From Torpedo marmorata (taxonomy: Eukaryota): 64,000 bases of DNA. The stretch covers positions 93,248,001 to 93,312,000 of the forward strand of contig OZ360230.1 in the NCBI GenBank assembly GCA_977017645.1. The letters are read 5' to 3'. The translations under genes were made by a program, and so were the position numbers. Shown in pieces: positions 1 through 64,000 of the stretch (position 1 is its first letter; the number at the start of each line of letters is the position of its first letter). Below the pieces are notes generated by a model that was not told where the DNA came from, ran no database searches, and saw only the letters and a list, made by a program, of their open reading frames with translations.

Positions 1-2122
1 AATTTTTGATTCATTGCTGTAGGGCTTTAAGTATAATATACAAGTATAATATTCGGTGCAAAATTTAAGAAATTTATGTCATACGAAGCTGGTTAGTTCC
101 ATCTTGCATGATGGCGCACCAATTCTGGAGTTTCTCCAGCATTTGCTTGATAATAATTTACAATCTAATTCTTTTGGAGTGTGTTTCAACCAATTATGAT
201 ACATTTAATTTTGCTCATGAAGAATCAATTGGCGGTTATTAATCTATTTAGCAACTGTGTTCAACAAGTATTTGCGTTGCAGAATTCTGAAGCAAATATT
301 TTGTTAAGATGCAGTGAAAATTAAATAATGGGTGTCTCAAAGGTCAGGGCTATTCTTCGTCACAGTCCTTGATGTCCATCGTTCATCTTCTCATGACACC
401 AATATTGATTTATTTTCTCACCAGAATCATTATGGAGGAGTTAAAACTGTGATCAAATGGCCTGTTTTAGTTGCCATTGCAGATTTTGGAGATGAATCCA
501 GCTAAAATATGTGAGTAGCGTGCAGCATGACACGTCCTTCAGATAGGCCTGGTTTATATTGTTTGGTGGAAGGAAGAATGTAATGTAATTTATGAACAAA
601 CAACCAAGAGAAGGGATCTTCTGAGGGAAGTGATTCTCCGAAGGCCAGATCATTAGATCTATTTAAGGTGCAGATAGATGCAATTTGAAAGATTGAATAA
701 CTGGCACAGAAAAGGAGTTGAGGTCATCTTAAGTCAGCCATAATCATGTTGAAGGATAGGGCAGGCTTGAAGGGCCTGGTGGCTTATTCCTACACCTAAT
801 TTATTTTGCTCTTGTGGAAAGGGTTGTGATGCATAATCCTTTACCAATGCCAAGACATCTCTGGCTAGAGAAAATAATGACACCTTTTGATAACTATTTC
901 CTGGATCTTAGCTGTGCTTGACCACAATGGGAAATACAGATAAATGGCACACATCAGAAACCCAAAGAGAAGTGTGTCTGCATTTGTATCATGAGAAAGC
1001 CAAAATGGCGGTCACCACTTCTGTGCCCGATGGTATTCTTGTCATGGGGCCACTGATATCTTTTCTGTAGACCATTCAGAAGGTCTTGCATGCTCCTGAT
1101 TTGACAACTGTGCTGGACAAACCCAACATAGATCTTCAGGGCAAAATAATGGATTTTTCCAAGTAAGCTGCCACCTGCACACGTATGGGAACATCAACCC
1201 CTCTCTCTTTAATGGTCCACAAACAGCTTTCTTTCAGAAACTGAAGTATCTGCTTGCCTAAAGCCAGATGTTTCAGACCTTCCTATCAAAGTTGGGTCCT
1301 TCTTCATCCCCAATGCTTGTAGCTGCATGCTCCCCAGGTTTTGCCTGTTATCACATGCTTTCTTTTATTCTATCAATCTTTGCATTACTGTTTTTTTCAT
1401 TATTTTCTTCCAGTTTTGTTCATTTTTGTTTGTTTTTGTTGTGTTATTTTCTCATTCTTTCCTGCTTTATTCATTGCTTTTCTTCAGTCTTTTTTCATAA
1501 TCCTCTTTCCTCCACTCTCCCTCTTTATCTGAAAAACATACTTTGGCCTGAGGCCACAATCCCCTCAATTTTTTCCACTCTTGCATTTTTAAACATGGCC
1601 TTCTTAAATGAAGTCAGTAGCTTCAAATTTCTGTGTTTTTTGTGCACTGCTGTCAAACCTGGAGCATGTACAAACTCCAGAATGATCAACTGAATCATTA
1701 TCCTTCAGCCATGGATTTTGTGTTGAGTTGTGGGATTTTGAAATGTATGTGCACTGAATGCCAAATGCCTATGACTGTACAAGCAGTTTCTCAAGTCATA
1801 CAGCACAGAATTAAGTCGTTTGGCCCACTCTGTCAATGCTGACCATAAGTACCCATCTCTACTTACCCTATTGAACAGAATTTGGTTTGTATGTGAATGG
1901 ACATCAATGGAAAGAAGAATAATTTCCCATAAACACATTTTCACGAGGAGCTCTGTTAAGGTGTTTCTTTTATAAGCTGTGAGGTCATAGAACTTTGTGC
2001 AGAACAACCGTCAATACAGCACCACTAACTAGAAACATTTTGGAGTATGCATATTTTGCTGCTCTGCTTAGCATTGGGAAACATCATATATCTTTACTTT
2101 TGAAGATTTAAAATTTTTTTTA

Positions 2123-2369
2123 ATTTAGACATACAGCATGGTAACAGGCCATTTCAGCCCACGAGTCCGTGCCACCCAATTTACACCCAATTAACCTACA
2201 CCCCCAGTACGTTTTGAATGGTGGGAGGAAACCGGAGCCCCCGGGGAAAACCCACGCAGACACGGGGAGAACGTACAAACTCCTTACAGACTGCGCGGGA
2301 TTGAAACCCCGGTCCCGATCACTGGCACTGTAAAGGCGTTGTGCTAACTGCTACGCCAACCGTGCCGCC
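2123..2369 (-). mobile_element. tRNA-derived V-SINE (HE1-like), full length
   Basis: Reverse complement has a tRNA-like A/B-box head, the V-domain GGAGTTTGTACGTTCTCCCCGTGTCTGCGTGGGTTTT and a CR1-type tail GGCCTGTTACCATGCTGTATGTCT. Confidence 0.9.
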
Positions 2370-3324
2370 TCAGGTCTTTTCAAACAACATTATCATTATC
2401 TCTCTATGCTTCTAATATTCAGTCCCATTCCATTTTGTAATATGAAGCCATGAAAAAGCTTTAAGTTTGCTCTTTGTGTCCTGGTAATGCTAATTTCATC
2501 TGGGCTTTGAGGAAACCAAATTTGCCTTAAGATCAAGAATTAGAGAAGAAAAATATGCCAAGTGTTCTTTGTTTGATCAATATTTAATGACCTATACTTA
2601 ATGAGTGGACACCAGGAAATAAAAACCAGATCAAACTTGGCTGTGATCCAACTTTGAATCAAATCTGTTAAATTGAACCTTGTGTTCAATTCTGCTCACT
2701 TGAAATCCTGGAAAGGGCCATTTTCTTTCCGCTTTGTCCCAGCACATTGTAATTTGAAATATTGCTCAAACCAGCCTATAATTATTTCTCCTTCAATAAA
2801 AATAGTAAAAACCTTTCATATCTCTGTCTTGGTGTTCCTCCTCTGCCATGCAGTGAATTTCCACTCTTTGGTTTTGCATTCTATCAGGAAAGACCAAAAA
2901 GGATGGAGCTCTTTTTTTAATAAGTTATTGAGCTACAAAATAAAAAGATTGTCTGGGAGACTAAAAGACAGGGCTTTATGATAGTCACCAATAAATTCAA
3001 CAGGCAATTCAAGGGAATTTTTTAACCTGCAAACACTTAAACATCATTATAAGAAAGAGTTGAGGTAAATAGCAATGATGCATTTAAAAATTAACCCAGA
3101 TAATAGAGATGTATGATAGGGAGAGAGAAAACTCTTCAGGGTGTTCACCAGCTCATCAGTGTGAATTGTATGTAATTCGATGCAATGCAGTTACCTGCAT
3201 GGTTCATAAGGAATCTGTTTAAACCATACACATTTATGAGCTTCAATTAGGTCTATTATTTAAATTAATTTTTAGACTTCTATACTTGTAATATAGGTAA
3301 AGTGGCAGGTAATATTAGGATAGT

Positions 3325-3570
3325 AAGCTCCCACATTCACACCTGCCAATGATCAGGTCTGTTTTTAGTTGAGAGTTAAAACTATGGCCAAAACAACAGG
3401 AACAACCATTGCTCTTCTTCAAATGGTGCTGTGGAATCTTTTGCACCAACTTCAGAGGGCTGTTGAAACCTCTAGTTTAGCACCTTATGCAAAAGACGGT
3501 ATGTTCAACTCTGCTACAATTTATGGGTGTGCACTGGAAAATCAGGCGAGACATGCTCAGATCTCTAGCA
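3325..3570 (-). mobile_element. Ancient Deu-domain SINE remnant (SacSINE1/AmnSINE-like)
   Basis: TGCTCTTCTTCAAATGGTGCTGTGGAATCTTTTGCAC...GTTTAGCACCTTATGCAAAAGACGG...TGCACTGGA resembles the antisense Deu domain as recalled; highly diverged. Confidence 0.6.
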
Positions 3571-4583
3571 CGGGATAAAAAAGCAAATGCCTTGCCCATT
3601 AACCTGATGCTGAATATAGATTCCAGCAAAAAATGCAAATGTATAACCCCAAATGATATAACTACGCATAGAAAACATATCTTGTTGAATCTACAGCTCA
3701 TATTATAAAAAATGGGAAAAAATACAACTGAGAAATAAATGACCACAATATCATGAGGACATTTCTTTATGTGATCAATACTATTTACCAGCCTGTAGGT
3801 GTCTCGAGAATGGTGTAGGTTCGGAACCATCTGTCACCTGAAGTGGAATATGTTCAGATATACCCTTGGGGGCAAAACGCAAATAAATGCAATTTAGACA
3901 TCACATCCACTATAATATTCTACATGTCCAAAGGCTTAAGGCTTGACGACTCTTGCACTAAAGAAAAATGTGAAATCCTCTGCGTTCATTTAAAATAAAT
4001 TATGTTTGTATATCACTGAATTATTACAGCATAAAAAGGAGGCCATTCAACACACAAACTCCTAGTCGAGCAATCTCATCCATTCTATTGCCCACTCTTT
4101 CCCATAGTGCTGCAATTTATCTTCCCTCAACCCTGTTCAATTTCTTTTTGAAGGAAGCAATTGATTCCTGCTTCCATCACTACCTCTCGCATTGACTTTT
4201 CAGATGGTAGGTAATCTATTTCTGAAAAATGTTTGTTTTCTCATTCCTCAGATCGTTTGCTTAAGAATTTAAATCTCTGCCTGTTCATCCAAGAACCATC
4301 TGCTAATGGGAACAGCTTCTCTCTGTATACCCGGTCTGAACTGGCCATGATCTGGTGCATCTCTATCATATCTCCTCTCAGCCTCGTTCCAAGAACAATG
4401 CTCGATACTATAGTTTAAACTCATAGCTGACATTCCTTGTCACTGGAACTATTTTGATATTTTTTCTGCATCCTTTCTAGAGCTTTCATGTTCTTCTCAA
4501 GTTATGTTACCAGAATGGAATGGAGTACCTCTGCTGTGGCCCAAATGGTACGCTTAACGTTATCCCTGCTTTTATACACAGTA

Positions 4584-5813
4584 CGCCCTATCACATCGCC
4601 GATTACGTGAGTTAACTCTCCAAATTGGAGGGTAAAATCGCACGAATCGCACGGTGTGAAACGTCAAAACTGGGCAGGGCGAGTCAAAATCAACTGGGCT
4701 CTGATACATGGTAGGGGCAAATGTCAGAGCCCGGCCAAGTTAACTCACTAATCGCCTTCTGGCGGTGTGAATGGTCTACTCGACTTACCAGGTACCATTA
4801 ATGACGTTAGTGCCTGCGTGCTTGCGTCAGTCTGGCAGTTATATTTCACAGTGCGGCCGGCCGTGCTCTGACAGCCCCCCGCTCCGCTGCCTGAACCCCG
4901 CTGCCTGACAGACCCCGCTCCGCTGCCTGAACCCCGCTGCCTGACAGCCCTCTGCTCCGCTGCCTGAGCCCCGCTGCCTGAACCCTGCTGCCTGACAGCC
5001 CCGCCACCCCGCTCGCTTCCTCCTCCATTCCCCTCCCTCCCCACCCCTTCCCTCTCTTCCATTCCCCCTTCCTCTTGCCCCATCTCCCCCCTATCAGCCC
5101 CACACTGATCCCACCGCCCCGCTCCATCCCGACAGCCCCGTTGTCCCGGTGTGAGGGAGCCCCGTCGCGAGGGAGCCGTCGCCCCGGCATGAGGGAGCAG
5201 GGCGGGGGAGTGGGCGGCGTGAGGGAGCAGGGTGGGGGAGCGGGCGGCGTGAGGAAGCGGGCGGCATGAGGGAGCGGGGCGTGGGAGCGGGCGGCGTGAG
5301 GGAGCAGGACAGGGGAGCGGGCGGCATGAGGGAGCGGGGCGGGGAGCGGGCGGCATGAGGGAGCGGGGCGGGGAGCGGGCGGCATGAGGGAGCGTGAGGG
5401 AACTCAGATCATTAAATATTCCAATTGTAAACAATGATCTGACACGATGCACTTTCAAAAAATGTGTTAAATTGAAATAATGGAATAATTTTGTGTCATT
5501 TAAACAATGATTGCAAAACACCTATGTTTAATAAAATTTGTCAGGCATCTCGATTTAAAAAGCACTCCGAGTTAAACATTGTAATATAATATTCCAAAAT
5601 CTCTAATCTCATACCGGCTGGCCACGCTCAGCTGGGCTGTCAGAGCACTGAACGTAATACGTCACACGTGACATCACCGCTGGAGGCGGGACCCCTCTTA
5701 AAATCCCATTGCCGAATTACCTGCAAATAATGGTGCAGTGTGAAAGGCTCCCGAGTGCAGCATGCCCTGCAATTTCTCCCGTTTCCTAGGAGGGTTGGCA
5801 GTGTGAAAGGGGC
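4584..5813. mobile_element. Non-autonomous DNA transposon, probably PIF/Harbinger-like, with internal GC-rich minisatellites
   Basis: Imperfect TIRs cgccctatcacatcgcc / ggcagtgtgaaaggggc followed by TTA; internal GTGTGAAA sub-terminal motifs; CpG-rich relative to flanks. Confidence 0.55.
4865..5400. repeat. Two GC-rich minisatellite arrays (~35-bp unit at 4865-5000; ~29-bp unit GGGAGCGGGCGGCATGAGGGAGCGGGGCG at 5188-5400)
   Basis: Direct tandem units visible; they generate the Pro/Ala/Gly-rich spurious ORFs at 4748-5521. Confidence 0.9.
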
Positions 5814-5818
5814 TTATA

Positions 5819-6381
5819 TCGTATATACGCGTGCAATAGTTGATACCGTGTAAAAGTCGACCCCCTATTTTTGGCCTAAAAATCTGGTATTTTCCATATA
5901 TCGTGAGTAAAAGTCAACCCCCCTATTTTTGGCCCTGGCCACCCACCCACCGGAGCTCCTGACACCCCAACCGCTGTCTCTCGCCCAGGCCCTGTCCACC
6001 TGCCCACTGGAGCTCCAGGCGCCGCGACCACAGATTCTCGCCCAGGCCCGACCACTGTCTCTTGCATAGGCCCCGGCCACCCGCCCATCCGAGCTCCCAA
6101 CACCCCGACCGTGGACTCTCACCTAGACCCGTCGCTGGCCCACCGGAGCTTCCAAAGCCCCAACCGCCGTCTCTCACCTAGGCCCCAGCCTACCGCCCAT
6201 CCGTGTTCACAACATCCCGAACGCGGACTTACCACCCGGTCCCGGCCATTCAAGCTCCCAACACCTCGAACAACACAGGTACTTACAGCAGTTTAAAGTA
6301 GTATGCGTGTAATAGTCAACCCCCTAAATTTTACCCTAGAAATTGGTCCCCAAAACTCAACTATTACACGCATATATACGG
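5819..6381 (-). mobile_element. Tc1/mariner (Tc2/pogo-like) MITE, family A copy 1
   Basis: ~25-bp TIRs (c/t)cgtatatacgcgtg.aatagttga flanked by TA on both sides; internal ~53-bp GC-rich repeat. Strand is given relative to copy 2. Confidence 0.85.
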
Positions 6382-6383
6382 TA

Positions 6384-6850
6384 TTTGAAGTCTGCAGTTC
6401 TGGTTTCTGCATGTCAAGGATAATGTGGAGAATTTAGAGAGGGTGCAGAAGAGGTTCACCAGGGTGTTGCCAGGATTTGAAAGTATTAGCTGCAAGGAGA
6501 GTTTTCTCTGGAGCATCGGAGGCTGAGGGGCAACTTGAAAGTATATAAAATTATGAAAGGCGTAAGTAGCATAGATAGACAGACTAGAAGATATTAGTTT
6601 TGGGTGAGTGGGGGGAAAGTTTAAAGGAGATATGAGGCATTTTTTTTACATGCAGAGATTGGAAGGTGGTGCAGGGAATTGGCAGTAGCAGATGCAATGT
6701 TTAAAAGGCACTTACACATAAGCAGATAGGAAATAGAAGGACACAGACAACATGCAAGCAGATTAGATTGGTTATTTTGGAATCGTAGTCGGTGCAAACA
6801 TGGTGGACCAAAGAGTGTGTACTTATGTGGCACTGTTCCATATTCTAGAC
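6384..6850 (+). mobile_element. CR1 LINE 3' fragment
   Basis: GCAGTTCTGG...GAGAGGGTGCAGAAGAGGTTCACCAGG...GGAGGCTGAGGGG typical of the CR1 ORF2 end and 3' UTR. Confidence 0.8.
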
Positions 6851-7494
6851 ATTTTTCTGATGGTCAATCTGATGAATTACAAATCTTTTGTGCCTTTTAA
6901 AACCCTAGTATAGATGAAACAAGGCACTCCTATTGCTCAGAATAGCATGTGTGCGATTGATGGTTCGTATGATCTTTCTTCGTTCGCTATTTTAACAGAA
7001 CCAGGAGAGCACAGCTGGAGAAATTTCAAAGACAGGTTAAGCATTTGTTCAGTTATCATCAAAAGTCTTAACTAACAGCTTGATCCTGTGTGTTGAGGGG
7101 GGTTTGAATGATTACTTTCTTGTGCCATAAATAAAAGTAATACAAGTTGCAATATTTAAAAGAAAAAAATCATGTCTGAAAATATAAACCATTAGGAGCT
7201 TTGTGCTCTCCAGAAGATTTAGTTGATGATATTTAATCTGAGTTTGTAATCAGTCATGCTGCTATTGATTACAAAGCCATTTCATATACTTTATTTTCAA
7301 TGTTGCTCAAGCTAAGAGGCTGACGAGGCTATTCTGGATGTGCCATTGTGACAAACCAATATCCACAAGCAGCACACAAACAAAATGAATTGAAAACAGT
7401 TACAGTACAGAATTGGCTTGATGGTGGGACACAGTAAATGGGAGTGGAGGGTTCTTAGTCAGATCAGAGGCCTGTGACCAGTGATGTGCCACAG

Positions 7495-7732
7495 GTAAAG
7501 GTAAAGGTTCCATTATTGTCACATAATACTACATTTAGAATGTAACATACATGAAATTCTTTAATTTTTGTCAACCATAAGGCAGACAGAGGGTCGCTAT
7601 TTTTTGTCCAGCGCCCCTCACAGAAACCTACAGCACCTGGTGTTCCTTGGCAGTCTCTCCTCCAAGTACTGACCAGTCCTGTGCCTGCTTAGCTTCCGAG
7701 ATCAGACAATCCCAGTCGTATTCAGGCTATTG
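7495..7732 (-). mobile_element. 5S rRNA-derived SINE (SINE3) inserted in a CR1
   Basis: Reverse complement of 7624-7732 is 5S-like (TAGCCTGAATACG...TCTCGGAAGCTAAGCAGG...AGTACTTGGA...CCAGGTGCTGTAGGTTT). It is followed by ~130 nt ending TGTGACAATAATGGA(ACCTTT)n. Degenerate TSD gtgccacag/gtgctatag. Confidence 0.85.
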
Positions 7733-8421
7733 GTGCTATAGGGATTGATGCTGGGCCCATTGTCATTTGTCATCTGTATTAATGACTTGGATGATAATGT
7801 GGTCAGCATAATTAGTAAGTTTGTAGAAGGCTCAAAAATCAGCGGTATAGTGGACAGTGAAGAATGTTAGTTCTGGATGAACTGAGAAAGTGGGCCTAGG
7901 AATGGCAGATAGAATTTAACTCACACATGTGTTGCACTTTGGTAGGTTAAACCAGGGCAGGACTTGTACAGTGAATAATAGGGCCCAGGGAGATGTTGTA
8001 GAACAAAGAATTTTGGGGGTACAGGTACATGGTTCCATGAAGGTGGCAATGCAGGTAGAGAGAGTAGTGAAGGCGGCATTTGGCATGCTTCCCTTCATTG
8101 GTCAGGGCACTGAGTACAGGAGCAGGGACATCATATTACAACTGTACAGGATGTTTGTGAGGACCACACTTGGAATATTGCATTCAGTTCTGGTCACTTC
8201 ATTACAGGAAGGATGTGAAAGCTTTAGAGTGTGCAGAGGAGATTTACATGGATTGGAGAACATGTCTTGTGAAGCACGGTTGACAAAGATAGGGCTTTTC
8301 TCTTTGGAGTGACGAAGGATGAGAGGTGACTTAAGAGAGGAACATAAGATTAGGTAGGGTGGACCGCAGCACCTTTTCCCCGGGGCGACAATAGCAAATA
8401 CCAGAGGACATCTATTTAAAG

Positions 8422-8655
8422 CAGCCATTCTCAATGGGGGGAAAAGGGCATGCAGCCCACCTGGGGGCCACAGTACATTTAAGGGGGGGCCACAGACTGA
8501 AATCATAAAATATTTTTTATGTTTTTTATTTAGTCGATAGGAGAGAAGTATGGAAGAAACCAACTAAACTTGACTGATTCACAGGGAAGGGAGCCCATAA
8601 ACTGAGCAGAGTCCTAAGGGGGCCATAGCCAAAAGAAAAAGGTTGAGAATGGCTG
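8422..8655. mobile_element. hAT (Charlie-like) MITE inserted in CR1
   Basis: TIR CAGCCATTCTCAA/TTGAGAATGGCTG; 8-bp TSD atttaaag/gtttaaaa. Confidence 0.85.
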
Positions 8656-9469
8656 GTTTAAAATAAGTGGAGGAAAGTTTAGAGGAGATGTTAGAGGTAA
8701 GTTTTTTTTTGTTTTTTTTTACACAGAGAGTGGGGGTGCCTGGAATGCATTGCCAGGGGGTGGACACTGGTACCATAGGGATATTCAAAAGATAGATAGA
8801 TACATGGATGGAAGAAAAGAGGGTTATGTGTGTGAGGTAGGGAAGGATTATATTGTTGTGGAGTAGATTTACTGTATATACAGTAGGTCAGCCTGTACTT
8901 TGCTGTAAAGTTCCATGTTCTAAGATGAAAATTTGAACCTCCAATTCCGCTGATGATTGAATGGTCTATAATACAGTATTATCTTATTAACGTGGACACC
9001 CCTTTCTCGTTCCTCAGTTCCACCCATATATCCTCAGTAGACAAGCCCTGTGGTCTATCCTGTCAAAGCACTAGTGACATTTTCTCTGTCTCACGTTACC
9101 CCTCCCCTTCATCCTTCCTTCTCTATTCTGTCTAAAATAACAGAACCCCGGAACATTGTGCTGCCACAATGTCCTGGCTCTCCTGCAACCAAACCTCACA
9201 AATGGCTACGTCATAATTCCACATGTTGATCCATGCTCAAACTCATCCTCATTTCCTGCAATACTCCTTGCATTGAAAGATGCAACTCAGAACATTATTC
9301 CTACCATGCTCAACCTTTCAATTTCATCTGCAAGCTGGAGACTTACTGCCCTGTGGCTGGAGTTGCTCATGTGAAGTGATTCCCAAATAGGCAGCATTGC
9401 CTGATATCATTGTACTTGCACCTATCGTTCTCACGTTAACAACTTGCTCAAAGTTCCAAAAGTTCTAAG

Positions 9470-10346
9470 TTCAGATTTATTGTTAGAGTACACACATGAC
9501 ATCGCAGACCAAGCGAAATTTCTACTTATCAGTAGTGCAAAATTTTGTATTCAATAAAAGATATGTCTACAAAAGAGAGAAATGTAAACAAAGAAAGAAA
9601 TGTAAACAAATTAACTGTGCAATACAGAAAAAAAAATTCAGTGATAAATAAAGTGCAAAATAAGAGTCCTTAAATGAGTCTCTGTTGAGTTTGTTGTTTA
9701 GGAGTCTGGTGGTGGAGGAGTAGCAACTCATCCTGAACCTGGTGGTACGAGTCTTGTGGCACCTATACCTCTTTCCTGATGGCAGCAGTGAGAACAGAGC
9801 GTGTGCTGGGTGGTGTGGATACTTGATGATTGCTGCTGTTCTCCAAAGGCAGCATTCCATGTAGATTTTCTCGATGGTGGGGAGAGTTTTGCTTGGGATG
9901 TTCTAGGTTGTGTCCACTACCTTTTGCAGGGCTTTCCACTCAGAGGTATCGGTGCCCCCATACCAGGCCATGATGCAGCCGGTCAGCACACTTTCCACTA
10001 CACATCTGTAGAAGTTTGCCAAGGTTTCTGATGTCATCCCTCGCAAACCCATGAGGAAGTAAAGGCGCTGGTGTGCTTTCTTCAGAATAACGTTCGTGTG
10101 TTGGGTCCAGGAAAGGTCTTCTGAGATAGTGACTCCCAGGAATTTAAATTTTGCTCACCCTCTCCACCTCTGATCCCTCAATGATTACTGGATCGTACAT
10201 CTTTGGTGTTCCCTTCCTAAAGTCCACAATCAACTCCATGGTTTTGGTGACATTGAGTGCGAGGCTGTTGTTAGAACACCAGTCAGCCAGGTTTTCAATC
10301 TCCCTCCTGTACGCTGGCTGACTCATTGCCCCTTTTTATACAACCC
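9470..10346 (-). mobile_element. Rex1/Babar LINE 3' fragment
   Basis: ORFs 10144..10326 and 9567..9860 (AYRREIENL..W..NN...; HPAHALFSLLPSGKRYR); tail ACAATAAATCTGAA. Confidence 0.88.
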
Positions 10347-12699
10347 AATAAGTAGAGAAGCAGTAAATTGAGGACATTTTGAAACGTGCTGATTAACCTG
10401 TACTCGTTTTCTTTCTTCTATTCAATGGAAATACTGAAAGGCAGAGGATATGCAGTTATTTATTAGGGGCATGTTGCTTTTGTATTTGACATCGGTCTAA
10501 ATTTAACTCTTCCATAATGTGCAGAGGCATAAAAGAACAAACTCTGAAATTACAGTGTGAGTTTTACATGATAGATTAAAGCATTGACAATCAAATTCTG
10601 AAGTTTTGCTTTATTTATGTATGAAGTTTGAAATTGGTTTTAAAATTGTTCTTGGATGTGTTCTCCAGGCAGCAAAAAATGTAATCACATTACTTCTGAG
10701 CACCCAGTCTCAGGATAAATGTAATGCAGCTTCTGCAATATTTTGGGAGGAGGAAAATGTAACTACTGTCCTCCTGCCTCCAAATGCAGTTCTTTCCCTG
10801 AGCAGCATACTCACTGAAAGATACTGCCAATCCCAATGTGTGCAAACACTTTTTTTTCATCGTTTTTACATATTCTGCAAAAACAACTCCATCTTGTTCT
10901 CTGCGAACTATCTGCTGGCAGCTCTTCCTTGCCCTGTTGAAAAGAGGTCTGCATATTAAATTACCCAGATATATACTCGGGTAACTTGCTAAAAATAGTC
11001 AAATAATTGCCTTGAACTAATTTTCAGATGTTCCTGGTACTGCCTAAAATAAGTCTGTTTCTTTAAATTTGTAAATTGGGGGTCATTCAGTCTGATTACT
11101 CATCTGAAATAAAACTGATACCAGTGGGCAGACCATGCAAGAAGATTCAATAATTGCTGTCAGAAGGCAAGATTATTTTGTTAAAAAACATCCTTATTTG
11201 TTAGGTGTTTGAGTGCTCTGCATATACAGTTGTAATCACCTGCCTAACATAGTGGTGCCCGCACCTATTTAGCCATGTTGCCACTGGTGAGATATTTGGC
11301 CCAGAATTTGTTCTGTTCAGGTGAGCAAACTGCCTGCTTGCTGCTCACTCAGTAGATTTCTAGTCAATGATAGCGTGAAGGCAAGTGTGTGAAAATAGCA
11401 ATGAGGTGTGGTCACTGATTTTGAACTTTGATCTCTTTTCAGTTAATCCAGACTGAATGGGGTCAGTTTACTTGCCTCTTCCCTCTTCTCCAGCTTCTCA
11501 GTGCCCAGTAAGTAGCTTGCATGATAAACATTTTGGGTAGTGTTCAACCATGTACTACAAAATCTGACAGCCACTCAGCTTGGTACTGCAGGGCTTTTCT
11601 GATCTGTCGCTCCAGCAGAACGTTATCAAACAAAGAAATGATTATGGTGATCATTTTGTACAACTTTCAATGACAGCAGCCCTGTCATTATCAGGTAATC
11701 CATGTCACTAATCTCTTGGTTTATCATAGTAGCTGCTGAGAAATTGGCACAGGAAACTGCACAGAATGTATTCATTTGAGTTTTGAAGAATAGGGATCTG
11801 ACTTAAATGCACAAATTTCTGAGAGGCCTATAGATACTAGATGCAGGTGGAATGTTTTCCCAGGAAGGAGAGAGGGTGAAGTCTAGTCCATATTCAGGGC
11901 AAGACATCAAAGACTGGGAATGAGAGGGGGGAAAAAAATCACTCGGTGGGGCAGTGAACTTGTGGAACTCTCCCCCACAGAAGGCATTGTAACTGCTGTG
12001 ACACCACTTTTTAATCTTACACTAGGTTAACTGTGAATATTTATTACCTACATATATTTTGTATTTATAATCTCTTTTTAATTTAATGTATGCTATTGTA
12101 GTTTTATAATGCAAAGTACCTGTTTGGCTGCAGCAAGTAAGAATTTTGGTACAATGTGTATGACAATAAACTTGTTATCATCATTATCTGCGCAAGTAAA
12201 TTGTTGAAGGTATTTTGAGGCAGATACATTTCCAGATACACACAGAGTGGCAATAGGATATTGAGATAGCGAATCAACTCTAATTGCACAAATAGGCTCA
12301 AATGGCTGAATTGCCACCTTTTGTTCCCACTCTCTGTGCCCAAAGATATAGCAATCTTTGTCTTGAAGATGCTCAATGAGTCACCACAGGCTTCTTGGAT
12401 TTAAAAAAAATCCAAATATGCACCACCCATGAATGAAAACATTTCTTCTCCCTTCGTTCCTGAATGATTCACGCCTTTCTGAGATTGGGCCCCTTATCCT
12501 GGACACCCCAGTTCCGACAATCACAACGTCTGCAGACTTTCATGTTTCACTTCAACTAAAGGAACCAGCATCTTGTCCTTTGAACCAGTGCTGCAATGGA
12601 ACACCAAGAACAAGCCACAGCTACTGCCGTTTCCCTTACCCGTCTCATCTATTTGATAATGGACAGAATCTCAAGCTGGGAGAACGGTTCTGGCCAAAT

Positions 12700-13200
12700 T
12701 GTGACTCTGCTTCGCCCCCTCTGCTTGGCCAGGCTCGAACAGGAGCGGAAATGAGGCAACGCGGGCAGACCGGAAGTGGTGCTGGGGTTGGAGTTGCTGC
12801 GCAGCGCTGCCGACGAGAGCCTGAGCCGCGGTGAAAAGAGGGAGAGCGAAGCAGCGTCTGTGCCCAAAGCAGAGTAGAAGAGAGGCTACATCGCTGTGAT
12901 CGGTCAGTCAGGGCGTGCTTGAGGCTTCCCCGTCGCGGTTGGCGGGCCTGGGCTTTATTATTGTTGCTTTACGCGGAGGCCCCGACTGTCGGCGTCGGGA
13001 GCCGATCCCCGGCCTCGTCTCCCTTCGCCCAGAGCTGAGCCAGTGTTAGCGGGGTCGGGGGAGGGGAGCGAATGCCGCACGCTCGGGGTTGGTCTCCAGG
13101 TCCTGTTAGCTGGTCCCCAAGAGCTGCCGATGGTTGCCATTGACACCCTGTCACACCGGGGACACAGTGTGGCATCCGCCCAACAGCCCCGCTGGAGGTT
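12700..13200 (+). promoter_or_regulatory. FAM168B: CpG-island promoter of FAM168B with ETS/GABP-type sites
   Basis: Only non-repeat CpG-rich stretch upstream of the coding exons. It contains GCGGAAAT (12745-12752) and CCGGAAGTG (12770-12778), followed by a donor-like CG|GTCAGT at 12902/12903. Confidence 0.75.
12775..12902 (+). other. FAM168B: Putative non-coding exon 1 of FAM168B (TSS approximate)
   Basis: GC-rich segment just downstream of the ETS sites, ending at ATCG|GTCAGT. The first coding exon has an acceptor just upstream of its ATG, so an upstream UTR exon is required. Confidence 0.6.
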
Positions 13201-13449
13201 GAAATAAACTGTGCGAATGTTGTGGGCCCATTGAACCAGAACTTACCATTGCTATTGCTTTTCCTTGCCTTATTGGTACTGTCAACAGGTCAACCCTTGT
13301 CTGTGATGTCTCAAGGTTCGACCGCGGAGATTGGTATTTCGCTAATATTGACTTATCATCATTTACTCTTGGTAACATTGGTTCCAAAATCTATTATTTT
13401 TGGAGTACAAGATCCGTATAGAAATACTTTACAATCTTCAATGTACCCT

Positions 13450-14660
13450 TTAAAAAATCTGAACACAGAAACAGGACCAGGAGTTGGGTGTAAAGCTGTT
13501 TTGCCATTCAGTAAGATCGTGACTGATCCATTCTTGGCCTCAACGTTATTTCCCCCTTCTCTTCGCCATTGATCCCATGTAGTTTAAATGTCTTTCACTC
13601 TTAAAAGTATGTTCAATGAGTCTGCCTCCACATTCTCTAGGGTAAAGAATTCCAATAATTCACGACTCTAAGAGAAATTCCTCTGAGTCTCTGGGTGAAT
13701 CATTTCTCTGAAATTAGACCCTCTCCTCCCCAAGTTATCTGCACTAGGAGCAAAATCTCAAGAATTACACTGGCTATCTCCCTCAGAATTTTGTACTTTG
13801 ATGAAATTGCATCGACTTCCTAATCTTTGTGCTCCATATCCCTTCAAATTTCCTTCTTTCTTGCCTGTTACCTTTGTTTTGTATCAAATTAAAAGTGTTT
13901 TACTGCCTTGCTTTCTTTTAAATATCAATTTTCTTTTTCATTCTTCCTTGCAAACTGGATAATTTTGCATTTTGTTATATACTTCATCTCCCAGTTCCTT
14001 GTTTTTTGCTTAGCCTAACTAACCTTTTTGGAGGCTCTTTTATCAACTTGCTCACCCACTTATTTTGTATCATCATCTAATGTTACTGCTGCAAATTCAG
14101 TCCCTTCATCCAAGCCATATCAATGATTATAAAATAAATGAGGCCTAGCATTGATTCCCATGGTATTTCACTAGTCACTGTTGACCAATGTGAAAATTAA
14201 CCATTTATTCTGATTATTCTGATTCAGTCCCCTCCTTATGCCAGTACATTACCTCCCCAGTCTGTGTATATGGTCACCTCAGACCCTCTGCAAATCTAAA
14301 TATGCTACATCTACTTTCCACTTTATCCACCATTTGTTATGTTCATAAAAAAACACAGAAAACAAATCTGTAAAGCATTATTTTCCTTCCATGAAACGAT
14401 GTTGACTCTTGTGATTGTTTTGTGATTTTCTACATTCTTGCTATTACTTCAATTACAGATTCCAGCATTTTCCTAATGATAGATGTTAGGTTAACTGGCT
14501 TATAGTTTCCAGCTTTGTTGTCCTCCTTTCCTGAATAGTGGAATACATTTCTGTTTTTTCAATTCTCTGGGATCTCTAGAATCTAGGATTTTTTTTGTAC
14601 ATTAGTGCATCTATTCTCTTTCACTCTTCCTCCCTCTGCAGCTATGTCCTTTAAGACCCA
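13450..14660 (-). mobile_element. Degraded CR1 fragments
   Basis: Antisense CR1 RT/3' UTR motifs (GTTAGGTTAACTGGCTTATAGTTTCC etc.). Confidence 0.65.
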
Positions 14661-15379
14661 ATTTTGGCTATTTTGCATGACTCAATAATTATTATGATTA
14701 AAAGGAAGCCAATGGGATTGGCATAGTTGTTAATTAACTAGGCTAGTAATTCAGTGGCTTGAACTGATAATTTAGTAAACCTAAACCTGTAGAATTGTAA
14801 ATTTCAAGAACTTGAATTAAAAAAGGGTCTTTTGTTAACGTTGTCCATAAAACGACTCCGTTTTTGTAAATAGCGGATCTTATTCACGAACGTTCTTCAG
14901 GTTTGTAAGTACAAGCCTGTTAATTTCATTGAATCTTGTAGTCACTCATTTGTACCATAACCACTGTGTTTAAATAGAATAAAATCAGGCAGACCAAGCA
15001 CTAAGTTCACATATACAAAAGTTACCCCAACCCAAACACCTGGAGACTGGGCAAAGAGAATGATTAATCTCATAGAATTATACATTGGACTGTGTCTCGC
15101 TGTTCAATACTATTCTGGACTACATGTGCTGAATGTGGAGGTACAAACCTGAGGCTGGAAGTCATGCAGTACTGCTCAATTGGTGGATAATTTAACAACC
15201 AATGGGAGCAGCAGGCTCCAAGAGCATTCTCATCCTCAATAACAGACTGTGAGTGCAACAAAAAAACAAGGATAAAATATTCATAGCCATGTTCAACTGG
15301 AGTTCAATTCCACAATCAAAGAACTAGTTTTTAGTCAGTTCACTCCACGTTATCAAAAAATAACCGAAAGTACCATCAG

Positions 15380-15630
15380 GGCAGCACGGTTAGCGTAGCG
15401 GTTAGCGCACCGCCTTTACAGCACCAGCGATCGGGACTGGGCTTCAAATCCTGTGCTGTCTGTAAGGAGTTTGTACGTTCTCCCCGTGTCTCCGTGGCTT
15501 TCCCCGGGGGCTCAGGTTTCCTCCCACCGTTCGAAACGTACCGGGGGTGTAGGTTAATTGGGTGTAAATTGGGCGGCATGGACTCATGGGCAGAAATGGC
15601 CTGTTACCGTGCTGTATGCCTAAAAAAAAA
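15380..15630 (+). mobile_element. V-SINE (HE1-like)
   Basis: Same head, V-domain and tail as the 2123-2369 copy, ending in an A-run. Confidence 0.9.
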
Positions 15631-15639
15631 TATACAGCA

Positions 15640-17170
15640 AACGTAGACAACATCCCAGCTGTTGTTCCAAACACCTGTGTTCCAGGAGCAGTTGTTCCTC
15701 TGGCCAAGCAGTTTCAGTACATTTCAACTCTGACATCTACCTGTCAAATGTGGAAAATTGCCCAGGTCCTTGTCTGCAAAAAGTAGGACAATTCTAGTCT
15801 AACTAATTACTGTCAAATCAATCTCCTGTCAATCATTACAAAATTTTGGAAAGTGGTGGTAACAGTGGTACTAACTCTCCAATAATCTGCTCAAAGATGC
15901 TAAATGTTGGGTTCCACTAAGATTACTTGGTTGCAGGCCATATCACAACCATGGTCCAAAGAGTTTTGTTCCAGAAGTGAGGTGAGAATGTCTATGGCTC
16001 CAGTGGAGTGCATGTCTTCAGCACTGTGGCTGGGATCTTGTTGACATTATTTTGGTGGAATTAATTAAATACACTAAAGATTGGCTGATGTGATGGTGAG
16101 GATGTTTGGTGAATGTCAGGGTAGATCATCCACTCAGCACTTCCAGCTGGACACACTTCAGAATGCTTGAGCCTTGTTTTTGGCTCTCACATGCTGAGCC
16201 CAGTTATCATAAAGATGGGGATGTTCTTGGCATCTACACCTCCCACTAACTGTTTAGTTGCCAATCACCATGAACAATTAGATGAGTGGTATTGCAGAAC
16301 TTTAATTCCTGGTTGTGAGACAATTTAAGCTTTTTATGTGATGTATTTGACAGTGTGTGATTGAGGATCCCTGGTAAAATTGGTCAGTGTCCATCAAGGG
16401 GCAAAGATTCCAATGGCTGGAATCATGCTATTCACAAAAGAAGGTAGTTATTGGTTAGTTATCCTAACACCAAACTTTGAAGAAGGGCTCAAGCCTGAAA
16501 CGTCAGTTATGTATTTCTACCTTTGCTACATAAAAGACACTGTTTGAATACTTTGAAGAAGGGCTCAAGCCTGAAACGTCAGTTATGTATTTCTACCTTT
16601 GCTACATAAAAGACACTGTTTGACCTGCTGAGTTTCTCCAGCATTTGTGTTTTTTACTACATTATTACGGTGTCTACAGATTTTCGTGTTTACTTTCTAA
16701 CACCAAATGGAGTTCATGAGGTCAACCACCTGCTGCTTCATCAGTGATTTTTGTGCCATTGTAAAGTTAGAAGTGGTGCTTTTGCAAATGATTGTGCAGT
16801 GCTTGATTCCATTCATCTCAACAAATAAAGCATTCCACCCTTGGAGGCAAGCAGGCCTACACAACATTCAGGTTTAGGCAGATATGTAGCAAGTAACATT
16901 CATTTCAGATATGGGAGAATCTAACCCCCTATCCAACTAATGACATTCACAGCATTACTCTGATTCCCCCAATGTGAATGTTCTGGAGCTTTCATTGACT
17001 AGAAACAAAACTCAATCTGCCAACTAAGTACTGGAGCTGCCAAGTGGATTGGACATCGAGTGTTCTGCTGAAAGTGACTTGCTTCCATGCATCCAAACTT
17101 TTCACTATCTACAGAATACAAATCAGGAATGCAATAGAATATTCAGCACTTGATTGAATACAGTGACTAC
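15640..17170 (+). mobile_element. Old CR1/L2-group LINE RT fragments
   Basis: DNIPAVV...CVP...PLAKQFQ...MWKIAQV motif (ORF 15586..15786); similar antisense remnants at ~20690-21500. Confidence 0.55.
16475..16696 (+). mobile_element. Short Penelope-derived element with two tandem 76-bp units, each carrying a minimal hammerhead-like motif
   Basis: Units at 16474 and 16550; 11-bp TSD CTAACACCAAA (16464-16474, 16697-16707); 3' part matches the Penelope end TGACCTGCTGAGTTTCTCCAGC. Confidence 0.85.
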
Positions 17171-17414
17171 AACATGCTGGTTGAACTTTTTTCTAATTAC
17201 TGTTTGGATTTATCTGTCAAAAATGTCATTTATTTACCTCAGCACAGATTTAATTGGCTTAACCAGTAATTTTTGCCATGTAGGATATTTGCTTCAGTTT
17301 CAAATTTATATTAGGCATTTGTATGACAGATTTGGTTGAATGATTGCTCAACGTAAAAAGATTTGTTAAATATGACTTGAGTAGGGTTTCACTGATCTGT
17401 TTTGGGGGCCTAGG

Positions 17415-18143
17415 ACCAGAGGTATATAATCCAGTGATCATTGGGGGATCAGAGGTGGAGAGGGTGAGCAAATTTAGGTTCTTGGGAGTCACTATTTCGG
17501 AGGATCTTTCCTGGACCCAACACACCAATGGCATCGTGAAGAAAGCACGTCAGCACCTCTACTTCCTCAGGAGTTTGCGGAGGTTTGATATGACACCAGA
17601 AACCCTGGAAAATTTCTACAGAGGTGTGGTGGAAAGTGTGCTAACCGACTGCATCACAGTCTGGTATGGGAACACCAATACCCCTGAGCGTAAAGCCCTC
17701 CAAAAGGTAGTGATCACAGCCCAGGACATTACAGGCAATACCCTCCCCACTATTGAGTACATCATCAAAGACCCACACAACCCAGCACACGCTCTGTTCT
17801 CGCTGCTGCCATCAGGGAAGAGGTATAGGTGCCACAAGACTCACCAGGTTCAGGAACAGCTGCTACCCCTCTACCATCAGAATCCTCAACGACAAAGTAA
17901 ATCAGAAACTCGTTTAAGGACTCTTGTGCACTTTATTGATTTTCTTTGTTCTCTCTGTATTGCAGTCAGTTTGTTTACATTCATTATTTGTTTACAGTTA
18001 TTTTATTTGTTTACATGTATACGCTGTGTACAGTTTATTTTTGCACTACCAATTAGTGGTAATTCTGCCGCGCCCGCAGGAAAAAGGAATCTCAGGGTTG
18101 TATGTGATGTCATGTATGTACTCTGACAATAAATCTGAAATCT
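17415..18143 (+). mobile_element. Rex1/Babar LINE 3' fragment
   Basis: ORF 17344..18126 (VERVSKFRFLGV...KKARQHLYFLRSLRRF...VWYG); tail TGACAATAAATCTGAAATCT. Confidence 0.9.
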
Positions 18144-18256
18144 ATTATAGGCTCAAAAGAAAAGTGTTGGTTATTCTGCACAGAAGGGAAGAAATTTCTT
18201 CACCTAGACTGAATTTTCCAACCAAGAGATGTGTAGAGGCCCAGTCATTGGTTATA

Positions 18257-18949
18257 CAGTAAAATCCCCGGTATCCGGGACCTATGGCGATTGCGGATGC
18301 CGGATATGCAAATGTTCCAGTTGCTTGAGACACTCATACAGTGCCTAACTAATACACCTGTATTAAAATAAACAGTTTAAAAGACAAAAGACAGTGCAAA
18401 ATGTAATTTTGAAAAAAAAAATCAGTATTGTCGTCTTAATTATGTAAAGTTCACTTTCATCAGGTAATTGCCATAACTTAGAAAATTTAAATTTGAACCC
18501 CGGTCGCTGGCGCTGTTGCAGCGTTGCACTAACCGCTGCGCTAAATGTGCCACCATCATAATTAACCCTCCCTCTCCCCCAAGTTTACAGATAAATCCTT
18601 ACTAATATACTTAATAATATACTAATAAAGATAAAGACTCTGTAGGGAGAAACTTTGGTAGAGTCACCCCAGCGGCATCAGCCGGCTCTTCATCCTGGGT
18701 GACGCCATTTTATTCAAACACAATTTTATTGAAACTTTATTCAAACAGCTGCTGCAGGCGGGGCACGACTGGGACACTCCGCTGGCTGAATGTTTGCTCC
18801 CATTTTCACCAAGGGTTTGTGTGTTGCTTCGGAGAATATTTACTTTTACAATTTTAAAATTTTATTTAAATTTTTATTTATTCTCATTTATTTATTTCCT
18901 CCCTTTTTTTTGCTGGTTGCTTGAATTCCAGATACTGGGGATTTTACTG
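18257..18949 (-). mobile_element. pogo/Tigger-like MITE, family B copy 1 (empty site)
   Basis: TA|CAGTAAAATCCCCGGTATCCGG ... CCAGATACTGGGGATTTTACTG|TA. Strand is given relative to copy 2. Confidence 0.88.
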
Positions 18950-21900
18950 TATTGAAGGCATTTAGATATTATTGGAAATGAGGGATATGGGGTTAGTGTT
19001 AGGAAGTGTCGGTGAGGCACAAGATACGCCATGATCTTTTCGAATATCAGAACAAGCATGGTGATTAATTGCTTACTAATTTTTAAGTGTGTTTTCAACA
19101 TTTTCTTTTTTTATATCAAATTTTGTGTGTCTGCAGTTCTTTTTAATTTCTTTGCTTATATCATGTATTGAAAATAGATTACTTTTGTCGAGCGGAGTTT
19201 TCAGACTTGCTCTTTTGATTGCTCCATCCAGTATTGAGGAGAGTTCTTTCAGCAATGCTTTGGCTGTAAGTGTTTCCCAGTGCATGTAGCATTTGATGAC
19301 CACAATATTAGGCTTTTATTGATAACACTGTTTTAGCCTCCTTTCCCTGCTATCCAGGTTGCACCACCTATACCTTTAATCAGACAGGGTTTCCATTCTA
19401 GTTCTCTCACCTCAAGTTGAGCTGCTGTAACCCTGAATATTTCTTCTCCAGATCCCTATTACCTGGCAGCTAAATCTCGTGCCATACCTGTCAATATACC
19501 AAATGTTAATCAAGAAATGAACATTGTCACAGATATCCATAGGCACATCAAATTGCAAAATAAATGACAGAAATCATACCAACAGTGCAATGATTTATCA
19601 CTTTTTGTAAAAGAGGAACCTGCAGTTTCATTGACTGCACTTGAGCTCAGGTTTGCTCAATTTTTTTTACAAACTGATAAAATTAAAGACTGATTGTAAT
19701 TGGCTTTTGTTCTCTTTGCAACAAGGACAGCAATCAAACCGTTTGCCTCCAATGCTCTTATTGGACAGTTTTTTATAGTTTGCACTTATTTTTCATTTTG
19801 ATCCTTAATACTTATTGTTGTAAGCAAAATATGGATGTTTAAAATTAACTTTTCAACTTATTGCCACCATGGCATGGCTTGAAGGATTCTCCCTTGCACT
19901 TTAAATATAGTGGAAGAACAGGATTTGGTTTGCTGGCAAATTAAATTCAAGAATGTAAATAACATAATATTGTTGACTCACTCTCAGCCATCTTGTGCTC
20001 ATTGACAGTTTTATCAACTCAGTGAACTGCAGGGATCGTGTCTCTTTGAGAATCGATTTTTTTTTTCTGTGCTATTCAAAATTCACCAGTGTAACTGCAT
20101 GCTATATTGGCCTGAAAAGTGCATCAAACAAAAGCAATATCATAAGGTCTTTATTTTCATTTATTCATGGCAGCCTTCAGGAATAATTGTCTTCATGATT
20201 GCTGGAGACTTTTACAAAATTCATGGTCTTAAACATGCTTCATCCTGTGACATATCCAGATTGAAATGGCAGTACTGAACCCTTTATCCATTTCATGGAG
20301 TTGATGTCTGTAATTGAGTAAAATTATAGACTCGTTGACTTGGGTTCATGGCCAGTCATCAGTGTACATGTCATCGAAAATTCTGCAGTTCACCTTTACA
20401 ATGGATGAAACCTGACAGCAATTTCTGGTATCTGCAGGCAATTAAATGTGCAAATTCAGAAGCTGTTATCAACAATTCCCTGCTCACCCCGCAATTTAAA
20501 CTTCTGACTTTTATGAAATGCAGATTCAGGTTGCATTATTTTATCCAAAGTTTGATATACTTAAGCTTGTTCAGAGCTTATTCTATGTTCTCGTCTTTAT
20601 TTTCCTTCCTATAAAAGGTTTTAACATCTTTCTAGCTTGGTGACTGAATGCTTAAGTTTTCTGCAAGGCTTGTTTTTTTATAATTGCTCATGAGTATTTG
20701 CCCATGAGAAGGTGGTGAGCAGCTTTTTAGTATTGCTGCAGTCCTTGAGGGCATTGCATGCCCACATTTGCATTCTAGAATAATGGTGAAAGAAAGATGT
20801 ACTTCTAAGTCAACATGGTATGTGAGATGTGAAAGGTAGATTGTTGGTGTTCTCATGTTTGCTGCCTTTATCCCTTTTGAAAAGCAAAGATTGGATTGAG
20901 AGTTAGAGGTATATAGAAAAAGTCTTTAGTGAGCTTGTTGCAGTGTAGATAGAATATATTGTAGGTTTGCTAGGCGAAGGAAGTCCAGAGGATAGAGAAT
21001 TGGATTCTAGTCAAGTAGGTTAGTTTGTCATAAATGATTTGTAGTAATGGAAGTGGAGAGTATTCCATATATACTGCCTTGAAGATGATGGATATACTTT
21101 GGAGAGTAAGGCAGTGAGATATTTGTTGTGATTCATCCAATTGAGTTTCCCTTCATCCAGGGAGTAGTCATGCCATTGAATGTCAGGATTTTGGGGGGCA
21201 TAACGGTTGCTGGTTTTGTTGGAGGTGTGTATTGCCTAGTACTTGCATAATACAAATGTTACTTATTAGTTACCTGCCCATTCTTGAATGCAGTCAAGAT
21301 TTTGTTTATTAATATCTCAGCATGATGCCAAAATCCCCGAATACTGGTGGGAGAGATGAAATTCTTGCCACAGAGAACGCTATTTTGTTGAGTAACTTGT
21401 TTTCCATCTCCCACTCCCTCTGCTCCCAGTTCCCTAGATGAGGGTAAGTGTGATTGCTTCACTGTTGATGGCAACATCTGTGTTATCATTTGCACTGGGC
21501 TGATGAGGAAAAAAAATCATGCAAAACTAATCATTGTCCGACATTATAATTGGATGATGTTGGAAAGCACATTTGTATGGTTGTCAAAATACAACTTAAA
21601 TAAGGCTGCACTAACCTTTGTGACAGACCATTTCGAAGGCAGAATGCCACTGATTTTTGCACATATTTTTGAACGAGTAAAAGTTGGTTTAATGCCAACA
21701 CCTGGTAAAGAATTATTCATCCCAGAGATAGGACTCTGTTTCTGTGTTTTTTGGCTACTGGCCTCCTTTTCATTGGACCAGTAAATTATGAATGTCAATC
21801 AGGGCTCAAATGATCCTTTCAAAACTATCTCAAAGACAAGGTGGGCACTTGGAAGGATAGTATAACAGTATTCTGGATTGACAAGGCACATTCATGATCT

Positions 21901-22101
21901 CACTGAGATAATTGATCACAAAGAGATTTACAATTATTCACTTCAGGAGCAATATGATGTTACTGAAGATCAAGGAAAGCTGATCGGGCCATGCATGCTT
22001 CCTCATTTTCTTTCCAGCCTTGCTGCTTGTTATTTGGAGTCCAATTTATATTTTGTGTGAGTGACTTCTGAATGAGATTGTAGTTATAAATAAGTCATGT
22101 A

Positions 22102-24161
22102 CAGTAAAATCCCTGGTGTCCGGAATTCAAGCAACCTAACCAACCGCCAAAAAAATCCCCGAGGAAATAATAAATAAATAATAAAATAAATAAGAATAAA
22201 TAAAAATGGAAATAAAAGTTTAAAATTGTAAAAGTTCTCCGAAGCAACACACAACCCCTTGGTGAAGATGGGAGCAAAAATTCAGCCAACGAGCGTCGTG
22301 CCCCTCCCGCAGCAGCTGTTTGAATAAAGTTTCAATAAAGTAGTGTTTGAATAAAATGGCAGCACCCAGGGTGAAGAGCCGGCCGGTGCCGTTCGCTGCT
22401 GGGGTGGCTCTCCCAAAGTATCTCCCTATCCCTGCCTAGTAAGTCTTTATCTTTATTAGTATTAAGTATATTAGTAAGGATTTATCTGTAAACTTGGGGG
22501 AGGGGGGTTAATTCTGATGGCAGCCCGTTTAGCGTAGCAGTTAGCGTAATGCTGCTACAGCGCCAGCGACTGCGGTTTGAATTTAAATTTTGTAAGTTAC
22601 CATTACCTAATTTGAGACTTTATTACTGGGCAGCGAACATCAGATATATCATTATCTGGATACATAATGAATATTCAGGTGCCTCAAGATGGATTGACTT
22701 TGAGATTAAATCCATTAAAAGACATTCTCTTACCTCAATACTTGGAGCACCTTTGCCTTTTTTGGTCTCCAAATTAACTGATAACTTGGTAGTTAGACAC
22801 ACTTTGCGTAGTTGGTTCCAATTTAGAAAGCATTTTGGTTATCACAGATTTTTATTTGAGCAATTATCTGCCAAATTTAAATTACCGGTATCTAATCATC
22901 ATTTTTTTCGCTGTTTACAGATTAGGAGCTTCTTAAATTCCTTAACGTTGAGGCTTCCCCAAGAGTTAGATTTTAATCTTATCTGGGAAGTATATAATTT
23001 TAGACCTAATCAGAAAGGACTGCTTTCAGCACTTTATGAACTATTAAGATCTAGTGATAATTCCTTATCTAACATTAAGAAAGTTTGGGAACATGACTTT
23101 CAACAACTGTTTGCTGAAGATACATGGGATTCTATTTTGAAATATGTACATTCATCTTCTCTCTGTGCTAGACATTCCTTATTACAATTTAAAGTAGTCC
23201 ATAGGGCCCACTACTCCAAAGTTCAATTAGCTAAATTTTATCCTAATATATCCTCTAAATGTGATAAATGTACAACTCAGGAAGGTACTTTATATCATAT
23301 GTTTTGGCTATGTCCCTCTCTCTGTAACTATTGGAAAGAGGTATTTCGTACTCTATCTTTAACTCTTGATATTAATTTGACTCCTAGCCCTTTTATTGCT
23401 ATTTTTGGAGTGAGTGGACCAATGGACTTAATTTTGACTCCATCTCAATCCCATGTAGTCGCTTTTGCTTCCCTGATTGCAAGAAGGCTTATTCTGCTGC
23501 GATGGAAAAGTGTTGTTCCTCCCACGCATACACAATGGTTATTGGATTTGATGGCATCCCTTTCTCTAGAGAAAATTAGGTGTTCAACTACTAAAATGAG
23601 TATTACATTTTCTTCTCTTCGGGGTTCTTTTTTCAACTATTTTCAAAGTTTATAGATTAATTATTTTTGGTTCTCATTTTTTTTTCTCTCCCGTTTTTTT
23701 TGAACCTATTAGTATCGAAATCAGTAGTGGATGCCTTACTTTGCCAGCAATCGCCCAGGTTGGGGTTAGAAATTAGATTAGCAAGAGATTTTTTTCATAC
23801 GTATCTTGTTCACCGTTGTTTATTATTTGTAATTATATTTTATCTTTACCTGAACATTATATCATATGTATCTATGCATCCTAATTTTTTTCCAAAAAAA
23901 ACCAATAAAAAGATTGAAAAATAAATTTTGTAAATTACAGGAATTACCTGATTAAAGTGAATTTTACATAATTAAGGATTACAATACTGATTTTTTTTTC
24001 AAATTAGTTTACATTTTGCACTGTCCTTTGTCTTTTAAACTGTTTATTCTTAATGCAGGTGTATTAGTTAGGCATTGTAAGAGTGAGTCTCAGTCAACTG
24101 GAAAATTTGCATATCCGACATCCGCGATCCCCGTAGGTGGCAGATACCGGGGATATTACTG
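22102..24161 (+). mobile_element. pogo/Tigger-like MITE, family B copy 2, interrupted by L1
   Basis: TA|CAGTAAAATCCCTGG at 22102 and ATACCGGGGATATTACTG at 24161; both halves are the reverse complement of copy 1. Confidence 0.88.
22601..23922 (+). mobile_element. 5'-truncated L1-clade LINE (ORF2 C-terminus with CCHC zinc knuckle, 3' UTR, AATAAA, A-rich end)
   Basis: ORF 22549..23655: LPNLRLYYWA...LQFKVVHR...CDKCTTQEGTLYHMFWLC...W. 16-bp TSD aaattttgtaagttac (22585-22600) / aaattttgtaaattac (23923-23938) at a TTT|AAA site. Confidence 0.92.
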
Positions 24162-26048
24162 CATCTGCATTGTACGTTTTATGTCAGTGACCAATCTGAG
24201 CCCTCTTCCTTTGCTCTGTCCTGTTGCAATTAAATCATATTTTATACATTGCAATTGATAAAATGGATTAATTTATAATATTGTCAAAATATTGAAATAC
24301 AGGTGAAGCTACAAATATATACATTTCTGCTTGTGTAAATCAGAAGAAACTGTTGCAAAATTTATTGTATATAATTAGGAAATAAATGTCCTTACTCGTC
24401 ATGGTTGCCCAACGAAAGTTGATTTATTGCATGTTATGTTTTTTAAATCCTGAAATCTATTAGTGTTGAGTGTGATATGAAAATTGCTGAAGTTTTTTTT
24501 GTTATGCATCTTTTTCTTTTAAATATATTTGTAGCCATTTTACAGCTATTCAAGGTTTAAATTTAATACTGCTATCCTAAAATATTGTCACCAGTGAGTT
24601 CATCTGTTCTGAATGTAAATCTGTGGACCAGATAGTTACCTCTTATGATTCCATGTTACATAACTTTGGACGCTGACCTATCTTGCAATGATAATGTTTA
24701 TTGTCATATACATTGTACAATCCATATGTGCACCAAAATTCTTATTTGCTAAAGCCAAACAGGTACAGTACTTTGTTTTAAAAGAAAACTGCATTAGTCT
24801 ACTTAATTGAATTAAAAAGAGTCAATGCAAAAGATAATATTCAAATTATCGTAGTGCAAAAATAATGTGACTGCAGACAGTCCTTTGTGGTGTTGGAGCA
24901 GTCCATGATTTGTGTTACAAGGGGAGGTTCAAGAGTCGGATAGCTTTTGGGGGGAAAGAAAGCTATTCTTGAACCTAGAGGTAGTAGTCTTCAAGCTGTA
25001 CCTTCTGCCCAAAGCCATCAGTGAGAAGAGGATGTGACCAGGGATTTTCACAAGAAATTTGAAATTACTTCAACATTCCCCTGAATAGCCTTCCTTTTCA
25101 TTTCCCACCCACCCCCCCCCTCTCTCCCCGTTACCTAGACATGATAATTCAATGAAATTCTGCTTTATTTTCATCTGAACTTAATTTTCTACAAAAGCAG
25201 TATTTGAGGATAATTGTAATTCATATGTTGACCTATTTTAAAGATGACTTGTTACATCATCAGAGATTATTGTTGGAATTTGTCTCCTATCAAAGCAAGA
25301 TTGTGGAAAAAAAACTTTTAGTTAAATGTGGCAAAATATTAGAATAAATGGAACATATTATCTGTGCTTTGCTTGTTGTTCTGAATGCCCAATCAGGTGG
25401 AATTGAAACAAGTGCTTTTCAAACTTTGTGAGAAAATGTTGTACTCTCCTGGGTGCTGAAACTGAAAGGAAGTGTGACAGAAAACAAGTCTTTGCTTACA
25501 ATAACTGGAATAATTGAGAGGCCCAACGATACAAGGAGATACTTCAGAATATAGTCATGGCTTAATTGGGAGGTTCTGGTCTACATTATCATTTAAATTT
25601 TCAATAAAATTAAACCTGCTTGAGTCTGGTTTTAATTTCTAAAATCTTGTTTGTTTCAAATCAGTCATAAGTGTACTGGTTCTGCGGCCCCAAGGGTAGT
25701 GGTATTTGATGTAAACGGTGAGCAATAATGTTGGCCAAAGGTCCTTCACATGTTGGTTGCATTAATAGGAATTTAAAAACTCATCCTAATTTCATAACAA
25801 AGTTGTGGCTCTCAACAAGTGATTGTTTGCCACTGGATCTTATTTGAAAGAATTTATATTATATTAAACTTTTCACCTTTGTATAAGGAGGAATGAAAAA
25901 CAAACCCTTTTTCCCAAAGTTTACTGTTGACCAAATGTTTGTTTTATTTACAAAAATATAAAAGCGATAAGCCAATATATCTGAATTACTACTGACAATA
26001 TGAAAAATGCTGAATATATTTTCTATTACACAGCTCCTCAGAAAAACG

Positions 26049-26118
26049 ATGAACCCAGTCTATAGTTCAGGTGCTTCAGGAGTTCCATATGCAAATCCAA
26101 AAGGCATTGGATACCCAG
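26049..26118 (+). CDS. FAM168B: FAM168B coding exon 1 (MNPVYSSGASGVPYANPKGIGYP)
   Basis: ATG at 26049; translation matches the FAM168B N-terminus from recall (MNPVYSPGSSGVPYANAKGIGYP). Acceptor ttacacag ends at 26033; donor CAG|gtacac; 70 nt, phase 1. Confidence 0.96.
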
Positions 26119-26260
26119 GTACACTGAGTTTAATTTGCTAATTTACAAGAAAAAATGTTCAATTGTTATGGAATAAGGTGATGAAGAGAAGGAGTGAAGA
26201 TTAAAGATAAAATCAATATGAAGTCGAAAGAGCTGATATCTGACTGCAGAGCACAAAATT

Positions 26261-27085
26261 TCAGAATCAGAATTTATTGTCATGAACAAGTCACGAAATT
26301 CGGTGTTTTGCAGTAGCATCATAGTGCAAACATTCATATTATGTACCATCTTACAACAATAATATAAAAAATAAAAATAGTAATGCACGAAAAGTAAGGC
26401 AGTGTCTTTGGTTCATTGATTATTCAGGAATCTGATGGCAGCGGGGAAGAAGCTGTCCTTGTGCCGTTGAGTGCTCGTCTTTAGGCTCCTGTACCTTTTT
26501 CCCGATGGAAGCAGAGTGAAGAGGGCATGGCCTGGGTGGTGGGGGTCTTTGAGGATGAGGCTGCTTTTTTAAGACCACCTCATGTAGATGTCCTCGATGG
26601 AGTGGAGTCTGGTGCCTATGATGTCGCAGGCAGAGTTAACAACCCTCTGGAGTTTTTTCTTGTCCTGAGATTTGGCGCCTCCATACCAGACAGTGATGCA
26701 ACCAGCCAATATGCTCTCCACGGTACACCTGTAGAAGTTTCCGAGAGTCTTCGGTGACATACCGAATCTCCTCAAGCACCTCACAAAGTATAGCCGCTGG
26801 CGGGCCTTCTTCGTGATTGCATCAACATGGAGGCTCCAGGACAGATCCTCGTTATGTTGACACCCAGGAATTTGAAGGTCTTGACCCTCTCCACTACTGA
26901 GTCCTCGATGAGGACTGGGTCGTGTTCCCCTGACTCCCTCCTGAAGTCCACAATCATCTCCTTATTTTTGCTAACATTGAGCGCAAGGATGTTGTTGTGA
27001 CACCACTCAGAGTTGATCTATCTCCCTCCTGTACACTTCCTCATTGCCATTTGTGATTCTGCCGACAACTGTGGTGTCATCGGCA
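26261..27085 (-). mobile_element. Rex1/Babar LINE 3' fragment (second subfamily)
   Basis: ORF 26569..26784 (LRRFGMS...FYRCTVESILAGCITVWYG); tail ACAATAAATTCTGATTCTGA. Confidence 0.88.
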
Positions 27086-27496
27086 GAATCACAAATTTCA
27101 ATACCCTGTTGAAAAAACAGTGAATTTTATACATTAGAACAGTATAATTTTAGGGACTCCGTTAAATAAGATTAAAATGGATTGAAGTGTAATTTTGATT
27201 TGTAGCAATCTGTGGCTGTGTTTGTGACATGCTCTGTGAGTCAATGACTTATTTCCATTCTGCTTTCACTACATCTTGTCATCAGCAATGAGAATAGAAG
27301 TTAACAATTATTAAAGTGATTGGAGAGTAAGGCTGAAAATCATTTTTAAACCATTGCTTCGTAATGATTCTCAAAGAAGTTTTAATATTGTTTTACATTT
27401 AATATTTAAAATTTTGGTCTGTTTTTTATTTTTGGCTGTCACTCTTTTTAAAATTAATTTGGACTCATTTGAACACTTGATGTATTTTGAACAAAG

Positions 27497-27580
27497 CAGG
27501 TTTTCCAGTTGGCTATGCAGCAGCTGCTCCTGCCTTTTCTCCTACTGTGTATGCTGGTACTAACCCAGCCTTTCCAACAG
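27497..27580 (+). CDS. FAM168B: FAM168B coding exon 2 (AGFPVGYAAAAPAFSPTVYAGTNPAFPT)
   Basis: 84 nt, phase 1-1; acceptor aag| (alternative cag| 3 nt downstream); donor ACAG|gtatag; matches the FAM168B GFPxGYAAAAPA motif. Confidence 0.95.
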
Positions 27581-27702
27581 GTATAGTACCTTTTTAATTG
27601 TTATATGTAACTGATTAGAAAAAAAATAAATGTTTGCCGATATGGTTTTGTTGCTTTTAAAGAGTTGAGTGATAAGAAAGTGGTTATAAATAAAAAGGGG
27701 TA

Positions 27703-27870
27703 AAACACAAAAGTCTGCAGACACTGGTTGAAGTAAAAACGCAATGCTGGAGAAACTCAGCAGGTCAAACATTGGTTATGTATATCTTTGCTATATAAAG
27801 TACAATGTTTCGGGCTTGAGACCTTCATCAATGTATGACAAAATGTAGGCAGGCACCCAAACAAAAAAAA
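27703..27870 (-). mobile_element. Penelope terminal fragment
   Basis: AAAGTCTGCAGACAC...GCTGGAGAAACTCAGCAGG; reverse complement contains TTGATGAAGGTCTCAAGCCCGAAAC. Confidence 0.75.
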
Positions 27871-28956
27871 AGGTGGTTATAAATCTTTGGTTCATTTAAG
27901 GCCACAATGTAAATTTACATACCAATTCAGCTGGGAAATATCAGAGCTCCCTTTATTTTCCTTTAACATTTCACAATACCAAATATGGAAGGGCATAAGG
28001 GAAATCAAGAGCTTTGCCATAGAATTGTATGTTTTAATATGTTACACCTCATTCTTTAAGATCAATGAGTTTAGGACCAAGCTTTTCAACCCTTCTCATA
28101 AAACTTCACCCCAATAATCAATCGAGTGAACATTTTTCTGTGCTACCTTCAGTGCAAGTACATCCCTCCCAAAACTGGACTCTGTCCTTGTGTGATCTCA
28201 CCAAAGTCCTGTATTATTACAGCAAGGTTTCCCTGCTGTGAGCAGTTTTCCAGTTGTGTTACCATCAACTTGTGGTTCAGTTCAAGCAAGACCCTTGATG
28301 CATACTCCATCTCCATCATTCCAAAGCCCATCATTCCATTTGCCTTCCTATTCAGTTGCTACATGCATGCTAACTGTGTTTCTTGTAGAAGGACACCCAG
28401 ATTCCTGTTAGGCAGCAATTTGAATTAACTCCATTCAAAACAATATTCTGTTTCAATCAAAATAAATAGCCTCACACGTTACTATTTTATATGTGTCTGC
28501 CAATTGTTTTTTCAATCATTAACCTTTTCATTTGTAGACTGTCCTCCTTCTCACATTGCTTTCTATCAGCAATGCAATCGATCCCTTCATCTGTCATTGA
28601 TATAGCATGAGGTAAAATAAGAGCCCATCACTAATCTCTGTGGGGCCACACCCATCGAGCTACAACCCGCCATCCTGAAGAATTTTCAGACAGCAGAGAA
28701 GAAATTTTCAACCCATCTATCAAATATTCAAATTATAAATTTGCAGACCATTTTTTGAAGATCAGTCGTAAACCCACATGAGAGATTATTTATGTTGTCT
28801 TACATTTGGGAGATTTAAGACGAAAATCATTTCATAACTAATTTTTGGTATTGTTTTTATTCTGAGTTTTTATTCAAATTGGTGAAATTGGAATTACTTT
28901 CTTCATGGCTATCATTAGGCTTATACTGTATATGGCCCTTTTCACTAAAACCAGTG

Positions 28957-29130
28957 GAGTGAAACAAGAAAGGCTGCAGACACTGTGACTCAGCAGGTCC
29001 CGCAGCATCCAAAGGAAGCAAAGATATATAACCAATATTTCGGGTCTAAGCCTTTAAGGATTTTACATCTTTGCCTCCTACAGACACTGTGGGAAGTGCT
29101 GAGTTTCTCCAGCAATTTTATGTATTTATT
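28957..29130. mobile_element. Inverted (palindromic) Penelope terminal remnant
   Basis: A Penelope end on the minus strand joined to one on the plus strand (ACTCAGCAGG ... GCTGAGTTTCTCCAGC). Confidence 0.65.
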
Positions 29131-29279
29131 TGCACTAAAAACAAAGTTTGCTTTTTATAGAACAAGAAATTGAGAACTCATTCTCTCTATACCTCCACCA
29201 TTTTGCATCATTTTGGAATGAGTTGTGCATCCCTTTTTAGTGGTTGTTCTGACATTCTTGGATTATGCTTTTATTTCAG

Positions 29280-29422
29280 GTTATACGCCAGGCACACCTT
29301 ATAAAGTTTCGTGTTCTCCAACCAGTGGAGCTGTACCACCATACTCCTCCTCTCCCAACCCATACCAGGCAGCTGTATATCCAGTTCGAAGTGCCTATCC
29401 ACAACAGAATCCTTATGCACAG
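29280..29422 (+). CDS. FAM168B: FAM168B coding exon 3 ([48 protein letters not shown])
   Basis: 143 nt; acceptor ttttatttcag|, donor CAG|gttaga; nearly identical to the vertebrate FAM168B peptide; visible inside ORF 29225..29470. Confidence 0.97.
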
Positions 29423-30405
29423 GTTAGAAACAGGGAATTTAGTTTCACAAACTTATTAGAAATCATATGATTTTAAAAGTCAAATATACTTTTTGAGGTT
29501 GTGCTGTTCCCTTCAAAGTGGCTGGTAAAATCTTCAATTATTGATTGGACCAAATATTTTGCTACTGAACTCTCAAAATGCAAACCACTTTGTACTTGGT
29601 ATTGCAGAAACCCTTGAATTTGAACCATATCAATATTGGCCAAAGATGTTTATTTTCAGATGCACTAGCATCAAGTGAATTATCACAGAATTTTGCAATA
29701 ACTTGTGCCTCTCAGATTAATGGTGGTTCTAACATTTTTTGATTCTGCCTTTTCTGGTTATACATCAGGCACTATTCTTTGAAACATTTTTCCACCCACT
29801 CTTGCTTTATAAAAATTCAGAAATCCAGAATATTTAATCTGTAAATTCAGTTCTTGCACATTGCTAGGCTTACATCATGGGTTTCCATCTATAAATGACT
29901 TCTATTTTAAATGTGCATCATCAAAATTTATGATGCCAAATTATATGCCTTAAGTGAAGTATTTACAAATGCAGACTGTGGGGTCAGTACATTTTATACA
30001 ATATTGTGTATTGTCAATGTTGAGTGATTAGCTAACATTTTATTCAAAATGTTCCAAGATGGAGCCTAGTGTGGGTCATATGGTTGAAGGCAGAGAATGT
30101 ATTTTATTTAATTAATTTGCTGTAAGATGATTGAATTATATCAGAAATGTTACATTTCTCAATGGGGTATGATGTAGAAATTTATGCAGTGATGTCCCAG
30201 GAAAAAAAAATCACTGAGATAATATTAATCCAATCATGAGTTAATGATGGTCTAATTTAGAACAGACATTAAATATGACTCCTATCCCAACAGATGAATT
30301 GAAGGATACCCTCAATTACTGGGCTTTTTTCAAGAAATCTACCTTGTTAGTAGAATTTCTATATAGAATGAAGGGGGACTGGAGACTAATAGTTAAGAAC
30401 ATATA

Positions 30406-31182
30406 CCGTATATACTCGTGTAATCGTTGTATTTTTTGGACCAATTTTTCGGGTCAAATTTGGGGGGGGTCGACTTTTACACGCTGTAAGTACCTGCATC
30501 GTTCAAGACGTCGGGAGCTCGGAAGGCCGGGAACTGGTGGTGCGTACGCGTTCGGGGCATCGGGAGCACAGATGGGTGGACGAGGCCTTGGAGAGAGTCT
30601 GTGGCCGGGGCGTCGGGAGCACAGATGGGCGGTCAGGGCCTAGGAGAGAGTCTGTGGCTGGGGTGTTGGGAGCTCAGATGGGTGGGCGGCCGGGGTGAGG
30701 GTCCGTGGTCGGGGCATCGGGAGCTCCAGTGGGCGGACGGCCGGGGCGAGGATCCGCGGTCGGGGCATCAGGAGCTGCTGTGGGCGGGCGGCCGTGGCGT
30801 CGGGAGCTCCAGTGGGCGGACGGCCGGGGCGTCGGGAGCTCCAGTGGGCGGACGGCCGGGGCAAGGATCCGCGGACGGGGCGTCGGGAGCTCCAGTGGGC
30901 GGGCGGCCGGGGCGAGGATCCGCGGTCAGGGAGTCGGGAGCTGCTGTGGGCGGGCAGCCGGGGCGAGGATCTGCGGACGGGGCTTCGAGAGCTTCGGCAG
31001 GCAGGTGGCCGGGGCGAGGATCCGCAGTCGGGGCGTTGGGAGCTCGGATGGGCGGTCAGTCGGGGCCAAAAAAGGGGGGTTGACTTTCACACGGGTCATA
31101 CGAAAAGGCACGATTTTTGCCCCAAAATAGGGGGGGGGGGTCGACTATTACACGGTATTGACGATTACATGAGTATATATGG
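30406..31182 (+). mobile_element. Tc1/mariner MITE, family A copy 2, with expanded ~53-bp internal tandem repeat
   Basis: TA|ccgtatatactcgtgtaatcgt ... acgattacatgagtatatatgg|TA; internal units GTCGGGAGCTCCAGTGGGCGGACGGCCGGGGCGAGGATCCGCGG. Confidence 0.88.
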
Positions 31183-31741
31183 TAGATTTGGTTTTAGCTT
31201 GGATAGAAAGTGTGTATCAGATAATAGACCTCGTGCTCCTCAAGTTGATGTGCAGGAGCCTGATTCAGAATACTGTATCTCTCTTCTTTGAATGATTGCT
31301 TTTGCCCCAATCCTTAAGTTAATTGATGTTGTGCTGGGATGGAAATCAGAGTTAAGAAAAGTGCTGTTGTTATGCTTGTACACTTATAGCTTTGCAATAA
31401 GCAACTGCTGTGACCAAGGCATTTCTCTGCTATCAGAATTAAGAATTCATGCTAATGGTTATGGATTGACAGAATGCAAAGTTGGGGAAAGTCAACATGT
31501 TAGTTCAAACTATATCACCTTACTATAATCAAATTACTTTTAATCTGGAGTAATAAAACGTAACCAAAATATGGCATTAAATGTGGATTACAGAAAAAAT
31601 ATACAAGAAATGTTGAACCTTCAAAACATTTGTCGCAGTCTTTCAATCCTGAAATCCAGTTCCACAATAATGACTAGTTAAATGTGGTAACCGTGATCAT
31701 TGAAATCAGATTTAGAATTGTATCTGTATTTAGAATTGTAT

Positions 31742-31990
31742 GGGCGGCAAGGTTGGCGTAGCGGTTAGCGCAACACCTTTACAGCGCCAGCGATCGGGAC
31801 CGGGGTTCAAATCCCACGCTGTCTGTAAGGAGTTTGTACGTTCTCCCCGTGTCTGCGTGGGTTTTCCCCGGGGGCTCCGGTTTCCTCCCACTGTTCGAAA
31901 CGTACTGAGAGTGTAGGTTAATTGGGTGTAAATTGGATGGCACGGGTTCGTGGGCCGAAATGGCCTGTTACCGTGCTGTATGTCTAAATT
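31742..31990 (+). mobile_element. V-SINE (HE1-like)
   Basis: Same structure; intact B-box GGTTCAAATCC. Confidence 0.9.
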
Positions 31991-32339
31991 TTTTTTAAAT
32001 GTCTACATTTAAATTTAAAATTTTTTTAAATTTTGCAACTGTAAATTATTTTGCCATTGAACGTATTGGAAGATGTTCTATTTTTTTTTCTGTTGCCAAA
32101 GAACCAAACCACTCTTAAGATGCAGTCCAAGTAACCTAAAATCAAGGCTTAATCAATGGGATTTCATTGAAATCTTGTATTTGCAATAAAATAGGATAAA
32201 CAAGGTAAGATTGATAAGACCAGAAAATACACAAAATGGGCCCTGTTCAAATCATGTTGTCTTCCCCTTCTACATTACTCATTCAAACCAAATGAAAACA
32301 AGTATATCTACCGCAAAATTGCAAATTGTAGATATTTGC

Positions 32340-33200
32340 CCCAGACTCGTCCATTTATCCTTGCCTTCCACCCAGCCACATTCAACAAAATATCTTGTGT
32401 AATTTCTGACACCTGCAGCATGATTCCATTAACAGATGTATCTCTCCTCCCCATTCAGCATTCTGGAAGGGTAATTTTGTCTCTTGCATTCTAGTTCACT
32501 TTTCCAACTCTACTAATACATATTCTTCACAGTATAATTGCAGGAGATATAATGTCTTACCACCTCCTCTACTATCATCTGGAGCACCATACTGTTTTAA
32601 GATGAAACAGCTATTGGTTTTTCTAGTTTAATCCATTGCATTTATAGTTTACAATGTTGTCTCCTTGAAATGGGAAGAATATGCAGATCGGATAAACACT
32701 GCACAACACCTCCATTCAGTCCACTAGTATGATCCTGAGCTACCAAGTTGCTTGCCAGTTTAATTCTCTAACCTGCTTCCACTCTGACCTCCAAATTTGC
32801 TTGGACAAGGTTGAGGAACAACGAAGCAGCTTGCACCTGGAATCATGACAACATTCTGTGCTCAGCACAGAGTTCGGTAATTTTAGATCATCAGAATTCT
32901 TAGCCTTTACCGTAAGTTTCATATTTCCACCAATTGCTCTTTTTTTCCTCCTGGTGACTTCAGATATTTATTTATCTGTCCAGTTTACAAGTCTCCCTAA
33001 CCCATCTATTGTTATGATCCTTAAAACCTCGTCCACCTTTTGTTATTTAATTTCTTTTGCTTCATCTATATCTCTCTAACCTTTCTTTCCATCTCAAAAC
33101 ATGTTTTACCTGTGATTTTTCTCAGTTCTAATGCAGTCATTGACCTGAATCTCTGATTTTCTCTGCATGAATGCTGCCTGGCCTATTGGATATTTAAAGC
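32340..33200 (+). mobile_element. Older degraded Penelope fragment
   Basis: Diverged similarity to the GIY-YIG and 3' end of the other Penelope copies. Confidence 0.55.
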
Positions 33201-33471
33201 ATTCTCCATTTTTTAATATTTACTGAGATGTTTTTCGAGTTGAAGCTTTTACTTGAGCAGTTTGTGGTTACAGACGTTGAAAATTCATGCAATAATATGT
33301 TTTTGTTAGCCTGTCCCCAGTGTAAAATTTCAACTACTTTTGTGGTTCTAGGATATTTGTATTATATAGTAGAACTTGAATTTTAAGATGCAAATCATGT
33401 GTTCTACAAATGTCCTAATTTACCTCTCCAATTGTCCCTCAACAGTATCTTACATTTTTCTTTTTAAATAG

Positions 33472-33649
33472 CAAGGCACTTACTACACACAGCCACTATA
33501 TGCAGCACCACCGCATGTAATTCATCATACCACAGTTGTCCAGCCGAATGGAATGCCCGCTGCCATGTACCCCCAACCAATTCCATCACCCAGAGCAAAT
33601 GGTGTTGCCATGGGAATGGTAGCCGGGACCACTATGGCAATGTCAGCAG
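33472..33649 (+). CDS. FAM168B: FAM168B coding exon 4 ([27 protein letters not shown]...[12 protein letters not shown])
   Basis: 178 nt; acceptor tttttaaatag|, donor CAG|gtgggt; contains the FAM168 hallmark [17 protein letters not shown]. Confidence 0.97.
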
Positions 33650-34284
33650 GTGGGTTTCAATTCTTTTGAGACCAATGTTTTGAATTTAGCTGTCTGTCTA
33701 ATGCAAATGGAGTAAAGTGGAAAGGGAAGTGTTAAAAGGGAAGTGAGTCAGGCAATTCAATATTTCAAATTGTTCACAGGACATTACATTTTAAAAGAAA
33801 GTAAAGCATGATATTAGTCAATGGTTGTGCATTTCTTAAATCTTAAATATTTCAAATTATTAACAGAATATTACATTTTAAAAGAAAGCAAAGAAGCATG
33901 ATATTAGTTCATTGTTGTGCCAGAACATTGAATGTCTATTCATAGATGTAACATTGCTCTGTTTTGTTTTAGAAGTTTTGAATTGAATGAAATATTACTA
34001 AATTTGACTTGCAAGCTCTCAATTTCATGTCTAATTTCCAATTATTCCATGTTTTTAGTTCCATCCAGTCATTTCTGTCCCACTAAGTTCCAGTAACAAC
34101 CTTGGTCATACTCTGACATTGCATACAAGGCAAACTATTACTCCATTGTCTGTAACCTTTGACACAATTGATCCAGACTATTTCCCTCCCAAACCTGTTT
34201 TTTCTACAACTTCTCCCTCAACAGTATCTTTCATTTGTTGGGAATTCTCTTGTCTGGTTTAATTTTCGCACTCTAGTGAACATT

Positions 34285-36115
34285 GTATAGGAGATAATGT
34301 ACTAATGTGGACAGAAAAGTGGTTGGCAAGCAGGAAACAGAGACATAAATTAGTCCTTTTCAAACTGGCAAGCAGTGACTAGCGGGGTACCACAAGGTTC
34401 AGGGCTGGGACCTCAGCTATTTGCAATCTATATTGATCAACTAGATCAGGGGCGGGCAACCTTTTACCATGCGTGGGCCGGATGGTGTGTCAGTGGTTGA
34501 ACGGTGGGCCGTACTGATGCTACCATAAATGAAATAAATAAATAGATGGAATAAATAAATTGAATGAATACGATGATGCATTTCAGGTCAGGGAAGGCAT
34601 CTTCAAATCTGGAAATGCGCCAAAAATAACGAGTTAGTCATTAAAATGACACAATAAAAAAAAAACCATAAAAGTCGAAAAGGAGAAAAATTAGTCACAA
34701 TGAACACAAAATAACTAACCCCAAAACAGACAGCAGTGAGAGGGGGAGAATGTCACAGTGGAGAGCAGGAATATCACACAGAGAGGGTGAGCCTCACACA
34801 AAGAGGGGGGGCTCTCACGCAGAGAGAGGGGCGTGTCACAGAGAGAGGATGAGTCACACACAGAGAGAGAAAGTGACAGAGAGAGGCATTTACGCACAGA
34901 TAGGGGGAGCCACACACGAAGAGAGGGATTCACAGAGAGAGAGAGGGAGTCCAACCCAGGGAGAGGAAATGCAACACTCTGAGAGGGAGTCCAAAACAGA
35001 GAGGCAGATGATTGTAGAGAGACAAGGAGTCACACAGAGAGATGGTGTCATATACACACACAGAAAAAGTCTCACATACAGAAACAGGAAGTGAGAGAGA
35101 GAGGGGAGTACCACACAGAGATAAGTTGAAAGAGCGTTACAGAAAGAGGTGGTGTTGCAGAGAGAGAGAGAGGTGGATTCTCACAGACACGGGTCTCTCA
35201 CAGAAGAGATGGGTCTCACACAGAGGAGAAGGCTCTCACAGACAGCGGGATAATGTCACCGTGAGAGGGGGGAGAACGTCACAGGGGAGGGGGGTCTCGC
35301 GCAGAGTCGGGGGGGGTGTATCCACAACAGAGGGTGGGGGGGTCTCCAACGCACAGAGCAGGGGAGCCGTGCACCAAAGGTGGGAACCGCGCACAGGAGG
35401 GGGGGGGGGGAGCCGCGTACCGGGCCGGATAAATTTGGCCCGCCGACCGTAGGTTGCCCACCCCTGAACTACATGAAGAAATTTCATGAAATACTCTAAA
35501 TTTGCTGATGACCCTAAACTCGGTGGCAGTGCAAGCTGTGAGGAAGATTCCAAAGTTTGCTTGGAGAGATGAGAATACAGCAGATGCATTATATTGGAGA
35601 TAAATGTGAGGCTATCCACTTTGGAAATAATAAGAAGGCAAATTATCTGAAATTAGGAGAAGGGGAGGTGCAACGAGACCAGGATGTTGTGGTGCATCAG
35701 TTGTTGAAGGTTGGAATGCAGGTACAGGCTGTGTAGAAAGCCTGGGTTTATGCTCATTGAAATTTAGTAGAATAAGAGGGGATCTCATTGAGGCATGTAA
35801 AATTCTAATAGAACGAGATAGGTTAGATGCAGGAAGAATGTTCCTGATGTTGGGGAAGTCAAGAATAAGGGGTAAGTCATTTAGGTGTGAGATGAGGAGA
35901 AACCTTTTCACTCGATTTGTGAACTTGTGGAACTCCATTCCATAGAAAGTAATTGAGGCCAGTTTGTTATATATAAGGGAGTTGTGTGTGGTACTATTGG
36001 CTAAAGGGATTAAGGGGTATGGAGAGAAAGCAGGAATACGGTACTGAATGATGAGCCATGATTGTGTTAAATGATGGAGGAGGTTTGAAGGGCTGAATGG
36101 CCTTCTATTTTCTAT
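34285..36115 (+). mobile_element. CR1 fragment split by a hAT element
   Basis: GTGACTAGCGGGGTACCACAAGG before and TTTGCTGATGAC...IRGDLIEACKI after the hAT insertion. Confidence 0.8.
34447..35466. mobile_element. hAT (Charlie-like) non-autonomous element with GA/CA-rich internal low-complexity array, inserted in CR1
   Basis: TIR CAGGGGCGGGCAACC / GGTTGCCCACCCCTG; 8-bp TSD aactagat/aactacat. Confidence 0.88.
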
Positions 36116-37128
36116 TTTTAGTGGTAAGCCAAGAATTGCTTGCACACACACCTTTGAATTCTTCAAGGTATCTTTCCTGTTTCTCATCAGCAGAATCATC
36201 CAAAACACCCTGTGCTTTGTATGCTGAAAATGTTGTCCTTCCACCTCTCTTTAATCCTTCCTCGCATTGGTATCTGACATCCAGTGCTGGATAACTAGTA
36301 ATTTATGTTAACTAGATATTGTGAAAACCCCAAAGCCAATCGTTTTCCTTTACTCCTGATTCCATCCTCCATGGTAATAATTTGAAACTGAACCAAATAG
36401 TAGCAATATGGGTTTCGAACGACATATGCTTCCACTGCCTGACTCCTGTTGTGCCTCAGCTCACCAATTGCTGAATATTTTATCCATGCCTTTGTTACCT
36501 CAAGACCTCACTGATCCAGTACTCTGTGCCAACATCTTATCTCATACCTTGATAAATAAGAGCATCCAAGAACCTACCCATATCCCAACGTTTTCAATTT
36601 GCGGTCTGGTCTCCTTGTGTTTCTAATAGCAAATGGTAAGTGAACTGCTTGAGTTAACCTGCTAGGTTTCTATGCAATGTTTTTAATTCTGGTATTTTGA
36701 TGCAAGTCGTGCAGAGCAACCTATTTCTGGTACTAAAGCAGTTGGAAAGAAAACTGCAGTCAAGGATAGAGAATTGCTCACTATTCAAAAATTGAATTTT
36801 TGTTTTAATATATACAGTTGATTTGTGTTCAAATGACCTCATTTCCTTAAGATTTGGTTCTCTGTTTAAACACTAGCATTTTTCTACACTCAAATTAACC
36901 AACAATATATTGATGCAGTGCCCATTATGTTTGAATTTCATGGTGAGAAGGAGAATACAGGAATGATTTCTGTCATGTGCAATCGTTATTTAGCTTTCCA
37001 TATTTATTTGGAGCTGAATACCTGAATTCAATGCCTGAATACAATAGGATTGTAGATCCTTTGTCTTCTATCTTTTGGTGTTAATTAAATGTGACTGAGA
37101 TTTAACTTTCTTAAATTCTTCTTTGCAG

Positions 37129-37241
37129 GCACTTTGTTGACTACCCATTCTCCAACGGCAGTAGCTCCTCATCCTGTTTCCATGCCTGCTTATAGGACTC
37201 CAGGAACACCGACTTACAACTATGTGCCCTCGCAGTGGTGA
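37129..37241 (+). CDS. FAM168B: FAM168B coding exon 5 ([37 protein letters not shown])
   Basis: 113 nt to TGA 37239-37241; acceptor ctttgcag|. The spliced CDS totals 588 nt = 195 aa, the FAM168B length; it lacks the extra exon of FAM168A. Confidence 0.97.
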
Positions 37242-38940
37242 TCAGGCTGTCACTGGAAATGCAAGTTTTTCTGGTTTTGTTGTAAAGTAATTCCCTCTTA
37301 GAATTTCAGCCAAAGCAATGATAGAGCTGCATTTGTCATACAAGATAATACATCGGAACTGTGCATGAAATTTGCTGAAATTCAATATTGGGGGAAGTTC
37401 ACTCAGTCAATAGTACTTGTTACAGAAAATTGTATGATTTCTGAATGGACTGAATTATGGAATTCCTATTGTATTCAGGCATTGAATTGATAAAAAAAAG
37501 TCAAGATCAGTGGTTGGTCTTATTAACACTCCTTTAATTAACACTGACAAAATGGGAATAAATTGATGTGTCCTTAGAAAGGGATAGTGTCCAAGGAATA
37601 AATGGAAAAGGCACATTGATTTTAAGGAAAAAAGCATGGGGCCCATTTTAAAGTCTTATTTTGAGAATTGAAAATTGCTGCAAGCTCAAAATATAGGAAA
37701 GTTATATTTATGGCTTCACCATTGGAATAGCACAGATTCTCCAGCTGTGAGACACTCTAATACAACTTGCATCAACAACATCAAGCCCTTTGTCTTCCTG
37801 TTATCTCAATGTGACAGTGAAATTTTAATTTTCTTGGCTTTGTTACAAATAAATTAACTTACCATTTCAATTGTATTAACATTACACTGGTCCTGAATGC
37901 CACTACATGATCAAGAATAGGAAATGTTAATTTAGCAGGTCTTTAATTTTCCAACATTTCTCTTCATTAAGATATTTTTTGACAAACATTGCCAGTTTAT
38001 TTAACTAATAGAAAAATAATTAAGAATCAGATGTAACAGCAGACTGTTTTGTAATAGAATTTAATTTTTGTCAGCTGTCTCACATTTATATGCATTGACT
38101 GATCTCTACCCCCTTCGTATGTCAATTGCTAACATCAAACATCAATCTGTTTCAAGAGCTAAATCAATGAGAGAAAACACAGCTGTCCTGGATAAAGAGA
38201 GCAGTATCTGAGAATTGAATTATTAAGTAATTACTCCCTTCAGAGCTTGCATTAAGTTTTTCATACATGCCCCTGAAAAGTGCAGGAAGTGTTTTGAAAT
38301 AAATTTGCCTGCCATCTGGAAACAATTGTAGTTTAAAAGCCTCCAGTTAACTTGGGCCTCATTGGCTTGTCCATATTATCCTAGATGTTTACTTAACTTT
38401 AGAAAGCAAAATAAATAACTTGATTATCAGATTTATGCTAACTTCACAAAGCAAAAGGAATTTTTGTTATCCAGACTAAATGTAGGCAATTAGCCCAATT
38501 CATGATCATAATTGAGAGGATATTTCATATGATGCCACTTCTGATTGTTAGTATTCTCACTGTAATACAAGTTCTCCAGATAAATTCCACACAGACTTAC
38601 TACTGGAATGTTAGATCACTCCATGTGACACCCTGACAGGGTTAAGGCCAAAAATCAATGTACTGAACCATTTCTTTGCTTCTATCTTTATTTTTAACTG
38701 CCAAATCTTTAGTTTAATGAATAATAAAGATATTCTAGGTAACGGTTGAAATTATTTGTCCTATGACTTTCGAAAGCCTGGGAGCTACAAAAATTGGCAC
38801 AGCACAACACTCGATGATAGTAGCATGCATATTCCCTGTAGCAAATTCCTCTGTGTTTATTTAAATTGTTAAGACTTTATTCCAATATTTTGCCAATAAA
38901 TGGGAACAAACTTTTGGTAGTTTATAGGAAGTGAGGACAC

Positions 38941-38993
<53 letters not shown>
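38941..38993. repeat. (GT)n(AT)n microsatellite
   Basis: Directly visible. Confidence 0.97.
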
Positions 38994-38997
<4 letters not shown>

Positions 38998-41900
38998 AGA
39001 AGATCCCTTTTTAATCGTCAGATCACATATGATCTCTTCCCCTCTGTCAGTGGACTTTGAGTTTTTGGACGAATTATTAAAGATTTGAAGATAATTCACA
39101 TGTTCACATGCGGAATTGGAGTTTTGCACTTTCTGAATGCCTTGAGCTAATGTTTTTAGGAAAACCTCGTGAAAATCGGCAAGCTAAAATAGAATTATTA
39201 ATGACTTTCACAGAAATAGTTAACTCATTCTAGAGTTCAAAATAGATTCTGGATAAATTTACTCGTTAAACATCTGGCCAATTAAGTGTTTTAATTCATG
39301 AAAATTTTAAGGGTAAAATATTAGATTGCAAAAATTAACTGGTTATAGAAAAAATATATATTTTAGGAACAACAATTTCCAGGTGTAACTGATGTATTGT
39401 CTCAGCTACTGGTTGACATTTTTCATTCCTTGTGATGTTTTTGAGAAACTTGTCAAATTATTAAATCTCAATTAATTGTTCTTGAGATGGTTTCTGGAAA
39501 ATGTTCTTCAGTAAGAAATCCAGATTTTGACATTTTTTAGTCTAGATTGTGTGTTTGTAAATCATGGTAAAATTATCAACATTTGCTGTCATTAAACTAA
39601 AGCTTTTCAGCAGGTTTGATTTTTTTTTCACATGTGGAAATCCCAACATTACTGTTATTGATGGATTATTTCGCCAATTTGGTTCAGTCTTAACAGAAGG
39701 GAAATCACTGAAATTAATGTGTACATTATTTCCAAGCTTGTTTTATTGTAAAATGCACTGAAAACAATACATTTTCTTGCCCAAGGTCAAATGTGTTTTA
39801 AATAGCATACCAAACTACAGGTGTTTCTAAACAAACTGGAGGTCCTAAAAGTCTAACTATATAAATGAACTAAGTTCTGGATGCAAGTATTTCTAAATCT
39901 ACTGGATTTTAAGTCATTTCAGTTTCTACTTAAATAATACTTGTATTTTCTTAAAATTAAAACTGCACCTTTCTTGGTTTGCTGCCTGAGAATTCTTCTG
40001 TGAGAGCTCACTAAAGCGATAGCTCAGCCAATGTGATGACATCACAGCTGCCGGATGCCAGTGGTCTCATTTCAACTGATGCTTAATAGCTATCAACATC
40101 AGAAACAAAGTTCCCTGCTATGAGCATCTTTATGGGAGTTTGTCTCTGTCAGCCATCACTTGGCTGCTTGCAACAAATTGTGTACATTGACTACACCCAA
40201 TTAATTTATTTTTACACATTAGGCACATTTGTCTGCACTCTAAAACTGTGCTTCCACATTTTTTTGCAATGACTATCTGCACAAAGTTTTCAGCACCAAG
40301 AACTGAAGGCATTTTGCATAAATCAACCTCTCAATGGTTTTTTTTAAATGTACTTAATATATAATCTTCTGTTTATGGTAGATAATATCTATATACGGTG
40401 GTTTAGTTTATTTTTGGCTTGAACAGTATGGAAGACAAATATCAAGACCTAAATATTTAAAACACTCTTCACAGGTTGAAAGGTGGGAGATATGCAATCA
40501 AACAAGTTTTAACACTTGGTGCTGATTCCCACATGCCTCCAACCAGGATCCTTCCTTCCAGTTCATCAATGCTCTCGACTTGCCAAACACTACCAAAAAT
40601 ATCACGAAGAGTATCATGGCTGCATATCTTGCATTTTGGAACTCAGCAGTACTCAAGTCATGAAAAACCTGTTTTGTGGACTGTCTTGCAAGTTTATAGA
40701 TTATACAAAAGGGAGTATAAGTATATATGGATTCGTATCTAGTTCAATGCATGTTACAAAATGCTTGCTCAAATCTACCTGCAATGACTGATGCAAACCA
40801 TCATATGCAAAATCCAAAAGAAATGAGATTCAAAAATGTTTGCGACTTAATTTCAATAATGCAAAGTCTTATTGTATGTAATGTTTAAACGGAAATTGTG
40901 CAAGTGAATTTCTATAACAGAAAAAAAAAACTTCTGGCTGATCTGTTATAGTCGTTTTTTTGATGGGAACAGTTAAATTCCTTTTATCCTGTGTATTAAT
41001 TTACTTTCTTGAGCAGCTGATGCATTTACAGCACAGCACCTGGAGGTGGGGTTCTGTTCGGCAAGAAATGAAGCCTGCAGGCATTGACTTACCAGCCCTT
41101 TTCATTTAAAATTGCAGTAGATTCAGTGTTATGTTAGGGAGAGGCAACTCTGGGAATTAAAACAAGATGTATAAAGGAAATGTACTGATTTTTTTAAAGG
41201 ATTCGAAATGGCCAGTAGTAGGTTAAAACACAGTATTTTTATATTCTTTGATTTAATATTTCAGTGACATATGCTTCTTATTTACAATCATGACACTTGA
41301 TGATTTGTAGGTTTATTTGGCAACCATTAAATATTCACATTTTGTTCAGGTCTAAGTTTTTAATTGATTTTTATAAAATTCAAAATTACTAGTTATTATT
41401 TTGGGCACTTGATAAATAGCTTTATCATTGCTGAACAATCCTTGTATGGTAATATTTCCGAATGAGGTTCCTAGTTGTAATAAGATATTAAAAATGTATG
41501 CCTCGGTTATTCACTGAATAGGCCTTCGATTATTTTGAGCATTGAAGGTGTATATGAGGGCTGCCTTGTAGTGAACAAAAGTAACAAAGCTGATATTGTT
41601 TTAAAGTCCTCTTGTTTCATTTGAATTATTCTGATTTGCTCCAAGTTTTGTATCACATAGGATGACCTACGGTAATTGGTTAAGCAAAATTGAATTATGT
41701 TTTTGATGGCATTTATGACTTCATTCTTCCAAATATTCACACTAGTATAAAGCCAAAGGAGGTAAATTTATTGTTGCTGATTTAAGAAATCTGCCCATTA
41801 CGTTAATGTATAATATGACTTTGTAGGGCATGCTAGTTTCTGCACAATTGTGATCTGCAGACTGTCGCTGTTTTAAAAAAAATACATTGCTGGTAAAAAG

Positions 41901-43178
41901 ATAGGGAGATGTGGTCTTTTTTCACCATTTATTAAGAGCTTTCACCCTAATCTCTCTGCATTTACTGCAGTAGGGGATTTCTACCCCCTGTTACTGTCAT
42001 TATTGAGCTTTTAGATCATAAGCTGAATCGTGTAATTTGTCCTGTCCTCCAGCTTTTGCTCTTTGGGCTAATTGCTTTATTGGGATGACTTGGCTAAAAT
42101 CTAGATCCTTTCAGTATTGGAGGAAGATGTAGAGAAACCAGAAGCTGAGATGCTTGATTTATAGTATCCAATATAAAAATCCTGAGTCCTGCTTATATTT
42201 TTGATTTGTAACAAAAAAAAACAGTAGTGTAGATCTAATAGGCTCAGTAAATTGGCTGTACATTTGTGAAAATGACATGGTTACTTTGGTCAAGAATTGG
42301 GGAGGGGGGGGTTTGTATATATTTCATAGGACCTTACTAATTGATTCAATTTTACAACACTTGTTTTATTACATCAGGAAACAAATTATTGAAGTCAAGT
42401 AAAATGTTACCTTCTAAGAAATTAATAATAGTCATAGCCTTCATTTATCAGAAAAATTCATCGCCAAAATGGCCCTAAACAATAATTTGTGGTTGTCCGG
42501 TGATTACAATTGTCTTGCAGTGCAGTTGAGGACATACAGCTTTCTTCCTGTATGTGCTTGTGATATGATTGATGTATGGAGTTTCACAGGTTGCTGTTGG
42601 TATCACACATGATGCTTAAAGGATCCAAATTTTGTGGGATTGTTACTTTCTAAACTTGTCAGATTCTATCTGAATTAGCACAAATGGAGGAAAATAGTTG
42701 TGGAAACCATTTTATGTAGAGGAGATAGTTGATGAATTAGAATTGTTTTGATAATAGATAGCAAAGAATTATTTAAGGGAAACAAGCACGCAACTTTTAG
42801 ATTCAAATCTTTCCTATTCCATTTTTCTATATTGAACTTTTATAATGGATTTAGCATGTATGTTAATTTCATGTTGAAAATACTCCCAAGACCAGTTCTT
42901 AAACTCTTAGGATAGTCAGTGCATTGCTGCTGGTAATGGTAATGATCAAGACATTTAACTTTCAAACGTAGAGCATTATGTAATTTAATGGATTGATGTG
43001 AAATTAAATTGTGCAGACTGCAGAACATGGAATTCTGCAGGCCTCCAATGTAGCTGCACTTCAGAATGGTAGTGTGTCTTTTGGCTGGGACTTGAGATTC
43101 TTTTACAAACCTTACATTAAAATGGCACAAATAAGGAAGCAGTTTTAAAATTGTTATTGTTTCTTGATTCCTTTTCAG

Positions 43179-45470
43179 TTTGATGTGTTAGATAATGAAG
43201 TCTTTGCTCATTTTTCAATTTGAGATTTTCCCAATGTGATGTTTGCAGGCTGTTTTCGGCATTTGCAGGGCTTGGAAACATGGTCTTTATTTAATAGAAC
43301 TGTACTGTGACTTTGTAATCTTTGAACATTCACAGTTGCAGACTACATTGACTTTCTGAAAGATTCCCTATTTTAATCAAATTTACGGACGTGGCCACCG
43401 TAGAAAGATTATTTTAAAATAACTGTTTTTGGTGCTTGTTCTTTTAAATATTTACAAATTAAAATATTACATGAAAAATGAACCTAAAACTAACATCCTG
43501 AAACCAACACTGTACACTGGACTAATGCTTTAATTTCCTCTGTATTGAAAAAAAATGTATCGCCAATTAGTTCTATTTCAACCCACCAACAAAACTAATA
43601 TGTACTGAATTTATGGTCTTATTTCTATTGTGGGATCAATGTGGGCAATGTGACTGAGTGCAGAATGGACATTTCAGAGTGTAGTTTTTCAAATATGCAA
43701 TCCTCGCTTCTGTCATTATCATTTAGAATCAGTTGTAGTTCTGCAATAATAATTGCATACCAATAGTGAGTGAATGAACAAGACTGAATCAACAGTGCAG
43801 AGCTATTTAGGCAGTGTTCGTAGCTAGCTTATACACTTCCTTTTCTGTAATCTATATTTTAAGGAGAAAATAATGGCTACTGATATGAAGAAAAAAATTT
43901 AACCATGGAAGCCTGTCAAGGGCAATGTGTAAGGGTAACACTGTTTATATCTGGGAGTTTCTTCATATTACACTGCAGCACGTGTGCTCTTGCTGAGCTT
44001 GACATTTAATTTTTTATTAACTTGGCAGACCAAATTATGCTTCATTGCACAAATTATAATAACATCACTCTCATTTGGTGCTATTGCCACCAGTTTGTAT
44101 TCATATATACTACTCACATTTTGGTGAGCACTCGTTGAGACATTTTTTTTAAAAAGTCTGGGTGGGATGAAATCCAAATTTTATCTTGACATCCCGAAAC
44201 TTTTCAGGGGCCATGGTTGGAATATGCAAATTGATATACAACTTTATTGCAGTTTGGAATGCATGCTGGCCAATTGAGCTGTTGCATTTTTAAAAGGAAC
44301 ATGTAATTTTAACATTATAATTGTGTTCCAACTTCCAAAGATTCCATTCAGAGAAACTAATAGACTTGTGATTTTGCTTAGACACTGATTGAGAATGATC
44401 ATTGTTGAACTAGTGTGTATTTTGGTCCATGAATATCATATCCAATTAAAGCGTATATTCCAATTTACCCAATGCCTCAGCAAATCTTTCATTTAAACCA
44501 AGTTGTATGTCATCCTTTAGTAGTATTCATTGTTCAGTAATATGCAGCTGGCTTGGATTGGGCTAAATACAAAAGTTGCTCTAAATCCAGGTCAAAATTG
44601 TATTTTTCTGCATTTGTTATAAGCATGCATGTATGTATGAAAACATTTTAACAGCTGGGTTGTCATATTCTAAAATACTGGATTCCTTCCATGCTATTTT
44701 TCTCATGAATTTGTGTGGTGATGCAGAGGGTCTCTTCTCTCCTCACTTTATGCTTTGTGAGGACCAATTGGGAAGCCAGCAACAGGGCATAATCTGAAGA
44801 ACCATTAGATCCCTAACAAAGGAGGTGTCATCTATTGTGAAAATCTCCCTTCCCCTGCCCCCCCCCACATCCATCCACCTCCTACTTAAATTCTCATCAA
44901 AGCCAGTGTCAGTGTACAGGAGCAATTCAGGTGATCCAAAATATTTTGCTGTTTTAATAAGTTGCAATTTTGAATTGCCGTATTTTACCAAATGAGTAGG
45001 TTTGTGTATGTTGGTGTGCAGTATAATGCTGTTTGACAGCTTTTCTGTTCAAAATAAAATAACCGTATGCAATACATTGGCACAGCAGAATCGACCCAGA
45101 GTTGATGTATGTTTTTGTTAGAGGCACACTTTTTAAAATAAAATAAAATTGACCATTGGACACTGCTTAATAAATAGAAACATATTATTTTGGTGCTTAT
45201 TTAGTCTAGGTCAGTGTTGTCTTCCAAAAAGCAGTTTTAAAGCAAAGCACCGTTTTACATGGATAACATATACCAGAAATGTTGATGTTTCCTTACTGAG
45301 CCAGTTCAATTATGTGTAAATTCATACGTTGTTATTTTTTTAAAAGCAATCTGACCAGTAGGTGAGCTCAGATTTAAAAAAAAAAGAAACTTCAAGGCAT
45401 GTTTATTGTAACAAGAATTGTTATGTATTAATACTTAAGTTTTCAATAAAGATTGACTCGTGTTGCTTAC
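43179..45470 (+). other. FAM168B: Probable terminal 3' UTR exon of FAM168B with poly(A) signal AATAAA at 45445-45450
   Basis: Strong acceptor ttgtttcttgattccttttcag| ending at 43178; AU-rich, TE-free sequence ending in AATAAA, after which TE debris resumes (~45530). Exon boundaries are inferred. Confidence 0.5.
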
Positions 45471-46370
45471 ATCATGGTTGTGAAAATATTTATACTTTTG
45501 AAAGAATTGATACATACCATTAGTTCAAGCTTATTATTATTTGACTGTACATGTACAACCCAATACAACAGCATTTCTCCCAACCACGGTGCATTAACAT
45601 ACATAAGCATAATACACAGTAGATAATAATCACATATATACAAAAAGATATCATTTTAAAAATATATAAATAATTTAGTATGATTTACTCAGTATTGTTC
45701 ATCAATCTCACAGCCTGCAGGAAGAAGCTATTTCCCAGCCTGGCAGTTCTGATTTTGATGCTCCTGTAACTCCTCTATGATGATAGTGGATCAAAGATAC
45801 TGTTGAATGGAAAGAGTCTTCTATAATTCTTTTAAGCTCTATTTAAGCAACGCTCCTGGTAAATGTCATCAATTGGATGGTAAAGTACAGTAAAAATCTA
45901 ATCTGCTGCCCAATTCATAAATCCTCATGATATGGCATCTGGCACACTCGGTCTGCAGTGTGAGCCTGGGATCTGAAGTGTGGACAGAGATGTGCAGCCA
46001 GAATGGGTGTGAGGGTCGTGAATACTCAGGGTTACGTGGACAGGTTAGCGGTCGAAGCTGGAGTTGGGAGAATGGGCAGCAATATTTTGTATCCTGCTCT
46101 CTTTAAGCTCAGCAGATTCATGGGAAAATGTATCAATCACATCACATAAAAGAGTGAAATAATATTTGTTGGGGTGTTCATATTTTTCAGGAGAAACTGC
46201 TGCATTGAGAGCTTTACCATTAGATTCAGTTAACTGACTGCAGATGGTTAAGCAATTTTTCTGTCCTAAACCAGTTTGGTCTGTCTGGAAAGTAGAAAAT
46301 CAGCAAATGTTTTCATTTGCTGCAGCAACACATTTTAATATGAACTCTTCAGGAAACAGTTCATCGGTAT

Positions 46371-47009
46371 GGAGTGAAACATGAAAGTCTGCAGACACTG
46401 AAAAGTACACAAAAATACTGGAGGAACTCAGCAAGTCTCGCAGTGTCCATAGGAGGTAAAGATATATGACCAATGTTTTGGGTCTGAGCCCAAGGTATCA
46501 AAGGGCTCGGGTCTGAAATGTTGGTTATATATCTTTACCTCCTATGATCAATATGGGTTAGCTTTTAAATAAAATGTCTTAAAATGGTAGAATTATCTCT
46601 TTCTGTCAGAGATTCCACCTTTTGGAATCATTTACGTGTGGGAAGACACAAAACCAAGTTCTGTTTTTGAAGATACCACCCATTCATTAATTATTTGGAA
46701 AGATTGTCAACATTTTTAGAGCTCTAGACTATTAAGAAGAGAAAGAGTTTCAAATATGTTTTTAGTCCTCTTTAGAGCCATAGTATGGAGATATGAGGCT
46801 GCAGATGCTGGAATCTGGAGCAAAAAACACCGCAGGATTATCTCAGCAGGTCGAGCAGCATCTGTTGGAGAGAAAGGAATTTGTTGACATTTCTGATGGA
46901 GACCCTGCATCAGGACTGTCCTGATGCTGAGTTTCAGCTTGAAACATTGACAATTTCCTCGACTACTGATGCTGTTTAACCTGCTGAGTTACTCCAGCAG
47001 TTTGTTTTT
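46371..47009. mobile_element. Two palindromic Penelope terminal remnants (46371-46546 and 46795-47009)
   Basis: Inverted arms CATAGGAGGTAAAGATATAT...ATATATCTTTACCTCCTATG and CTCAGCAGG...CCTGCTGAG, centred on hammerhead-like cores. Confidence 0.75.
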
Positions 47010-47778
47010 AGAGCCATATTCTGTTCAGTTCTAGGTGCTTCAACTGAGTAAAATGTATTGGTCTTAGGGAAAAATCCAATTGATTCATAAAATTAATAAC
47101 AGATCCAATTATAGTTATTCACAGAAAATAGATGAACCAAATGAATGCCCAGGAATTAAGATGATTAGGAGACCATTTGGTTATTTTGAAAGGAACTAAT
47201 TAGAGAAAGAGAATAAGAAGTGACGAGTGCTAGGATAATGAACTGGAAGCTTGAAATTGGGTTCAAGATGGTGAGGAAACAATTTTGCATGTAAAGGGTC
47301 AAAGTTTGGAGCTCTTACTGCCAGAAAGTTGATAGCAATCAAGTCAATTATAAATATGAAATTGATTTTATTTTGCTAGATAAATATATATGGAAAAAGG
47401 TAACTGGATGGACCAATGATGATGACAATGTTGAATGGCAGATATGCTTGATTTTGTCTTTTGTGTACTTTGTTCCTTAACGACTATTGCAAGTGCTACT
47501 GGGGGAATGAAGAGCAAGGAGATAATGATGATAATTTGGATTTGACACCAGGAGTGCTTTATTTTTAATCATACTTGTGAACAAGTTGTAGGTTTCCAGC
47601 TGGTTTCTCGTTGCAACATACAACATTACACAAGAAATAGGTGCACGAGTGGGCCATTCAGCACTTGTATCCATCTGTGCCATTCATCAAGATCATGACT
47701 GGCCTTCCACTGCAGCCCCATTTTCTAGCACTATCCCAGATCGGTAGCTATATTTCTGGAATTCAAAGAATTGATGTT

Positions 47779-48830
47779 AAACAAAGTCTGCAGATACTGA
47801 GGTAGAGTGCAATATGTGCTGGAGAAACTCAGCAGGTAACATAATATCTATAGGAAGTAAAGGGTAACCAACATTTCAGGCCTGAGCCCTTCGTCCAGGT
47901 ACGAGCAAAAAAACTGGCATGCACCTGAATTTAAAAAAAAAAATTCAGGGGGTGGGGGTGAAGAGGATAGGAAGGGCAGCAGGAGGAGCACAGGCTGACA
48001 GGTAAGGTAATAGGTGCATGCAGGTGAAGAGAAAAAAGCTGATAGGTGATGGTGTAGAGTAGCTCTCTGATAGGAGAGGGAAGGGGAGCTGGGGGAAAGG
48101 GGATGGGGAAAGAGACGCGGAGAGGGATTTAACGGAAATTGGAGGTCTGTTAATGCCATCTGGTTAGTGAGTGCCCAGACGAAATATAAGGTAGTGTTCC
48201 TCCAATCTATGGGTTGCCTTGGTTTTGCAGTGCATGAGGCCATGGATGGACATGTCAGTGTGTGAATGGGTGGCCACAGGAAGATCCTTGCTATTGCAGC
48301 GTACGCAGCGAAGATGCTCAACGAAACGATCTTTCAAATTCACTGATGTGGAGGTCACAGCGGAGACACTGGATGCAGTAAATGACCCCTACAGATTCAC
48401 AAGTGAAATGTTTCATCACTTGGATTGTTTGGGGCCCTGAATGGTGGTGATGGAGGAGGTGTGGGCGCAAGTGTAGCATTTCCAGCAGTCCCAGGGGTAG
48501 GTATGGAGGGGGCAATGAGTGGGAAGGGATGAGTGGATCTGCGGAAAGCAGAGAGGGGAGGGGACGGTGTGCCTGGTGGTGGGATCATGTCAATGGTGGA
48601 AATTGTGGAGAACAATGTGTTGAATGCGGAGGCTGGTGGGGTGATAGGTGAGAACAAGGTGAACCCTGTCCTTGTTGCATCTCCAGGCGAAGGGGGCCAG
48701 GGCAGATGTGCGGGAAATAGAGGGGATGCGGATAAGGGCTGAGATGATGGCACTAGGGTGGAAGCCATTATTTTTGAAGGAGGACATCTAGGATGTTCTG
48801 GAATGGAATGGAGACGGAGGAATTGAGAGT
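47779..48830 (-). mobile_element. Penelope-like element 3' part (GIY-YIG remnant plus pLTR-like end)
   Basis: HFTCESVGVIYCIQCLRCD..., LKDRFVEHLR..., LEEHYLIFRLGT; end contains CTGGACGAAGGGCTCAGGCCTGAAATG (hammerhead-like). Confidence 0.88.
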
Positions 48831-49239
48831 GGAAGACCTCATCAAATTGATCTCTTTAAATGAATGTAGTGATTGGCTCAGACACCACAGCTGTCTGGCG
48901 TACAGAATGCCATAGGTTCAGCAGATGCTCACTGAAGCAATTCCCCCTCATTTCTGTCCTAAACACCCAAGCCCTGAATCTCAAGCTGTAGTGCCTGGTC
49001 CCAGAGGAAGCATCCTCCACACCAGCTTGTTAAATCCCCCTTCGTGTGAACTAATCCCTGCAGTTTATGGCAAAGCAGCCATTTTTGGATCCACTGCAGT
49101 GAATCTTAGCTGTATGTCTCTCCATGGTAAAAAAACATGCTTAAATCTAAACAAAAAAATACAGAATGTTCCAGGAGTGGTCTCCAAGAAACCATATAAT
49201 TGCAGTCAGATTTCCTCCTGAAATATAAACCTGGGTGGT

Positions 49240-49772
49240 GCACAAATGGACCTGAAATGATGTGCCCAGTGCCCCATTTAGAAAGACCAATGAACCTGAA
49301 AGTGAGAGACCAGCGTCAAATGCAAACGGACGAAAGGCCTACCAGACGGTGCCAGGTGAGGGTCCAGCGGGCCTGAAAGGAATATGCCAGTGTGGTCGCA
49401 AGTGGAACTTGAAGGCAGAAGACAGCGTGAAACACAAGCATACCTGGAAGGGTGAGGGCTAAGCAGACCATGGGGTTGAGGGTCTATCAGACCTGAAAGG
49501 AATACGCCAGTGCGGTGTCCATGTGGAACTGAAAGGGTAATGGCCAAGCAGACATGAAAGTTATACGCCAGAGTCTTGGGACTTGAAAGCAATACGCCAG
49601 AGTCGTGTGCAAATGGACCTGAAAGGGTGAAGGCGAAGTGGATCTGAAAGGATTATGCCAGTGTGGTGCATGAGCGAGAACGTAACGGTGAAGGTGAAGC
49701 AGACCGTGCAAAGCTAAAACCCACGCACCTGAAAGGAATACGGTAGGATGGTGCGTAAGTGAATCTGAGAGG
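49240..49772. repeat. Degenerate complex tandem repeat with recurring GACCTGAAAGG core
   Basis: Roughly a dozen GA(C/T)CTGAAAG-like cores followed by either AATACGCCAGTG or GTGAGGG-type subunits. Confidence 0.75.
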
Positions 49773-50081
49773 AAAAGCAGGAAACAAGGCAGAGGAGTTC
49801 ATTATAGGCCACGGAAAAGGGATGTAATGTTGGATCTGGCATAAATCAAGAAATTAAAGGTAGGGGTGTCAGGGGCAACAATCGAGGGAGAATGCAACCA
49901 ACTCAGACCAGATTACGTATATTTTCATGACAGGTTATAAGATTAATCTGTGGACTATATATTTGAGGTCAGTCTAGGTGCAATTTCAAAGACATTTGGA
50001 CTGATATAGAGATAGGAATAGCCCAGATAGGCAACTTGGCATGGACAAGTTGGGCAAAATCCCCTGTTTACCTGCTGTATA

Positions 50082-50529
50082 CCATACATGTAAAAGTCGA
50101 ATTTTGTAGACCATTCTTAATGCTAAATTTATGGGGTCAATTATTACATGGATACTACTTTTGAGGGGCTGAAATTCACGTTAGAATCCAAAATTCCCTA
50201 TCAGTAGCAGAAGTCCAAATGATCGCTAAACGAATAAGGAAAAACAACCACACTGAATTAAAGTAATAATAGAGTCCAGGCATCAAAACACACGTACTAC
50301 CACAGGAGAGGTAAGGACCGCGGTAAGTATCTGTGTCGTCAGAGGTGTCGGGAGTTCCGATCGACAGGCGGCCAGGGCCGAGGTGTTGGGAGCTCCGGCC
50401 TGCGAGCGGCCGGGCCCAAGGTGAGAGACTAGGGTCGACGTTTATACGAGATATGTGGAAAATTCCAGGTGTTTTTGCCAAAAATAAGGGGTCGACTTTT
50501 ACATGAGATTGACTTTTACACGGATATAT
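50082..50529 (+). mobile_element. Tc1/mariner MITE, family A-related degenerate copy
   Basis: GTAAAAGTCGA / GGGGTCGACTTTTACA sub-terminal motifs and one or two GGGAGCTCCGG units shared with copies 1 and 2. Confidence 0.7.
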
Positions 50530-51014
50530 TCTGGAATTCTCTGATAATCCCTAAGAAGTTACCTGTAAAATTCTTCCTTTCTAGGCTGAATGCCCTCTAT
50601 TTTTGCAGTCTTTTCTCAAATGAAACAATTAAGCATCATAAAAATTATTTAGGCCAGTCAGGCCCTTTTGCAAGAAGTGCAGATACGTGAATAGGAATCT
50701 TTGTTACTGAATTCTCAAAGAGTAGATATGGTGCCAATATCGGTACTGTCTGGTGGGCTGGCAGCCATGGATCATGGATAAACATCTGGAGCACGAGTGG
50801 TCTCATGTAATCTTATTTACATCTAATGTTTCATGAATAACATATGATAGAAAAGTGTGAGCAACAAATTTGGGAGGTATTAGTGTCACAGCGCAACCCT
50901 ATTACAGCACCAGCGACCGAAGTTAGTAGGTTAATTGGTCACATGGGTGTAATTAGGCCATGCAGGCTCATGGCCAGAAGGGCCTGTACTCTGCTGTATC
51001 TCTAAATTTGAAAA

Positions 51015-52560
51015 ATAATCAGTTGGAGTTTAACCCAGAAAAGTGTGAAGTAGTTCATTTTGGCAAGTCAAATTTAAAGGCAGAATACAATGTTAATGGG
51101 AAGAGTCTGAACAGTGCAGAAAAAATGAGAGATCTTGGGGTCTGTATCCTTAGGACACTCAAAGTTGCTGCACTGGTTGATAGTGTTGTTAAGAAGGCGT
51201 ATGGTGTGTTGCCCTTCATTAACCGTGGGATCGAGTTCAAGAGCCATGAGATAATGTTTCAGCTATACAAGACCTTGGTGAGACCCCACTTGGAATACTG
51301 TGCTCAGTCCTGGTCACCTCACAAAAGTGAGGATGTGGATGCGAAAGAGAGGGTGCAGAGGAGATTTACAAGGATGTTGCCTGGATTGGAGAGCATGCTG
51401 CAGATTTCTATGTTCTATGTAAGGCATTTGTCCTCTGAAGTGCTTGCTTCACCTCCATATTAGCCCTCAGTAATTGGTGATCAAACATACCTGGCTCCTT
51501 TTGAACATTTACATTACCCAGTATCTTGTAATCAACAAATATTGTTTTGTTATTTGCACCAAAGTGGACGATCTCTTATTTTTCTGCATTGTATTCCATC
51601 TACCATGTTCTTTCTCACTCATTCAGCTTGTTCATATTCCCTTGAAGCCTCTGTATTCTCCAATCTAATCTGGTTTTGTCAGCAAAGTAGGATATGTGAC
51701 TTTTCAACCCCTCAGCCAAATCGTTAATAGTGATTGTGAATCGATGGGGTCAAACGCTGATCCCTGCAATGCGCCACTCGTCACATCTTGCCATCCTGAG
51801 AAGAAACTCGCTGTTTGTTTCTGTCCAGTGGGGAATTGTCAATCCATGCTACTGCATTACTCGCAATCTCAAGTGCTCTAACCTTTCCAACCAACCTCTT
51901 TTGTTGGATTATTTCGAACACCTACCAGAAATCAAAATACCCAACATCCAGTAGTTTCCCCTAAATTATTCTAAGAGTTGCATCCTAAAGGAATACTAAT
52001 AAATCAGTCAAGCATGGTTTTCCCTTCATAAATCCATGTTCAGTCTGCTCAAATCCATGACCCTATTGTCACACTTCTAGTCACCCAACTATACAAAGGA
52101 TGTCATTAAATCAGAAAAGGTGGAGAGAAGATTCACAAGAATGTTACCAGGACTAACAGGTTTGAGTTACAAGGAGAAGCTGGATAGGCTGGGTCTTTCT
52201 CTCTGGAGTTCAGGAGATTGAGAGGTGACCTTACAGGGGTATATAAAATTAATGCTATATAGCCATAGTTAACGTTTTCACAGTTTTTTTTTCTCTTGGG
52301 GTAAAGGAGTCTGGAGGGCATAGATTAAAAAGGGACTTCAAGAGCACCTTTTTCTCACAGGATGGTAGGTATGTGGAACAAGCTGCCAGAGGAAATGGTG
52401 GAGGCAAGAACAATTGCAATGTTTAAAACATTTATACAGGTACATAGGTAGGAAAGAGATATGGACAGAACACAGACAAGTAGGACGAGCTTGGGTATAC
52501 AACTTGGTCAGCATAAATAAATTTTGCCAATGGACCTGCTTCCGTGCTGTAGAATCCTTA
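51015..52560. mobile_element. Cluster of CR1 fragments (+ at 51015-51400 and 52070-52560, - at 51440-52050)
   Basis: ORF 50960..51463 (FNPEKCEVVHFG...LYKTLVRPHLEYC). Confidence 0.85.
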
Positions 52561-53099
52561 CTATTATTTTTAAGGTGTTCTGTTAATATATATCTCAGGT
52601 GAATGTCAGGATTTTCTCCACTACTGATGGAAAATTGGGGTAGATGCTAGGATGATGTTTGCCTTGGCTTGGGTGTCGAGACCCGGGAATCACAAATTCA
52701 AAGTAAGATGTTTACCATTCAGGTCTGAAATGAGAAGAATTTTCTTCGCCCGAAGATGAATTTTGAAATGTCATATCCAAGAGTGCCATAGACCTGAGTT
52801 GCTATGCATGAGCAAGACAGATAGGTTTTTAGATATTAAAGGTGTTGTGCAATAAAGTGGAATTGAGGTAAAACAATAAGAAGATGCTTCCCTGAGTACA
52901 GCATCCCTAGAGAGTGCTGCACAGTGTTTTTGGGTTCCACACATTACCTCCCACTGTTAATAATCATCACTGCATACTCTCAACCACAATGCAGGGTTAA
53001 ACTCAAATGCAAATTAAACATAACCTATAATTTAAGGTGCATGCAGTATTACATCATTTTAGAATGACCCAATGAGGTCTCAGTGCCAGTTTTCTATGT

Positions 53100-53410
53100 G
53101 GCTCTGTCTGTCCTCGTGTCCTGAAGCAGTACTATTCCTGAAGCACCATCTTGCTGGTGGAAGCTGGTGACTTAGAGTGGAGGTTGAAGCAGGATGACTT
53201 TGAGGTCTCAGCCTGGATCAGTCTGGTAACCATGTTAAACAGTTGGCTGATGAGTAACAGCAAGGAATGTGAGTGGTTTGAGAGGATTGAAGAATAAGTC
53301 AGAAATATCTGGAAGAAGACAGTAGATTGTGTTCTGAAGCCACTACTACTCTTGGAGTCTGATGGCAGGGTGATTTCAGCATTCTGTGGAAGGACAGATA
53401 GCTGAACCAA
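53100..53410 (-). mobile_element. L2-like LINE endonuclease-region remnant
   Basis: CFNLH (cf. GDFNLH) motif in ORF 53132..53410; similar antisense L2-like debris at ~58690-59480. Confidence 0.45.
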
Positions 53411-54494
53411 CTGAGATCATTTGCAAAGTACCTGTATGTAGCAGCAGGCTGAACATGTTTGTTCTTTGTGTCACTCCTTTTCCATCACTTAAAACATCTG
53501 AGCTTTCATTTTTCTTCAGTCAAATGAAAAGTCACTGACTGGAGGTGGTAACTGTTTATCCCTCTTCATAGATGCTGTCTGACGTACTGAGTGTTTTCAA
53601 CATTCTCTCATCTTATTTCAAATTTCCAGCATCTCCTATTGATTTATTTTTTGCTTTTCAACAATTGAATGAAACAACAAATGAAAAAGGAATCTCAGGG
53701 TTGTATGTGATGTCATGTATGTACTCTGACAATAAATCTGAAATCGGAATTGTTCAGGAGCAGACTTCCCTGGCATTTCATTAGGACCCTCGAGTTCGTC
53801 TGCATTATTAAAAGTGTATCAAAGTCTCTGATTTTAAGACAAACAAAAAAAAACCCATAATTTTAAATTAAGAAACAAGTAAAATAATTAAAAGAAAGAT
53901 GAATTAAAAAGTAACAATGAACAAGTGAACTTATTTTTTTATTTCAAATCCCCAAATGAATGGGGATTCTGATTCTCTGGCTGGTCTGGTATCATAGGCA
54001 ATTCAGGCTCTGCTGCAGGACTCCACATGGATCACATAAATCCAGGATACACTTGCTCCAAACACCTGCCACAACCATTTTGACGTCGCCCATTGCTAAT
54101 CATGCTGTAGCATAGTTCCAACTGTAGTATCACTGACATGCTGTGGGTGTCAGCAAACATTTGGCTTTTCAGGCATGTTATAAAATACACCGGTACTAAA
54201 TTAAAACAGTATCTTAATGGCGAGAGTTGTGGTTATTGAGTAATTCCCCTGCAATTTATATGTAACTCTCATCCAGTTGCGCATTTCCTGAAGAAAATAT
54301 CCTGATTTTATTGTGAAGTTAAATCCATCATTTATTGCAAACCATTGCAAGTTGATGGCTACAGAGGATGATGATGTAAAAGATCCACAACAAATTTGTG
54401 ATTTGTAGTGTAATATAATAGTCCTTAAATTGTACTGCATTTGTTCAGAAAATCATATTTTTTAATATGATTAAAATAGTTGGAACTGTGGATC

Positions 54495-56165
54495 TCGACC
54501 ATAAGAACAAGGAAGAACCACCACTGCGCACTCCTATGTCCCTTGATGATCCTCTCCTGACCGTATCCGAGGGTGATGTGCGGGCTGCCTTCAGGAGAGT
54601 GAATCCAAGGAAAGCATCCGGTCCAGATGGAGTACCCGGCCAAGTATTAAAAATCTGTGCTGACCAACTTGCCAATGTATTCACGGATATCTTCAACATC
54701 TCACTCCGGCAGGGCATGGTATGCACCTGTTTCAAACAAGAAGAGTGTCGTAACCTGCTTAAATGACTACCAACCAGTGGCACTCACATCAACAGTAATG
54801 AAGTGTTTTGAAAGGCTGGTGTTGAAGCATATCAGCTCCTGTCTGAGTAGCGACACGGATCCGTTCCAATTTGCCTATCGTACCAACAGGTCTATGGCGG
54901 ATGCCATCTCACTGGCTCTACACAAAGCCCTGAAACACCTGCATACATCAGGATTCTCTTTATCAACTACAGTTCGGCATTTAACACCAACATCCCCTCA
55001 AAATTGATCAGAAAGCTCCAAGATCTAGGATTCAACACCCCACTGTGTAATTGGATCCTGAATTTCCTCACCACCAGACCACAATCAGTGAGGATTAGCA
55101 AGACAATCTCCTCCCCAATCTCCATCAGTATCGGCACCACAGGGCTGCGTTCTTAGCCCCCTGCTCTACTCGCTATACACCTATAACTGTGTAGCTCTGT
55201 ACAACAACACCATCTACAAATTCACTGACAACACCATGGTAGTGGGTTTTATAAAAAGGGGTGATGAGTCAGCATACAGGAGGGAGATTGAAAACTTGGC
55301 TGAATGGTGCACCAACAACAACTTCGCACCCAATGTCACCAAAACCAAGAAGCTGATTGTTGACTTCAGGAAGGGAAAACCAGAGGTATACGATCCAGTG
55401 ATCATTGGGGATCAGAGGTGGAGAGGGTGAGCAAATTTAAGTTCTTGGGAGTCACTATCTCGGAGGATCTTTCCTACACCCAACACACCAATGGCATCGT
55501 GAAGAAAGCACGTCAGCACCTCTACTTCCTTAGGAGTTTGCAGAGGTTTGGTATGACACCAGAAACCCTGGCAAATTTCTACAGATGTGTGGTGGAAAGT
55601 GTGCTGATAGGCTGCATCATGGTCTGGTATGGGAACACCAATACCCCTGAGCGTAAAGCATTCCAAAAGGTAGTGGATGCAGCCCAGGACATTACTGACA
55701 AAACCCTCCCCACTATTGAGTACATCTACAGGGAACGGCTGCCGTCGGAGGGCAGCAGTAATCATCAAAGATCCACACCACCCAGCGCACATTCTGTTCT
55801 CGCTGCTGCCACCAGGAGAGGGGTATAGGTGCCACAAGACTCGCACCACCAGGTTTAGGAACAGCTGCTACCCCTCTACCATCAGAATCCTCAACGACAA
55901 AGTCAAATCAGAACTCATTTAAGGACTCTTGCTCGTGCACTTTATTGATTTTTTCCGTTGCTCTCTCTGTATTGCACATAGTTCCATTTTCAGTTTCATT
56001 CGTTACCTGTTGGCAGTTCTTTTGATTGTTTACATGTTTACGCTGTGTACAGTTTACTTTTGCACTACCAATTAGTGGTAATTCTGCTGCGCCCGCAGGA
56101 AAAATAAAGAATCTCAGGGTTGTATGTGACGTCATGTATGTACTCTGACAATAAATCTGAAATCT
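54495..56165 (+). mobile_element. Rex1/Babar LINE, RT region plus 3' end, frameshifted
   Basis: KASGPDGVPG...[43 protein letters not shown] motifs; same 3' tail as the other copies. Confidence 0.92.
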
Positions 56166-56166
56166 A

Positions 56167-56790
56167 AATGGCATTATGAAGAAAGCATGTCAGCGCCTTT
56201 ACTTCAGGAGTCTGCGGATGTTTGGTATGACATTGGAAACCTTCGCAAATTTCTACAGATGTGTGGTGGAAAGTGTGCTGACAGGCTGCAACACGGTCTG
56301 ATATGGGAACACCAATACCTCTGAGTGGAAAGCCCTGCAAAAGGTAGTGGACACAGCCCAGGACATCACAGGTAAAACTCTCCCCACCATCGAGAACATC
56401 TACAGGGAACGCTGCCATCAGAGAGCAGCAGCAATCATCAAGGATCCACACCACCCAGCACACGCTCTGTTTACGCTGCTACCATCAGGAAAGAGGTACA
56501 AGCCTCACACCACCTGGTTCAGGAACAGCTGCTACCCCTCCACCATCAGACTCCTCAACAACAAACTCAATCAGGGTCTTATTTAAGGACTCTTACTTTT
56601 GCACTTCATTGATTTCTTTTTTCTATCTCTGTATTGCAGTCAGTTTCTTTCCATTTCTTTATTTGTTTATATGTGTACATTGAGTCAGTTTTTTTGCACT
56701 GCCAATAAGTGATAATTCAGCCTCGCCTGCAGGAAAAAGAATCTCAGGGTTGTATGTGATGTATGTACTCTGACAATATTGAATCTGAAT
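56167..56790 (+). mobile_element. Second 5'-truncated Rex1/Babar copy directly abutting the first
   Basis: Restarts at AATGGCATTATGAAGAAAGCA and runs to a second GGGTTGTATGTGATG...TGACAAT tail. Confidence 0.88.
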
Positions 56791-56829
56791 TGGATTTGAA
56801 ATGCATAGATTTTATTTCTAAAATGTCTA

Positions 56830-58690
56830 TAACTTCACAAAACATGCCGAAATGAAGTTTGACAAGGGTAAGGTAGTGAATGTTGCCTACACGGATTTCA
56901 GCATAGCATTTGGCAAGGCCCCTCATGGTAGGCTGGTCTAAGAGATAAAGTCACACGAGTGATTTGGTGTTGGGTACAAAATTGGCTCGGTTTTAGAAGA
57001 CAGGTTTCTGGGTTTGAGTTACAGGGAAAGGTTGAACAGGCTGGGACTTTATTCCCTGGAGCATAGAAGATTGAGCGGTGATTTGATAGAGGTATTTAAA
57101 ATTATGAAGGGGACAGACAGAGTCAATGTGGACAGGCTTTTTCCATTGAGAGTGGGGGAGATTCAAACAAGAGGGCATGGATTGAGATTGAAGGGGGAAA
57201 AGTTTAGAGGAAACATGAGGGGGAATTTCTTCAGTCAGAGGGTGGTGGGAGTGTGGAACGAGCTTCCGACCTAAGTGGTAGATGCAAGTTCAATTCTAAT
57301 GTTTAAGCAAAAGTTGGATAGGTATATGGACGAGAGAGGTGTGGAGGGTTATGGGCCGGGTGCGGGTCATTGGGACTAGGTGGGAGAAGGAGTTTGGCAT
57401 GGACTTGAAGGGCCAAACTGGCCTGTTCCTGTGCTGTAATTGTTATATGATGGAATGATGTTTCTCTGAGTTGAGGATGATGATAAGTGGTGTTGTCCAA
57501 GGATTATTGCTTGGAATCATAATGATTAGTTTGCAGAAGACATACAATGGAGTTGTAGATGATGAGAAAGGTTGTCCAAATTTATAGCAGGATATTGATG
57601 GGCTGGAAATTTGGACAGAGAATTGGTAGATGGCGTTTCATTTGGAAAAGTGTGAGATGTTGTATTTTGGGGAGGTCAAATTTGAGCAGAAAATATACAG
57701 TAAATGACAGAACCCTTTGGGAGCATTGATGTACTGAGAGATCTTGGTGTGTGTCCATAACTCCTTGAAAGTGACAACACAAGTGGATAAGTTGGTGAAG
57801 AAGGTGCATGATCTACTTGCCTTCATCAGTTGTGACTGGATATAACTTCAGTTAGGCCCTGTGGAGTGCTGTGTGCAGTTCTGGTCACCACACTACAAGA
57901 AGGGTGTGGAAGCCTTAGAGAGGGTACAGAAGTTGTTCTCCAGGATGATGAGCAAACAGTGAGAAGCTGGAAGGATTCAGTGGCCCAGCAGCATCCAAGG
58001 AGAGAAATGGACTGTCAACATTTGGAGTTTGGACTATTTTTTGAGATTCCACAATCTCCCGTTTCTTGTGTCCCTTGTTCACCAGGATGTTGCCTGGATT
58101 AGAGACTATTAGTGTAAAGCAGAGGTCAGACAAACTTGGATTGTTTCTTCAGGGGTGTCAGAAGCTGAGGGGCAAACTGATAGAAGTATATAACATTTTG
58201 AGAGGCATTGGTAGGATAGATAGAATCTTTTTTCTCCAGGATGGAAAAGTAAAATGCTAGGTATACGTTTAAGGTGAGAGGGGGAAAGTTTAGAGCAGGG
58301 TTTCCCAAACTTTTTCTTTCCACTCACATAAGTAATCCCTATGCCATAGGTGTTCTGTGATTAGTAAGGGATTACTTAAGGTGGTATGTGAGTGGAAAGA
58401 AAAAGTTTGGGAAACCCTGGTTTAGAGGATATTTGCAAGGCCAGATTTATTTTTTTTTAATTTTTTTTTTTTTTACACAGAGTGGTAGGTGCCTGGAACA
58501 TATTGTCAGGGGAAGGAAATAGAAGCTTTTATGATGGCAGTATTCAACAGCCATTTAGATGGATGCATGACCAGGCAAGGGATGGAGGAATACGGACCAT
58601 TTGCAGGCAGATGGGATTAGTAAAACTGGCGTCATAATAGCCGCAAACTTGGTGAGCTGTTTCTGTGCTGTATTGTTACGTGTTCTGTAT
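56830..58690 (+). mobile_element. Nested CR1 fragments, including a younger copy at ~57005-57450
   Basis: ORF 57014..57274 (SYRERLNRLGLYSLEHRRLSGDLIEVFKIM...FFSQRVVGVWNELP). Confidence 0.88.
58296..58419. mobile_element. Palindromic 124-bp hAT MITE
   Basis: 35-bp perfect inverted arms CAGGGTTTCCCAAACTTTTTCTTTCCACTCACATA; identical 8-bp TSD GTTTAGAG. Confidence 0.92.
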
Positions 58691-59523
58691 GCTCTTGCTT
58701 TCACCAAGCAGAAGGTGGCTGGTGGCTAGGAGAGCATTGGAATTGTCAAGGTTAAAGAAAATTAAAGCATTGGGATGGTTTCGGGAAATCAGTTAGACAG
58801 TTGAGGAATGCTATGGACCTGGAGGCATACAGTTTTGGTGATTAAACAGGATGTGTAGCCTGAAGCTCACCTTGGTGACAATGCAACAGCAAGGTCTTGA
58901 AATTGCCTATTTCAGCATCAGGTGGTTGGGATTGGCTACTGGGACAGAGGGACAAAGACTTTAGCCTCACCAATACTTAGCTGGTGGAAATGTTTGCTTG
59001 TCTAGTAATGTTTGTTGGGGCAGCAGCATGTTGAATCAGATAGAGTGAAACATTTGAAAAATGTGGTAAGGTGGAGAAGCTGCTATCAGTGGGGAAAGTG
59101 TGTTTTTCAGCCTTAACCAAAGGCATTTCTTTCCTGCGGTGTTCGAGTAGACCTGTTGGAGGAATCAGATACAGAGTTGCAGTAAAGATGAGACAGGTTT
59201 GGAGGTGACAGGAAGTGCAAGGAATGTTGGAGAGAAGGCAGCAGCTTGGAAAGAAAGGGATCAAGGATTTTTTTGAAGAGATACTTGAAGATATGACAGT
59301 GAGAGTGACTGTAGCAGAGGAGAGGGTTCCATTCCCAACATCATCTCCCAATGAAATGAATGGTAAGCAAGTTAAGTAAACTATGGTTGAGAAAGTAAGA
59401 GTTGGGTCTGATACAGAAGATAAGATTAGAGAAGGTATGAGGAAAGATGTAAGAGAAACCAGAGAAAGATGCAAACTCAGGAAGGAAGAACCTTTGAGGA
59501 AATTTCACCCTTGACTTTTGCAG

Positions 59524-60256
59524 GTCCAAACTATTCTGCATGAAGCAGTATTATCTCATTGCACTTTTGACCACTTTGCCGGTGCTTCATCCTATTAAAG
59601 TGAGATGTGCCAATGGTTTAAAAACTTTTTTCAGTTGAACCTTTCCAGACTAAATTATCACCTGAATCGACTTTGTCAAAATCTTTGCACACTTGCAAGT
59701 ATCGTTCCCCATGAAAGAGGATTTGCCAGGTCTGGAGCTGGAGCTCAGTATCCACCTTTCTGGCCAAGTCCACCCTGTAGCTTAGCACCGAGCCATGTGT
59801 GGCTCTTGACTGTGCTCCCAGCTTTCCCATCTGTCAACTCTCCGAGAGGTCTGATGTTCAGAAACATTTTAACCATCAAAAAATGGATTTGGCAGGTATA
59901 CATTTTAAAACTGTCAATATTGAACTAAGGTTGGAGTGTTTAAAGGGCATTATCATCACTAGAAACTATCTGCTAGCCTCTCTTCCAGTTTCTCTGTACA
60001 CAACATGATGACAGCATTTCTGTGTAGACACGTTGTCATCTAACTCCTTGGACGACTTGCCATTTGATGAAAATAGTGCAAAGCTCCATGCTCTGAAAGC
60101 TTCACTCCTCCCTGCTTTGTCAGCTGGGGTCCATTTGTGTTTCTAAATTGTGGGATCATGTACCTTTTGTGGAACTTTGATGGGAATGTCAGTGGAAATT
60201 GCCAGCCTGCAGGCCTGTGCCTTAACCCACTATCTCCACAGTGAAACCAACTTTTG
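59524..60256 (+). pseudogene. Decayed secreted/membrane leucine-rich-repeat gene (family not identified)
   Basis: Acceptor ttttgcag| at 59523, then ATG 59540 encoding a signal-peptide-like MKQYYLIALLTTLPVLHPIKVRC. After one frameshift the frame reads ...KMDLAGIHFKTVNIELRLECLKGIIITRNYLLASLPVSLYTT**QHFCVDTLSSNSLDDLP..., with LRR-like periodicity and in-frame stops at 59712, 59778, 60006/60009 and 60144. Confidence 0.45.
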
Positions 60257-60800
60257 AATTGTACAGGTATCCATTACTCAATATTTTATCTATTCAAAAA
60301 ATTTTGTTTCAATTGGCACGTGTTTCCTTATACCTCTCATTATTTAATGCAAATAAGAGATTATATAAGGACTGTTTGTGGTGTGTTTCTGTACAAAATG
60401 TGTTGGACTGGTTAAAGATTCATCTTTGTTAATGACTGTTAGCAGTAGAGGATGTGGTACCTTAGGCAATAGATATTAACTTATATTGTAATATTGTTAG
60501 AAGTATATGTATGCAGTACAGCCATTGGATTTATAACAATTTTAGTTCTATCAGTTGTGTCAATATTGTATGAAAAGAGAATGTTTTAAAGTGTTTTAGT
60601 TTGTGAATATACAGGAATATGTTTACTTACACCTTTACGCGTTTTGTTTAGAATAGAGTTGAGCATTAATAAAAAATAATTTAGGAAAAAAAAAAAAAAT
60701 TGATTATTTTTTTAATATGAAAATAATTCCCTGAAACTAAAATAAATTTACAAAATAATTTTTAAAATTTAAACTAAGCACACAATTAAAATTGTCGCAT

Positions 60801-61325
60801 CACTGGCGTCAATAGGGGGGTGCAGACCGCACCGGGTGACACCATCAGAGGGGGTGACACCAAAATGACTGTCTATAAATTTTTTGTAGTGTTTCAGCAG
60901 AAATTTATTATTTTTTATAAAAATATCCCTGTAGTTAGTTATAACAACAAAAACATTTTTCGTAAGCCCAGTTTACATGTATCAATATACCTACAAGGCT
61001 AAAACTCTATACGAATTTACTTTTTGAACCTTCTAATGCGCCCCCCCCACCCCCCACTCAGCGCCACCGCCCCCCCTACCCCCCACTCAGCGCCTCCGCC
61101 CCCCTCCCCGCTCAGCACCACCACCACCCCCCAAGCTCAGCGCCGCCATCCCCCACTGCCATCCCCCACCCCCACCCCGCTCAGCGCCGCCACCACCCTG
61201 GACATACAAGGAACACACTCCTGTTTCTTCTACGCTCTGTACACTCAGTCCATGGGGGTTGGCGGGGGGGGGGATGTCACCATGACTTACCGCACCGGGT
61301 GACACGAACCCTAGTGACGCCACTG
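60801..61325. mobile_element. hAT MITE with C-rich internal repeats
   Basis: TIR CACTGGCGTCAATAGGG / CCCTAGTGACGCCACTG; identical 8-bp TSD TGTCGCAT; sub-terminal CCGCACCGGGTGACAC at both ends. Confidence 0.9.
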
Positions 61326-61333
61326 TGTCGCAT

Positions 61334-62145
61334 CATAGAGTTGTACACCACAGAAACAGGCTCTCAAGCCAAACACATCCATGCCAACCTTTTTGCCGAT
61401 TTACACATCCTATTTTCCCAGGTTAGGTCCATATCCTTCTATGCCTTGCCCAGTCAAGGGCCTGTCTTCATGTCTCTTAAACAATATGATTGTGTCCGAT
61501 TGCACCACCTTCACGGGCAGCAGGATCCAGATATCAACCACTCTGTGTGTAAAAAAAAAAAAACCTCAGATCCCCTAAAAAAAAAACTCCTGCCTCTCAC
61601 CTGAACCCTATGTTTTTGATACCACTGTCAATGGAAGCAGATTCTGAGTGTTTATCGTACCTATGCCACGTAATTTTTTAAGCCTCCATCAGGCCCTCTG
61701 TTTTTCAACATTCAACTACCGACTACTAACTGTAGGTGTCCTACTCCTATTTGGCTTCCCTAAATGCATCACCTTGCAATTGTTGGGATTAAGTTCCTTC
61801 TGTCAAAGCTCTGCTCAACTTCTCTATATCCCACTGTAGACTTAGACTACCTGCTCGCTATCCACAACACAACCAATTTTTGTGTCACCTACTATACTTC
61901 GATCAAAATAATGACTACATATCACAAACAGCAAGGATCCCAGCACTGATACCTGTGGTAAACACTGCTCACAGATTTCCAATCAGCAAAGCAACCTTCC
62001 ACCACCCTCTCCCAATCACCATGTCAATTTGGAATCCCATTTGCCAGCTCGCATTGGATCCCATGTGTCTTCTGCACCAGCCTACCTACCTTGTCCATGT
62101 AGGCTCCCTCTATTACCCTTGATCAATCTTCCCAGTTACCTTCTC
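61334..62145 (-). mobile_element. CR1 3' fragment
   Basis: Begins with antisense CR1 tail CATAGAG...ACAGAAACAGGC; antisense RT remnants follow. Confidence 0.7.
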
Positions 62146-63790
62146 AAAAAACTCCCTCAATAACCTCTCCTTTAATTTATCCCATTTTCTCTAAGTCAAA
62201 GGTGTAGCCATGGGTACCCGCATGGGCCTCAGCTATGCCTGCCTTTTTGTTGGCTACGTGGAGCAATCATGCTACATAGGCAAGGCCCTTCAACTCTTCC
62301 TCTGCTACATCGACGACTACTTTGGTGCTGCCTCATGCACCCATGATGAGCTCATCAACTTTATCTACTTTATTGCAAACTTCCACCCAAAACTCAAATT
62401 CACTTGGACCATCTCTGGCAACACTCTTCCCCTTTATCGATCTCTCTATCTCCATCTCGGGAGACAAACTCTCGACAGACATCTTCTACAAACCCACCAA
62501 CTCAAACAGCTACCTTGACTACACCTCTTCACACCCTGTCCCCTGTAAGGATTCTATTCCTTTCTTTCAATTCCTCAGCCTGTGTCGCATCTGCTCCCAG
62601 GACGAGGTCTTCCATGCCTGATCATCAGGGATGTCCTCCTTCTTAAAACAACTACCACCATTAACTTAGCCCTTACCCGCATATCCTCTATTACCCACAC
62701 ATCTGCCTTGGCCCCCTCCACCCCCAACGCGTAACAAGGACAAGATTCTCTTTGTCCTCACCTACCACCCCACCAGCTTCCTGATCCAACACATCATACA
62801 TACAGACATACAGCATGGTAACAGGCCATTTTGGCCCATGAGTCCGTGCCGCCCAATTTACAAACTATTAACCTACACCCCGGGTATGTTTTGAATGGTG
62901 GGAGGAAACCGGAGCCCCCGGAGAAAACCCACGCAGACACGGGGCAAACGTACAAACACCTTACAGACAGTGCGGGACTCAAACCTATCATCTTCTGCCA
63001 GCTTTTATGTGATCCCATCAAAAGTCACATCTTACCTGCTCCTCCCTTTTCTGCCTTCTGCAGGGAACGCTCCCTCCCTGACTCCCTCATCATCTGCTCC
63101 CTTCCCATCCACCTTGGCACCTACCCCTGCGACCGTAGGAGATAGAACCATAGAACATTACAGCACAGAAACAGGCCCCTTCAGCCCTTCTAGTCTGGCA
63201 ACACTCTCCCCTTTATCGATCTCTCTATGTCCATCTCGGGAGACAACTAGAGGTGCTCCACTTGCACCCACACCTCATCCCTCACCACCATTCGGGGCCC
63301 CAAAAAGTCCTTCCAAGTGAAGCAACACTTCAGTTGTGAATCTGCACGGGTCATCCACTGCATCCGGTGCTCCTGTTGTGGTTTCCTCTTTATCGGAGAG
63401 ACTGGACTCAGACTGGGAGATCACTTTGTTTAGAACCCTAGCTCTGTCTGCCACAATAGCACGGATCTCCCAGTGGCCACCCATTTCAATTCTCCGCCCC
63501 TTTCCCATGCTGACATGTCTGTTCATGGACTCATGCACTGCCAAACTGAGACCACCCACAAATTGGAGGCACACCATATTCCATCTGGGCACCCTCCAAC
63601 CGGATGGCATTAACATTGACATCTCCGGTTTCTGTCAGCCCCCCCCCCCCCCCGACTCTCCCCCTATTTCTCTTTTCCTCTTGGTCTGTCTCTCTTTCCC
63701 TTTCCCTCCGCCTCCTTTCCTCCAGCTCTGCATTCACAGAGCCACCCCCTCCCCCAATCAATTCTCACCTTTCCTCTCCTATACAGAGAG
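62146..63790 (+). mobile_element. Penelope-like element (RT plus GIY-YIG remnants), interrupted by SINE and CR1 tail
   Basis: GVAMGTRMGLSYACLFVGYVEQ...YIDD..., DIFYKPTNSNSYLDYTSSHP; the downstream GIY-YIG region is homologous to 47779-48830. Confidence 0.9.
62798..62986 (-). mobile_element. 5'-truncated V-SINE inserted into Penelope
   Basis: V-domain and tail present; flanked by ATCAT at 62793-62797 and 62987-62991 (likely TSD). Confidence 0.85.
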
Positions 63791-64000
63791 GATCTGACAG
63801 AGATGTCCAAACATCTCTGTCAGATCCCCAGCTATCTTCCCTTTTGCTTCCCATAGCATCCTAGAACAGGTCTCAACTGATCCTGGATGTTTATCAAACC
63901 TTATGCATTCCAAGACACCTAACACCTCCACCTTCTTAATACTGACATGTTCTAGGCTATCAACATTCCTTCCCCTCAACTCACTATCTTCTAAATCCTT

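Follow-up and report, generated by a model that had tools for sequence, protein, structure and literature searches.

The window, which is the whole 64,000-nt stretch of DNA that was analyzed, contains the coding exons of a FAM168-family gene on the plus strand (26034..37241), with splice sites that were read from the sequence. All three of the exons tested matched the Pfam family TCRP1 (PF14944), with E values of 5e-6, 8e-21, and 4.7e-34. The exon carrying the ATG (position 26049) spans 26034-26118 on the plus strand, and the five coding exons at 26049-37241 sum by hand to approximately 194 codons, which fits the length of FAM168B. A CpG-rich stretch at 12500-13500, which has a donor-like site at 12903 and also contains a CCGGAAGT motif, is likely to include a non-coding exon 1 ending near 12902 and is a candidate promoter. 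None of the ten public runs listed for this DNA was an RNA run, an outcome that carries no information on expression. Because this likely non-coding exon lies at 12500-13500, the insert that is the subject of this analysis (16464..16707) is probably located in sense within the first intron of FAM168B. A preliminary description of this DNA had assigned the insert, in sense, to intron 1 of FAM168B; the gene family and the orientation are confirmed by the plus-strand TCRP1 exons downstream of the insert, and the intron number itself depends on the candidate exon 1 near 12902. The same CpG-rich stretch also contains a 32-nt end of a Penelope-like element (PLE) tail at 12520-12551.

The insert is bounded by an exact 11-mer, present at 16464-16474 and again at 16697-16707 on the plus strand, with 222 nt between the two copies. 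The last A of the left copy is also the first base of an exact 74-nt repeat with a period of 76, in which 16474-16547 is 100% identical to 16550-16623. The plus-strand segment at 16548..16696 was recognized from homology within the window, alignment, and family depth as the 3'-terminal 149 nt of a 5'-truncated PLE copy, and upstream of it, 16474..16547 repeats the first 74 nt of this tail once more, forming a partial tandem. The two 76-nt-period repeats of the preliminary description are therefore present as an exact 74-nt doubling, but the repeated part accounts for only 150 of the 222 nt, as the second unit is followed by 73 nt of element tail that have no hammerhead and occur once (16624..16696; the depth peak of the family spans 16586-16683). 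No coding sequence is kept in the insert.

Two lines of evidence bear on the direct repeat. When chance was judged by an exact match of at least 11 nt between two 30-nt windows placed 233 nt apart, 4 of 2,000 random placements at the spacing of the target-site duplication (TSD) qualified. Contigs from four public runs (X1, X2, X6, and X10) were also aligned to window positions 15900-17350 at a threshold of at least 85%. A 293-nt contig from X1 (contig 2) joins 16323-16463 directly to 16697-16839 at consecutive record positions (150/151) and represents the empty site, in which the 11-mer occurs once; a chance origin was therefore rejected, and the 11-bp repeat is a genuine TSD. The 222-bp insert with its exact 11-bp TSD, and its arrival as a one-step mobile insertion, were both borne out by the coordinates and this empty site.

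In X2, a 1,697-nt contig spans both flanks, with 35 letters in the place of 274 in the window; the insert is absent there as well. The flanks of X1 differ from the window by 15 substitutions over 1,233 bases plus a few indels, and those of X2 by 62 substitutions over 1,177 bases. No piece crossing the insertion site in X6 or X10 and no filled allele in any of the runs was found among the matches listed, and the evidence for the 74-nt doubling thus comes from the assembly. Since the insert is missing from the same site in X1 and X2, the insertion is recent. At window position 16342, 9 nt that X1 and X2 each contain are missing, and the two runs also agree in three flank substitutions; the window therefore carries the derived state at these positions.

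Several homologies identify the insert as the 3' tail of a very abundant Penelope-like element with a GIY-YIG endonuclease that resembles Neptune. Over 144 nt the tail shares 74% identity with 27836-27703, and over 95 nt it shares 72% with 47901-47817. The second of these regions belongs to a longer minus-strand copy of the same family (47775..48886), identified by tblastn and alignment, in which a decayed C-terminal open reading frame (ORF) encoding the thumb, a cysteine linker, and the GIY-YIG endonuclease (48886-48149) is matched by PLE proteins (tblastn E values of 6.5e-20 for the L012 ORF and 4e-37 for P0002) and is directly followed by the tail (47925-47775). Because the homologous tail directly follows a PLE-matched ORF, the insert can be taken as the 3' end of an element encoding reverse transcriptase (RT) and GIY-YIG, in agreement with the Penelope origin proposed in the preliminary description. 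The first region is a single-unit tail copy on the minus strand (27680..27884, tail 27857-27699), which has a 12-bp direct repeat of its own (27680/27873) as a TSD. Homology searches also identified a decayed RT plus GIY-YIG PLE copy on the plus strand at 62153..63630, representing the protein-coding partner family. This copy is interrupted by a short interspersed repeat (62804-62985) that also occurs at 2113, 15380, and 31743, and by its own upstream 54 nt (62414-62467, copied at 63194-63246).

Inverted pairs of truncated tails were found by BLAST and profile search at 28958-29133, 46373-46555, and 46795-47009, and short tail scraps lie at 12520 and 53557. The insert and the three inverted pairs display the 5' truncation with partial-tandem or inverted repeats that is characteristic of PLE insertions, which are described as highly 5' truncated and as often forming partial tandems with inverted truncated copies (PMC8557442). 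The pair at 46795-47009 has a 12-bp direct repeat (46771/47007). The number of contigs aligning at 85% or more over 15900-17350 was 53,824 in X1, 35,160 in X2, 30,478 in X6, and 201 in X10, and their depth is concentrated on the PLE tail with a peak at 16586-16683.

When the RT piece of the 62153-63630 copy was used as a query, 79 related metagenome loci were recovered. The long ORFs of all four loci tested matched Pfam RVT_1 and/or GIY-YIG, in every case below the gathering scores; the L025 ORF, for example, matched RVT_1 at residues 72-252 (E of 5.4e-5) and GIY-YIG at 490-523 (E of 0.001), both below the gathering score. A cysteine linker of the form CX2-5CxxC was present in the window ORF at 48416-48589 and in P0001, P0002, and P0007. 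This motif is common to Neptune, Nematis, and Naiad (PMC8557442) and points to a Neptune-type element, a placement made by motif only. Pfam searches of eight window ORF scraps gave no relevant match (one irrelevant match at E of 0.23), and a word-indexed protein search with the 48167-48340 scrap gave no match.

Each of the two units contains a minimal hammerhead motif on the plus strand. Motif 1 (16473..16508) has U3 at 16477, G8 at 16482, stem II at 16485-16496 closed by a G.U pair, GAAA at 16497-16500, and a putative cut after 16504, whereas motif 2 (16548..16588) has U3 at 16553, G8 at 16558, and a putative cut after 16580. The core reads U-U-G-A-A-G-A at 16477-83 and 16553-59 and is followed in both units by an extra A, stem II (GGGC/UCAA/GCCU), GAAA, a C-G, and GUC at 16502-04 and 16578-80, the positions given previously for the two triplets; stem I is 3 to 4 bp long. 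The type I architecture previously claimed thus stands as a motif, with the extra base between positions 9 and 10.1, the GAAA, the palindromic 15.2-16.2, and the NUH site all present in both units. The core departs from C3UGANGA with a Watson-Crick 3-8 pair in that both units have U3 with G8, and the G10.1-C11.1 pair is replaced by G.U in the insert compared with G-C in the 27-kb copy. A minimal-hammerhead descriptor written for this analysis, allowing any base at position 3, matched only these two sites within the 64-kb window and had no match in any of 20 block-shuffled windows; the pair of motifs is not due to chance.

Searches with existing models and patterns returned little. An Rfam search of 2.2 kb at E values up to 10 gave five weak unrelated matches and no hammerhead. 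Scans with exact patterns gave 1 and 0 matches in viral contigs, 0 in metagenomes, and 4 in prokaryote genomes; these five viral and prokaryote matches were dropped as chance because only 17 to 22 nt were matched. A plasmid blastn search gave no match.

The earlier statement that each unit folds as a hammerhead holds for the match to the motif but not for the predicted fold. The MFE z score is -0.59, free folding gives no hammerhead, and in the predicted pairing the cross helix III has a probability of 0.0 and stem I of at most 0.02. A nested double hammerhead in cis with both cut sites formed can nevertheless be drawn, and the suggestion that two copies could supply each other's helix III is geometrically possible according to this model. 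Forcing the double hammerhead costs 16.6 to 20.3 kcal/mol (three spans); when 13 canonical C3 motifs were doubled in silico with an identical period, the corresponding cost was 13.8 to 24.6 kcal/mol. As the cost for the insert falls inside the range of these canonical controls, folding energy has no discriminating power here and was not used as an argument against activity.

The U at position 3 is found in all three younger-type window copies that keep this position, including the 27-kb and 47-kb copies, which indicates that U3 was inherited and is not private decay of the insert; the older-looking inverted pair at 46795-47009 has C3. Among the 79 related metagenome loci, the descriptor identified 14 motifs of the same layout, comprising 13 with C3, 1 with G3, and none with U3. 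The insert has a U2.1-A1.1 pair in place of the C-G of the 47-kb copy, and this replacement could be a form of compensation. The 47-kb copy contains a second non-canonical core, U-G-G-A-N-G-A (47905-47860, minus strand), which is also implied by the letters at a joint in X1 (16521/16482), and this second core hints at a relaxed catalytic constraint in this PLE lineage. The preliminary description had noted the replacement of C3 by U but gave it no weight; with G8 kept, it is likely to be a defect.

Published work on related ribozymes is in line with low activity. The preliminary description cited Cervera and de la Peña for efficient cleavage as dimers, which misquotes the source: PMC4209133 reports that monomers of the PLE minimal hammerheads are inactive, that dimers and trimers have low activity, and that the mimic of helix III is "far from" canonical ribozymes. 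A review describes PLE hammerheads as very slow even as dimers (PMC6765202), and a recent preprint reports cleavage in one of nine dimers (Li et al. 2026, bioRxiv 10.64898/2026.07.22.740005). The hammerhead of an Anolis PLE is reported to have cleaved only with the element's protein, to be dispensable for insertion in vitro, and to have no RNA-seq ends at the cut site (PMC11167929). Complete mutational scanning of a type III hammerhead, a ribozyme that differs from the dimeric minimal hammerhead of the insert, gave low activity for all mutants in the CUGA region except a C-G swap (PMC9901934), and natural covariation at positions 3-8 goes to U3-A8 (PMC3088659).

Both changes found here have published precedents. 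Position 3-8 in the 56 published representatives in Fig. S3 of PMC4209133 comprises 53 with C3, 2 with U3-A8, and 1 with U3.G8, and the last of these, a PLE-linked family, has the same UUGAAGAA sequence; the notion of U3.G8 as a new core variant was rejected on this basis. The same figure has G.U at the base of stem II in several families, including Schistosoma mansoni(1). Because published families carry U3.G8 or G.U, neither need be fatal. The literature search found no figure for a measured effect of C3U in a minimal dimer. Measurable cleavage at high Mg2+ is conceivable though doubtful, and there is a very slight chance that the host transcript is really affected; the host pre-mRNA could be cut, as had been suggested, but this is unlikely to matter.

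Contigs from the public runs were also used to ask whether the dimer is a family. Of the 32 matches listed among about 121,000, 26 were pieces over the element, all starting at 16548 or later, and none of these 26 crossed the junction 16547|16548. Back-jump joints with intervening letters, a kind of joint that at 85% or greater likeness often arises from repeats, numbered 12 among the matches listed (with 96 more): 10 duplicate only the hammerhead-free part, with periods of 37 to 41 and 78 to 83, 2 duplicate a 44-nt hammerhead unit, and none corresponds to the junction of the insert, although de Bruijn contigs may break at short tandems. Strand switches made up 4 of the 15 joints listed in the other joint table, so that opposite-strand as well as back-jump joints occur in the public runs. 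The tail family is found in single, inverted, and other tandem forms, and most tandems among the matches listed lack the hammerhead. This is suggestive of a family whose ends become tandem or inverted in many different registers, irrespective of the ribozyme.

The 44-nt hammerhead-only tandems implied by back-jump joints (window 16482-16521 and 16548-16590) had a depth of 73 in X1, compared with about 9 in the flank, and of 96 in X2, compared with about 19 in the flank. Because this depth is several times that of the single-copy flank, they may be multicopy, and they are better candidates for retrozymes than the insert in the FAM168B intron.

It is very probable, in our estimation, that the insert is a PLE tail with its first 74 nt doubled and a TSD on either side, likely inserted in one event by the element's own endonuclease (EN) and RT, with hammerheads that are likely weak or inactive passengers. 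Three steps of this origin were observed, namely, the staggered-cut TSD, the identity of the tail, and the recent age. In the proposed mechanism, the PLE protein would prime reverse transcription at the 3' end of the element at the target, 149 nt would be copied, and copying would halt on reaching the base of hammerhead stem I. With no microhomology involved, the RT would then jump back on its template or switch to a second RNA and copy 74 nt a second time, ending 2 nt short of the first copy, and the new strand would be joined to the target through one shared A. The hammerheads would subsequently be cotranscribed in sense within the 5' intron of FAM168B, where a U3.G8 core, helices of 3 to 4 bp, and the lack of a helper protein would make cleavage negligible relative to splicing. 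The insert is thus likely to be an ordinary by-product of insertion that self-cleaves weakly or not at all, and not a new RNA capable of spreading itself.

The doubling could instead have come later, through slippage or repair of a single inserted tail, or could be an assembly error, the insert otherwise being the same dead PLE scrap. The complete identity of the two units and the absence of a filled allele among the matches listed would fit such an account, and the birth of local tandems from an inserted PLE end has been proposed in a 2026 preprint (bioRxiv 10.64898/2026.07.22.740005). We nevertheless regard it as rather improbable. The junction between the units has no microhomology, a young insertion leaves little time for a later duplication, and unit 2 starts with AT, with the T at 16549 as in family copies, whereas unit 1 has a target-derived AA. 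The AT looks derived from the element because family pieces begin at 16548, and a doubling at or before insertion is therefore favored. A doubling before insertion is also part of an account with only a slim chance of being correct, in which a non-autonomous master, a retrozyme-like mini-PLE with two hammerheads, was mobilized in trans by the PLE protein, possibly through a self-cleaved or circular RNA. The clean TSD and recent age are compatible with a master of this kind, as are the 44-nt hammerhead tandems at depths of 73 (X1) and 96 (X2), some of which may be multicopy, and pLTR-derived dimeric hammerhead repeats have been reported in vertebrates, including one chondrichthyan (bioRxiv 10.64898/2026.07.22.740005). 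On the other side, none of the 26 listed element pieces crosses the insert junction, most of the listed tandems have no hammerhead, and the core is non-canonical. Moreover, a 76-nt circle does not contain 16624-16696 and cannot have been the template, and rolling-circle copying of such a circle was rejected because it leaves the extra 73 nt unexplained. The independent retrozyme-like 76-nt unit of the preliminary description is accordingly replaced by a PLE tail that is truncated at its 5' end and partly duplicated in tandem, which is not a pure array of monomers.

The two remaining accounts grant the dimer catalytic activity. It is extremely unlikely that cis cleavage by the U3.G8 dimer is efficient enough to sever nascent FAM168B pre-mRNA, making the insert a polymorphic modifier of expression, even though the insert lies in sense upstream of the ATG exon and a drawing of the nested double hammerhead accommodates both cut sites. 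A cut midway in a long intron often leaves splicing unblocked, which counts against such an effect. The natural precedent for U3.G8 speaks for this account (PMC4209133), but the low activity of PLE minimal hammerhead dimers (PMC4209133), the inactivity of eight of nine dimers (bioRxiv 10.64898/2026.07.22.740005), the low activity of CUGA single mutants (PMC9901934), and the protein dependence and absence of RNA ends at the cut site reported for Anolis (PMC11167929) weigh against it. A broader version would have a PLE lineage of tens of thousands of copies in which a U3.G8 hammerhead has become fixed and retains cleavage as a cis dimer, perhaps helped by the PLE protein; short tandems of 76 and 44 nt repeatedly born at insertion would amount to the birth of retrozymes, and the young insert in the FAM168B 5' intron would cut nascent RNA and free a 76-nt circle. 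We give this version little credence; if it were true, the 76-nt circle would be among the smallest proposed for a retrozyme.

The insert resembles the minimal hammerheads of PMC4209133 in its core spacing, the extra base before stem II, the 4-bp stem II, the C-G palindrome in the place of helix III, and the NUH site. In the published alignment, the Acropora row has the GGGC stem II strand and CGUC as in the insert, the UUGAAGAA core of the insert recurs in the Saccoglossus row, and none of the 56 rows is from a cartilaginous fish, the kind of host that this repeat suggests. The motifs of the insert are 76 nt apart, compared with about 3 kb in the published PLE minimal hammerheads (PMC4209133). 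Like EN+ Neptune-type PLEs (Craig et al. 2021, PMC8557442), the parent element has RT followed by a C-terminal GIY-YIG and a CX2-5CxxC linker and forms truncated, tandem, and inverted insertions; unlike them, the insert has no coding sequence, and the clade is assigned by motif only.

The insert shares with metazoan non-LTR retrozymes (Cervera and de la Peña 2020, PMC7229834; bioRxiv 10.64898/2026.07.22.740005) a non-coding sequence, a low GC content, a long TSD, and two tandem hammerhead units derived from a pLTR, and its 76-nt unit falls within the retrozyme range of 51 to 972 bp given in the preprint (bioRxiv 10.64898/2026.07.22.740005). In contrast to the retrozymes of PMC7229834, it has 73 nt of extra tail, a minimal rather than canonical hammerhead, and a U3 core. 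Two consecutive hammerhead units are present, but the insert does not consist solely of head-to-tail monomers, as 16624-16696 occurs once, and because the pure-array feature fails and the core is non-canonical, it was not filed as a non-LTR retrozyme. The insert behaves like a fragment of a PLE pLTR and belongs to that class. No description of its element was found in the literature on chondrichthyan PLE hammerheads, a search that covered few subscription papers and lay outside the repeat databases; the preprint counts retrozymes in one chondrichthyan (bioRxiv 10.64898/2026.07.22.740005).

As read here, the insert matters little in itself, being one of very many PLE tail insertions. It has a modest value as a clean, datable example, with a known empty allele, of how one PLE insertion can give rise to a two-hammerhead unit, the route by which animal retrozymes are proposed to have originated, and as a ready natural substrate on which cleavage by U3.G8 minimal hammerheads could be assayed. 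Were the dimer to cleave in vivo, the filled and empty alleles would offer a direct test of the effect of a PLE ribozyme on host transcripts.

The window contains other repeats besides those of the PLE. GC- and CpG-rich repeats at 5822-6387, 30400-31179, and 50382-50529 are 67 to 72% alike, the GC-rich repeat at 30.5 to 31 kb has periods of about 51 and 83 nt, and further GC-rich tandems lie at 4868-5394. Another interspersed repeat is found at 9563-10350, 17415-18144, 26423-27044, and 55240-56789, in copies that are 64 to 85% identical. Upstream of the 48-kb PLE fragment, a purine-skewed stretch includes a tandem with a 90-nt period (49490-49661; 1.9 copies, 75%).
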